Assembly (NCBI RefSeq): GCF_964194025.1
Contig: NC_134481.1
Location: 41,478,001-41,542,000, forward strand
DNA: 64,000 bases
From: Convolutriloba macropyga
Taxonomy: Eukaryota
Direction of reading: 5' to 3'
Both the position numbers and the translations under genes were made by a program. The notes beneath the pieces were generated by a model that saw nothing but the letters and a program-made list of their open reading frames with translations, was not told where the DNA came from and made no database searches. Numbering within the stretch: the first letter of the stretch is position 1; the number at the start of each line of letters is the position of its first letter. Positions 1 through 64,000 of the stretch are shown piece by piece.

Positions 1-786
1 AGGACTTCTCCAATACTCTTCAAGTCGTTAAAAGACAGCGCCCCAATACAATTCAAATTCTTTGAATCGTAAAAACCAAGAGAAGGCCAATAATAGCCCC
101 AGCTATCGCTGTGCGGCTATTAATAAAACTGACATCATTTGAGTGCAGCTTAAAATTTTGAATGAGGTCAAAATTCAAAAAATCAATGAGGCAAGATCAA
201 GATGTAATAACACAGTTGAGCGGAATTTCAGCATAAAAACAAAAGACACAGTACTTACCATAACAGCTTCAAACATCGTCCGAGAGCAATTAAACAAACT
301 TCAACCAATTATCGCATGACTGAATGCTAAATGAGAGCCACATACACCAAACAAAAATCCGGAAAAGTAACTGAAAACTCTTGAATCACTGATATTTTGA
401 GTTAAAAAGAGCCAATATATTTTTGTGGCCTTTCTTTAGGAGCCATTAATTTTAAATTTAAAGAACTTCAAAAATTCACAAAAGGCTAACGTAAAGCTTC
501 GAGAGGTGACTATTTATCAAAAAGTAAACTTTGAAGCATTTTTTCGGATTTGATCATAAAAATTGAACAGCTCGGCTTGCTACCATCATTTCCTCAGTAA
601 ATTATTTGATGAACCTTGCCTTCGGACCAATCGCCCGTAATTCCTTCGATTTAATCGAAATAATCACGAGGACCATAACATCTGACAAAAATGTCTGTAA
701 AACAATAACTTTTAATTTCTCATTAAAATTTAAACATCAATTCAAACTCCAAAATTGTCTCTTCTGGAAACACAACTACAAGCGCA

Positions 787-1038
787 CTAGAGAGCTTCCT
801 CGTCAAAATGGAATTCTCCCAGTCCAGGTCCACACTTCTTAGCCTTGGTAAGGAGGTCTGAAATTTCCTTGATTGCGTCTACCTGCTCCTTCAGGAACTC
901 TCCCTCTAAGAAGTCAGCGAATTGGAAATCTGAGTGTTTGTCGGCAACCTTGTGGAGGTCAATGAGGGCTTGGTTCACATCTCTCTCCAGTTTGAGTGTC
1001 AAAGTCAACATGTCCACAATGCTTCCGTACTCTGAGGT
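787..1038 (-). CDS. FTH1: Ferritin (H-type), last coding exon
   Basis: Acceptor tttatgcag|ACC at 1039/1038. Encodes TSEYGSIVDMLTLTLKLERDVNQALIDLHKVA...DFLEGEFLKEQVDAIKEISD...GLGEFHFDEEAL*, including ferroxidase E107/Q141 equivalents. Confidence 0.95.
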   Translation of the reverse strand, partial: TSEYGSIVDMLTLTLKLERDVNQALIDLHKVADKHSDFQFADFLEGEFLKEQVDAIKEISDLLTKAKKCGPGLGEFHFDEEAL

Positions 1039-1830
1039 CTGCATAAAGATATTATTAAAATTACTAACGAGGTCCGGAAATTTTAAGACCGCCGTAAAGT
1101 ATGACCATATACAAAAGATCACTGTACAACTTAGACGCAAAGGTTACCTGCCTCTGATGAAGTACCTTAGGCAATCTGGAATTCATCGAGAACAACTTAG
1201 CGGTTCCAGATGTAAGTCCGAATTGCAAACTAACTTTAGCAGAGTCACTTAACGACTACCATCGCACAAATTACTCTCAAAGGACAGGGGAAGATTTGGC
1301 TTTCACTGTAGCTAGATTAAGCAGAGGGAGGCTAGCCTGAGAGGGCAAGAAAACATTGGGTGGGGGCTAGAGGGGAGGAGGGGGCTGTCTAAGCTCGCCC
1401 TTTAAACCATGAAAAGCTTATCCTCAAACCTTCTTCAGCAATTTTGTCGAATCAATTAGAGCTTGGAACTTACTTAGAACTTGGAATTAGAGCTTGGAAG
1501 TCTTTCAGCATTAAGAGAGCAGCTCATACGCTTTATGCACTGGACTATACCAATTTATCCCGTTTTTGAAGACAGAAAGTCAAGTTGAATCGCTCAAGCG
1601 AGCCAAAAAAATTGTTTTAAAAACTCAAAACTGTCAAGCAGAAGTTTTGCACAAATAAAAACATAGCCACAAAAAACCGAAAACGAGCAGTCGAATGTGC
1701 CGAAAAATCAACCCTTGAAGAAAACTATTATAACCAATCATTAAAAAAACTCTAAAATAAGGTCAAAACATAAACCGACTGACTAATGTCAGAAAAATTG
1801 CTCTCGAACGACACGCGAGTGGAAAATTTT

Positions 1831-1904
1831 TGGCCCACGTCGGGATTCGAAACAATGACCTCCCGCTCCCTAACCAGAAGCACTGCCCACTCGGCTATCC
1901 GACC
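1831..1904 (-). pseudogene. tRNA-derived pseudogene / SINE head (tRNA-Pro-like) in ferritin intron
   Basis: Minus strand reads GGTCGGATAGCCGAGTGG (A box)...TTCTGGTTAGGGAGCGGGAGGTC...GTTTCGAATCCC (B box)...GGGCCA. It resembles tRNA-Pro(AGG), but the stems are mismatched. Confidence 0.55.
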
Positions 1905-2158
1905 CTTCTTGTTGCTATGCTGCAACCAATTTTATATTTGCAACAAGCCTTACTTCGGAGTGATAGCAATCGAGATCACTCAAAAATGAAGATCGAAAGC
2001 GTGAAAAAGTCACTTGAGAACAACGAATGTTCTAGAAGAAAAGCGCAAAAACGGTCAAGCAAAAAATTTACATAAAAAAGACCAACACGTTTACAATAAA
2101 TGCTGCGAACTTCGTTCCAGGGCAGTTACTTAGTACTTGGGGGACGAACAAAACGTAC

Positions 2159-2297
2159 CTCTGGTTTGGCGATGTCTTGGAAGACGATCCTTCCTCCCCT
2201 CTTGTTCTGGTACTCCATCAGTTTCTCAGCATGGTCTTTCTCCTCATCTGAACTCTTCTTGAAAAACTTGTGCAGGTTCTTGTGTGCAACATCATCT
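2159..2297 (-). CDS. FTH1: Ferritin, middle coding exon
   Basis: Acceptor ataaag|A and donor GAG|gtacgt. Encodes (R)[46 protein letters not shown] with the EExxH ferroxidase motif. Phases fit the neighbouring exons. Confidence 0.95.
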
Positions 2298-2829
2298 CTT
2301 TATATCACACACAGACATGCAGGAATTGTTGTATGTCACTTCAATTAATAATTTTTTTTGAAATTATGCAATCGGAAAATTTCGAATAACCATACAAGTA
2401 GTAAGCAAATAAACTTAGCACCTGGCAATAGAGAGTTAATAACAGTCAAAATTATACTAATCGAGTTCTTTAAATGGAGTACATATTACTCAAGAGACTT
2501 CAAAAATGGTCAAACGCGAGATAAAATTGAGAACAACTGACCAAAATTGTATACCCAGAAACGAACCAAGATTCATTGTAAATTAAATATTTCACTTCCG
2601 GGAAAAAACAACTAAATCTATACATCAGATAGATCACTAAAAAATACAAGATAAATTTACAAGTATTTAAAAGTTTGGTTTTACAAACTAAATAAGAAAC
2701 GAAGTTTGTGCAATGTCCGTTTAAGCGTCCATACTTTTTTTTAAAAAAATATCATGAGATAAGAAAAGATCTAAATTTATTTCCCTCAAGGGGGGTTTAC
2801 TTTTATTTCCTTTATTTAAGCATGCATGC

Positions 2830-2945
2830 CTGTCGCAGTAGTATGCGAGGGAAAGATAGATGTAGGAAGCCGTCAACTCCATGTTGATCTGTTTATTGAT
2901 GCCAGCCTCGCACTCCTCGTGAAAATTCTGTCGACACTGAGACAT
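2830..2945 (-). CDS. FTH1: Ferritin, first coding exon
   Basis: [38 protein letters not shown](R). The donor must be AG|gcatgc (GC-AG) to join exon 2 in frame. The spliced product is 168 aa. Confidence 0.93.
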
Positions 2946-3186
2946 TGCTGTGGATCTACTTTGAGTTGACAAAAAGGGTCTATGAGTTAAAAAGTGAAAG
3001 TTTTTGTTAATTGGTTGCTTTGTTATAGATTTCTGAAGCGACTTTACTGCGATCGAGTTGAAGTTAAACTGATTTGAGTCTCTCTGATGTTGATCTTTAA
3101 GACTTGCACTGTAAATGTTCAAATTCCTTCTATGACACGCTGCAAATGATAGCAATGTAATAAGAGGAATTTAGAGCCAACCACTT

Positions 3187-3220
3187 GTAAACAACGAACA
3201 ATATTGTAAACAATAAACAA
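3187..3220 (-). promoter_or_regulatory. Clustered forkhead (FoxO/DAF-16-type) sites upstream of ferritin
   Basis: TTGTTTAC occurs twice on the minus strand (3187-3194, 3206-3213), plus TTGTTTA at 3214-3220, about 250 bp upstream of the ATG. Confidence 0.35.
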
Positions 3221-4478
3221 AGGTTAATGGGCAGAGAAGTATATTTCAATACAAGTTTCATCACAATTTACGCAAACATTGTAATTTGAAACACCTTTGG
3301 TATTTATTGTTTGCGATCTGCGGTATGATTTGTACTTCAGAAGAACAGCGGCATTCTTCAATTGAACTAAGTAGCTTCAAATAGGGGTCAAAAGGAAACA
3401 AGGTCCATTTAAAGTTTTCGATTCGACTTTGAAAAAATTTATAGGGTCTCAAAGGACTGCTAATATGGCCGAGAAATCATCAATTGACACAAGAAAAGTT
3501 AAAAGTTGATTTGAGAAAAAAATTGGGACAAATTAAGTTAAATAAAAAGATGATTTATGTTCTTCAGAATTTAACGTAAATTTGGCTGAGAACATAACGT
3601 CGGAAGAAATGCTCTCAAACTATTGCAGTCGACTTCAGACGGGAGAGGTAACTAAATTCACTATGGGGGCTACAAATGGAGTCATTAGAGGTTATTATAT
3701 AACCACTAAAAATTTAAACCGAAAAATTATGACACCAATATTGGCGCACTTTTAATTTGACTTTTAGTAGTGAGCTGCCGTCACTTGAGTTCAGCTGCTG
3801 ACACTTGTAAATGAGAAATTTAGATCACGCAAAACGAAAAAGTCAAGGGCGTAAAAGTCACTCGAAAACGGTCAAGCAAAAATTTTGCATAAAAAATCCA
3901 ACCCCATTACAATAAATGCAGAGAGCAACTCAAAACTGAATTTACAGTTGAAACAAGGCCTGCAGATTGCAAGACAATAGTCGCCCAATATACTGCCAAG
4001 AACACTGAGACCAAAGAGTTCTCCAAACGAACTTCCGTTTTTATCCTTAATTTAAATGAAGTTAAAAACACTTTCAAATATTAGCGTTTAGTCTACCTCT
4101 ACGCAATTTCAAATTAAGGTTTCAACTAAATACAATTTCAATGACAGTGAGGTTAGTCATAGAAGGGAAAAAAGGACGTGACCGTGACGCTCACAAATTT
4201 AGCTCATGAGTTATAGAAACCACCGAAACCAAATTTGCTGCCCGAATGAGTACATCAAATGGTCACCTTGCACAAAAAAAGAAACGTGAGGAATTTAAAG
4301 ACATACCAAACGACTAAATGTTAGGAAATCAGCCGAGCCCTGGGTTCATTTAGCCACAATACAAAAACGATCGAAAAAAATAAGGCTGTTATGATCGGCA
4401 TAAATCTTCCCCGTACTTTTTAAGGAATATCTAGTTGTAACATTATACGCGCTCACCTATAATAAACAAAAAGCAACT

Positions 4479-4947
4479 AAACATAACCGACAAACGTCGG
4501 GCGAATTGCTCTCAAACAACGGGTGGTCGGTTGGCTTCGGCAGTAGCCAGCTGGGGCTTAGGTATGCTAGCGTTGTGGGGGAAGAGATGTGGGGAGGGTG
4601 GAGGGGGTCAAGCGACGGGGAGGAGGGTAGGGTTGTGCGAGAGCTGGACGAGAGGTGGACCAAATCACCAGGTTGGAGAGGTTGGACGATGGAAAGAGTG
4701 GGGGTCCAACATTTAAGAACCTCCCCCTCACACCCTGAAATGTCTTCTCAAAACTTTTTCGGTGAATCGGATACTTAGAAACTGGTGAGGCGTAAGTCTA
4801 TAAGAGAGCTGCTCGGTCACTTAATGCCCTCCAAGCGCTACCTGTTTATCCCGTTTTTGAGAACGAAAACTCAAATAGGTCAGACACAAAATCGCATAAA
4901 GACCACTGAACTAATATAATTGCTACAATTTTCGTTTGAGAGCAGTT
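4479..4947 (-). mobile_element. Non-autonomous Helentron-like element (HINE/DINE-1 type)
   Basis: Subterminal inverted repeats AATTGCTCTCAAAC.A / TCGTTTGAGAGCA(A/G)TT, a terminal hairpin CCGAC-N4-GTCGG followed by TTATGTTT, and a G-rich variable middle. Confidence 0.7.
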
Positions 4948-6020
4948 AACAATTTCTTGTACTTCCAAGTGAATCAAAGAAGTAACGTTCAAAAAAACTG
5001 ACACATGCAAAAGTTTCCGTTATATCAGGAGACATTACAAAATCAAAAACCAGAAGGATTATTCAGCTATAAAGAAAAGTTGGAAGAACCAAGATTCCTA
5101 AAGCATTTCAAATCAACAAAGAAAGTTACATCTGGTCTTAGCAGCACAGAATTTAAACACTTTCTTTTGTGCTTTATTTATTAAACAACTGAACACAATC
5201 ATCAAACTCATATTGACCTTTAAAACTCAACCATAAAAAATCATACCATAGCACCCAATCATTATTTTATATACATCAAGAACCTATCGAAGTGTACAAA
5301 TAAAATTCATAGGGGGAATTACTGATCGTTGAAACTTGGCAGAGAAAATTTATCCAAACAAAAAAGCGGTGCTCTTAAAATTCAGCGTTTGTGTCAGAAG
5401 TGATATAACCCTATCCGCGGACAAAAACCACAATCAGAAACAACTACAGACGGGTCAGTTGCTCCCAAACGACCGGCATGTCCTCGTGTGGGGGCATTCG
5501 ATATTTAAAAAATTTCCCTTGCAACTTTTCCGCCTTCACGGCGTATTTTTCTATCGCTGCGCATCTCGAAGGACCAGTAACATTTCAAGACAACTGCAAC
5601 CTGACACAAGGCTTATCGGAATTACCAGTATATCTCGTATCTGGTAATCAGACGAGAAATCAGTCTTAGGAAAATTCGCATAAAAATTGACTATCAGGAC
5701 TAATACAGCTGCAACAAATTTAGTTCGAGAGCAATCAAATCACAAAATTTCCAAACACACAACATTGCTCTCTGTAGAAGCTTTTTGAATACTCTGCCAA
5801 AAAATAAACAAATTCAACGGAATAAATGAAAAATCACCTTTAAAATAGCATTATTTTACGTTGTTCCAATTTCTTTTGAAAACACAGATTTGTTTGCATG
5901 GATAAATCATAAAACATGCAGGAATGATAATTTAAAGAACACAAGTGATATATGGTGACAAGGATATTTCAGAAGAGTGGCTCATGAATGCCAAATTTTG
6001 ACAGCAAAATTAGAAACCAT

Positions 6021-6400
6021 AACATAATCGACTAACGTCGGGCAAAGTGCTCTCAAACGACTGGCGAGCGATTGGTTTCCTTAGTATGACACGGAGGGGG
6101 CAGGGGTTGCACATGAGGGAGAAGGAGGGCAGGTGTAATGAGGTATATGAGGAGGTGGAATTGGGGTGGGGGTTAAATTGGGGGCAACTTTGAGTGGTTT
6201 AAAAGAGGAGGTGCTGTCAAATTCTAAGAACCACTCTTCCCACCATAATTTTATGTCTCTTAGACTGTTTCGGTGAGTCGCATACTTGGGGACTAGCGAG
6301 CCGTACGGCTCTAAGAGCTGTTAATGCCCTATGGGATTTACCTGTTTTTCTGCTTTCAAGGACAAAAAATTGGTCGAGCAAACAATTGACAAGATAGACC
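6021..6400 (-). mobile_element. HINE-like element, truncated (duplicate at ~9419-9800)
   Basis: AACATAATCGACTAACGTCGG hairpin end, GTGCTCTCAAACGA subTIR and shared core GTTTCGGTGAGTCGCATACTTGG. Confidence 0.6.
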
Positions 6401-7895
6401 GTACGACTTTAATTATTTTAAAAACAGATTGTACAACCCCAGTGCATTAAGAAAATAGGCTCTAAGAAAACAGCCCTGTTGAATAGATGATGGGGTGGAA
6501 TGCTTGAAATAAAGTAGAACGGCTAAATTAGTCTTTTTTAGCAACTATCAAAGACCTAGTGTTCGTTAATTGCATCAATTGCAGGACAAAAATTCGAAAA
6601 AGTAAAATAAGCAAATACCTGTTTGAGTTTAAAGACTATGAAGACATCTGAAAAAAGACCAACAGTTCAAATAGAAAACAATTTATCTTTGATGTTCGAT
6701 TATTTAATTGGAACAACTTTATTTCATTTTATCGTTTTTATTAATTTTGTAATACGCGTCAACAGACTTTTGTTGAAGGCTTTTCAAAAAAAATCACAGC
6801 AAAAATAAAAATGATTCAGATAAAGCTCTACTCTCTTTCAAATAAGCAATGCTTGAAATTCTAGAAAAAATATAAGGTACTATATGCCGAGTTTAAGCAA
6901 ACACGGGAAAATTGCGCAACTTTGCTTCACTGAAGTTTAGTTTTATATATCAAACAGTACCCTAACACTCATCTCAAGGTTGGTTAGTTTTGATAGAATT
7001 GTTAACGTTTTGGAAATGGGGATATAAAATTTTATTGTTCGAATTTTGAATTTAATTAGAACTTTGAAAATATAACACTTCATAGAACAATAATTTCAAA
7101 TATAGAGTTCCAAAGCTCTTACTTTTTCCAATTCCACAATCATTCAGAATTTCCCAGCAGCAACTTATGGTTAATGGTTCACATTCAGCTTATTTTCTAT
7201 TACTTTATTTTTGTAAAATTCGTATCTTGAAGCATATAACTATTCCAAAAAACATGTCTAATATAACCGAATAAAAATGAACACCCCATCGAACTCAATT
7301 GTGTTCTTCTCATTGTTTCTTCACATAAACATTTTCGACTTTTCAAATGAAAGAACAAATTCGCTATCTTGAGATGAAAACGCTTATGCTTAGCACTTTC
7401 AGTGCTCGCAGATATTTCCAGACCAATATGTAAACTGATAAATAATCTGTTCTGCGAAGCAATTACAACCCACAAACATCGGACGAATTGCTCTCAAGTG
7501 ATTGGTGGGACACGATTCTATTGTATATGCAATAGAATGAAAAAATTCAATAGAATGAAGTCGAAGCAAGCAGATACTCTCAATAACCGCTACAGTACTG
7601 CGATAATCAGAACGGATTCATAAAAATAACTAATTAATAAAAATTAATTCATAAAAACATCAGTTGAGTTTGTAATCATGAAAATGCTGAGTTGGTGTTT
7701 TGATTTTGAAACATGAAAAAGATCGTCTGAGTAAATGTAAATAAAATTCTACGGAGCTTAAAGCCTTAATCACCGAGCTGTTTCTGATTCTGTATACTAG
7801 ATAAACCGAGAAGACTATTAAAAAAAGTTATCGATTACAGCACACAAAATGTCACTTAGGTCATAATAAGAAACAATAAGAAACAAAAAGCAACT

Positions 7896-8345
7896 AAACA
7901 TAACCGACAAATGTCGGGCGAATTGCTCTCAAACGACGGGTGGACGGTTGGCTTCGGCAGTAGCCAGCTGGGGCTTGGGTATGCTAGCATTGCGGGGGAA
8001 GAGGCGTGGGGTGGGTGGACGGCGTCAAGCGATGGGGAGGGTTGTGCGAGAGCTGGGCCAAATCACCAGGTTGGAGAGGTTGGACGATGGAAAGAGTGGG
8101 GGTCCAACATTTAAGAACCTCCCCCTCACACCCTGAAATGTCTTCTCAAAACTTTTTCGGTGAATCGGATACTTAGAAACTGGTGAGGCGTAAGTCTATA
8201 AGAGAGCTGCTCGGTCACTTAATGCCCTCCAAGCGCTACCTGTTTATCCCGTTTTTGAGAACGAAAACTCAAATAGGTCAGACACAAAATCGCATAAAGA
8301 CCACTGAACTAATATAATTGCTACAATTTTCGTTTGAGAGCAGTC
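7896..8345 (-). mobile_element. HINE-like element (duplicate of 4479-4947)
   Basis: Same hairpin and subTIR structure as 4479-4947. Confidence 0.7.
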
Positions 8346-10771
8346 AACAATTTCTTGTACTTCCAAGTGAATCAAAGAAGTAACGTTCAAAAAAACTGAC
8401 ACATGCAAAAGTTTCCGTTATATCAGGAGACATTACAAAATCAAAAACCAGAAGGATTATTCAGCTATAAAGAAAAGTTGGAAGAACCAAGATTCCTAAA
8501 GCATTTCAAATCAACAAAGAAAGTTACATCTGGTCTTAGCAGCACAGAATTTAAACACTTTCTTTTGTGCTTTATTTATTAAACAACTGAACACAATCAT
8601 CAAACTCATATTGACCTTTAAAACTCAACCATAAAAAATCATACCATAGCACCCAATCATTATTTTATATACATCAAGAACCTATCGAAGTGTACAAATA
8701 AAATTCATAGGGGGAATTACTGATCGTTGAAACTTGGCAGAGAAAATTTATCCAAACAAAAAAGCGGTGCTCTTAAAATTCAGCGTTTGTGTCAGAAGTG
8801 ATATAACCCTATCCGCGGACAAAAACCACAATCAGAAACAACTACAGACGGGTCAGTTGCTCCCAAACGACCGGCATGCCCTCGTGTGGGGGCATTCGAT
8901 ATTTAAAAAATTTCCCTTGCAACTTTTCCGCCTTCACGGCGTATTTTTCTATCGCTGCGCATCTCGAAGGACCAGTAACATTTCAAGACAACTGCAACCT
9001 GACACAAGGCTTATCGGAATTACCAGTATATCTCGTATCTGGTAATCAGACGAGAAATCAGTCTTAGGAAAATTCGCATAAAAATTGACTATCAGGACTA
9101 ATACAGCTGCAACAAATTTAGTTCGAGAGCAATCAAATCACAAAATTTCCAAACACACAACATTGCTCTCTGTAGAAGCTTTTTGAATACTCTGCCAAAA
9201 AATAAACAAATTAAACGGAATAAATGAAAAATCACCTTTAAAATAGCATTATTTTACGTTGTTCCAATTTCTTTTGAAAACACAGATTTGTTTGCATGGA
9301 TAAATCATAAAACATGCAGGAATGATAATTTAAAGAACACAAGTGATATATGGTGACAAGGATATTTCAGAAGAGTGGCTCATGAATGCCAAATTTTGAC
9401 AGCAAAATTAGAAACCATAACATAATCGACTAACGTCGGGCAAAGTGCTCTCAAACGACTGGCGAGCGATTGGTTTCCTTAGTATGACACGGAGGGGGCA
9501 GGGGTTGCACATGAGGGAGAAGGAGGGCAGGTGTAATGAGGTATATGAGGAGGTGGAATTGGGGTGGGGGTTAAATTGGGGGCAACTTTGAGTGGTTTAA
9601 AAGAGGAGGTGCTGTCAAATTCTAAGAACCACTCTTCCCACCATAATTTTATGTCTCTTAGACTGTTTCGGTGAGTCGCATACTTGGGGACTAGCGAGCC
9701 GTACGGCTCTAAGAGCTGTTAATGCCCTATGGGATTTACCTGTTTTTCTGTTTTCAAGGACAAAAAATTGGTCGAGCAAACAACTGACAAGATAGACCGT
9801 ACGACTTTAATTATTTTAAAAACAGATTGTACAACCCCAGTGCATTAAGAAAATAGGTTCTAAGAAAACAGCCCTGTTGAATAGATGATGGGGTGGAATG
9901 CTTGAAATAAAGTAGAACGGCTAAATTAGTCTTTTTTAGCAACTATCAAAGACCTAGTGTTCGTTAATTGCATCAATTGCAGGACAAAAATTCGAAAAAG
10001 TAAAATAAGCAAATACCTGTTTGAGTTTAAAGACTATGAAGACATCTGAAAAAGACCAACAGTTCAAATAGACTGAAAAAGACCAACTTTTCAAAAAAAA
10101 TCACAGCAAAAATAAAATTGATTCAGATAAAGCTCTACTCTCTTTCAAATAAGCGTTGCTTGAAATTCTAGAAAAAAATATAAGGTACTATATGCCGAGT
10201 TTAAGCAAACACGGGAAAATTGCGCAACTTTGCTTCACTGAAGTTTAGTTTTATATATCAAACAGTACCCTAACACTCATCTCAAGGTTGGTTAGTTTTG
10301 ATAGAAATGTTAACGTTTTGGAAATGGGGATATAAAATTTTATCGTTCGAATTTTGAATTTAATTAGAACTTTGAAAATATAACAATTCATAGAACAATT
10401 ATTTCAAATATAGAGTTCCAAAGCTCTTACTTTTTCCAATTACACAATCATTCAGAATTTCCCAGCAGCAACTTATGGTTAATGGTTTACATTCAGCTTA
10501 TTTTCTATTACTTTATTTTTGTAAAATTCGTATCTTGAAGCATATAACTATTCCAAAAAACATGTCTAATTTAACCGAATAAAAATGAACACCCCATCGA
10601 ACTCAATTGTGTTCTTCTCATTGTTTCTTCGCATAAACATTTTCGACTTTTCAAATGAAAGAACAAATTCGCTATCTTGAGATGAAAACTCTTATGCTTA
10701 GCACTTTCAGTGCTCGCAGATATTTCCAGACCAAAATGTAAACTGATAAAAAATCTGTTCTGCGAAGCAAT

Positions 10772-11068
10772 TACAACCCGCAAACACCGGACGAATTGCT
10801 CTCAAATGACTGGTGGGACATGATTCTATTGTAGATAGCTTCCACAATTTGGCCACAATTTTCCGTGGAATTTTAGTAGTAAACTCCCGACATTTTTTGA
10901 GCTCAGCTGCTTAAAATTGCGAATAAGAGAGCAATTTAGATCACGGAAAACTCACAAGTTCAAGGAACTAAAAGTCACTCGAAAATTCAAATTGGTCAAG
11001 CAATAATGCTACATAAAAAACACACGATACCAATAATTGCTGCAAAATTATTTCTGTCGAGAGCAATT
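10772..11068 (-). mobile_element. HINE-like element, second internal type
   Basis: GAATTGCTCTCAAATGAC ... TGTCGAGAGCAATT termini. The internal sequence is related to 3590-3930 and 15958-16387. Confidence 0.55.
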
Positions 11069-12884
11069 AATCAACTCAAAATTAATTAACTGTGAACGAT
11101 TCTGGAAATACTCAATAAAAACTTAGATATTATTTTTACTCTTCATATATTGAATTAAAATCACTTTAAAAATTCAATAGAATGAAGTCGAAGCAAGCCG
11201 TTACTCTCAATAACCGCTACAGTTCTGCGATAATCAGAACGGATTCATAAAAATAACTAATTAATAAAAATTAGTTCATAAAAACATCAGTTGAGTTTGT
11301 AATCATGAAAATGCTGAGTTGGTGTTTTGATTTTGAAAAATGAAAAAGATCGTCTGAGTAAATGTAAATAAAATTCTACGGAGCTTAAAGCCTTAATCAC
11401 CGAGCTGTTTCTGATTCTGTATACTAGATAAACCGAGAAGACTATTAAAAAAAGACTATTAAAAAAACCGAGAAGACTATCGATTACAGCACACAAAATG
11501 TCACTTAGGTAAGTTGAGCCATAAAAAAGTAATAGGTGCCAATTTCGTAAACTTGCGATAAGCGCCTACCAAGGAGAACCCAAATAAATTTGGTTTGAAA
11601 TCGTTCTAAGTTCAACAATTTACATTAGGTTGAGAGAGGAGGACAACCTAATGTAAATTGTTTATAAGATGAACTTGACAAAAAGCTCTACTTGTTCAAC
11701 AGATAATTGACTAAGAGAGAGATGAAGCCTTGAGCAACAAGAAAATGTGTTGTAAGCGATATCCAAGTTTGAGAGCTTAAGACCAGTAGGCGTAACTGTT
11801 TGCACACTTCGTTAGAAAGTAGAGATGCGGGTTCGAATTCATTACCGTCCATTTTCACAGTCGTTGCGCCTGCTTAGACTCAACATTATGTTCTTTAAAA
11901 ACGAAGTTTTTAAAACGACGAGTTATGACTGGTTTGGGTTCCTCCCAGCTGTACATCTAGATAAGGAGTTCAAAATTTTTCAAAACTATCAATACGGTAA
12001 ACACAATAAATATGAAGAGAACACCTATGTTATATCAAATAGGATAGAAAATGAGCTTTTCCGACCCCCCCCCCCCCCCCCCCGTACATTATGCACGCCC
12101 GAGTTACAGACACAAGTCATTACACTTTAATTTATTATATAAAAATATGGCACGAGCGCGTGGGTTTCAAACATATGTACCCACACCCACCCCAGCTTTA
12201 AGGGCGTAAACTTTTCTGCCCCAGTCGCACTTTCTTTCATTTTTTCGGATTACAATTTGTAAGCGGGGTCGTAAAAACACTGGGGTGGGGGTGGGGGGTA
12301 CGAAACAATAGATTCGAAAAAGATATTAAAAATGGACTAACCAATGACGGAGTTTGAGTGACCTAGTGAAGCTATATGTTTGTTAGTGAGTGCCAGCACC
12401 CTATCACTCATACGGCCCTGTCTGACAGAGGACAGCAGAGTGACAAACTTCACTGCCTTATGAGCACCGCCACTGCCGGCCATGCTAAGATACTGCCAAG
12501 GTACTATTGGAATACTATCAACAAGCAGTCAAAAGTCAAGCATTCAATTATCTGAAGTCATTATGATTATAGACTCAAATATAACTGGGCATAACATGTA
12601 ATTCATAGTTAAGAGAATATTAGACTATTTCGTTTCGACGTATCGAGTTATTATTGGATTCAAGCGAGGGCTCTAGGCCGAGTAAAACTATTAGTAACGA
12701 TATTTTTATTAGCTTCAAGTTGATGTTGATATTTTTGTTAATACCGAAAATGTTCAAAAAATTTGAAACAAAAATTACATTAAAACTACTGACTTAAAAA
12801 CCAACCTTGCAAATAATTTTAACAAGACACTCGAAACAGTTTTGAAATTAAAAGCTCCAGCGAACTAATGGCCCACTTCTATAC

Positions 12885-13373
12885 CAATGAGAAAGCTATC
12901 ACTCACCGGATCTTTTCCGCTTGTCCCCCCCCCCCCCCCCCTCAGTATGTTAGGCACCCCCAATTCCAGAGCACGTGTCATAACATTTAAATCATTATGT
13001 AAAAAATGGAACGTGCATCTGGGGGGTGCAAAAAATATTCACCCACTAAGCTGGCGGGCGGGCACAAACGGAAAAGATTCCATTTACTTTACCATTGTAC
13101 GTAAAAACTAACTTATGATACTTAATGTCACCTGAGACCCGCAAGTTCCTATCAACACATATTGGAACTCATTTCAGCAGAGAAAGACCACAATGGTCAC
13201 TATAGATCAATCCGATTCTGTTGTTCTCTGTTGATTACCATTGATTGCATACTCTCGCTGTTCTTTCTCCGGTGAAAGGTTCCAGTGTTTAAAGCAACTC
13301 ACGGGTCTTACGGTGACATTTAGTTTCACAAGTTAATTTTTGCGTACAATGGTAAATGATAGCTTTTTCATTG
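12885..13373. mobile_element. Long-TIR non-autonomous DNA transposon with nested MITE
   Basis: CAATGAGAAAGCTATC...ACCATTGTACGTAAAAACTAACTT... is mirrored by ...AAGTTAATTTTTGCGTACAATGGTAAATGATAGCTTTTTCATTG. Confidence 0.65.
12908..13080. mobile_element. MITE (GGATCTTTTCCG TIR family), nested copy
   Basis: TIRs GGATCTTTTCCG.TTGT / ACAAACGGAAAAGATTC and a decayed 8-bp TSD cactcacc/catttact. Confidence 0.75.
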
Positions 13374-15183
13374 AAATGCTGGTAAAACTATTAACAGTTA
13401 TATGTGCACAGAGTTTTTAAATCTGGTTGGTGATAAACAAATTTGGTGATAAATCCGGATGATAAATCTGGTTGGTGATAAATAAATTTTATTAAAAATT
13501 GCCAAAACACAAAATTGCCCGAACACTATAGTCAACGCGAAAATTGATCACCTTCAACTTTTGGGTAATGCTGAAAAATTAATTTCTCGGTAAATATTTC
13601 GAAAGGTTCAACATCTGAACCATAAAAGTCCAAAATGTTGAAATTCATGGAAATGTTCAGTCCTCGCCAAAATAGACGGTTTACAAATCATTTCATCTTC
13701 TGGCTTTTTTTCTTAGATGAAACCTTTACTAGCCAAAATCAGAGATTCACTGAATTATTCAATTTAGAGTAGCCTAAAGTCATCAAAACATTAGAGCTAC
13801 TTAGTGATTTAGACTGGTGATGTATCTTGGTTAATGGATCAGAACAAAATCATAATATTTTCAGCTGATTAACAACTTGATACATCAGAAGTCAGCAGTC
13901 CAATATAAAACTTGTTTAATCACAATCCCTGGCCGTTGTTTACGCCGTTGACATCATTTGCAACCTGCAAATGCTATTTAAAACACGCATGCAGATTGCC
14001 GGAACCATCGATTGCCATGGCCCCGATTGGGATAGAAACAAGAACAGTACCGCGCGCATTTAAAACTGGGCTTTATCAGTTTACTCCGTTTCTATATTTT
14101 TGATAGAAACGTTTTTTTGGTATTGACTCTGTTCATTTTAGATTGCTGGGACGCTGCTTTTCAGCAATTTGATCAGAATAACGAAGAATGAAACCAGCCC
14201 AGAGAAGTGAAATATTAAAGTCACGAAAAATGCCAAAAAAGCGGCAAAATTGGGTGACACTGAACAAACTTTTGTCCGACGAACTGATTAAAAAAATTTA
14301 GACCTGACTAACAGCCTCCTTAAAAAAACATTCGTTGATAGTCGACATATCATGTAACCTTACATACACGAAAACCTAAACACTAAAAATTGCAAGAGCC
14401 GAAATTTTGTACGATGTCTTTATAATTGGTCGATTCAAAGTCAATTAAAAAGCAATTGTTTATCAAAAAATCTTTGCCCAAGTCAAATTTCTCACTTTTG
14501 GAAAACATAACCCATCATTTATTAATCACTAAGGGACGAAATGATAAAAAATATAAATTGTAGGTAAGATTCAAAAATTGACAAAACAAGCAGTGCCGTT
14601 AAAAATACAAATCACTATGAACTGCAGCATCAAAACACATTAATTCTAGCCGAATGATAAAGGCATTGGTATCGGTTATGAACTACTCTAAGTGATAAGA
14701 CAAAACAAGATCATTGAATTGAAAAATATACTAAACAAAATAGTCTCAAAGTATTTAGCTATTTAGTAGATTTAGTTATTTATCAATAGCAAGCGAAGAA
14801 GGACGAAGAAAGAACTCAACAAAAAAAAACAATACGAGCAAAAGCCAAATTTTTGAAATAATTTCTTGAAAATAATCTCATAGTTGAAAAAAAGCTAAAA
14901 TTTATTGACTTTCACTTGCATCATTATGAGGCCAACTATGATAGTCATTAATGATATTAAGTAACAAAACAACAAAAAAAACTATGAGTACCAATTAACT
15001 AAAACTTTCCTATAAAATAATATAAAAAAACTATATGCCGATTTGGAAATACAAACAAAAGCAACTATGCACCTTTTAGAACACATACAATCTCAAAGAC
15101 AGCACCCCAATACAATCCATCTTTTGAATTGTAAATAATGGTAGCACAACAATAGCCGGTAGAGACGATGGACGGCGGTATTA

Positions 15184-15600
15184 AAACATAACCGACTAAA
15201 GTAGGGTGAATTGTTTTCGGCGTGCGGTTCACTTCGTCAGTAGCTACGCGCCATTTAGTGAGAGTAGCTTTAGCATAATTGAAGGGGCGTAAGTGAGCGC
15301 AGCGGGGGGGGGGGTGAACCGGGGATGATGGGGTGGCAACAGTGGGGGGGGGCAATCTCTAAGAACCGCCCTTCGCACCATTTGTATGTCTCCAAAACAG
15401 ATTCTGTGAATCGCATATTTGAAGACTAGTGAGCTTAAAGGCTCTATGAGCACTTAATGCCCGCTGGGCGCTACCTGTTAATCCTGTTTTTGAGGACACA
15501 AACTCAAATGTGTCAGACAAAAAATTGGTCAAGCGAAAAATCGCATTAAAAAGATCGACAGGACTAATATAATTGCTACAAATTTCGTTTGAGAGCAATT
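15184..15600 (-). mobile_element. HINE-like element
   Basis: AAACATAACCGACTAA end, shared core and TCGTTTGAGAGCAATT subTIR. Confidence 0.7.
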
Positions 15601-15957
15601 AAACAAAAACCAACTAAAGCCGGAAGAAATACTTTGGAACAACTGCCAGAGGAACAGCTCAGCCGTTGGGGTAGTATCCAGACAAAAGGTTTACTGGGGC
15701 TTCAAATGATATTATTAGAGCTTATACAGTTCAATAGTAAACATAACCGACTAACGTCGGAAGAATTGCTCTCGAACTACTGGTGGGTGCTAATCAATTG
15801 CAATCTGCTCCAGTCGGGGAGGGGGATGGGGTAGCCTAAATGGGACTAAAAATTCATTAGGGGGCTTCAACAGATCTCACTGAACAATCTCAAAAAAAAA
15901 GATAGCGCCCCAATACATTTCAAATTCTTTGAATTGTAAAAAAGGAGAGCGCCTAAA

Positions 15958-16387
15958 AAACATAACCGACTAACGCCGGAAGAATTGCTCTCAAATGACT
16001 AGTGGGACCTCTTATCAATTGCAACCTGCTTGTGTGTGTGTGTTTGTGTGGGGGTAGCCTAAATGCGACTAAGAAATTCTCTAGGGGACTTCAAATAACC
16101 TCATTAGAGGTTATTATTTTTAGAATGTTATTTTTAGAGGTTAATACTATTAAGATTTAAACTGAAAAAAATGACACCAATTTCAGCGCACTTATGATTG
16201 AACTTAGTATTAAATTGCCGCTAATTGAGTCCAGCTACTTGAAATTGCTTGCGATTAAGAGAATTTTAGCGGAAAACGCAGAGAGTCAACGGCGTAAAAG
16301 TCTCAAAAGAGTAAAAAAAAACGGTCAAGCGAAAATTTTGCAAAAAAAGACACGTTCACAATAATGGCTTCTCTTCTAGAGCAATTA
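15958..16387 (-). mobile_element. HINE-like element (a partial copy precedes it at ~15739-15950)
   Basis: AAACATAACCGACTAACGCCGGAAGAATTGCTCTCAAATGAC ... AGAGCAATT, with an internal GT microsatellite. Confidence 0.6.
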
Positions 16388-17167
16388 ATAATTAAAGAGA
16401 AAATAATGCTTACGTTGGCGAGTTTTTCATTTGATTTTCATTAAAAAAATAATAGTTCAATTACAAATTTATCATGTTATATTTTTAACAAGCAGCAGAA
16501 AATAAAAATTTACATGCAAACCCTCGTTTGACCTTGGTACGAAAGTGCACAATTCGAATATGAATTTTGAGCATAAACACAAGAAAAATGCTGCAATCTG
16601 ATCGCCATTCTAAATTATGTAACCTTGATTTTTCGTTCCTGCAACAAATGAATGAATAGGAGAAAACTTACCATAAACCAAAACTCCGTATTATACTGCT
16701 GACCTCACGTTCCTCTGATTTTAATTACCAAAATCATCCGACGACAATTTCTTCTTTCAACTCTTAGCTTTAAATTTTTCTATAATTTTTTTTCTATAAT
16801 TAGCTACTTCATTAAGCAATTTACTTAATAGCACAATGTGAAACCAAATACGTAAGAGACTTTAAACGTAAACACTTTAAACGTAAAAAATTTACATTAA
16901 ATTTGCAGTTTTTATTTAAATAAGCCACATTAGCTCTGTTGAAAGTAAAACTGAGAGCGATTTCTTGTCTAACACCACAGAATTGAGTTTTGCTTTCAGG
17001 ATTCAGTTAGGTTTGAGCTTGTTTAAACTGTAAACTGTTCAATTTGTCGAGACAAAAATAACCCAAACTAAAACTAATTTTTTACCTTATCGAAAATTCA
17101 ATGTATATTGTTGTAGTGGCTTTCGTCTACAAGCTTGCTTCGCGACGTATTTTCTAAAACTATGTAT

Positions 17168-17230
17168 AAACAGGGGGGCTCCGTAATGTGCAGTCGCGCA
17201 TAATGTTCGGACCCCGATCATCTACATTTA
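17168..17230. repeat. DINE-1-like repeat end, second family (related copy 22261-22322)
   Basis: AAACA(A)GG.GGCTC.GTA followed by a hairpin (perfect ATGTGCG-TT-CGCACAT in the 22261 copy), then AA.GTTC.GACCCCG.TCATCTAC in both copies. Confidence 0.45.
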
Positions 17231-19027
17231 GAGGGCTTATGAATCCGGCCATAAATAACATTTATAAGACATTTCAAATAAACATACTCTTACAAACAAA
17301 ATACACATCCTGAGCTACAAAGCAGATGGGACTTATCCACAATGGGACTGGCTAACCAGTCAACGGAAAGAAAAATGGGGGCGAAGATCAAAAATCCACC
17401 GAATTTTTTAAGCCAAATAATTTCAAAGGTCATAAAAACAATTACTAACTTAAAAATTCTAGACATAGTCAATAATAAGTCTTCAATAAACCACTGGGTG
17501 CCGTGACAAAATGTGATAAAAAATACTGAACGATAACAACAGATACAGAAAGAAAAATTTACAATTAACTGGCAAACATAAAGCCTTTAAAATTACGAGC
17601 TACTATCTTAATATTACGTATATTAACTCAATTATTATTTGTTTCGTTTCAGTCAACAAATAAATGAAAGATTGTATATGTTTACTTGCGTCTCATTTGA
17701 AAATCAAGGAAACTTGTTTTTTTAACACGAGTATTTTAAGACAACAAAAAACAAGAACATTGATCACTCACAAAATTTTAAGAAAATGTACACTGTCCAA
17801 GATATAGAACATCGGTTGCAACATAAAACCAACAGAGGGTTTTACATTTAAAGCAAAAGAAAGTGGATGGGACCTCTCATTGACGAGACTAAGTTTCAAG
17901 TTGACAGAAAGAACAAAGCTCGAAAAACTCTGAAAGTTACGAAAAAAATAAGATCAAAACCATTGGCTATCACTTGACGGCCTTGAATAATTTCATTACC
18001 TCCAGACAGAGAAGCAATTGAGATCTGTCATAAATCAGAAAATTTCGCACGACTACAAAAACAATTACAGGCAAAACAGCGAAAGAAACAATGCGAGAGA
18101 GAACCGTCGAAGTCATCAATGAAAAATGTCAATCGGTGGAAACTTTCGGATATGCTATACTATCTCAATTTGAAACCAACGAGATTTGTCATTAATGAGA
18201 CTAAGTCTTACGCCTACAAAAAAGCAAAACAAATACAGGGAAAAACCGAGCAGTCAAACAAAAAGTGCAAGAAGAAACTGTCAAAGCTTTTGAAAGCCAT
18301 AAAAACCAATTCGCTGATAAGTTTTTGTGCTCACCTAAGACTTTTTTAACGCCAATAGGAACTTTCATTATAGCAAAAACGTGACAAAATTTCAAAAACA
18401 ACCGAACTTTCGAAAAAATTAAAAATCAAAAAGAATAATGAAAACTAGTAGCGTCTAAGTCATAAAACCAATAGTTGTAGGACAAAAACCTCTGACCAGA
18501 CTGGCTTTCGATTCAATTTTAGGCGTACAGGGCCTGTCAAAAGTGTGACTGACCACCAGATTTACAAAAATGAGGAATTTTCAAAAAGTAATTTACAAAA
18601 AGCGGGTCAGGATTTTTTGAAAAAATTGTTTCAAAGTCTTAACAACCATTAGGTATGCATTCAAAGCAATAGATAGGTTAACCTAAACCTCTTTAGGAGA
18701 ACAGTTGCAGTTTGTCAACAAAATTAAGCCATAGGACAACAAAAAAGCAGAAAAAGCAGGCAAAACAAAAAAATCACAAAATTTAAAACAATTTTTGAAG
18801 CCATTTAAACCATGAGCGATGATTCCCGGAAACAAAACTGTTGTCCATTTCCATTGTGCCTCATTTGATCATAAATTGGTTTCGTTTATAAAAAGAACCT
18901 TGATGTAAAATTATTTGTCACTGAATGACATGAAAATCAAAAACTTCAATATAATTCGAGTCTTTCAGATTGTAAACTTCCGAATGGAAACCACGTCTTT
19001 TGATGGCTGCTCGTCATTTAGAAAAAA

Positions 19028-19509
19028 AATTGCTCTCTAACGACCGGTTGGCTATCACTAGCTTTAGCTTAACTGAAGGGGCGTAAGGTGATGAACGAGG
19101 GGGGGGGCTGATGGGGGGGGCAACAGAGGGGGGATGGTGGGAGGGTTTTTTGGTCTTACGGCCTGAAAGATGTGCAGGGGTGGGGATTAGGGGTGTGAAT
19201 TGAGAGGAGATTGATGTGGGGGGGGGGGGGGGTGTTGTGGTGGGGGAGGGGGGTGCGGTCAACCTATAAGAACCGCCCTTCGCACCATAAGTATAGGTCT
19301 CCAAAACAGTTTCTGTGAATCGCATACTTGGAGACTAGTGAGCTGAAAGGCTCTAAGAGCACTGAATGCCCGCTGTGTGCTACCTGTTTATCACGTTTTT
19401 GAGGACAAAAAGTCAAATGGGTCAGACGAAAATAGGCCAAGCAAAAAATCGCATAAAAAAGACCGACAAGACTAATATTATTGCTACAAACGTCGTTTGA
19501 GAGCCAATT
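19028..19509 (-). mobile_element. HINE-like element
   Basis: AATTGCTCTCTAACGA ... TCGTTTGAGAGCCAATT, a G-rich centre, and a core shared with the 15184 copy. Confidence 0.7.
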
Positions 19510-20658
19510 ATCAACTTTTTTGATACAAAAAAAAATCTAAAATTGATCAAAAAGGATGCTAAAAGTAAATAAAATCACTCCCAAACATGAAATATTCACT
19601 AAAATTTTAAACTTTGATAACTTGAAAAAAAAGGAAATTCAAAAAATCTTTTTAATTTCAAAATCTATGCTGGAAGAGCTTTCTAATGATATCGCTCTCG
19701 ATTCTTTACGATGACTATCGGCCAAAATTTAATAACAAAAAAAATACTTCAGTATATAGTTCCTTAGTTTGAGCAGTATGTGAGGTGAGCCATTAATTAT
19801 AAGTAAAGAAGTTTCTACTGTTTTGTAGAGAACTATGGCTAAAAAATAACCAGGTACACGCCACGTGTCAGGACTTGAAGTTGTCTGTCGATGAAAACGA
19901 TCGGAAAAAAACATGAAAATTTGATTGAGTTGAACGTTTTACGCCAACTTTTGGACCTCAAAATAATCTCGCCCATATAATTACGCTAATAATTATTCTT
20001 ACATTTATTTGAATTAAAAAACAACGCATCAATATAACTTCATAAAACTGAAGAACTCAGTCAAGTTCCAACTTAAATTTATACGAAAAAAGTCAAAAAG
20101 ACAAAACACCCCCCTTATAGGGGCACAGATTGGTAATCGAAACAAAAATGGTAATTAAACAAAATTTGCTCTATCAAGCATTCGTTTACCCAGTGGATTA
20201 ATCATGAGTTTGAAAAGGCAGCACGTTTTCAGTACTGCTTTTCATTATAATAATTCACTAACAGATTTTTTTCCAAATACAATTTTTCATTTCAGGCGAG
20301 CGGTTAACGTCTTCATTCGCTGATACCTCTCAGAAGATTGGACATTTTTTCAAATTAAGTCAATAAGTCCATTTTGATCTAATTTAATTAATTTGTGAAC
20401 ACCGATTTCATATCATTACCCATTTTCGCGCGGCATTTTTTGCGTTACCCATGTCACAGATTAAGTTTTTTTACAGCTTTGAACTGATATCTACAATTTC
20501 TGATTCTTTATCTGATTAACAAACTTTTTGCACTTCAAAAATGGCCTCAGTAGTTAACAACTTAACTGTCTATGACAATATATACCCCAATGACAATATG
20601 CTAATTTCTAGATTATTGGCGAAAAATAATTTTTTAAATATTGGCAAAAAATATTTGT

Positions 20659-21278
20659 TCACGGCTGGAGTATTGTGAAAGATGAAACTCCTTTTAGTTT
20701 TTTCAATGTTGCGTGCAGCGCAGTTTTGAAAGTTATGTCCGATTTAGCCGCCTTTTTGCTCTTTCCATTCGCTCCCGAATAACTCAAATCCATACTCGAT
20801 AGCCTAGTAGAGCTTGAAAATGTCGGCGCCGTTGGTGAATTAAGAAAACTCGGGGGTGAAATTTGCGAATAACCCGGCGGCAGGGTTGTTATGATCACAA
20901 AATTATGTTCATATCTACAGCACATGAACCGCACCACTTTTTCAACGGCAGTTTTCGAGCTGATTACTGAAAAGCTGATATCCGATTGCCAACTAGTACT
21001 GTTGCCAGCTGTGTCGCCGCTGCTTGATCCGAATTCAAGGCCAGGGTTCATTTCGACATACTCGCAGTAAAACGCACCTGTGGGCATCAGCCTCCATTTA
21101 GGTCGCAATAACTTGCAAACGCAAGTGAGAAATTCTTCCGAATCTGAGGCGGCAAAGGTTGGCTGTTGCGATTCAGATAAGATACTGAGCACCAACTCGA
21201 TTCCGTGATATTTCTCATTTCGCGGTTTCTGATCCGAGTTCAAAAGAAGAAATGATTCGAGGCTCTTTGACGACTCAT
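20659..21278 (-). CDS. KICS2: KICS2-like exon 5 (terminal)
   Basis: tctttttgtttcag|AT (phase 1). RFMCCRYEHNFVIIT resembles TYFLTRPEPHFTIVI, and C-terminal LKKLKGVSSFTILQP* resembles LALKNPKVFASLKP. Confidence 0.75.
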
Positions 21279-21439
21279 CTGAAACAAAAAGACCAATGCA
21301 GGGTTGTATGAAACGCGGGGTTTTTCCCTTTAAACCCTGCCCCCCCCATTGTGGAGGGATATAATGGGAAAGACCCGAAACGCGCTGGGTGGAATCAAAG
21401 ATACAGTGCAAATAAAAACGATTCACGGTTCGTCCACGG

Positions 21440-21655
21440 GAAAACAGGTAAACACCGGAGGGCCTTAAGTTCTCTTGGAGCCCTATGGCTCACTAGTTTT
21501 GTAGGTTTGCGATTCACCGAGGCAGTTTAAGAGACATAAATTCATGATATGAAGTGTGGTTCTTGGAGTTTGAATCCTCGGCTTTACTCTCCCCCAACTC
21601 CTCCCTCCAATCGTTTGAGAGCAATTCTCGCCCGAATTTAGTCGGTAATGTTTAA
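21440..21655 (+). mobile_element. HINE-like element in KICS2 intron 4 (opposite orientation to the cluster)
   Basis: TCGTTTGAGAGCAATT followed by CCGAATTTAGTCGG hairpin and TAATGTTT. Confidence 0.6.
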
Positions 21656-21666
21656 AGTGTAAAAAC

Positions 21667-21878
21667 CTTTTTCAGGGTCAATTAATGAGTTGAACAGAAT
21701 CCAGCAGGAGACTTTGTTAGCTTTGGAGAAGGCAGCTAGGGATGAAAACACCCAGTTTTTAGACTGGAACAGTTTTTCCCACTCTGGAAAGTATCCAGTT
21801 GTTGAAATTTGACCGAGAGTCGAAGAGAAGTAGCACCCAAATAAGGCGGATAGGTATGAAATTAAGCCCGATAAGTAG
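21667..21878 (-). CDS. KICS2: KICS2-like exon 4
   Basis: ttcttgtttcag|C TAC (phase 2 matches exon 3). YLSGLISYLSALFGCYFSSTL resembles [21 protein letters not shown]. Donor AAA G|gttttt. Confidence 0.75.
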
Positions 21879-24800
21879 CTGAAACAAGAAAATGCCATTT
21901 ATTGTAGTAGAGATAATTCAAATTATGAATACTACCTTGATACAAACCTGCTATGTGGAGAAATTAATTTAGTTTTCACAAAAAGAATGCAAGAAAAACG
22001 TAAACTAAAAAATATTCTTACCGCTGGTTGAAAAATAATATCAGTGTCATAAAAATAACAAAATATTGCTTTGAATACATGAACGCATAAATTTAAGACA
22101 AACGTATCAAAAAAACTGTCGATTAGAGTAAATCTCCCCCCATAGAACGGGGGCTTCAAATCAACTCCTATGCTTGTATAAATTTTGATATCAGTCAACA
22201 TAAGCGACGGGCATCATATGCAAAATAAATTCACAACATATCGAAAAGGCAAAACATACGAAACAAGGAGGCTCGGTAATGTGCGTTCGCACATAACGTT
22301 CTGACCCCGCTCATCTACTTTTTTCATATGGGACTTTTCCTCAATGCGACTTAGCAACAAGTCGACTCGAAATGAGCAAAAGCGGCAAAAGTTTATTTAA
22401 AGATTGATTTTTTTGAAAAAGTATTAAGTTCGAACTGATTAGAAACATTACGCATCAAATGAAATCATTGAGAGAGTATTTTAAACCTCAATAGAGAGCG
22501 ACTGAGGCCTTTCATTATCCAGGATATGTCATACGATTACAAAACGACGACAAATACAGGCAAAATTATGCTCGAAAACGATGTCCTCCCAATCAATTAT
22601 ATATTAGGATGATCACTAAAAACAATAAAAATTTTTGTTTGGTTATTGAAGGTAACAGCATTTGTAAATCAAATGGCGCCCATTATTGGGATACTATGAA
22701 AAGAAAACAAAAACCTACAAAAAAGGGGCAAATATGCGAAAAACACAAAAATTAGTTTTATGAAAACTGGTCGATCGAAGAAGAAAGACCATTCGAGGAA
22801 AATAAAACCGTTATGAAGAGCAAATTGTATTTCAATAAATAAATGATGTGAACTGTATATAGAGATGCTTAGCTACAATTTATCAGAAAAAAAAATTGGC
22901 AGATCTCAAAAATCTATCTCTTTTTTTATTAAAAACAAATATTTTCAAAATTCATAGCCAAAAAATCTTTCGACTAAAACAATAGACAGTTTGTCTTGCA
23001 ACACTCGGAAAATTAATTGCGACTCTTATTGATGAGACTAAATCATAAGACTATAAAATAATACTAAATACAAGCTGAACTAATAAGTTTCACAAACAAC
23101 TTTACGAAACCACAGTTTTGAAGCCATTAAATTTATAAGATATTAACCGCGAGAGTGTAACATCTTCATTTGCGTCCTCTTTTACCATCATAACGTCTCT
23201 TTATGAAACAACTATCACAAAATGACAACAAAAAGAACCACAAAAACTGAAAAGTATCTAAACTTCACAAAATTCTTCTGAAACAAATTGTCTAAGCCCT
23301 GAAGACATCATTTAAAACGTTTAAACAGAAAAATTATTGTTTGATTCAACAAAACATTAAAAAGAGCTCTAAATGATGAGGCCAATTTACGAAAATGATA
23401 CAAAATTGCAAAATACTAAAAGAAATCTGAATCTGAACAAAAAGGGATAAGTTGAAGAATACTATCACTCTCTTTTTAGGAATTTAATTTGATAGTCAAT
23501 AAAACCATTAGCTATTTACCGATATCAGTTATTAAGTTCATTTGTTTATCTATAGTTGGCCACTGCGACTTTTAGTTACACAATATTTGGCATAAGACAA
23601 CAAAAATTAACAACAAAATAAAGGCCAAAAATAAAAAACTACCAATTTCTACAAGAGAACGGTGTCGCAGCCCTTCAAACCATATATTATGAAAACAAAA
23701 AATATGTTCAGTTTCAAATGTTGTAAAGTTTTTTTCAGTTAGATTGTTAAAAAATGTTACAATTTACAAAAGAAACAAAAACAACAGCAAAAATGGGAAA
23801 TTATGCACAAAAATCAGAAAATTTTGTATGAAATCTCGTAGTACCAAAAGCAAGAAAACCTTCTGTTAAAACAATCGGCAAAAAATTAGTTTATATTCTA
23901 TACAGAGGAAAGGTTGACCTGTTTTTACTGAGAATAGGCAAAATGTTGACTAAAATAATATAAAAACTTGACAAGTTCAAAAAATCACAGAAATTTCCTT
24001 AAAACAAATACATTCAATAACATCAGAGACGTTAGGTAACAACCGAATGTATAGAAACGTTTCACTTGCACCTCTTGAGGAAAAAATTTAGAACTTTGAG
24101 TGGTTAAACTTAATAATCGGACTGCCAAAAGAATAACAATTGAAGGCAAAAGACAAGAATTCAGTTAAATTTTACAAAAACTCTTCCTCAAAGCCATAAA
24201 TACTTTTGGTTCTCTGAAAACGAACTGTGTCTACTTTACGTAAATTGGAGTTGTCATTAACGGAGCTGTGAATAAAAAATATTGTCAGTAACTAACATCA
24301 AAAAAACAAAAGCAAAGTATTTTGAAAAAAGGCAGCATCAAAATAAAAACCAAAAATTCTCTGATTCTAAGAATCCATGATATTGTCGAACCCCTCCCTG
24401 ATTTTGTCGCGCGCCCAGCAAACCGACCAAGTGTTCCAAGTGTTTGCGAATTAGACCAATTGTTGTGTGGAATTCTTCAAATATTTTAAAAAAAAAGAAC
24501 GATGCATTCAGTATAATTATCGAGTTAAATCTGCAAAAAACGGCAAAGTTTAATTCCAGAAGACTTTCATACGGCACCTAATTGCAACTAGCGCTCGTTT
24601 TCAGATTACAGAGTCTGTTTTAAGGTTTCTAGGTCACTAAGTCTGGCAAACTTTAACAAAGTGGACCAAAAAAGCATATTTTGTGCCATTTTTGATGAAA
24701 AAAGTTTGAATTTTGAAAAATGTATCAAAATTTTTAGCCAAAAAAACTACAATCAAACAATTCAGCAATGCTCTTCTATCTCTAACGGTAACAACAACAT

Positions 24801-25137
24801 TCTGCCGTTAAAACTTTTAACTTATTTTGGATTATATTAGCGAAATTGTGCCAAATTTTAGCAAAAATTACTGAAATTGTGAACAAAAATAGTCGAATGT
24901 TCACAAAACTTTAAACCTCGATAACTCCCTGTAAAAATCGAAAATTGAAAAAATCTAAAGTGGGGGTCGGAACAATAAAGACAACTCTTCTTTTTATTTA
25001 CTTTTACTTTGAAAAACCCCAATAAATCTATGGATCCATTAGAAGGAACACAAATTTCAAATTCGAATATTGAATCATATTGATTTTTCGTAAAATATTC
25101 CACCGCGAATGATATACATGTTCAAAACACAACTTAC

Positions 25138-25424
25138 GTCAATATGTTAATTTTAGGCTTGGCAGAAGTTCCCCAGAAAACGGACGTGAAAGATTTCGAA
25201 GCACTAGATGCGCTGCCTTTATTTTGTCCAGATGAACCAGCGACATTACCAGCAGAAGAAGCCACAGGTGCGTCGAGTGCAGAATTGCGTAACTGTGATA
25301 AGGCATAGAGATATTTCTCTGATCTTTTCAAACTGTTCAAACTCGATGTCAGCTGCAAGTTGTTTATGTTGCTGACTGTGTCTGTTACCAATTCAACCAG
25401 AGTCATTTCTAACATGAGACTTTG
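25138..25424 (-). CDS. KICS2: KICS2-like exon 3
   Basis: gttcag|CAA...TTG AC|gtaagt encodes QSLMLEMTLVELV...LTSSLNSLKRS...VFWGTSAKPKINIL. Confidence 0.75.
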
Positions 25425-25831
25425 CTGAACGTATCAAACAGTACATAAACATTACCACAAAAAATTTTAATTTTCTTGAAATATTCAACTTATTAACAGC
25501 ATTTTTCTTCTGAAGAATTTTCTTCGCTTCCTCAAATTTACAACCGGGCACTATTTGTTTTCAGAAAAAATCAGGACTGATCAAGCAAATCAAATCTTAA
25601 GATATGATAGGAAAAGAATTTATTCGTCATCAAAAAAAAAAAAACAGACAAGGCATCACTTAAATTAGAACAATGTGATTGAACTTTAAAAATGGTAATG
25701 ACAGTCATAGTCATCGTAAAATGATCAATCATCAGAGATAAAAACCTGGTGTCTTCAGTTTCATTCTAGGTTAAAATTTCGTAATGAATTTTATAAAAAT
25801 CTTTAAATTTTTTTAGCCAAAAGTAAAGTAC

Positions 25832-25876
25832 CTTTATCGGAGCAAAACAGGACAGCCAAGTTTGTGCAGTGTTCAT
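25832..25876 (-). CDS. KICS2: KICS2-like exon 2 (45 nt)
   Basis: ggtttag|ATG AAC...ATA AAG|gtactt encodes MNTAQTWLSCFAPIK, phase 0-0. Confidence 0.7.
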
Positions 25877-25945
25877 CTAAACCAACACAATTGAAGCACA
25901 ATTTAAACGCCGAGGTCAAAAGAAAAAATGCGAAGACATACATAC

Positions 25946-26443
25946 GGACTCGAAGCATTGTAGACAGTAAATATCCAAAACCGCCTCCAAAGATGTAACA
26001 GCTGAGATGCTATCATAGAACATTCCCAGCTCACGTCGAATGTTCAAAAAAGTTGTCAAATTGGCTAGCATTGTGCTCAGTGGAAGCTCAGGGTCATTAG
26101 AAGATGACATTGTCAAGTCAATTGACACCAAAATGTTGATGCAATCTTGAATTAGTGTTTGCCATTTTCCGAACTGCTTTTTACTCGACAAGAAATCTAA
26201 TGAAAAGTAGCTTCGCTCAATTTGGAGAATTAAAATAAGAGCATCGCGTAATTTATGCAGCGGAAACCGAGAGAGGATTTGATTTTTGTCTAATAAACCT
26301 TTGCATTGTTCGAAGTTGCCTTCAATAAGCTTCTCAACAAATGATGCAACAATGGGCTCCTCGGGGAAGCTGCAGAGTCTATAATTATCGTCATCAAAAA
26401 CTTGCTGAATATCAATTAGATCAAAGCTCATTTTAACGTTCAT
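25946..26443 (-). CDS. KICS2: KICSTOR subunit 2 (C12orf66/DUF2003)-like, exon 1
   Basis: PEEPIVASFVEKL..., LQIERSYFSLDFL and LTTFLNIRRELGMFYDSI resemble human PVEQAVLETFFSHL, AAAEKVYHSLTYL and LCFFVQARMEIADFYEKM (human sequence recalled from memory). Donor TCC|gtatgt. Confidence 0.75.
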
Positions 26444-26809
26444 TTCTTCTGAAAGTCAGAACTTAGTGATAAGAACAACGTTAGTTATCAAATGTTTTTA
26501 AATAAAAAAGTTCCTGCCTTAATTTTTGAATTAAAACACGGACGTGCAAGATTGAAAATGACCATAGTCTGCAGAGCCAGACATAAAAATGTAGGAATTT
26601 TCTATAAATGAGCATCGAAAGTAAGTTCCATGTTCAGTCTAAGTTCAAAAACTTTTTATTTAGCTAACTTTAGGATGGGAAACTAACGGGTGCTATCAAT
26701 TATAAAACACAATTTGAAACAATAATTTTTGGGTCTTCCCATTATAGCCCCCCTAATAATGGTATAAATACAGTAAAAGAAACCAATTTGTCAAATTAAA
26801 ATTACTTCC

Positions 26810-27620
26810 GATACTTAAAACAAATGTTTTCGAACTTTACGTTCATCGTCAGGTTAAAACTGTTTCACAAATGGTTAAAGGATAAAATGAATATATATTT
26901 ACATGCAATTGCGAATTGCAAGTGGTTTTTATAACGCGGAAATTAAGATCATGCCTCCCCACTCTGAAATCATCTTTCGATAGAGACCTGAAATCCCACG
27001 TGGTGTATGAGATAAAATGTAATGGATGCGGATCCATCTATGTTGGGCAAACAAGCCGACATGTTACCACAAGGATAACAGAACATCAAAAAAAGGATTC
27101 ACAGGTGGGTCAACATTTGGTTAATGTTGTGGCGCCACGAATGACATTGAAAGGAAAATTCTTGACGCCAGTCGGACAGTAGAAAAGCTAATGACTATCG
27201 AAGCTGTATACATCAGCAAGCTGAAGCCGGCACTAAACACATGCAATGAATATAGGGGGCGGGAACTCACGCTAAAATATTAGTTCAAATCATAATTTTG
27301 ACGAAATGAGAATGCATAGGGCAAAAAACATTTTGTGCAAGACAAAACGAAATTTGCAAAACCTCCACAAGAGGGATACTTAGGGTTAGAGCAAATTCGG
27401 AATACCCCTAAAAATACAAAAACATGGCCAAAATCGAAAAACCCGGAATAGGAATGTTTTTAAAGAAATTGATAACGGATGTAAATATGAGTTGTAAATA
27501 GGCTAAATTTTGTATATAGGAAAAAATTTTCGATTGAATTTTTTAGAATAGTTCCTAGAATTTTTTTAATTGTGGTCTCAGAAAAATGTAAATACATATT
27601 CATTTTATCCTTTAATTTAC
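26810..27620 (+). mobile_element. 5'-truncated Penelope-like element: GIY-YIG fragment with inverted pLTR
   Basis: HVVYEIKCNGCGSIYVGQTSRHVTTRITEH...KPALNTCNEY...LTLKY*. 26874-26903 is the reverse complement of 27586-27618. Confidence 0.85.
26815..26858 (-). ncRNA. Minimal type I hammerhead-ribozyme-like motif in inverted pLTR
   Basis: Minus strand reads TTAAC-CTGACGA-TGAAC-GTAAA-GTTC-GAAA-ACATTTGTT. Confidence 0.55.
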
Positions 27621-28534
27621 GGGTTGGCGAAACCATACATTTCCATTAACCTTGGGGGCTAAAATGATAACCTCAAATTTTTTTGCGGTGCAGAGATCTG
27701 ATGAAGTTCGTCTATTTGAAGGCAATATATGGTGTCATGTCAAAATGGGGCTTAACCAGAAACAGAAAACGTACAGTGGCGTACTTTTTTAAAAAAAATT
27801 GAATTTATACTATTTTTCTAATTGCCCCCATGTTTTTTACACCTCCAGTTACGACTTAGATATTGCTATATTGCACGTTGCTATGTAAAAAGTAGTATGT
27901 GCTCCTGGGGGCGTGAAATATATAAGTGCACAAAGCCGGGGGCCAAAAAGGAATAGATCCAGTGATTTTCCTCTTACAGCTTCTCTCGGCATGAGATTAT
28001 AACACTCCATTATAGTACAATTACAATGATTGGGTGGGGAAGATATTAATTTAAAACTAAACTGCGCGTGGGGGCTCTACTTGGAAATCCCCACAAACGA
28101 TAAAACGAAGCTGAGGGGAAGCGGGCACGAAAATATCGCATTTATGTTATAACTAATCGAAGACATCCACTGAAAAAATACAAACTACGGTAACCATAGT
28201 GCATAGTGTGATATAGCTAAAAAGAGTTAAAATCCGATATAAAATGGTTAAATTACTCGACCGTTTTCGCAATAACTTGCGTTGTCACAGGAGTTTGAAA
28301 CTCGTCTAATAAATAGATAATCAAGCAACGTGTCTTGATTATCTGTTTACATTTGCGAATTTTTCTAAAATTGCAACAGGTTTCTACCTTAAAGTTTGTT
28401 AAAATGCAAAAGAGCTTTAAACTTTTACATTTTTTTCTGTGTGAGTTTTGAATAGATTTTTGTTTTGATCCACAATATAACGTCGCTCACATGGCAATTC
28501 AAAAAATTTTTTTGGCATAACATGCTTTCTGCGT

Positions 28535-28930
28535 TTAATATTTCAGTGTTGGCCCCTGCTTTTGTACTCGTCCCGCGTATTCAGTTGTTGCTTGCGTCTA
28601 CTATTGTGTAGAGCTTGTATGGTCAAAAAATTTTCGGTATCCTGGCACTGATCAATTATCTTTTAATTAAAGGCTGTTAGAGCCCCACATCACTCCAAAA
28701 AATGTTGTCCCACCCTAGAATCGGTTTTTCATGCTCAAAAATTCTCGTGGCCAAATGTAGACACGTTTTTCCGACATAGGTGTAATCACATCCACAACAA
28801 CTGAGTTCGTAGACCACATGAGACTTCAGATAGCTATCAAAACTAAATTTCAGGGACGGTAGGCATGTACGTAGTTTTCGCGTTGTGAAGATGGTTGCCT
28901 CTTTTGCACGGACAGTGATATGCTTTTGCA
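28535..28930 (-). mobile_element. Penelope-like GIY-YIG fragment
   Basis: IFTTRKLRTCLPSLK...KSHVVYELSCCGCDYTYVGKTCLHLATRIFEH, ending in a QQLNTRDEY-like tail. Confidence 0.8.
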
Positions 28931-29049
28931 AGGAATAACAGTGTGATATCCTTTTGCAAATAATTTTATGCATAGTTATATTCATCTTTTTCAATAATCT
29001 ACATCCGGTGAACAGCCTGCCTCTGACCATCTCCCAGACCTAAAACCAT

Positions 29050-29181
29050 TGCTCTAAGTGTTCTATTCACCTCCGAGGGGGTGGAGTTTGGTGCTACAGT
29101 TGCGGCACATATATGCATATAAAATGCAGCGGCCTGTCAACTAAAAACGATCACCATCTAAACTTCATTTGCAAACACTGC
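29050..29181 (+). pseudogene. Isolated PHD-finger remnant (possibly LINE ORF1)
   Basis: CSKC...VWCYSCGTYMHIKC...FICKHC fits C4HC3. An in-frame TAA lies just upstream. An APE-like QFIDRSTHKHGSPL fragment lies nearby at ~30450. Confidence 0.6.
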
Positions 29182-29685
29182 AGTGAATATGCAAAAACTG
29201 ACCTACAAAAAAAACAGCTGAACATAGCCCGACAACCTCAATCGAGACACTCAGGGAATACCGCGACCAATTTCTCAAATTACCAGCTTTTGAAGGAGTA
29301 AACAATAATAATGTTTACATTTTTGGGAACTTCAGTTTCTCTAGAGTCGATCGGTGTAAGCAAACCTCTGAAAATCTTATTTACGTCTTAATTGTCAACG
29401 TGAACGATTTTGTACAACTATCCAAACATAATATTACATACAACGCAGGACGAAGTGTGCAACCCAAGCCAGCTCTAGTCAGACTGAGTTGTTTCGCTCA
29501 CATGAGGTACCAGACTATTCAGAACGCAATAAGCTCTGGTCACACAAACTTATATTGCTCAATGGTATTGTCAGACATTCTAGCGTTGTGCAGTGTTAGT
29601 AACCCGAATGACACGTCAAACCATTGAAGTAACAATGATCATTTAAGTAAGGTATTAATTTCAAAATATAGACGTAATTTTAATG

Positions 29686-29836
29686 GGATCTTTTCCGTTT
29701 GTGCCCCCCCTCCCCAGTACGTTATGCTCCCCCCAGTTACAGAACACGTGTCATTACATAGTAAATCATTATGTAAAAATATTGCACGTGCATCTGGGGG
29801 TGGCTGGGGGGGGGGGGGCACAAACGGAAAAGATCC
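29686..29836. mobile_element. MITE with 8-bp TSD (possibly Merlin-like)
   Basis: TIR GGATCTTTTCCGTTTGTGCCCCCC and perfect TSD TTTTAATG. Confidence 0.9.
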
Positions 29837-30225
29837 TTTTAATGTATATGCAGAGAGAGTTGCATCATGTTTTCCAAAAAAAATTTTTTTGAGAAGCTTT
29901 TTCGAATTTTAAGGACAACTCTAAGAGAACTACAAGTATTTACAAACTAAATGTGGACAGTTCAAAAATAAAATAACAAGAAAAAGCGGAAATTCAGAAA
30001 AACAAGTTGAAGCAGTACATACAGTTTTTAAAATGAGGTTCTTGATCCGTCTCGTGATGAATGCACAAAGGACTGTATTTATTCCTCTGTACATAAATGC
30101 ACAAGAATTTTGAATTTTGGGCACACGACAATCTGGTAAATGCACAAAAGTCTGAACATGAACGCAAGAAAATCTGGACTCGGAAGTCGAACTCAAGAAA
30201 GTCTGGAGAAAACATAAAAGTCTGG

Positions 30226-30395
30226 GGATCTTTTCCGTTTGTGCCCCCCCAGCTTAGTGGGTGCATATTATTTGCAACCCCCAGATGCACGTGCAATATT
30301 TTTACATAATGATTTACAATGTAATGACACGTGCTCTGTAACTGCGGGAGCATAACGTACTGGGGGGGGGGGGGGGGCACAAACGGAAAAGATCC
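30226..30395. mobile_element. MITE with 8-bp TSD, inverted relative to the 29686 copy
   Basis: Same TIR and perfect TSD AAGTCTGG. Confidence 0.9.
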
Positions 30396-30711
30396 AAGTC
30401 TGGACATGAACACAATTTCAAAGAGCTAATCAATGATTTCGGTTGGAATCAGTTCATAGATCGAAGTACACATAAACACGGTAGTCCACTTGGACTGCTT
30501 TTAACATGTGCAAGTTCCCTTTGGATTATTTAAACAAGTTAAACTGACCGCAGAGCAGTTTGCTTCTAAATAGAGCTCTCATCTGATAAGATTATTGGAA
30601 AGGTTTTAAAGTTTACCTAGAAAATGTCCTTGTTTAACCATTAAACCTTCACTTAAAGTTTGAAAAAAATTTCAGTTCTTAACTGTAGACTCGTGTTTTA
30701 GTTGTCAACGT

Positions 30712-31332
30712 TGTAATATCCGGCCACTATGTACGGTTACGGGTTGGGCTGGGGATTTTTCTAAAGCACTTTAAAACCTCGGGGTTACTGATGCAAATCT
30801 TCTAAGTCTAAGACTAATTAATTATTAAGCTGTAAATATTAAAGCTGTTCAATATAGAGTTAGACTTATTGGTCGAAAATACAATAAGTTTCAAAAGGTT
30901 ACAAAGTGTAAAGCTAATAAGAGAAAGGCAGCCCAATTATATGAGGTTTAGTTTTGAATATGGTCTTTGCTTTCAGTCCTATCAATGGTTGAATATTCTT
31001 AGGTTATTTTTACCCATTTTCTGTAATCTCTTTGGGATTTTCTCAAAGTTATTTTCTACCGCACGGGTCCCTGTTAGTTAAACTAACAGATAACAGGTGT
31101 ACCTGCCTGACGAATCCCGTCAAGAACAAACATTTCTTGACGTCTCCCGTCAAGATGACATTCCGTGACGATTCCCATCATTATTTATGATGCTTTCTTT
31201 ATATTGTTAAAATCCGGTTTACTCTTAGTAACCATGTTTTTTTGTTCTCTCATTTATTGTGAAAATTTCGAATTGTGTGTTCACTATGTATTTTATGAGC
31301 ATCTCATACATTAAGTTCTATGGTTTACTACA
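30712..31332 (-). repeat. 3' LTR
   Basis: TGTAATATCC...TTTACTACA. Adjacent PPT CTAAGAGGGAGGCAG (minus strand, 31333-31347). Confidence 0.92.
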
Positions 31333-31384
31333 CTGCCTCCCTCTTAGAAAATGTGAGTGTTCCACTTACTCACAAGCAAGAGTT

Positions 31385-32238
31385 TCAAAGGTCCATTCTC
31401 GAGTTCATATATTCCTCTGCTTTTTCAATCCCGTGCCTGTCATAAATATTACGGGCCTCCTCATCTTCCATAATTTTCTTTGCCTGAAGAATAATTTTGA
31501 ACAGGTCCTCCCGACCACCCTTGTCCAGATGACAGAGCATTGCCATTTTTTTGAGATGTTTTTTGAAATGTTTCTGGATAGTACTCGTCGTGGCCCCTTG
31601 TGGCAGGAATAGAAGCTCATAAAAGTTCGGAGGTCGACTGAACGGTCTCTGCGCGTTGATCGCCTCCAGTCTCCTCTGGATGACCTTCGTTGAGGTCTGT
31701 TCTGTTCATATCCTAGTCCTTAGTTTTCTGATATCTATCTCAGCATTCTCCAAATCCCGAGCTAAACACTCCCGCTCATCCACCAGAGCGATACATTCTC
31801 TTGTCTTTGTTTCGGCTACATTCGTAACCTCCGCCAACTCTTTCTTCAATGTTTCCACCTGCCTCCTGCAGGACTCCCGCTGATTCCCAGCGTATTCAAG
31901 CAGTCGTTTGATCTCAAGCAATTGATCGCTTTACCTTTGACTTTCAAGTTTTAACTGCCGGAGCTCCTCTTCGGGCCGAGCCCGGCAGTTCCCAGCGTTT
32001 TGCTGTTGTCAATCTTTTTTTGCTGTTCCTCGATTCTCTGATGCATCCCATTTAAGTCCATAACACTAATTGCGGCTCTATCCACTATATTGGGTGGTTG
32101 CAGCTGCGTCAATTGCACCACGTATCTTTTATTTGAGGTTACTCCAACAATCTGATACACTTGGTGCCTGACTATCGACCTGACCTCGAACAACTCGGGT
32201 AGATAGTAGAAATAATTGCCGATTTTTGGTTCTGCCAT
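31385..32238 (-). pseudogene. Gypsy accessory ORF4: coiled coil plus C-terminal DnaJ J-domain
   Basis: After one frameshift and two stops: ...NFYELLFLPQGATTSTIQKHFKKHLKKMAMLCHLDKGGREDLFKIILQAKKIMEDEEARNIYDRHG (31430-31627). Confidence 0.8.
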
Positions 32239-32328
32239 TCCTACATATCATACATTTAAATTAATCTAATGTGTCGATCTCAATTTCTGTCATATCTGGT
32301 ACAGATTTAGCCTTTTTTGCTGTTATAA

Positions 32329-34274
32329 CTACAATGTCTGTATTACCATCACACAGTTCAACTGTTCTTTTCTGGTCAATTTTTGTTCCTTAGTACGTTG
32401 TTTTAGATGATGAAAATAACCCAGTTCCCCCCTTGGGTTAATGGGTTGCAGAGCCATCACAGGATTGGTGCCACTGCGTAGCATATCGATTAAAAAAACA
32501 CACGTACCAAACAAAATACCATTTTTAATCCAATAAAAATAGTCATCAAACTGATCGTTATTTCTCTGGCCACACGCCAGACTTGTTTCACTTCATTACC
32601 CAGGTATTCAAAACTCAGCAATTCATGCCACTGGTGATTGTACTTCCAGTCCGTGTTGAAATACTCTAGAGTCTCATGCTCATATAAACCTCCTTGTCCC
32701 AGGAAAACGTCTCGTCCTGTAATCGTTTTTCTCGAATGCCTTAACCTTTGGGCCCTCTTGCTGAGTTCAAGGTCTTTGTCATTGAAAAACCCTTCCATTG
32801 GCGCGGAGGTTGGCCAATTGACGTTAACTCTGTAATTAGGCATATCATTGGGTTTATCAATCAGTTATATTCGTCTGCCATATGTTATCCATGACCCATT
32901 CTGCAGTTCAAGAGCGTTCGGGTACATGGGGTTGCAATTAATCAGAGGGAAATTTCTATAGAATACTCTATAAAAAGGGTCCATGTATCTAATTCCTTCT
33001 GAACTATTGTCAGAAGATACCCTAATTGGTACTTCCTCGGTACAAAACTGGTTTTCTACAACATGTACGATAACTTTAGCGCACCTATGGACATAAAGTA
33101 TTCCTCCCTCTCTTTTTGCGTGTGTACCCAGAGCGTTTTGTTGATTTAGGAAAAGTTGATGTGAGTTTCCGTTAATTGGTGTCGTTAAAATCATAGCTCT
33201 GTGCTGTGTTTCTATGTGACAAATTAATAACTCTATTTGTTTCAGATTTTCAAACATGCCTCGAAAATCCCACACAAAAAGTTGGTCGAGTTTTATTTCC
33301 CTGAGATCTGTTGGTGAAAAATTTTGTTCGGTGGCCGTCAACGTTTCCTTTGTGTAAAACAAATTTCTGCGGTTTGTTTCAAAAAGCTGAAAATGGTCTA
33401 TCTGTTTTGTCCTGTTTTTCAACTGAACAACTAAATTTTTTATTCTGTCCAATGTGCTCGTCAAGTACTTTTTATTCCCAGCGCGGACTGTTTTTGCTGT
33501 TATCGATCCTGAAAATTTAACTATCGTTAAGATATTTAGTTTTTTTTGTCTTGATCGGAAAAATAATTTACTGAATCTGTTTCAAATGTGTCTCCTTGAT
33601 ATAACAAGGTCTGCTCCTGTTTCAGAGGGTCTTTAAAATATAACCATGTTCCTTCATTCGCTTCTCTAGTGTCAATGAACAAAGTCCCCATGAAAATTTA
33701 TCATGATTACAAGAAATTATCTGTGTTTCACCTTTTGGATTGATCCACTCCACGGGGTAGACATAATTCACTCCTTTTTCATCTCCGCCTTTCATGAATG
33801 TTTTTGATACCTTCTGAGCAAACTCTGCGTCGGTTCTGTCAACATTCATCTCATTAAGGACTTCTTTAGGAGCATTGAATTCAAAGTCACCAAGAGCCGA
33901 TAACCGCGCTCTGTGTCCCTGCCATAGGTTTTGGCAGACTGATTCTTTTATTGGGTAAAACGTTGGAATTATTTTTGATTTTTCGTTTAAGTAAGTTGCG
34001 TCGTCATACCAAACACTTTTTTTTCAGCACAGTTACCGTATATGCAGCCCTGTACATGCAGTTTTTTTAGTTTAGTCCTGCTGCTCCTGGCGTAGATGCG
34101 TCCTCCTTTATTTACCTGCTCCTCGTTTATGAGTGACGTTTCGCATTTTGTCCGTTCCGTCATGGCAAATTTTTGCGTCTGCAGAATGTTCTCAAAATCA
34201 TACCCCACAATCTCCAAAGATTGTGATAAACCTACTATGCTAACCAATTGGAGAAATTTCCAGTTCAGCTGCAC
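32329..34274 (-). pseudogene. env: env-like glycoprotein (chuvirus/herpes gB-like class III fusogen), frameshifted
   Basis: Signal peptide and IVGYD, then EGGILYVHRCAKVIV..CTEEVPI..YMDPFYRV..CNPMYP..NGSW, GFFNDKDL, and a C-terminal hydrophobic TM segment. Confidence 0.75.
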
Positions 34275-34381
34275 GTTCCAATGTGGGTTCCATGCCCTCT
34301 GCCTGTTGTCGTATCACCTTTTTTTTAAAAAAATACATCATTATCAAACTTTTCATCTGAATCGTCATCCTTGAATAAAAA

Positions 34382-37300
34382 TTAGGCTTTGAGTTTCCGT
34401 GGTCTTGTTTTTCCCGACGCACTTCTTGTTTGATATCGTCGTTCGGTAACATTTTGCGAAGTAGAAGCCGTGCTTCTATTTGAAAATTCTTCGCCTTCAC
34501 TCGTTTCGGACGTTGCCACCAGGCTATCCCGCTTCTGCTGTGTGGCTACTTTAGGAGCAGGTATCTTTGTGCTTCTGCTTTTGTTGTTTGTGTTAGTATT
34601 TATTGATTCTCTTGTACTCCCACCCATTGGTGTTTCAATCAATTCCTCCTTGACTGTCTCCTTGTGAGCTTCAGTACTATGGTTAATTTGACTATTATTC
34701 TCTTCAGAATTCACTTCTCTTCTTCCTGTGTCATTCAATTTTGGAGTGACCACCTCAATTTCCACGAAATCATTGTCCTCCGTAAGGTCATTTTGGGATA
34801 TTCTCGGTTCACTATTTGCCTTCTTAGGTTCTTTTTTATCAGTGGCAGCACTTCTACTGTTAAAACGTTTGAGTCGATCGCAGTGGATTTTTTGTCGTTT
34901 TTTCGTTTTCACATCCTCAATAACAAAGTTTACATCGTTGATTATTTCACGTATTACTTGAGGTACCCTGTAAAATGATTTAAATTTCTTTGTCCGGACA
35001 GTTTTCATTGTGGGGTTGAACACCATTACTAAATCACCTACTTCATATTGTGGTCCAAATGTTCTACGGTCATAGTAGGTTTTCTGTCTTTCTTGCTCCA
35101 CATCCATGCTTTCCCGAACCAGTTCATGGCACATCTGTAAATCTTCTTTCAAGCAACCAACGTAATCACTCAAGGTTTGGTAGATTTTGGTTTGTATTGT
35201 TTGATAAATGCAATCAATCGGTAGCGCGCATGATCGTCCAAAAAGGAGGTAAAAGGGGCTGTACTTGGTAACAGAATGAATTGATGATCTGTACGCCATC
35301 ATTACTAGCGGAAGATAGTCGCTCCAGGTTTTGTGATGTTCACCCACATATTTTGCAAAACTCTCTTTGATTGTGCGATTGGTGCTCTCTATCATTGCGT
35401 TTCCTTGAGGATGATAAGCTGTTGTTGATGTCCTGTTAATTCCCAGCTCTTTACACATACTCTTGAAAAGATTCGAAATGAAGTTACTGCCCTTTTTGCT
35501 ATGGAGAGTTGCCGGACAACCAAACCTTGAAACCCATACGTTTACAAAAGCCTTAGCTACCGTTGAAGCTTCTTGGTTGCTCATGGGAATTGCTTCACAC
35601 CATTTTGTAAACTGATCTCCAATTAACAGATTGTATTTGTTTCCACTTGACGCAGGTAAAGGTCCCATAATGTCCAAAGCGACTTGCCAAAACGGATGAC
35701 TTGGTTTCTACGTTGTCAGGCTGTGTAAGTGTTTCTGGTGTGGAGACTTCTTTTGACAGCATACTTCGCAAGAACTTACCCACTCGCGAACATCTTTTTT
35801 CATCCCGGGCCAGTAGAATATTTCTCGAACCCGATCAAATGTCTTGACCGTATCAAAATGTCCGCATTGTTTATGAAGGAAAGGTAGAATTTTTTTATAA
35901 GTGATCTCTGAATGACTATTTGTGTTAAGTTGTTAATTTCTTCAATACGTTTCTGTCTCTTGATCAGATCATTTTCAATTTGTAAGTTTCTGAAATCAGT
36001 CCAAGTTTTCCACAGGGCTCTAGAGGCTCCTGCCATGTTTTTTCGTTGAGGGCGTCTCCCGTTCTCAATCCAGTTTCTTAGTATAATGAGGTCGGCTGCA
36101 TTTTTTCGATGTTCAATTAGTTGTTCAACAGATTTCCCTAGTCCAATGGATCAGATGTTTTTGTCTTCCGTATTTACTTGGTTCGCTTGATCGTAGTTTT
36201 TGACTTATTTTTCTGTCTGTGAAACTTTCGACAGACAGTCAGCGTGAGGGATCTTTTTTCCTGCTTTGTGTTTGATTTCAAAATCAAACTGTCCGAGCTT
36301 TTCTATCCATCTGGCCAATAATCCGTCTGGTTCCTTAAAACTATATAACCAGGTGAGGGCCTTATGGTCGGTAATAATTACAAACTTTTGTCCCAGAAGA
36401 TATTTTTTGAAGTGTTAAGTGAAATAAACTATTGCAAAAAGTTCTCGTTTTGTCGCAGAATAGTTTCGTTGACTTTTGCTGAGCGTTTTGCTTGCGTATG
36501 CAATAACTCTTTCACCCCATTGTTGTCTTTGGGAAATAATTGCGCCAATGCCAAACAGAGAGGCGTCGGTGGTTAACGTATAAAGATCCGTGTCATTCGG
36601 ATAACCCAATATTGGCGCTTTTTATAATGCTTGTTATAGTTGTTCAACTGCTGGTTCACACTCTTTGATCCAAAAAAAAACGTTCCTTTGTTTAATAGCT
36701 TATAAAACGGCTCTGCTATTTTTCCAAAATCTTGTATGAATCTTCTGTAAAAACCAAATAGTCCTAATATTGCTCTCAATTCCTTTAATGTTCGTGGACT
36801 TTTCATTTTACTGACTACCGCTACTTTCTCCGGATCCACTTCTACGCCTTGATTTGATACAATGTGTCCCAGGAAATGAATTTTTTCCTAAAAAATTCTA
36901 CATTTTGAGCCTATGATTTTCAATCCAGCGTCTTTAAGTCGTCCAATAACGAGATCTAGACGGTTGAGATGCTCCTCAAAGGATCTACCGAAGATGATTA
37001 TGTCATCCAGGTATACTAAAGCCGCTTCATAAGAGAGTCCCGCCATGATCAATTCCATTAAATTGTGGAATGCTCATAGCGCTGACGCCAAACCCATGGG
37101 TAGTCTCTTCCACTTGTAGATTCCCATTGGAGTTACAAAAGCTGTCACGTTCTGGGACTCTTCATCCAGCGCCATTTGAAAATATCCCGATGTCAAATCG
37201 ATATTGGAAGAATAATAATTTCCGTCTAGAGAGTCAATAACGTCATTTATTCTTGGTAGCGGCCAACTGGTTATCTCGATTTGTTTGTTCAAGCCTCTGT

Positions 37301-38298
37301 AATCTACAACTAGTCTGTAGCTGCCATCTTTCTTTTTCACCAATATTGATGGTGCTGCCCAATACGAATGGGTTGGTTCAATTAATTTTGCTTCCTCTAG
37401 TTCTTCGACAATTTTTTTCATTGCTTTTCTTTTATCAAAACCCATACTGCAATAACCTCTTCTGAATGGCTGTGCATATTTGTTGAGTTCAATTTGGTGT
37501 TTAATTTTGTCACAATATCCTAAGTCATTCGAGTTTCGGGAGAAACCTTGTTGATGTCTCATGAACAATTCCTGTACTTTCTTTTTCTGCTGCTTTTGTA
37601 GATTAGAACCTTCCAAATTTGCGTGTTTTCCTATTTGAAAAGTTTTCAATGTTTTTGGCTTATTTTGATCTGTGAAAATTCCATTCACAGCTAAGTTCTG
37701 TTTGTTTTCAAAATAAGTTCCTACTTTAGTGCTTTTATACACGGTCACTGGTGCGTCCGTTAGATTTAAGACTTTTATCCTACTAGAACCATCTTTCATT
37801 GATATCATACAGGCGGCTAAAAGCAAACCAGTCTTTAGTTCAAAATCTTTCATAGCTTCAACTAATCCTTCCACTCCCGGAATTTCTTCTCCGTTTTCAT
37901 CAGCTGATCTAATTCTCATTAGACTTTCGTTTTTACTCTGTATATAAGTGTTTTGTCCCGCAACTGCAAAAACCTGAACACCTTGCGTTTTCTCTGTGGT
38001 AAGCGGTATTGAAATTTTAAAGTGACTGCTATATAGTTTCTCTTCGCGTAAGTTCAATACATATTTGTTGGTTTTCAGGAAATTAATTCTCAGCAGACAT
38101 TCTATACCTTCGTCTGCCGTTATCACAAATTCTTGTTCAACCTCCGGTATTCATGGTTGCAACTGTACCATCAGCTTCACTCTTCTTATTATTTTGACAG
38201 CTGAGTTATTGGCTGTTTACACTCGTTTTGTGTATGTTTGCACAATTCCCGGTTTGCCCAGTTTTTCGTATGTGGACCAACTCAAAAGCAATATAAAC
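34382..38298 (-). pseudogene. pol: Gypsy pol (partial PR, RT, RNase H, integrase)
   Basis: WAAPSILVKKKDGSYRLVVDYRGLN, DLTSGYFQ, LVYLDDIIIFG (~37010), TTDASLFGIGA..YSATKRELFA, DIMGPLP..YHPQGNAMIE. Confidence 0.95.
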
Positions 38299-38978
38299 CT
38301 TTGGTTTCGACGGTTCTCTCGCTGTTTGTCATCTACTGACAATTGGTTCACAAGCCTGGTGACGGCCTCTACTAAATCTTTCGTTTCATCCCGTCTAATT
38401 ACCGCAACTTTTGTTGTTTGCTCTTCCTCTTCTATTCTTGTTACAGCTTCTAGATGCAATGCTCGTTCCAAAACTGTTTCAAAACTCATATCCTTGTCGC
38501 CGATTTGCTTTCTGAGATCTAACCTCACCTGACTATGGTTGATTCCTTCTAGAAATCCTCTCAGAACGAGATGGTCTCTAATGTCCTGCAACTCCGTTGG
38601 GTAAGCTTCCAAAGCCAACTGCTTTAAATCTACCAGAAAATCTGTCAGTTTTTCTCCTGGTTGCTGTACGCGGCCAGCTAGCCGTCCCCGGAAAACGACC
38701 GGTTTTTCACTACAGTGTTCTCAAAAAGCTTTAATAAATTCATCATAGTTTTCTCTTGTAGCTTGCGGTAGAGTGCGATAGAACTCTATGGCAGATTTTT
38801 GTAGCCTAAGTGCAAAGTAATGCGGCCGTTCATCAACTTCGCGGGCCGGATCTCCTTCAGTTCGTTTCCACTTTTGTAGTTCCGCTAATAGCTCAAAATG
38901 CTTCACGTAGCTCTCCAATTCGTTTGAACCAGTAAATGCTTCCGGTAATAGCATTCTAGAGGTCGAGCCCGTTGCCAA
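38298..38978 (-). pseudogene. gag: Gypsy gag (one internal stop; 3' end and protease DTG motif deleted)
   Basis: PEAFTGSNELESYVKHFE...RVQQPGEKLTDFLVDLKQLALEAYP...FLEGI. Confidence 0.85.
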
Positions 38979-39969
38979 TTTACTGTTCCCCTACTTGTAT
39001 CGTGCCCTTTTAAAACTTTGTTTAGTTGTTGAAAATTAGTTTCTATAAAATAATTACCAAGTAGATCGTGACTGGTAGGTGTTTTCTAATTTTATCTTTG
39101 AATTTCTATAACACTCTCTTTATTTTAATGTTTAACAACTTTTGTTTATAAAACCTAACGCTTATTTCAATATGGTATTTTCTTTTTTTTTATTATTTTT
39201 TCTTCTTAATTTTTAACAAAATTTAAATTTACAGTTTTATAGATGACTGTCCCACCCAAATTCTGTTTATTATTTTAATATGATACTAGCTGAATTCCGC
39301 TTTTTTCCTGTTTTATTGATGTTTATTATATATATATTTTTTTCTAATTACGACAAGGATGATATTAGGTGCTTTAATTTTCTTTTACTTTCTCTTGCTT
39401 ATTGTTACCTGATCAACTTTTTTTTTGCTTTTTTGTTTTTTCTAATTAAAGGTAGTTTCAGAAAAAGTCAATATATAATTTTCAGAGTACAAAACAACGC
39501 AATTGCTTTAATTGATTTTACAACGCAAATATCCTGCAGTTTTTTTTTTCTGATGGTTATGCCACTCGTTATCTACAACTCAAAAAACAAATTTTCCCTA
39601 GACTAACAAGACTAACGCAGTGGCGATCAATTTTGATTACCAATGACAACAACTAGAGAAAACACTTTATTTGTACTCACTTGGTATGATGCAGTCTTTC
39701 CACACAAGCAATTTTCTCTCTTCACCAACGAGTAATAGTTAGCCCCACGTGAGTAAATTCTCACTTGCGATTGATTCCGTTGCGACTTCTGCAACTGATT
39801 CCCACAAACTTTGGTGGAAATAGGTGGAACTGGTGATTTGTTATCCCAAATCTTGTGTTTTCTCGAGATAGGGGTCTCGGTGTTAAAGTGCTTTTTATTT
39901 GCGTCTTCCTACCGGCAATTTTGTTAAAGTTTTCAAAATATTAACTTTTTTTAAAATCTCTGTCGCCAG

Positions 39970-40583
39970 TGTAATATCCGTGCACGGTTACGGTTTGGGT
40001 TGGAGATTTTTCTAGAGCACTTTAAAACCTCGGGTTTACTGATGAAAATCTTCTAAGTCTAAGACTTATTAATTATGAAGCTGTAAATATTAAAGCTGTT
40101 CAATATAGAGTTAGACTTATTGGTCGAAAATACAATAAGTTTCAATAGGTTAAAAAGTGTAAAGCTAATAAGAGAAAGGCAGCTCAATTATATGAGGTTT
40201 AGTTTTGAATATGGTCTTTGGTTTTAGTCCTATCAATGGTTGATTAATCTTAGGTTATTTTTACTCATTTTCTTTAATCTCTTTGGGATTTTTTCAAAGT
40301 TATTTTCTACCGCACGGGTCCCTGTTAGTTAAACTAACAGATAACAGGTGTACCTGCCTGACGAATCCCGTCAAGAACAAACATTTCTTGACGTCTCCCG
40401 TCAAGATGACATTCCGTGACGATTCCCATCATTATTTATGATGCTTTCTTTATATTGTTAAAATCCGGTTTACTCTTAGTAACCATCTTTTTTTGTTCTC
40501 CCATTTATTGTGAAAATTTCGAATTGTGTGTTCACTATGTATTTTATGAGCTTGTCATACATTAATTTCTATGGTTTACTAAA
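39970..40583 (-). repeat. 5' LTR
   Basis: Direct repeat of 30712-31332 with scattered substitutions. PBS-like TGGCGACAGAG at 39958-39968 (minus strand). Confidence 0.92.
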
Positions 40584-41279
40584 GTGACCCGATTTTGTAC
40601 AACTATCCAAAAAATGAAGCAGCACATACAGTTTTTAAATGGACACAAAAATCAGGCGAGCTCAAAATCTGAACTTGAACGAACGATAGTCTGGTGAACA
40701 ACAGAAGGTCTGGACATGACCACACAAGAGGCTGAACTCGAACGCACGTATAAGTTGTAGACATAAGAGTTCTCGGTCTGGGACGTTCTTGACATTGACA
40801 CTCTCCATCTGAAACCGTCTGGACATTCAGTTTCGGTCAGAAAATTTTATTTAGCCAGCTTTTAACATATCTGATTTAGAGCTTCGATTGTTGCTCCGCA
40901 GTTGCAATTGAGGTCAATCTTGTTTGCTATTGTCTGGAATGATTATGTCAATTGTGGTTATGATTGCCAGCGTAGATTCGCCTTTACTAATCTAAAAAAT
41001 ATCAGCACTCTCTAAATTTTTCGATGGGGGTGATCATCGATGTCTGGTGCTAATAAGTGCGTCATAGAGACAGGATATTTGAATGGAGCTCGTTACTCTT
41101 TAGCTTATTTTCTGTTACCCTTTGATTAAATTTTTCTTTATATCAGTAATTGATAACTCTCCGATGTTTTTCTGACATCTGTAAAGTGATCATACAATTT
41201 TTCCGAAAGAGTGGTTATGCAGAAACAGATCAGCGCTTTTTCATAATTGAAGACAACAATTGTTTTTAGACACATTGAT

Positions 41280-41871
41280 GGTTATTTCAGGAACAATGAA
41301 CAATTATGATTAAAGGGACAATGATTCAAAGCTCGACCAAGTTTAGGACTTTTTTTCAACCCTGGACATTCTTTCAACACCAAAACAAAGAATCGGTTGA
41401 AAAATGCACAGAATCTTCGGGTGAGGGGCCGATTGAGCACAAGGACCGACATTGTTGCGTGGCATGATCTAATTAACAACAGCATCTCAAGCCACAAATC
41501 GAATAACTACTGACCATGTAGTGTACAAGAGCTAACAAACTACTTGACCACGAATAGCAACAGGTTTAAAGCTCTGGTATACTGTCAGCGCACTGGAACC
41601 CCTGATATTTTCACAGTTGTTGAGCACTGGGATACTGGTTCTGAGGGTGACAAAGCACCCGATATCGAAATGGAAGAGCAAAACACAGCTGGGAGACTAC
41701 AGGGTGCTCCACCAGGAACCAGCACGTGAGATCAAATCACTGGATTTTGTCCTCCACCAAGGAAACATAAAAGCCCTCCTCGAAGAACGAAAAGGGAAGA
41801 ACCTCGGAAGACGACAGAGGAAGAAGAGAACAAAGGTAAGACTGGTAGAAAGAAGTATTCGTTGCCCTTGA
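41280..41871 (+). pseudogene. Upstream ORF of the PLE, SGNH-hydrolase-like with basic tail
   Basis: PGHSFN...IVAWHDLINNSISSH...ALVYCQRTGTPDIF...DYRVLHQEP...GRRQRKKR, with stops and a frameshift. Confidence 0.4.
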
Positions 41872-43238
41872 GTGAGCTTTCGCGATGAGCGAAATTCTAC
41901 CACAACCACGGCTCAGATACATTCTCAGGCACAACTGCTTAAAACCATTCCTAAACTATGTAAAATCTTCAAATAAACTATTAAACTGTTAATTTCGATT
42001 AAATTTTTTGAAAAATTAATATTAATGATATCATTGCGGATTTTTTAAAGTTCCCAACTCCCAAAAACGAAGTTTTTTTCAGAACAAGCGGTGCACAGCT
42101 TTCAGCTTAAGCTCTTAAGGAAAGAAAAAGGTCGTGCGGAACAAAGCCGAAGGCCGTAGATTGTTCGAGAAAAAACTTGGGGAAGATAGAAGCATTCTCA
42201 GGAAAGAGGTGAACTTTTACCTTCAATTGTGTACAGCATTAGAAAAGAAATGAGAGACCAATCCGAATTGATTAGTAGGAGACCTATGACAAGTAAGCGA
42301 AGCTGTCTGAGAAACAAGACAGGCCTTTGCGGAATGGATCTCATAATAATGTTGTTACACTGGACGGTGTTAAACTGCCCTGATAGTGAAAAAGTATTGT
42401 GAAAAAGAATTGTCTGCCAAATGGTACGCCAAGAATGTACGTGAGACACCAATGGATAGAGGAGTTACAAAAATAAATGATTTTTGAAAATTCAAAAACT
42501 AGTACTGTACCATTTGATAAAGGTTGCGGTTTTTGTGTCGTGGAACAGCCAACATACTCGGATAATCTGAATGAAATCCACAGTTCCAGTCAGTTTGAGC
42601 CTCGTAATGGAAAAAGTGATGATCGAAAAATCGAAACGGAAAAACTGATAAATAGAAGTTTGCTCCAATTAATAAACAGGGAAAATAAGTGAAAAGATTT
42701 ATCAAAGACTCAGGACAACTGGATTGCAACCGGCCAGGCCTTATGGACTTGCTAAAGTACATAAAAGCGGTATTCCGTTTTGTCAGTAACTGGTAGCAGT
42801 TATGAGAACCTCAAAACATATCTCTCTCCCTTTTTCTACAGGTTAGCAGGTGCAAATATTGAGACTAACTCAAAAGATGCCAGAACCGCTCTAGAGGCCA
42901 TCAAATTGCATAAAGATGAGCTAGTTGTATCTCTCGATGTTAAAAGTTTATACACAAATGTAGCGGTTGAGAAGGCAATTGAAACTACGTTTAAAGAACT
43001 GTACTCCAGTGACGAGATACATGAGATTCCGAGGCCAGCGATGAATAGCCTTTTGAAACAAGCCGTAACTAATGTTCACTTCAAGTGTAATAAAATGTGG
43101 TACACTCAATTGGACGGTTTAGCAATGGGTGCTTCGCTTGCTGTACTTTTGGAAAATTTGTGGATGAAATCGTTTGAAAAATCCTTACAGAAACAAAATG
43201 AGAGAAGGCAGAACAAAACTTCTGACACAAAGTTGATA

Positions 43239-43385
43239 TGAATTGACTGTAACCAAAGCGTGACTTTCCGAGGGAAAGGGGTCGAGTGCGAATCATTCAA
43301 AAACTGGTTTCATGCAAAATGCCAAGATATCACTGACACAGAGCATAAGACTATGCAGGACATTGTTTGAATTTGTTCCTATTGT
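43239..43385 (+). other. PHD finger in frame inside the PLE RT domain
   Basis: *IDC..VECESFKNWFHAKC..V*ICSYC (TGA/TTC/TGA at the expected C/C/W positions), 17 codons before YADD. Confidence 0.8.
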
Positions 43386-44660
43386 GCGGAAAAAAATACA
43401 AAAGAGGACACACAGGAATTGAAATTTTTCAAGAGGTATGCAGATGACATAGTGTGCACTGTCATGGGGAACCCTCTAGATTACCTTGAGTAGGCAAATT
43501 CTCTTCAAAAGAATTTATGATTCACTCTTGAAACACCAAACGGTAGTGGAGACCTGGCACTTCTAGATCTAAACATAAACGTAAAAGAAGATAGGAAAAT
43601 TAGCTGCCATTGGCACTAAAAATCCAACGATACCGGCATAATCCTAAATGTCCATAGCTCTGCACCGTTACAACATAAGAAAAATGTGATTCAAGGGACT
43701 GTGCATAGGATTATTAATGCGACCAGTGACTGGCAATCTTTTGATGTAGCTCTCAAAAAAATTAAGAGATCTGGACTGAATATCAATATAGAACTAAGTG
43801 GTCCTCCAGTATTGTAAACGAGACGTTGGATAAAACAGTCACGAGGGAAAAGGTCACAGCAACCCATCCCCCCAAAATGAACAAATATAATGAGCAAACC
43901 CCCCAAATGAGGAAAAATTACTCAAGATTTTGCGAGTGGACTGAAAAAATTGTGTGATATTCAAATCATTTTCACAACAAGAAAGCGAAGAATTGCTTGC
44001 CCACCCTGAAATCATTTTTTGATAGGAATCTGAAATCCCATGTGGTATAAAAAGTTACATGTAATGGATGCAATTCCATCTATGTTTGCTAAACCAGCCG
44101 TTATGTTACCACTAGAAAATGGTAGCATCAAAAGAAGGATTCCCCAGTGGGACAACACCTCGTTTAATGTTGTGGTACAGCGCATAATATTGAATGGGAG
44201 ATTCTTGATACATGTCGCGGGGTTGAAAAACTAATGATAATAGAAGCGATCTACATCAAAAAGCTGAAACCGCAATTAAATACGCGCGATGAGTACCAGG
44301 GGCGGGAATTGACTTTGAAGTATTAGTTCAAATGCAAAAAAGTTGACTTTTAAAATTCAAAAATTATTCTGGTACATGTTGATTGGAAATTTTGTCAACC
44401 CCAACAAGTAAAAAATAAAAACAGAGAGAAATGAAAGTAAAAATCAATTTTCAAGAATAGATAGCATTATACCCGGGATTTTCAAAAATTCCGGAATAAA
44501 AATTCAATGTATTTTAGTGTAATAAGTTTATAAAAAAAATTTTGTAAGTGTGATTTTAACTGTAAATAGTTTCAAAAATTCGATGTTTATTTAACTCATT
44601 TCTTAGAATAAGAGTCAAAGACAAATTTATATACTTTTTAAATGATTTCATTTAATTTTT

Positions 44661-44700
44661 AAACCTGACGATGAACGCAATGTTCGAATACAGTCGTTTT
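44661..44700 (+). ncRNA. Minimal hammerhead-ribozyme-like motif in PLE 3' pLTR
   Basis: AAAC-CTGACGA-TGAAC-GCAAT-GTTC-GAAT-ACA-GTC-GTTT. The GAAA core is mutated to GAAT. Confidence 0.55.
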
Positions 44701-45257
44701 TTAATCAATTAAGTTTTAATTGACAAATACTTCTTCTCTACATCTTTAGGACTTTTGTTTTTCGGCTATCACTATCCTCAGAAAATCCTTTGCAGTAAAA
44801 TAAGAACAGTCTTTGGCTAAAACAACTTTGCATCAACACCTAAGTACATAAAACCTATTCAAAAAAATTCTAGTGAAAAAATTGTTTGCTCTACTTTGCT
44901 TACTTTTAAGGTTTGCTGATAATATATTTCCAATTCAATTAATCAGATGTGGAGACGTTAATCCATAAGCTGGGCCAAGTCTAACCTTCGGTGACTCTCA
45001 GCATTACTGTGAATTGAACAATATATGGAATTTTCCTGTAGAAATTTTGTCAAATAAGCAAAATTGACATAAACTAAAAAACTACTTACCTGCTTAACAA
45101 TCTATTGTTTCGCTGAACCTTGTCTTTCAGAAACTATTACTAATGAACTCTACAAACATTTAAAGGATTGATACGCCTGCTATAGGTGTGAAATAAGCTT
45201 TGAAAGAAATGGAAACTTGAAAAAAGTGTTACGGTCGATATTAATGAGACCATGAAT

Positions 45258-45954
45258 CCCAGGTTTTGGTCCAGACCCAAATTGAGCTACGATCAGACCC
45301 AATCGATCGCACAGCCCTGTGTTCCCAGACCGAAATTACAGGGTCTGGAAAGCGGTTCGAGCGCACAATAGTCTGGACAATGGTCTGATTTCGGTCTGAT
45401 CAGAGGTCAATTCGGTCTGGACGGTCTGATCATAGTCTTTATAGTCTGGACCATGGTCTGGGTTCGGTCTGATCAGAGGTCAATTCGGTCTGGAAGGTCT
45501 GATCACAGACTTTATAGTCTGGACCATGGTCTGGGTTCGGTCTGATCAGAGGTCAATTCGGTCTGGAAGGTCTAATTTCTAGTGCATTATTTTTTCAATT
45601 TTTAGTTTTTTTATTGAGGGATGTTGGCTCTGCCAAGAGGCAACAATAAAGCAGCGTCTGGGCAATGGTCTGAAATTGAGTCTGGACCATGGTTTGAAGA
45701 TGGTCTGATCATAGTCTGTTTATAGTCTGGACAATGGTCTGAATTTGAGTCTGATCATAAGCGCACTATAGTCTGGACAGTGGTCTGGGTTCGGTCTGAT
45801 CAGAGGACATTTTGGCCTGGAAAGTCTGATCAGAGATCATTTTGGTCTGGAAGGTCTGATCAGAGGTAACTTCGGTCTGGAAAGTCTGATCAGAGGTCAT
45901 TTCAGTCTGCATAGTCTGATCATAGCTCAATTTGGGTCTGGACCTAAACCTGGG
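45258..45954. mobile_element. Non-autonomous TIR element (CACTA/EnSpm-like) with internal GGTCTG repeats
   Basis: ~40-bp TIR CCCAGGTTT.GGTCCAGACCCAAATTGAGCTA.GATCAGAC and a 2-bp TSD AT. Confidence 0.8.
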
Positions 45955-46076
45955 ATGTTATCGCCTAATTTGAGAATAGCTTCATTCTAATAGATATCAG
46001 AACTTAATAAATTCACTGAGCTATAAAGCTTTTAGATAGAAAAAAATGAATTTGTTTCTAAAACTCTATGCGTTTA

Positions 46077-47798
46077 CCCAGGATGAAGTCCGCGACCCAA
46101 GACAGGTATTGACCAGACCGACCATACCCAAAACAGACATTGGCCAGACCGACAATACCCAAAGATAGGTATTGGCCAGACCGAACAGACTTTGGACACC
46201 AATGGCCAGACTGACTGGCCATTGTCCAGACCATTGGGCAGACCGAACAGACCCTAGGCCAGACCGTTGTCCAGACCATCGGCCAGACCGTTGTCCAGAC
46301 CAATGGCCAGACCGAACAGACCTTAGGCCAGACCATTCTCCAGACCGTAGGCCAGACCGTTGTCCAGACCATTGGCCAGACTGAGCAGACAGGACAGACC
46401 GTTCCCAAGTCGAGGTGTGCGTTAATGATCAGACCCATCCAGACAAAAATTGGTCATGATCAGACCCATCGAGACGATAATCTGCCATGATTAGACTTTA
46501 GATCGTTTTTCATACGTGATCGTTTTTAACTCGTATGTTTGTGACCCCTTCGCCCATTAGTCTTAGCTATTTAGGGTCTTTGTTTTTTTCTTTGGCGGCT
46601 CTAAAGTCAGGTGCGCTCCTTATGGAGCCGAGTAATGCTCTTCAAAGTAGCGAAAAAGGCCCATGAAAAAGCTAAGACATGTTTACTGCTGCAAAAATCT
46701 GAACAGTTCCTCTGATCTGACACAAGTGCACTCGAATCGTCCTCGGTCGGTTAGATCTGGCCACTGGCCTGGCCTAAGGTCGATTCGGTCTGGCCCGAAT
46801 TCTGGGCAAAGTCTGTATGGTTTGGCCAATACCCATCTTTTGGTCTGCCCGTTCAGGCAAGACCAACATATGGGTATTGGCCACACCAAACAGACAAAAA
46901 ATTGGTATTGGGCAGACCGAGCAGACAGAAAAATGGTACTGGCCAGACCGAACAGACCGAAATATTGGTCTTGGCCAGACCAAACAGACCGAAATATGGG
47001 TATTGGCCAGACCGAACAGACCCAAATATGGGTATTGGCCAGACCGAACAGACCGAAGTTTGGGTATTGGCCAGACCGAACAGGCCGAAATTTGGGTGTT
47101 GGCCAGACCGAACAGACCGAAATATGGGTATTCGCCAGACCGAACAGACCGAAATCGGGGTATTAGCCAGACCGAACATACCGAAATATGGGTATTGGCC
47201 AGACCGAACAGACCGAGATATTGGTCTTGGCCAGACCGAATAGACCAAAATATGGGTATTGGCCAGACCGAACAGACCGAAATATGGGTATTGGCCAGAC
47301 CTAACAGACCAAAATATGGGTATTGGCCGGACCGAACAGACCGAAATTTTGGTATTGGCCAGACCGACCAGGCCGAAATTTGGGTGTTGGCCGGACCAAA
47401 CAGACCGAAATTTGGGTATTGGCCAGACCGACCAGGCCAAAATTTGGGTGTTGGCCAGACCAAACAGACCGAAATATGGGTATTGGCCGGACCGAACAGA
47501 CCGAAATTTGGGTATTGGCCAGACCGACCAGGCCGAAATTTGGGTGTTGGCCAGACCAAACAGACCGAAATATGGGTATTGGCCAGACCGAACAGACCGA
47601 AATATGGGTATTGGCCAGACCGAACAGACCGAAATATGGGTATTCGCCAGACCGAACAGACCAAAATTGCCATTGGCCAGACGGAAGGCGCAACCCAAAT
47701 TTTTTCCAGACCATTGTGGACGGTCTTACCGGCTCTCCTGTCCGCGACCCAAGTCGGTCTGGCCAATACCTGTCTTGGGCCGCGGACTTCATCCTGGA
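46077..47798. mobile_element. Non-autonomous TIR element (CCCAG end) carrying a minisatellite
   Basis: TIR CCCAGGATGAAGTCCGCG.CCCAAGACAGGTATTG.CCAGACCGAC at both ends. Confidence 0.85.
46870..47680. repeat. 32-bp tandem array (~25 copies)
   Basis: Unit GGTATTGGCCAGACCGAACAGACCGAAATATG. It explains the 32-aa-periodic ORFs on both strands. Confidence 0.95.
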
Positions 47799-47829
47799 AA
47801 CATTGACGCTGTTATCAAAGAATAAAAAA

Positions 47830-50800
47830 AATAATGTTTGGCAATTGCAAAAAAACTATTTCAGTAAAAGTAACAAAGAAAAACTAGAAAACATTCTATT
47901 TCTCTATTATTCAAATGTTCACAATAAAACTGAACTTAACAAGAATTGTTCAAAAAGCTGCTACTATTTTTATTGACTATGTGTTTTCGGATTGCAGCAA
48001 ACCTTTTAATTTGACACGCCTTGTTATGAGACCATTTAGAAGAAGTGTCCATATAAGAAGACAATATCAGATCATTCAGTTTTCCTGAGCAAAAATGGAC
48101 ATATCACCTATATTTTAAAACAAATAAATTTCAGACAAGCTCTTCTTAATACTTGCGGGGCAGAAAATTACCGATGAAAAACTAAAATTTAACGTTTTTT
48201 AACTTTTTTCAAGCCTTTGAATTACACTCACCGAGACAAAATTTTGATAAAAATTAAAATTCAAGAACCATATCTCAATATATCGAGAAATTTTTTGAAA
48301 ACTAAAAACCAAGAACTAGAAAACAATTTTAATTTCCGTCTAAAAGAAGGTGAACATTTAGCCTTTAGAAAATTCAAGGAAAAGATAGGCCACATGTCAA
48401 ATGTTAATTTTAAAGAATTCTTTAAATCTTTACTTTCTTTATTCAAAAAGTGCAGAGAATGTTAAATAAAATTAGTGGAGTAATTATATCAGCGGAAAAA
48501 GACCAAATTAAACACTCTGAAAGATTGAGAATTTTTTGAAAACTAAAACCCAAGACCTAGATACCAGATGGATTTTCCTTCTAAGAGAAAGTGAACATCT
48601 AGCCTTCAAAATTTGTCCAACGCTGATTCCAACGAGTTCATTATTTTTCAATTCTGTATGTGCAATAAGTGCGAAGAAATTTGAATTTAATTGATGAAAT
48701 TCGTAGTTCAGCGAAAAAAGACAAAAATAGAGACTCCGAAACATCGAGAAGATTTTTAAAAACTAAAATCCAAAAACTAAAAAAACCGATGCATTTTCTT
48801 TCTGAAAGAAAGTAAACATTTAGCCCAAAAAATTTGAGGGAAAAAATAGGCCAATTGTCCAACACTCAACTTAACGAATTCTTTGGTTCCTTACTCTCAT
48901 TATCCGAAAAGTGCAGATAATTTTAAATTTGGATAAAGAAACCCGTAACTCAGTGGAAAAAGAAAACCAATGAAACACTCTGAAAAAGTTTATGTAGACA
49001 TCGTAACTGAGCCCAATAAATGCCAACGGGTAAAATTATTGATTCCAGCAATTGAGTAAAATTAATAATTTAAGTCGAAAATAGACTGAGACTCTCACAA
49101 TCAGGGGAAATGTCTCTAATATGGAATTAATCTTCTATTCATCCCTGTTTGTAATCAACGTGTGTTTTTATAGGTCTTTTTTCCAGTAATTCTGAAGACT
49201 GCGTATGTTTCCGCATATTAAAGATGAAATGATTTAGAGGAACTTGAAAATAATAGCCAAATATCAAGTATCCCTTGGGTATCTAATGTCAATGAGATTT
49301 TAGTAAAACGGCAAATAGATGAGTTCCAGAACAAATATGGGTTACTGAGTAGAAGACAATGTGGTTTCAGTAAAAAAGCTCAAAATATGATGCCTTAGTA
49401 TCCGCAACTAAATTTTAGGATACTAATCTGAAAAAAAAAATTTGCTTCAGCTGCGTTCAGGGATTTATCTTTAATTTTTGGTTTTTTGAATCATAAAATT
49501 TTATAAGCAACAATTGCAAAATTGGATTTTATGAAAATTTTTTTATTAATCTATGATAGTTTCTTTTCATTAAGCAGGCAATAGATACCAGCAAATTACA
49601 CTGAGTTCAAAGGAATTATATTTGCGGGCGGGTATCTCCAAGGTACGACAAGTTGACTCTAATTGTCTTTTTTATTTCGTATTGCACTGAATAAATCAAT
49701 CTTTTTGATTTTTTTGTTAGTTGAGCAAGCCAGTTAATTTGAATAGTTTTTAGATCAATCAATTTTTTGTTCAGTTTTTAGTGATATCATAATCTTCATT
49801 CAATTGAGATTCATTTTGTCTATGGTTTGAATGTTCATATTAAAACTGAACTTACCAATGTTTTCATAAAGGGTACTACTCTTTTTGGCTATGCATTGTC
49901 GGATTGCGGTTTTCAGCAAACTTTTATTGTGACACTCCTTGTTAAGAAACTATTTTGCAGAAGTATCCATTTTAAAAGATATCATTAGATCAAGCAACTT
50001 CGTTGAGCTCAAATAGATTTATTAACCATCTTTTAACAACAAATTTTCAAAGACGAGCTAATATTAATATTTGATGTGCAGAAATCTACAAATAAAAAAT
50101 TACTATATAAAGCTTAACTAATTTTTCATTTTTTTCAAGACTCTAAAAAAGATAATCCAAGATAAATTTCTCTAAAAAAGATAATCCAAGAATCATATCT
50201 CACAAGATCGAATATTTTTATGAAAGTTTTAACCCAAGAACTAGAAACCAAATGCAATTTCTGTCTAAAAGAGGTCTGTTTGCATTCAAAATTTTTCAGA
50301 ACAAATTAAGCAAATTTTCCATCACTGATTTTTACGAATACTTTAATTTTTTACTCCCTTTATCCAACAAGTGCAGATAATGTTGAATTCATTTAATAAA
50401 ATCCGTAATTCCGCAAAAAAAGAGACAAGAAAAAACACCCTGGAAAATGTTTTTGAAGACATTGTAACTGAGCCCAAAGAATTTAAACCCAATAATATAC
50501 TGATTCCCGCAATTAAGTAATCTCAACAATATAAATAGTTGAAATCAATTGAGACCCTCAAATCTGGGAAAAATTTCTCCAATATAATTTTAATCTTCAA
50601 TTCGTCACTGAGCTAAAATGTAGCTTTAAAATATATGCATCTGAATATTTGAAGGGGCGTCACTTATTTCTCCATGATCTTTGAAGGACGATGGATCAAC
50701 CGTCAGCAAGTATCTTAGCTTTATAATAAACGAGCGCATTTTTTGTAATGAGCGATAGGTCAGTTTTTCAAAAAGCTCTCAAGTCTCCTTATGTTTCACC

Positions 50801-51340
50801 AGTTTACAAAAGAAATGATTCAAAGAAACCGGATTATATAATGCCAATATCGATTATCCCATCTGTATCTAATGTAAAAGAAATCTAAGTGAAAGAGCAA
50901 ACAGATGAGTTCCTGAACAGATATGGGTTACTGAGAAGAAAACAGTTTCGACTCAGAAAAAAGCGCCCAAATTGATGCCTTTGTATAAACAACCGGATTT
51001 TTAAAGATTACTCTGATGAAAACAATTTTGTATCAGCTGCCTTCTGGGATTTGTCTGACGATTTTAGTTCTATGGACCAAAAATATTTTGACTAGAAAAA
51101 ATAAAAAAAATGGATTTGATGAAAAAACATACTATTCATGGGTAGTTTCATTTCGTCAAGAATACAAAGAGTACCTGTAAACTACACTGAGTTCGACGAA
51201 ATTTTTTTTGATGAAGGGTTTCTCAAAAGTACGGCAAGTTGGCTCTGTCTGGGAGCAAAAGTATTGGTTTCTGTTTTGCTGTCTTTTTTATTGCGTATTG
51301 CAGTGAATAAATCATTTTTTTAACTTTCTTTTTGTGTTCA
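47830..51340 (+). mobile_element. Decayed CR1/L2-type LINE remnants, duplicated in tandem
   Basis: RT fragments PISIIPSVSNV..EFL..YGLL...QF..RKK and VSAAFWDLS near 50840-51060, with a parallel copy at 49250-49720. Confidence 0.6.
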
Positions 51341-52023
51341 GCAAGCCGCTTGGTTTGATCAGTTTGGCGTTCAGCCTTCGGTTATTTTGTGATCTTCGCT
51401 TTCGTTTTCCTAAAACATTTTTCCCAAAGCGAAATACCATGACACGCAAAACTTTTGGGTTCAATTTTGTAGGCGGTTGAATACATTAGAAACCGCGAAA
51501 CGTCTGCGTCTAATTTTAACTGACTATAATAGATTTGTGTCAAAGCTTGTACGTAGCGCAGTATTAGAAGGTCACATTTAAATTTTTCTCTCCATATCGT
51601 CTGTGAAAAAAAAACTTGTGGCAAGGCAAGTACTGTTTGCGTTTCTAATGAGTTTCGAAGAATACAAGTAGTATCGTATGTATACAGGAAGATCGGGGGG
51701 GGGGGGAGATCCTTTGGAGATCCGTTCAGCAGAGGGGGATCCCTGATCCCTTAGGGGAGATCTTTTAAAATAGGAAAGTGGTAATTGCGCTACATGTATT
51801 TGTCTGGTGGCTTATTGTTGGTATTGCGCTATTGGAAAGCCATTCCAGTTTCAACTTTTCTTGCGTATTTGTGGCAAAACCTAGCAAAGTAGATTTGAAT
51901 TAAAGCTGAATTTATACGTTACAACATATAGAATAGAATTGTTATAGAAACTGTTATAGATAAGAGAATTAAACACGTACAAAAGCGTCAAATTGCATAC
52001 AAAATAGCGCATTGTTTTGTTAA

Positions 52024-55000
52024 TTAAGAGTCTGATTCTATCGCTTCATAATCAATAAATGGGTTATACACTGGACGTTCTTCTTCTATCTCATTTTCAT
52101 CGGCAATTTCATCAGAATCAATATCAGACTCTGTGATTGCGGCGGTTCTTACGAAGCCGGGGTCAGGGATTTCAGCGTTGTCAGTATTCGTTTCAACTGT
52201 GGTTTCAATTTCCCTCTGGTTTTCAATTTCGTACAACTCTCCAGACGACCAGGAACTCAACGATTCATTATCGAAATTGTCGTCTTCGTCGAAGAAACGA
52301 TCGTGGACAATATTTATGTGACCAAACGGCAGCGTATCGATCCCATTTTCAAGAATGTATCGTTTATTTTCGAAAGCGTTGAGCGACACTTTATTAATGG
52401 TTACTGTATGGAGTTGGTGGCTGCTAGAAGCTATTCTATGGTTTTGCGTGCGGATCAAACGACCAGAGGAGAGAGTTTCTTTGAATCTGTCATGCGTCAG
52501 TTGTCGTTGTGCTAATTTTGTGACGCCTTTAGCTGATTTCTTTTCCCCGCCATCTAAATTAAAATATTGAACATTAGGAACAGTCCCAACTAACAAGCTG
52601 TATATTGATACGTGTGAGTGTGATGAAAACTAACTTACCAATTGCAATTACTGAGTAGAGTTTCGGCTTGAGAGCACAAAATTCTTGAATAGGCACGCTG
52701 GCAAACTCGTCCTTAAACTTCAGGACGACATATTCGTTCACTTTGGAGAAGAGCGGGTGCTGTGGTGGATAATTAGAGAAGTCGAAATGTTGCAAAATAT
52801 GAATTTTTTGGCGTATATCTTCATAAACGTCTATTGTATTGATTCGATATAGCAGTGAATCAGTATCCGAGTAGAGAACTTTGCAATCAAAATTTGGCTT
52901 CATCACTGTATAATGGAATTGGAACATGTGTAATTTGGCCAGATCAAGTACACATGCCCCTACAATAGTGGGTTTGTTCCAATAAATCCGTTTTTTTGCA
53001 GTTTTCATTGCAGCCATGCTCTCTCCAAAGATTTTGAACGATTTAAAATGAAAGTTTTGCGTTCTTTGTAGCACACTTTGAGCATTTCGAACAATAACGA
53101 CTTGATCACGGTTCCTTTTCGACTCGCACGTTTTTCCGAACGCTGAATTATTCATGCCCTTATAGAACTTTTTGCCAAAAGCAGTACTGGCAGCAATCCG
53201 GAGACTGGTATTTAGCTCCATGTAGGGTCGCATCCAGTTCGCTTGCTCAAACTTTAATGCCCGATGAAGTTTTGTAATTTTGAGCCCCATTGAATTGTAG
53301 AATTGGGCAAGCCGATAATGTAGCGTGTAGCGGTTTTTAGGCAACAGCGTTTGGACGAGTTTTGGCCCAGATGACTTTTCAGGTAAGTGCATCTGTACTT
53401 TCAAATTTTTCTGGTAACCGCTCAGCCAAGAATGTTTGATTTTCAATTTGGGTGGCGCCAGAGGGTAATCTTGATGAGCTTCATGAAATTCGGGTGGATA
53501 ATCAATATCAACTTCAATTATGTATCCATGCTGTGCCGTTGACGAAAGTTTGACTACATCCTCGAGCGTGATGTGTGCATCTAGCGCAAAATCTTTCAAG
53601 GGCAAATGATCGCTCTGCAATACGCCGCCGTAGAGGTTATTTGCGTCTAGCATCAACGCATATGTAGACGGCTTAGAAGCATCATAGTTCGGCAGATGAC
53701 AGTTGTTTGCTTGAAAGAGTCGTTGCTCATAGATTGAAGACACTCCTCCGCGCATCATGTTCTCTACAAGTTCAAGTTGTTCTCTCTCGGTTAGCAAATG
53801 CAGGTCGGGTTTGCAGACCTTGAGGAACGCATCTCCTGATAAATTTGATGCTCCATAGTACTGTGCGCAATCTAAACCGTACGTGTCATAGCAGATATCT
53901 CTGAAAGCCTCAAAAACGCACGCCAAGAGCAAAGTGTCACAGGTTAGATAAAGGTCGTGGTAGTCGCCGATGTTTTGACAACCAAATTTTGAAAACACTG
54001 TTTGAGCATGATTGTAGTCGGTTTCGCTGATAGTGACTTCACCGCCATGCAATGTATTTTTCCATTCCGATAATGGAGGCAACACTTTTTCTTCAAACAC
54101 TTGTTCTGATGTGATGTAGGAATAACAGTAAAAACCTTTTTGGCAGAGAAGTTGAAAATCGCTATTGAAGTAAGATTCATACTTAGAGCGTAGAATGTCA
54201 AAGCGATTTTCAGGCAGATCAGCTACCAAGGACTCGAGAGATTGGGGCATGAAGTTAAACGAGTCAATTAACCTTATGTATTCGAAGATGGGTACTTGTT
54301 GTCCGGCCTCCGACTCAAAATTTTTTATGAACACTCCAACAGAGAGTGATATATAGTTTTCGTCCGTAGAAGGTATAACTTCAAACTTCGTTTCTGGCCC
54401 GCACTCTGCTAGTGCAAGACATATATGATGAATATCATACTTTTTGATATTATGACCAATCATTGGCGTAAAGTTAGATGTTCTGCGACGAGTGTTACAG
54501 AGTTGATGCGCCCACCCTAGAAAATGACCATCGTAGTGACAATGGTCAAGAACAAGCTCAGCCTTATCGTTTATTTCGTTTTCACAGATCCAACATCTTG
54601 TGTTATTTTCACGCGCTGGAACAGGTCCTCGGTAGGGTCCGTAGAAAGCTCGTTTTCGGTTGTAAATGTCCCGCGCCAGTACGTGCAAAGATTTTACAAA
54701 TTCGTTCATACAGTTGTCACCTCTTTTGAGTTCAAAGTAGACAGGAGTTGCTTTACCGTGTTCTATGGCTGCTATTGCATAACCACAAGGTTCATGTTTT
54801 TCAATTGCAACTGTGTAGGAAGTAGAGGGTGAGGGTTGTGCTGTAGCGAATGGAACAAGATAAGATTCTGTGTCAAAGTATAGAACGATAGGAAGAAACC
54901 AGCGTGCTTTCCAGTTTCTGAACTGTAGGGAAGTGTTGCTTTCTTTTGGCATAACAATTTCTGCTGCTGCATGTTCACTGCATGTTTTAACATAGTTTTG

Positions 55001-56301
55001 ATAAGTTTCTCTGTTTGTACACAAATGAAAACAATTTCGACAAATACGCTGCGCTGCACGGTGCGCTATACCTTTGAAGTATGCGACAAATCGTTCCAGA
55101 TTCAAGATGAGAACGTAGTGATGGGCATTCTCATCGTGGAGGAGAAGAAGGTCCATTGTGAAGGATTTGTTTGGCTTTTTGGAAACGTAGATCATCACCA
55201 AACGTGTTCCCTCGATTCTGTAAACAAAACAGATTCATGAAGACCAATACAGTTTTGACATTTTGATTCGTTTAGCAGGAATATTTGAATTTTATTGATA
55301 TTATTAAAGAAACACTTACCCGAAAACATTGACGCGAACGTCGTTGGCGTCCTCAAAGTATGGGATCCTGTTTATGGGCATGGGCATCTGATAGTCTCCA
55401 ACCGGCTGTCGTTCCGCATTCTTGTACGTATCTGGATTCGTCTTTTCAGTTCCCGATCGACCTTCTGTCAGTAAATTGATTCGATTTTTGATCTGATACG
55501 CGGCAACGAAACAATACACGAAGCAGTTGTGATCAAAATGGTTTCGTATGTTGAGCAATGAGCGGCATCCGTTCAGGAAACCAGGTAGAGCTATATATGA
55601 CGATGCATGCACGGGGGCAAAGGCGGCTACCTTGATTTCCAGTCTGTTTACTTTGCGCAGAATCCATCCACTGCCTTGTGACGAAAACATGAAGAGAATA
55701 TTCAACATCTTACTCCACATCTTGAAAAAAATCTTCGTTTGAGAGTCCATCCAAGTACACTGTAGTCATTTCAGAGCTAGCAAAGATTTCGATAGCTTGT
55801 TCTTCGTTGTCATTTTCGTTTCTTTCTTTGTACAGATCCAGAGACACAACAAACTGAATTTTTTTTGGCTGCAATCGAAACTTCGCTGTATATAAGGTCC
55901 GTTATGATGTCTCTATTGTTCAGCATGAACTCCATGAGATCTTGGTCGTCCTCCGTTCCATCAATAGTGAAAACTTGAAGTGCTCCTTGAAAGGCGGATT
56001 CTGTTGGTCTTCTGCTTGTTTCACTAGTTCTCGAGGGCAGTCCATGTTGATCTCTTATGTGTGTGGCAAAGCGACCAGCAGAATCAAAGCCAATGTAGCA
56101 GTAGAGACAACATTGTACTAACGGATTATGTCGGTTTCCGAAATGTCGTTCGAGAGTTCGTAGATCTCTTGTAGTGAAATCACAGTGTTCACAGCGGTAC
56201 ACTGGCACTCCAACTTCATCTGGATGCAAGTTCCTTTGGTGACGATTGCGGTTGGTGCGAAATGTGAATTTGGCGTTACAAAATTTGCATGAGAAACTCA
56301 T
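52024..56301 (-). CDS. polB: Protein-primed DNA polymerase B with N-terminal C2H2 fingers; introns at 52554-52638 and 55218-55319; 5' frameshifts
   Basis: YFDTES, HNIKKYD, LDANNLYG, KGMNNSAFGK, YSDTDS, KPKLY, KGV; EndoVII-like CWIC..DHCH..G.AHQLCN. GT-AG introns restore the frame. Confidence 0.93.
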
Positions 56302-56560
56302 TGTTGAATCAATTTGAAGATAAAATGGTTTTGAGTTCGAGATAAACCAAACCTTCAACCCTCTAAAAATAACCAACGTCCTGATTGGTTGAATTTGAAA
56401 ACATGTTCAAAACGAAATTTCTAGGGACAAAGTTTCTTTCCAATCAGTTAACTAAAGGATTACACAAGAGTGAATAATACCATTGTCCAATGTTCACAGC
56501 CCCATTAATTAAATTAGGAGATGGATGAAGCTTTAGAAACAACATTTTTTTATCCCGTAA

Positions 56561-56730
56561 GAGGGCGTCTAGCATTTTATGCAAATTTAGTCCTGCTTTA
56601 TGCAAATTCCATCATTCGCCAGTGAGGGCGTAGATCATGTTTTATGCAAATCCATTTGCATATATGATTGGTATTCTGGCCAAAGAGGGCTACAATCATG
56701 TCTTATGCAAAGTTGAATTAAAATGCAAAT
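56561..56730. promoter_or_regulatory. Octamer (ATGCAAAT) cluster upstream of polB
   Basis: Perfect octamers at 56579, 56600, 56644, 56654 (reverse) and 56723, within ~60-bp GAGGGC-led repeats. Confidence 0.55.
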
Positions 56731-57356
56731 ACCAATGTTTTGCCGTAATAGTCGAAGACTTATGCGTATTTTCTATGCAATATATGCGTAATGACTATGC
56801 AATGACGTGTTTTAGCGAGCCTTATATGGTTAAATGGCTTTATTGGTGTTCTAGTGCAACTGAATATCTCTTTTTAGGCATAAAAAAGTTGATTATCACA
56901 GTTTTTTTAACCAAAAACATTGAAAAAAAAATTTTTTGAAAATAGATTTGAATTTTAGTATAACAAGTCCCATCAATGATTACTGGAGGTTGTAGCAGAA
57001 TCAGTTGAGGGTTGAAAGATTTTAAAAAACTAAGAAAAAATGTTTTTAAAAGTTGGAAAAAAAATTGATTTTTTTTGGTTTTTTTTGCAATTTTTAATGG
57101 AACTCATACTTGGCGAGCAGCTAGCTTCATCATTCTTATGATCAAAGTTTCACAGCATGAGATTTTATGAAGACCGGTTTTTACAGAAGTGTGAAAAAAC
57201 CTCGGGAACACGATTTTTCAAAACATCTGGCAGCCACATGTTTTTAATTGAAAACAGGTGTTTGCGAAAACCGTGTTCCCGGGGTTTTTTGGCCATGATC
57301 ATCATAACCTTTTATTTCTGTTACAAAGTCGTAAGAAAAACTCATTCTGACTATTT

Positions 57357-58246
57357 TTCAGCAAAACAACCACATCATCAATTTTTTTCGATTTTTCGGA
57401 AAAAATGACCTTTTTTTCAGAAAAAAAGTGTTTTTTCTCTAAAACATTTTATGAGGAATTTCTAAAGTAACACCTTCAAATTGTAGTAAAAAACATAGGG
57501 ATAACATTGAAACATTGAAAAATTGCATGTTTTCAAGTTATTTGAAAGAAAACAATTTTTTCAAAATTTATAGTTTTCACAAAATTTTTGCTTTTTTACA
57601 AATAACTTTTTTTCTGTTACAGATATGAAAAAGTTTATGGGGACCAAAAATTTAGAGCGTGTTGTTTTTGAAGAAAAACAAAAAAAACAACACGATCTAA
57701 ATTTTTGATCCCCATAAACTTTGTCATATCTGTAACAGAAAAAAAGTTATTTGTAAAAAAGCAAAAATTTTGTGAAAACTATAAATTTTGAAAAAATTTT
57801 TTTCTTTCAGTAAAACAACACGCTCTAAATTTTTGGTCCCCATAAACTTTTTCATATCTGTAACAGAAAAAAAGTTATTTGTAAAAAAGCAAAAATTTTG
57901 TGAAAACTATAAATTTTGAAAAAATTTTTTCCTTTCAGCAAAACAACCACATCATCAATTTTTTTTGATTTTTCGGAAAAAATGACCTTTTTTTCAGAAA
58001 AAAAGTGTTTTTTCTCTAAAACTTTTTATGAGGAATTTCTAAAGTAACACCTTCAAATTGTAGTAAAAAACATAGGGATAACATTGAAACATTGAAAAAT
58101 TGCATGTTTTCAAGTTATTTGAAAGAAAAAATTTTTTTCAAAATTTATAGTTTTCACAAAATTTTTGCTTTTTTACAAATAACTTTTTTTCTGTTACAGA
58201 TATGAAAAAGTTTATGGGGACCAAAAATTTAGAGCGTGTTGTTTTA
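57357..58246. repeat. Foldback / inverted-plus-direct repeat block
   Basis: ~125-bp arms 57543-57668 and 57684-57809, a third arm at 57812-57937, and 57357-57668 repeated directly at 57935-58246. Confidence 0.9.
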
Positions 58247-58892
58247 CATCATATGAGATACTTCTCAGTAGTTTCCTCATCAGTCTTCCACTTGTAGGGT
58301 GATAAGTTAAAGACAAAAACATATGACTGAACATAGATTTTGTTCTCTGTGACCCATAAAATTTTGCTCCTCCAAAATTTTTGTTAAGAGTTCTATTGTA
58401 GAACACTTTGCGCTCAGCAAAATGTCTCCTTACAAAATTATCCAACTTTTTTATTTTCATTGTTTTTTTTGTTTTTCTTCAAAAATTTTCCAATTTTTCG
58501 AGCAAATTGTTCGAAAAATGGTTTGAAAATGGGCAAAGACTCCACCTCTCAATAGAGTTGTTCAACTCCTATTTTGTAGACGATATTGTGCTCTATAAAA
58601 CCATGTTTATACATGTTTCATCATTTGGCGAATTTAGTCACTTTTACAGGTTTTCGAAAAAAAAATTCAATTTGTCTTTAGTCCTTCGAATTTTTTTTCT
58701 ATTTTCAAAAACCAAACTAATAATACTAAATTTTTATTTTATACACAAAAAACATTTAATCTCCTTTACAAAATCGAAACAAATAAATCAAAGAAATTTA
58801 CTCAACATTTTTATAAAACACAATATTTGATTACTCCAAAAAGCAATTCTTCACACAATCAAACTGAGAGTTTAGGTTTCCTTTCAGAAATT

Positions 58893-59660
58893 CTAATCAA
58901 AGAGTTTTTCACAAGGTCCAATGGACCTTCTTTTTCTTGGCGCGAGAGTGACTTTTGGCGTCTCGGAGTTGTCGGGTGTTGTTGTTGTTGTTGCTGTTGC
59001 AACCAAGCTTGCACCGGTCTCTAAAATTGTTGTTGGTGTCGTCGAGCCAGACGGTGTTCTGAAGTCGGTCGCAGACAAATTCTGCATCAATTGACTTGCA
59101 GTTGGTAGTGAGCCAAAATTCCATGCAAGTTTCTCCTCTGTAACGGGTGAAAACAGAGACGGTGAGCTCTCCGGAGTCACAGTGGCACTAGGATCAGAAG
59201 TTGGCGTTGAAACACATCCTGGTGTTGGTGGTGGTGACTCGGGAGAATGTGGAAGGCCCCACAAATCGGCTAGGTCATTGCAGGCCCGAACTACTCCCAA
59301 CTGGTTTTCGAAAAAGGGCACGCAGTCACAATCGTAATTGTATAGAATAGTTCGAGTTTCTTTTGGCAGCGTCACAATGTCATACGGGTAAAGAGGATGC
59401 GTTAACGACAAAGGTGGAACGAACCCGACTGAAGTGATAAAGGTTCCACCGCAATCTTCACTCTCCTTTTTGTCCGGCAAGGTTGCAATGAAGTTAATGA
59501 AGATTTTAGGTATCATAAAGTGTTCAAGCGTTGTCCAATTCTCCTCTTTCTCGTTTGTCCTTTTTTGTTGGATAAAAACCACAAAGTTTTCGTAAAAGGT
59601 TTGGTACAGAATTGTTCGCTCCCAGACATTGTTTTGGTCGCTTAGGATATGGAAAGACAT
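58893..59660 (-). CDS. Polinton hypothetical protein with Pro/Ser/Thr-rich tail
   Basis: Intact 255-aa ATG ORF inside the element. Confidence 0.7.
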   Translation of the reverse strand: MSFHILSDQNNVWERTILYQTFYENFVVFIQQKRTNEKEENWTTLEHFMIPKIFINFIATLPDKKESEDCGGTFITSVGFVPPLSLTHPLYPYDIVTLPKETRTILYNYDCDCVPFFENQLGVVRACNDLADLWGLPHSPESPPPTPGCVSTPTSDPSATVTPESSPSLFSPVTEEKLAWNFGSLPTASQLMQNLSATDFRTPSGSTTPTTILETGASLVATATTTTTPDNSETPKVTLAPRKRRSIGPCEKLFD

Positions 59661-60567
59661 TTTCTGCGTTTGAAGAATTTTGAAGAGATAATAATGTTTT
59701 AAAGAATTTTGGAATGCTTTGAAGAGAAGATAAGCAAATTGAATGTTTTTGATAATTGAACACGAAAAAGTTGTGAAGGTATTTTGAAGCGCAAGGATAC
59801 TTGTTCACAAAATTTGACTTCTACTCAGACAGTGGACTTTCAACAAAGTTAAAGAGTTGCTGTTTCGGAACCGAAATGAAATAAAATGTAGCGGGGAATT
59901 TACCCCCATGTAGTTTATGCGAGTTAACAATGTGAGTCCAGTGGCAGTTCTCTTATCTGCCCCCGGCACAACCAAAGGCCAACTATTTTGGCCCGGAATT
60001 TTGATTGAAAACATATGTGCTTTACTACTTTGTTTATAACAGAATTAGGCACACGCCTTAAAACTGCACATGTATTTACAAAATTTTAGTTGAACGCCAG
60101 GTGTTTTTCATTAATTTGGACCAAGTTGGATAAGTAGACCACACACGTATAACCCACGCATGCCGCGCGCCTGAGGTGGGGAGCACGTTGCTTGTAATTG
60201 AAACCACACTTTGGTTCCTTGTTACGAGGGAATTATCACACCTAACACGTATTATTCCCCTCTTATCAGTTGGTTTCTTTGAAACTCATGGTGATAGGGA
60301 CTATTACCAGTGTGTATTTGTGTATGTGTGTGGGTTATCAAGGCAAAGCCAAGAAATACCTCTTGTTGATCTAAATATAACTCCGCGATATATAAATTAT
60401 ACGGGAAATACATGGGCCTCTGAAGACATGTGATATATGTAAATCACTTGAAACAGCCTTATCAGTAATACCGTTTTGGAATGAATAGTTAACATTTGAA
60501 TAATTTAACCTTTCGCTAACAGTTGACTACGTTCTACCACAAAAACTTCCAAGCTAATTTGGTATAA

Positions 60568-60915
60568 ATGCCTTTCACTGCAAGCAAAGACAAAGAGTAC
60601 GGTGATTGCTATTTCGATATATCCAAAACAGAAAAGAGGTTGATAAGAGCTACTCTCAAAACCTATGAAAACACCGGGACGTATGTCTTTTTGAAACTTT
60701 TTAAGAGAAAAGACAATGAATACGAATTTGAACAGAGAATATCCCTTACAACAGAGGAATTTGACAAACTTATGAAAAAAATTGGCAGGATACGAAACTC
60801 GGTGCCAGAGTCAGAAGGGAAAAAAGATACTTCGGTTACTAAAAAACCTAAACTAGCAGAAAAAGATTCTGGATACGAATCAGCGTCCTCATCCTCGGCT
60901 GCTTCCACAGATTAA
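60568..60915 (+). CDS. PC4-like ssDNA-binding protein
   Basis: RLIRATLKTYENTGTYVFLKLF....EQRISLTTEEFDKL matches the PC4 beta-strand and ISL(T/N)xE(Q/E)(W/F)xxL pattern. Confidence 0.6.
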   Translation: MPFTASKDKEYGDCYFDISKTEKRLIRATLKTYENTGTYVFLKLFKRKDNEYEFEQRISLTTEEFDKLMKKIGRIRNSVPESEGKKDTSVTKKPKLAEKDSGYESASSSSAASTD

Positions 60916-60920
60916 TCAAA

Positions 60921-61642
60921 ATGGTTGAAGCAATGTTTGAACGATCGCCGGGTTTCTTCAAACAATTTCAGAAGGCGTTCAAATTTTCAGTTTGCGATGA
61001 AAAACCAAGGTTGAATGGTGTAAAAAATTATGCTGTGTGTGTTCATTTTGAAAACCCCTTTTGCACTTTGAAAACTAATCATTACCATGTTTTGGTGGAT
61101 ACATCAGACGTGACAAAGTCTTCAGACAAATCAAAGTTTAAAAAAAGCTATACAGTGCCTTGTCTCTACACAACATTTAAGATTTTTTTTGCCAATTCAA
61201 ATACCCTAGAGCTGAATGGAGAAATTTTTCAAAAGCTTGTTTTGGCGGTTGAATACAACAAAAATTTGAGCATAGGTTCCCACTCAATTCAGAAACTGTT
61301 GCCAAACTTCTCTAACGTAGCTGCTAATCAAAAAGTCAACAACAACAGCATTGTGACGTTGAATGAAGACAATCGACGACGACTACAGCAAGGAAGCAGC
61401 ATACAGTTTCAACTCCAAAAAAGTCATTGCAAAATTGTATTACAAAGTCCAATAACCATTAAACTCAAACTGATAGCTTTGCAAGTGAATCTCTAAAGAG
61501 ATTTCAAAATATCTTGTCTGGGCCACACTCAGGTGCTTTCTGCCAAATAATGGACATTTTTTTGAGCGGATATGGTAATTTGCTTGTTGATACTGATGTT
61601 TTGTTTGTACGCATAGTGTATGAAGAGAAAATAAAATTTTGA
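60921..61642 (+). CDS. Polinton hypothetical protein with HUH-like motif (3' part frameshifted)
   Basis: 191-aa ORF containing VCVHFE..NHYHVLVD. An alternative frame continues to TGA at 61642. Confidence 0.55.
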
Positions 61643-61685
61643 AAAAAAAACTTTATTCAACTAAGCAGAGTTTTAGTAGAGTTAG

Positions 61686-62118
61686 TTAGAGCATCAAATG
61701 AAGCGCAAATCGAATCAAATCAACATCACTCATTTTTACAATTTCTGTGTTGTTATAAATGTAATGAGCAACATAAATACAAAATAAGCCACACAATATA
61801 GAGTTTTGTGTTTGTATAGGTTGATTTCTAAGCAATTCATACACGTTTTGAATATCAAGAGCAGCAGAGGCCAGTCTGTTGTACAAACATTTGTATGATG
61901 TTAATTTCTGTCCAAGCGGATCAGCGAAAATGTAATTGCCATTCTTCCTACACAAAAGTGTCCAATGTGTTCCAATAGAATCAGAGCTGGATACATTGAA
62001 TAATGAATCTGTTCTGTGACAATTTCAAGGGAAAATTATCAGCTGCAAAGACACCACAAAATTTGTACTTTAGAAGTTTACATGCTTGAATCAGGCTGTT
62101 TATTTCGTCTTCATCCAT
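61686..62118 (-). pseudogene. Adenain-type cysteine protease (one frameshift near 62000)
   Basis: MDEDEI..FCGVFAADNFP..; GTHW, FADPLG and IQ..SILCGLFC provide the catalytic H/D/Q/C residues. The start overlaps the MCP stop (TAATG). Confidence 0.88.
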
Positions 62119-63429
62119 TAGTTTGTCAGAATATGATTTTTAGAAACTTTCCGAGCCGAGTCGATGAAAAAAGTGCTCGCTTTCTCACCAATAATGAAAA
62201 TTTCTATATTACTTGGCAAGGCAACTGAAACTTTGAGTTCTATTGAAATTGAACAATTGGTGAGTTCAGGGTGAATAAAATCATGCGACGCCTGCTGAGT
62301 GCTTGTGAGATCAAACACCATAATAAAATGGCTCGGGTACTCAGACAATTTAATTCCATGACCATTGTCAATATAGGCTAAGTCTGACATTGTGTTGAAA
62401 TATAAGCGTTTGTCATCAGTTGTATTTATTGGACTGTCAGCAACAGGAAGTCCATTTCGGTAAATACAAATCTGCTCCAGATTGAATTTACGAAAGTGGA
62501 AAGGATTGAGTTGTTTGCTTCCTAAAAACGCTTCATTTGTGTTAAGGCATATAGCTAGACGTCGAATTGGCTCCCTGCTAAAAACATCTTCTTGTTTCCA
62601 GCTTTGCAAGCCAGTAGAAGCAAGAAACGTTTTAGTTATGGTCTCCAAATACGGATAGGACGCTGGACTTGATAGTAAAGTTTTTTCAATTGCAGAAACC
62701 ACGTCATCGTTCAACGTCATTTTTCTTACATACAAATTAGCTTCTATAATTTTTATTTTGTAGGATTTTGCAGCATCGTCGGAAATTGTGACAAAATCAT
62801 CTATTGATCGTCAAAAAGAAATTCGCAGCGTCACACCACTCAAAAGATGTCGATCGCAAGTAAAAAAAATCTACAGCTACTTTTCCATATAAAGTACATT
62901 CGGCAGATTGTCTAACCAAAGTTTTTCGTCTGTTAACTTCAGCTGCCAGAATTGCTCCGGGGTTCTCTTCGTAGGAATAACCTTGACATGCCAACCAAGT
63001 TGCTTTAGCATCTTTGTTATGAGAAAATTCAGTTTCAATGAAACTTTTGTGAGCATAATTTCCATTTGCATTTGAAATTTTTAATCCGTTGGCAGATACT
63101 GTACAGTCAGAAAAGAGCGAATGTAAAACAATATTGCAGAAGTAAGGGGCGTCTGTTTTGGTGACGTCTGCTGCAGCTCCAGCGTCATATTTCAAATCGG
63201 CTTCAGAACCTTGAACTATCTTGCATTTGATTTCCAGGAAAATTTTTTGTAGGTCAATAAAATTATTTCTGTCTCCAGCCACCTCAAATTCGAGCATGGG
63301 TCCGTTAGGGCTGTACACTGGCCCTACTTTTTGACAAAAACTACCATCAAAAATTACAAGAAGCGCTGGTTTTTCAAACAAATCCAGGGAACTATGTGTT
63401 GCCTCTGTTGGTAACATATTACCGATCAT
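62118..63429 (-). pseudogene. Major capsid protein (double jelly-roll, hexon-like); one frameshift in an A-run near 62865
   Basis: SSLDLFE...P...MLEFEVAG...FIDL..., LHSLFS, NPFHF, VFDLT: typical Polinton MCP pattern. Confidence 0.85.
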
Positions 63430-63866
63430 CTTTAACTCTAGCGAAGAAATCCGACCGACTTCTTTTTGGCTGTTTATTTTTTGAAATGACAGTCTTTCTC
63501 ACATTAGTACTTTTTCTAGCTTTTGAGCCAGATCGTTAAGACCGTCTCCGATTCATTCGGTTTTGTCGTCTCATTCGCAGTGCTAATGAGCCTCCTGTTT
63601 GCTTTTTAACTGTGTTCGAAATTGTGTTTTTCAACGCCTGCTTTGCGGATTTTTTTTTTGCTGACAACATCCACTAACTCTGGCACACTTTGTAAGAGAA
63701 GTTCTTTTCCGACACGTTTTGCTGCGGGTAGAATGAATTTTCGTGCAAGCGGTAAGGCGATTCGACCTATGCCACTTGCTAAAGCTCCAAAGCCACTTCC
63801 TCTTTGTCTATAGTGTCCAGAAAAATAAGGCAACGAAGATGCTTGATTGGTATAGTACGATTCCAT
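63419..63866 (-). CDS. Basic core (pVII/pX-like) protein, frameshifted
   Basis: YFSGHYRQRGSGFG..ALPLARKF..AAKRVGKELL, followed by a frameshifted R/K-rich tail with QTGGS. Confidence 0.65.
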
Positions 63867-63874
63867 TGTTTTAA

Positions 63875-64000
63875 TCACCAAATTTTTTGAACTGTAACGT
63901 CAATATTACTTTACCGGTCCCTGAAAAGGGGACTAATTGACCTGTTTCGGTACGTAACTCTATGGAAATTGATTGAATCGTATTTGAAAGTAGTTTTTTA
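63875..64000 (-). CDS. Minor capsid protein (penton) C-terminal fragment
   Basis: KKLLSNTIQSISIELRTETGQLVPF..GKVILTLQFKKFW*. Confidence 0.65.

What the first reader, a model, noticed from the sequence alone, without database searches (positions are those of the whole stretch)
31385..32238. Env-bearing Gypsy element encodes a DnaJ J-domain accessory protein
Seen: a fourth ORF lies between env and the 3' LTR, inside the PPT boundary, with a splice acceptor (atgtag|GA) just before its ATG. It reads through a coiled coil into NFYELLFLPQGATTSTIQKHFKK..MAMLCHLDKGGREDLFKII.QA..IMED...RNIYDRHG, a full J-domain pattern in a frame the ORF track missed. HLD comes from CAT CTG GAC, one C>T CpG change from canonical HPD, and a 12-bp duplication adds KHLK. 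Known: HPDKGG is the Hsp70-activating motif of DnaJ proteins and polyomavirus T antigens. Inference: this retrovirus-like element carries its own Hsp70 co-chaperone, for capsid or env folding or for host manipulation. I know of no established Gypsy J-domain accessory gene.
Basis: partly seen in the sequence, partly recalled or inferred. Interest (0 to 1): 0.9.

Follow-up and report, generated by a model that had tools for sequence, protein, structure and literature searches.

The report
Retrotransposon carries its own chaperone helper
A group of retrovirus-like jumping genes in an animal genome keeps an extra gene for a protein built to call in the cell's Hsp70 folding machine, a kind of helper gene I could not find described for such elements.

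Summary
Confirmed and extended. The window holds a decayed copy of a Gypsy element (gag-pol, chuvirus/gB-type env, two LTRs). Between env and the polypurine tract lies a real J-domain gene (Pfam DnaJ, above cut-off). This copy is broken, but 23 of 29 sister copies read HPD. The same gene sits in the same slot in two further families of this genome, whose RTs are about 80% and whose accessory proteins about 30-45% identical. Changes shared between copies show dN/dS 0.17-0.22, like env; private changes are neutral (0.9-1.0). A model of a homolog shows an SH3-like barrel (Tudor/PWWP/KOW type), a long coiled coil predicted to dimerise, and a C-terminal J-domain. Six more diverged proteins of this build exist in unnamed public assemblies; their DNA context could not be fetched. 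The J-domains group apart from sampled host DnaJs. No signal peptide or membrane segment, so env folding is unlikely. Best reading: a dimeric adaptor that aims host Hsp70 at a specific client; client unknown. Splicing is inferred, not shown. Seven literature searches and this scan's notes found no precedent.

The parts
39970..40583 (-). 5' LTR
   Evidence: 588/619 identical to the 3' LTR; no matching 4-bp target-site duplication in this copy
39955..39968 (-). primer-binding-site-like TGG motif directly after the 5' LTR; same motif in families B and C; tRNA not identified
34325..38978 (-). gag-protease-RT-RNase H-integrase region, broken by stops, frameshifts and a deletion of about 400 bp; ends approximate
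   Evidence: RVT_1 and rve hits; translation; comparison with other copies
32261..34304 (-). env of chuvirus/gB (class III) type, broken; start approximate
   Evidence: PF24664 E 2.4e-6; open copies E 2.3e-14 and 5.5e-11
32241..32246 (-). splice-acceptor-like site before the accessory ORF (inferred)
   Evidence: AG in the same reading phase at or within one codon of the same place in families A, B and C; no RNA evidence
31385..32238 (-). accessory ORF (280 aa in open copies), broken in this copy
32095..32238 (-). N-terminal SH3-like barrel (Tudor/PWWP/KOW type), about 48 aa
   Evidence: AlphaFold model of homolog P0122, pLDDT 88-95 over residues 1-40; fold matches Z 7.5-8.4, rmsd 1.0-1.8 over 45-48 residues
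31640..32075 (-). coiled coil, predicted parallel dimer; ends approximate
   Evidence: long helix in both models; two-copy model of P0122
31439..31627 (-). J-domain; motif position 31523-31531 reads HLD in this copy
   Evidence: PF00226; census of copies
31333..31345 (-). polypurine tract
   Evidence: sequence; similar tract ending GGCAG in families B and C
30712..31332 (-). 3' LTR (TG...CA)

Best explanation
The ORF is a long-held accessory gene of one lineage of env-bearing Ty3/Gypsy elements. It encodes a soluble, dimeric J-domain adaptor: two SH3-like heads bind a specific client, a coiled-coil rod spaces them, and two C-terminal J-domains recruit and switch on host Hsp70 there. Shown: gene, position, selection, J-domain, lack of membrane segments. 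Predicted: fold and dimer. Inferred: spliced expression, Hsp70 stimulation. This core I put at about 0.85. For the client I commit to the element's own nucleoprotein (Gag-RNA particle, reverse-transcription or integration complex), which Hsp70 would help assemble or take apart; the confidence given is for that full statement.
For: Same slot in families A, B, C. Shared-change dN/dS 0.17 (43.5 S, 25.5 N) against private 1.03 in 25 copies, env 0.18 (Fisher p 1e-10); 0.22 against 0.92 in 30 copies not chosen for open frames, shifted-frame controls 1.2 and 2.0. HPD in A, B, C and 6 of 6 diverged full or near-full homologs. Heads (39-46%) and J-domains (33-36%) are better kept than the rod (21-33%) between families. 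Closest folds of the head include nucleic-acid binders: PWWP with ssDNA 6kco Z 8.2, Spt5 KOW 5ohq Z 7.9, KIN 9coj Z 7.8. Dimer model: score 0.41, best control 0.01, runs agree in at least 68% of contacts, pLDDT 76; mark reached by 21 of 30 solved pairs and 0 of 23 single chains in microbes, 17 of 29 pairs in eukaryotes. The gene travels with nearly all copies sampled and with a replication-competent layout.
Against: No data name the client. Tudor domains score equally (Z 7.5-7.6, tied), Z near 8 can be a common arrangement, and a fold shows no function. The models are of homolog P0122; the family-A model with a shallow alignment gave pLDDT 34-44 for the head. The dimer pass may come from memory of coiled coils (1 of 7 eukaryotic pairs without an older relative passed). 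For the J-domain alone the selection test was p 0.005 in one set but p 0.07 in the other. Two other env-bearing families here carry unrelated ORFs in this slot, so the gene is not needed by env-bearing elements in general.
Confidence: 0.45

Rival explanations
1. Same adaptor, chromatin client: the Tudor/PWWP-like heads read DNA or histone marks at the element's own loci and bring Hsp70 to strip or remodel repressors, i.e. an anti-silencing or transactivating factor.
For: Head matches PWWP and Tudor folds. J-domain proteins recruited to chromatin with Hsp70 regulate transposons in Arabidopsis (SILENZIO, passages of PMC8616336). T antigen couples a J-domain to a targeting motif to act on pRB (passages of PMC11720896). 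Palindromes with CTTGA arms occur in the family-A LTR and five times before the family-B gene.
Against: No LxCxE in A, B or C. The palindrome is absent from 2 of 2 family-C copies scanned. By eye only part of a methyl-reader aromatic cage is present (motif positions recalled, not tested).
Confidence: 0.25
2. Counter-defence in the cytoplasm: the protein diverts Hsp70 from, or aims it at, the host small-RNA machinery (Argonaute/Piwi loading or Tudor-scaffolded granules).
For: A host J-protein links Hsp70 to one specific Argonaute in C. elegans (abstract of PMC11194074); the head is Tudor-like; the gene diverges as fast as env between families.
Against: No sign of positive selection within family A; no partner data.
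Confidence: 0.18
3. It is a chaperone for folding env (one of the first reader's options).
For: It lies directly behind env in all three families.
Against: No signal peptide or membrane segment, while the env ectodomain folds in the ER lumen (established knowledge). An unknown upstream exon could add a signal; not excluded.
Confidence: 0.05
4. It is a passenger: a captured host DnaJ fragment with no function for the element, or a protein kept for something other than Hsp70 binding.
For: The window copy is broken; expression is not shown.
Against: Purifying selection; HPD kept across proteins 26-43% identical; the J-domains form one side of a 100/99 branch apart from 15 host and 39 library J-domains.
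Confidence: 0.07

Closest known systems
'Ancient errantiviruses' with HSV/gB-type env (Ty3/Gypsy; Chary and Hayashi, PMC13524379)
   Same: LTR-gag-pol-env-LTR order, Gypsy domain order (PR-RT-RH-IN), class III-type env, many near-identical copies in an animal genome
   Different: An extra conserved gene after env. The paper's text and 7 supplementary files do not mention DnaJ, Hsp40 or chaperone terms. Not placed in their tree.
Additional ORFs of LTR retrotransposons (bdelloid ORF3: GDSL, DEDDy, coiled-coil, TM; PMC5408684)
   Same: A captured non-core gene before the 3' LTR; that paper says such ORFs are typically expressed from spliced messages
   Different: There ORF3 replaces env; here the gene comes in addition to env, and it is a J-domain protein (no DnaJ in that text).
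Polyomavirus T-antigen J-domain (PMC11720896)
   Same: A virus-encoded HPD J-domain coupled to a targeting part
   Different: J-domain is N-terminal there and C-terminal here; no LxCxE, origin-binding or helicase domain; a DNA virus against a retroelement; no T antigen among the listed fold hits.
Class C J-domain proteins, and DnaJ genes of giant viruses and phages
   Same: Canonical J fold (Sis1 6d6x E 9e-5; BFVD hits in phages and Mimiviridae); short HPDxGG loop as in the nearest library proteins
   Different: All these matches cover the J-domain only; none showed the SH3-like head plus rod plus J build.

Membership tests
Ty3/Gypsy LTR retrotransposon (Metaviridae) | Paired LTRs with PBS and polypurine tract | tested here: met
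Ty3/Gypsy LTR retrotransposon (Metaviridae) | pol order protease-RT-RNase H-integrase | tested here: met
   Pfam order in families A and B
Ty3/Gypsy LTR retrotransposon (Metaviridae) | RT phylogeny inside Ty3/Gypsy rather than BEL/Pao | not tested
   No reference RT set at hand; Integrase_p58_C and RT_RNaseH hits fit Gypsy
Ty3/Gypsy LTR retrotransposon (Metaviridae) | Short target-site duplication | tested here: inconclusive
   4-bp duplication in 1 of 3 copies examined, near match in 1, none in the window copy
gB-type env-bearing errantivirus | env ORF after pol related to class III fusogens | tested here: met
   PF24664 above cut-off in open copies of A and B
gB-type env-bearing errantivirus | Infectious enveloped particle | not testable with these tools
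   none
J-domain protein (Hsp40 co-chaperone) | PF00226 above gathering cut-off and J fold | tested here: met
   (5 of 6 diverged homologs pass; P0201 does not)
J-domain protein (Hsp40 co-chaperone) | HPD motif after a basic helix II | tested here: met
   family level: 23 of 29 copies, all families; the window copy itself reads HLD
J-domain protein (Hsp40 co-chaperone) | Stimulates Hsp70 ATPase | not testable with these tools
   bench assay needed
Class A/B DnaJ | N-terminal J-domain followed by G/F region and substrate-binding domain | tested here: not met
   J-domain is C-terminal, preceded by barrel and coiled coil
Polyomavirus T antigen | N-terminal J-domain with LxCxE, origin-binding and helicase domains | tested here: not met
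Tudor/PWWP methyl readers | SH3-like barrel | tested here: met
   predicted model of P0122 only
Tudor/PWWP methyl readers | Aromatic cage and sequence-level membership | tested here: inconclusive
   No Pfam Tudor/PWWP hit; cage not examined on the model

The most novel reading that the evidence does not exclude
A lineage of env-bearing Gypsy elements present in several animal hosts encodes a previously undescribed class of J-domain protein, a Tudor/PWWP-like reader joined by a rod to a J-domain, that directs host Hsp70 against the host's own transposon silencing: a retroelement-encoded co-chaperone used as counter-defence.
Probability: 0.3. Interest if true: 0.9.

Novelty: new variant of a known kind. 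Interest (0 to 1): 0.72.

Why it matters
Accessory genes of invertebrate retrovirus-like elements are little known, and retroelements are thought to borrow host chaperones, not encode them (own knowledge). A selected, element-encoded J-domain adaptor points to a step in replication or in evading silencing that needs Hsp70 aimed at one target, parallel to polyomavirus T antigen. The protein is small and soluble, so the client question is directly testable, and the gene is a marker for finding this lineage in other animals.

Tried and rejected
RNA evidence: no RNA holder listed among 4 runs; the 4 runs laid are contigs of unrecorded kind from one study that look like DNA; none of the 15 joints shown (253 hidden) ends at the acceptor. 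A degenerate pattern for copies with a different sequence before the ATG found 0; locus L019 joins LTR to the gene but keeps the acceptor sequence, so it is a deletion, not a spliced retro-copy. Donor scan gave several candidates, none shared convincingly. Idea that the head derives from the integrase C-terminal domain: HHalign probability 0.12, score 8.3, below shuffled mean 9.6; shallow alignments, so unsupported, not excluded. DNA context of outside homologs: JGI scans found none; IMG/VR none for P0257 and P0135; the alignment scan gave 11 loci matching only the J region. Word-index protein search returned 118 proteins, all 51-97% identical to family A. ESM Atlas: no usable hit. P0282 not found in this genome with a protein query at 1e-40 or a pattern. 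The one-clade test of the tree did not finish. PHROGs hits were J-region families of unknown function plus one weak coiled-coil hit. Scan notes: none by sequence or place.

Full report
Observation. The window carries a 9.9-kb LTR element on the minus strand, 30712-40583, LTRs 588/619 identical. RT, integrase and a chuvirus/gB-type env hit Pfam. Its last frame hits PF00226 over all 63 positions at 35.8 bits, cut-off 27.8. In this copy it has one frameshift near 31981-31993, two in-frame stops, a 4-residue insertion and HLD at the motif.

It is part of the family. A DNA search gave 530 candidates, 40 scored, all matching; 30 loci were fetched. Of the 29 other than the window, 28 have env sequence directly upstream and 28 the 3' LTR downstream; 23 read HPD; none has the insertion. 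Twenty further copies, chosen for an open or nearly open ORF, all match env and gag-pol upstream, some only in part. Contig depth over the ORF is about that over pol and env in 4 runs of one study (depth is no copy number).

It is older than the family. A genome search with PF00226 (910 candidates, 150 scored) showed a second repeat, family B: in 6 of 6 copies fetched the gene follows pol and env sequence, and four have LTR pairs 98-100% alike. A third, family C, came from the profile search: env homolog upstream in 6 of 6 copies fetched, gag-pol matches in 5 of 6. RT identity A-B is 80% and A-C 79-80%; heads are 39-46%, rods 21-33% and J-domains 33-36% identical; env 27-38%. Two other env-bearing families (30 loci examined; RT 30% identical to A in the one where RT was in view) have no match to the profile and carry unrelated ORFs in that slot.

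Selection. Counting codon changes per column, those shared by three or more copies (passed on by replication) gave dN/dS 0.17 for the ORF, 0.18 for env, 0.04 for RT; changes private to one copy gave 0.88-1.03 (25 copies, 23 or more of them chosen for an open or nearly open ORF). In 30 copies chosen only by likeness to the window: 0.22 shared, 0.92 private, p 3.8e-10; env 0.28; shifted frames 1.2 and 2.0. Head and rod are each significant in both sets; the J-domain alone gave p 0.005 and 0.07.

Outside this genome. The profile search of 1.84 billion representatives (best 150 listed) holds six proteins under 45% identical to A and B that align over head, rod and J-domain: P0122, P0125, P0126, P0135, P0137, P0201, all with HPD, five above the Pfam cut-off. 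They come from unnamed Logan or ENA contigs. Only P0122 was searched against this genome; its best matches were 34-50% identical and the three loci fetched are family-B sites. That these proteins are element-borne, and from other hosts, is likely but not shown: no DNA context could be fetched.

Structure. AlphaFold on P0122 with a 16-row alignment gave mean pLDDT 91: four to five strands (1-48), a helix 56-136, and a J-domain. The J part matches solved J-domains. The head matches SH3-like barrels at Z 7.5-8.4, rmsd 1.0-1.8 over 45-48 residues: Hpy99I N-domain, a PWWP-ssDNA complex, Spt5 KOW, KIN, TDRD3 and SMN Tudor, all tied. Two copies of P0122 scored 0.41 against a best control of 0.01, with a parallel heptad interface 55-133 (mark reached by 21 of 30 pairs and 0 of 23 single chains in microbes, 7 of 16 animal pairs; may be from memory). 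No hydrophobic segment in 8 of 8 proteins.

Origin. In a tree of 68 J-domains (78 columns, bootstrap not fully settled) the 13 element-type rows plus P0223, which I had labelled library but which reads as element-type, form one side of a 100/99 branch; 15 host J-domains (from 18 loci; the host has more) and 39 library ones lie on the other. One old acquisition fits; the donor is unresolved and long branches may attract.

Expression. An AG in the same reading phase precedes the gene in all three families: TAG|GA ATG in A, CAG|GC in B, TTTAG|AG in C. In B the conserved first strand lies upstream of the first in-frame ATG in 9 of 10 copies with that part open, so translation must start upstream, most simply in a spliced exon. 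This is inference; no RNA run was available.

Mechanism. The parts make a targeting adaptor: paired heads, a rod, paired J-domains. That Hsp70 is recruited follows from established J-domain biology and the kept HPD. The client is open: own nucleoprotein 0.45, chromatin 0.25, host small-RNA machinery 0.18, env 0.05, none 0.07.

What is known. gB-type env Gypsy elements are widespread (PMC13524379: abstract, first part of section 5, passages and term search of 7 supplementary files); no DnaJ term occurs. Extra ORFs are known (PMC5408684 and PMC6338049, passages), none a J-domain. Viral J-domains are known (PMC11720896, passages; BFVD hits). Searches for a retrotransposon-encoded J-domain (listings only) showed none. 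Subscription journals, Repbase, Dfam, GyDB entries and bioRxiv supplements were not visible and could hold a note of it. This scan's notes had 0 findings with all words and two other, non-J accessory ORFs.

Verdict. Real, selected, lineage-wide J-domain accessory gene with an unreported build; new variant of a known kind; interest 0.72.

Noticed in passing
L116:2846-3697 and L122:2723-4069 (G000): Two other env-bearing families in this genome carry different ORFs of at least 284 and 449 aa behind env, conserved across copies, with no Pfam hit. The slot behind env seems to be a site for accessory genes in this host.
   Followed up: partly
window 52024-63498, minus strand: An 886-aa frame with an endonuclease VII domain and motifs recalled from protein-primed family B DNA polymerases, plus zinc-finger and other ORFs; looks like a Polinton/Maverick-type element (label recalled; no PDB hit).
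   Followed up: partly
window 31353-31373; L064 and L107 before the polypurine tract: A short inverted repeat sits between the accessory stop codon and the polypurine tract in all three families, with a shared GAGTG motif; not folded.
   Followed up: no
family A LTR (window 31117-31156 and its 5' twin); L064:8034-8196: Palindromes with CTTGA/TCAAG arms: twice per LTR in the window copy, five in tandem just before the family-B gene, none in family C. P0137 begins with translated repeats containing TGFVRQ, a string also given by the family-A LTR.
   Followed up: partly
L019:913-2805: A deletion copy made of LTR, primer site, accessory gene and LTR only; seen once in 30 loci.
   Followed up: partly
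L025 (G000:C10 about 58.954-58.970 Mb) and L066: Tandem arrays of an env-end plus accessory-gene unit (about 1.8 kb) and of other element parts.
   Followed up: no
L024 and L037 (G000:C1 about 22.62 Mb): A family-A copy ends about 1 kb before an unrelated host DnaJ gene; probably chance.
   Followed up: no
window 1200-19500 and 45300-47900: Dispersed repeats with 3.3-3.4 kb duplications, and satellite arrays with 12-, 32- and 73-bp units; an RT fragment at 42765-43241.
   Followed up: no
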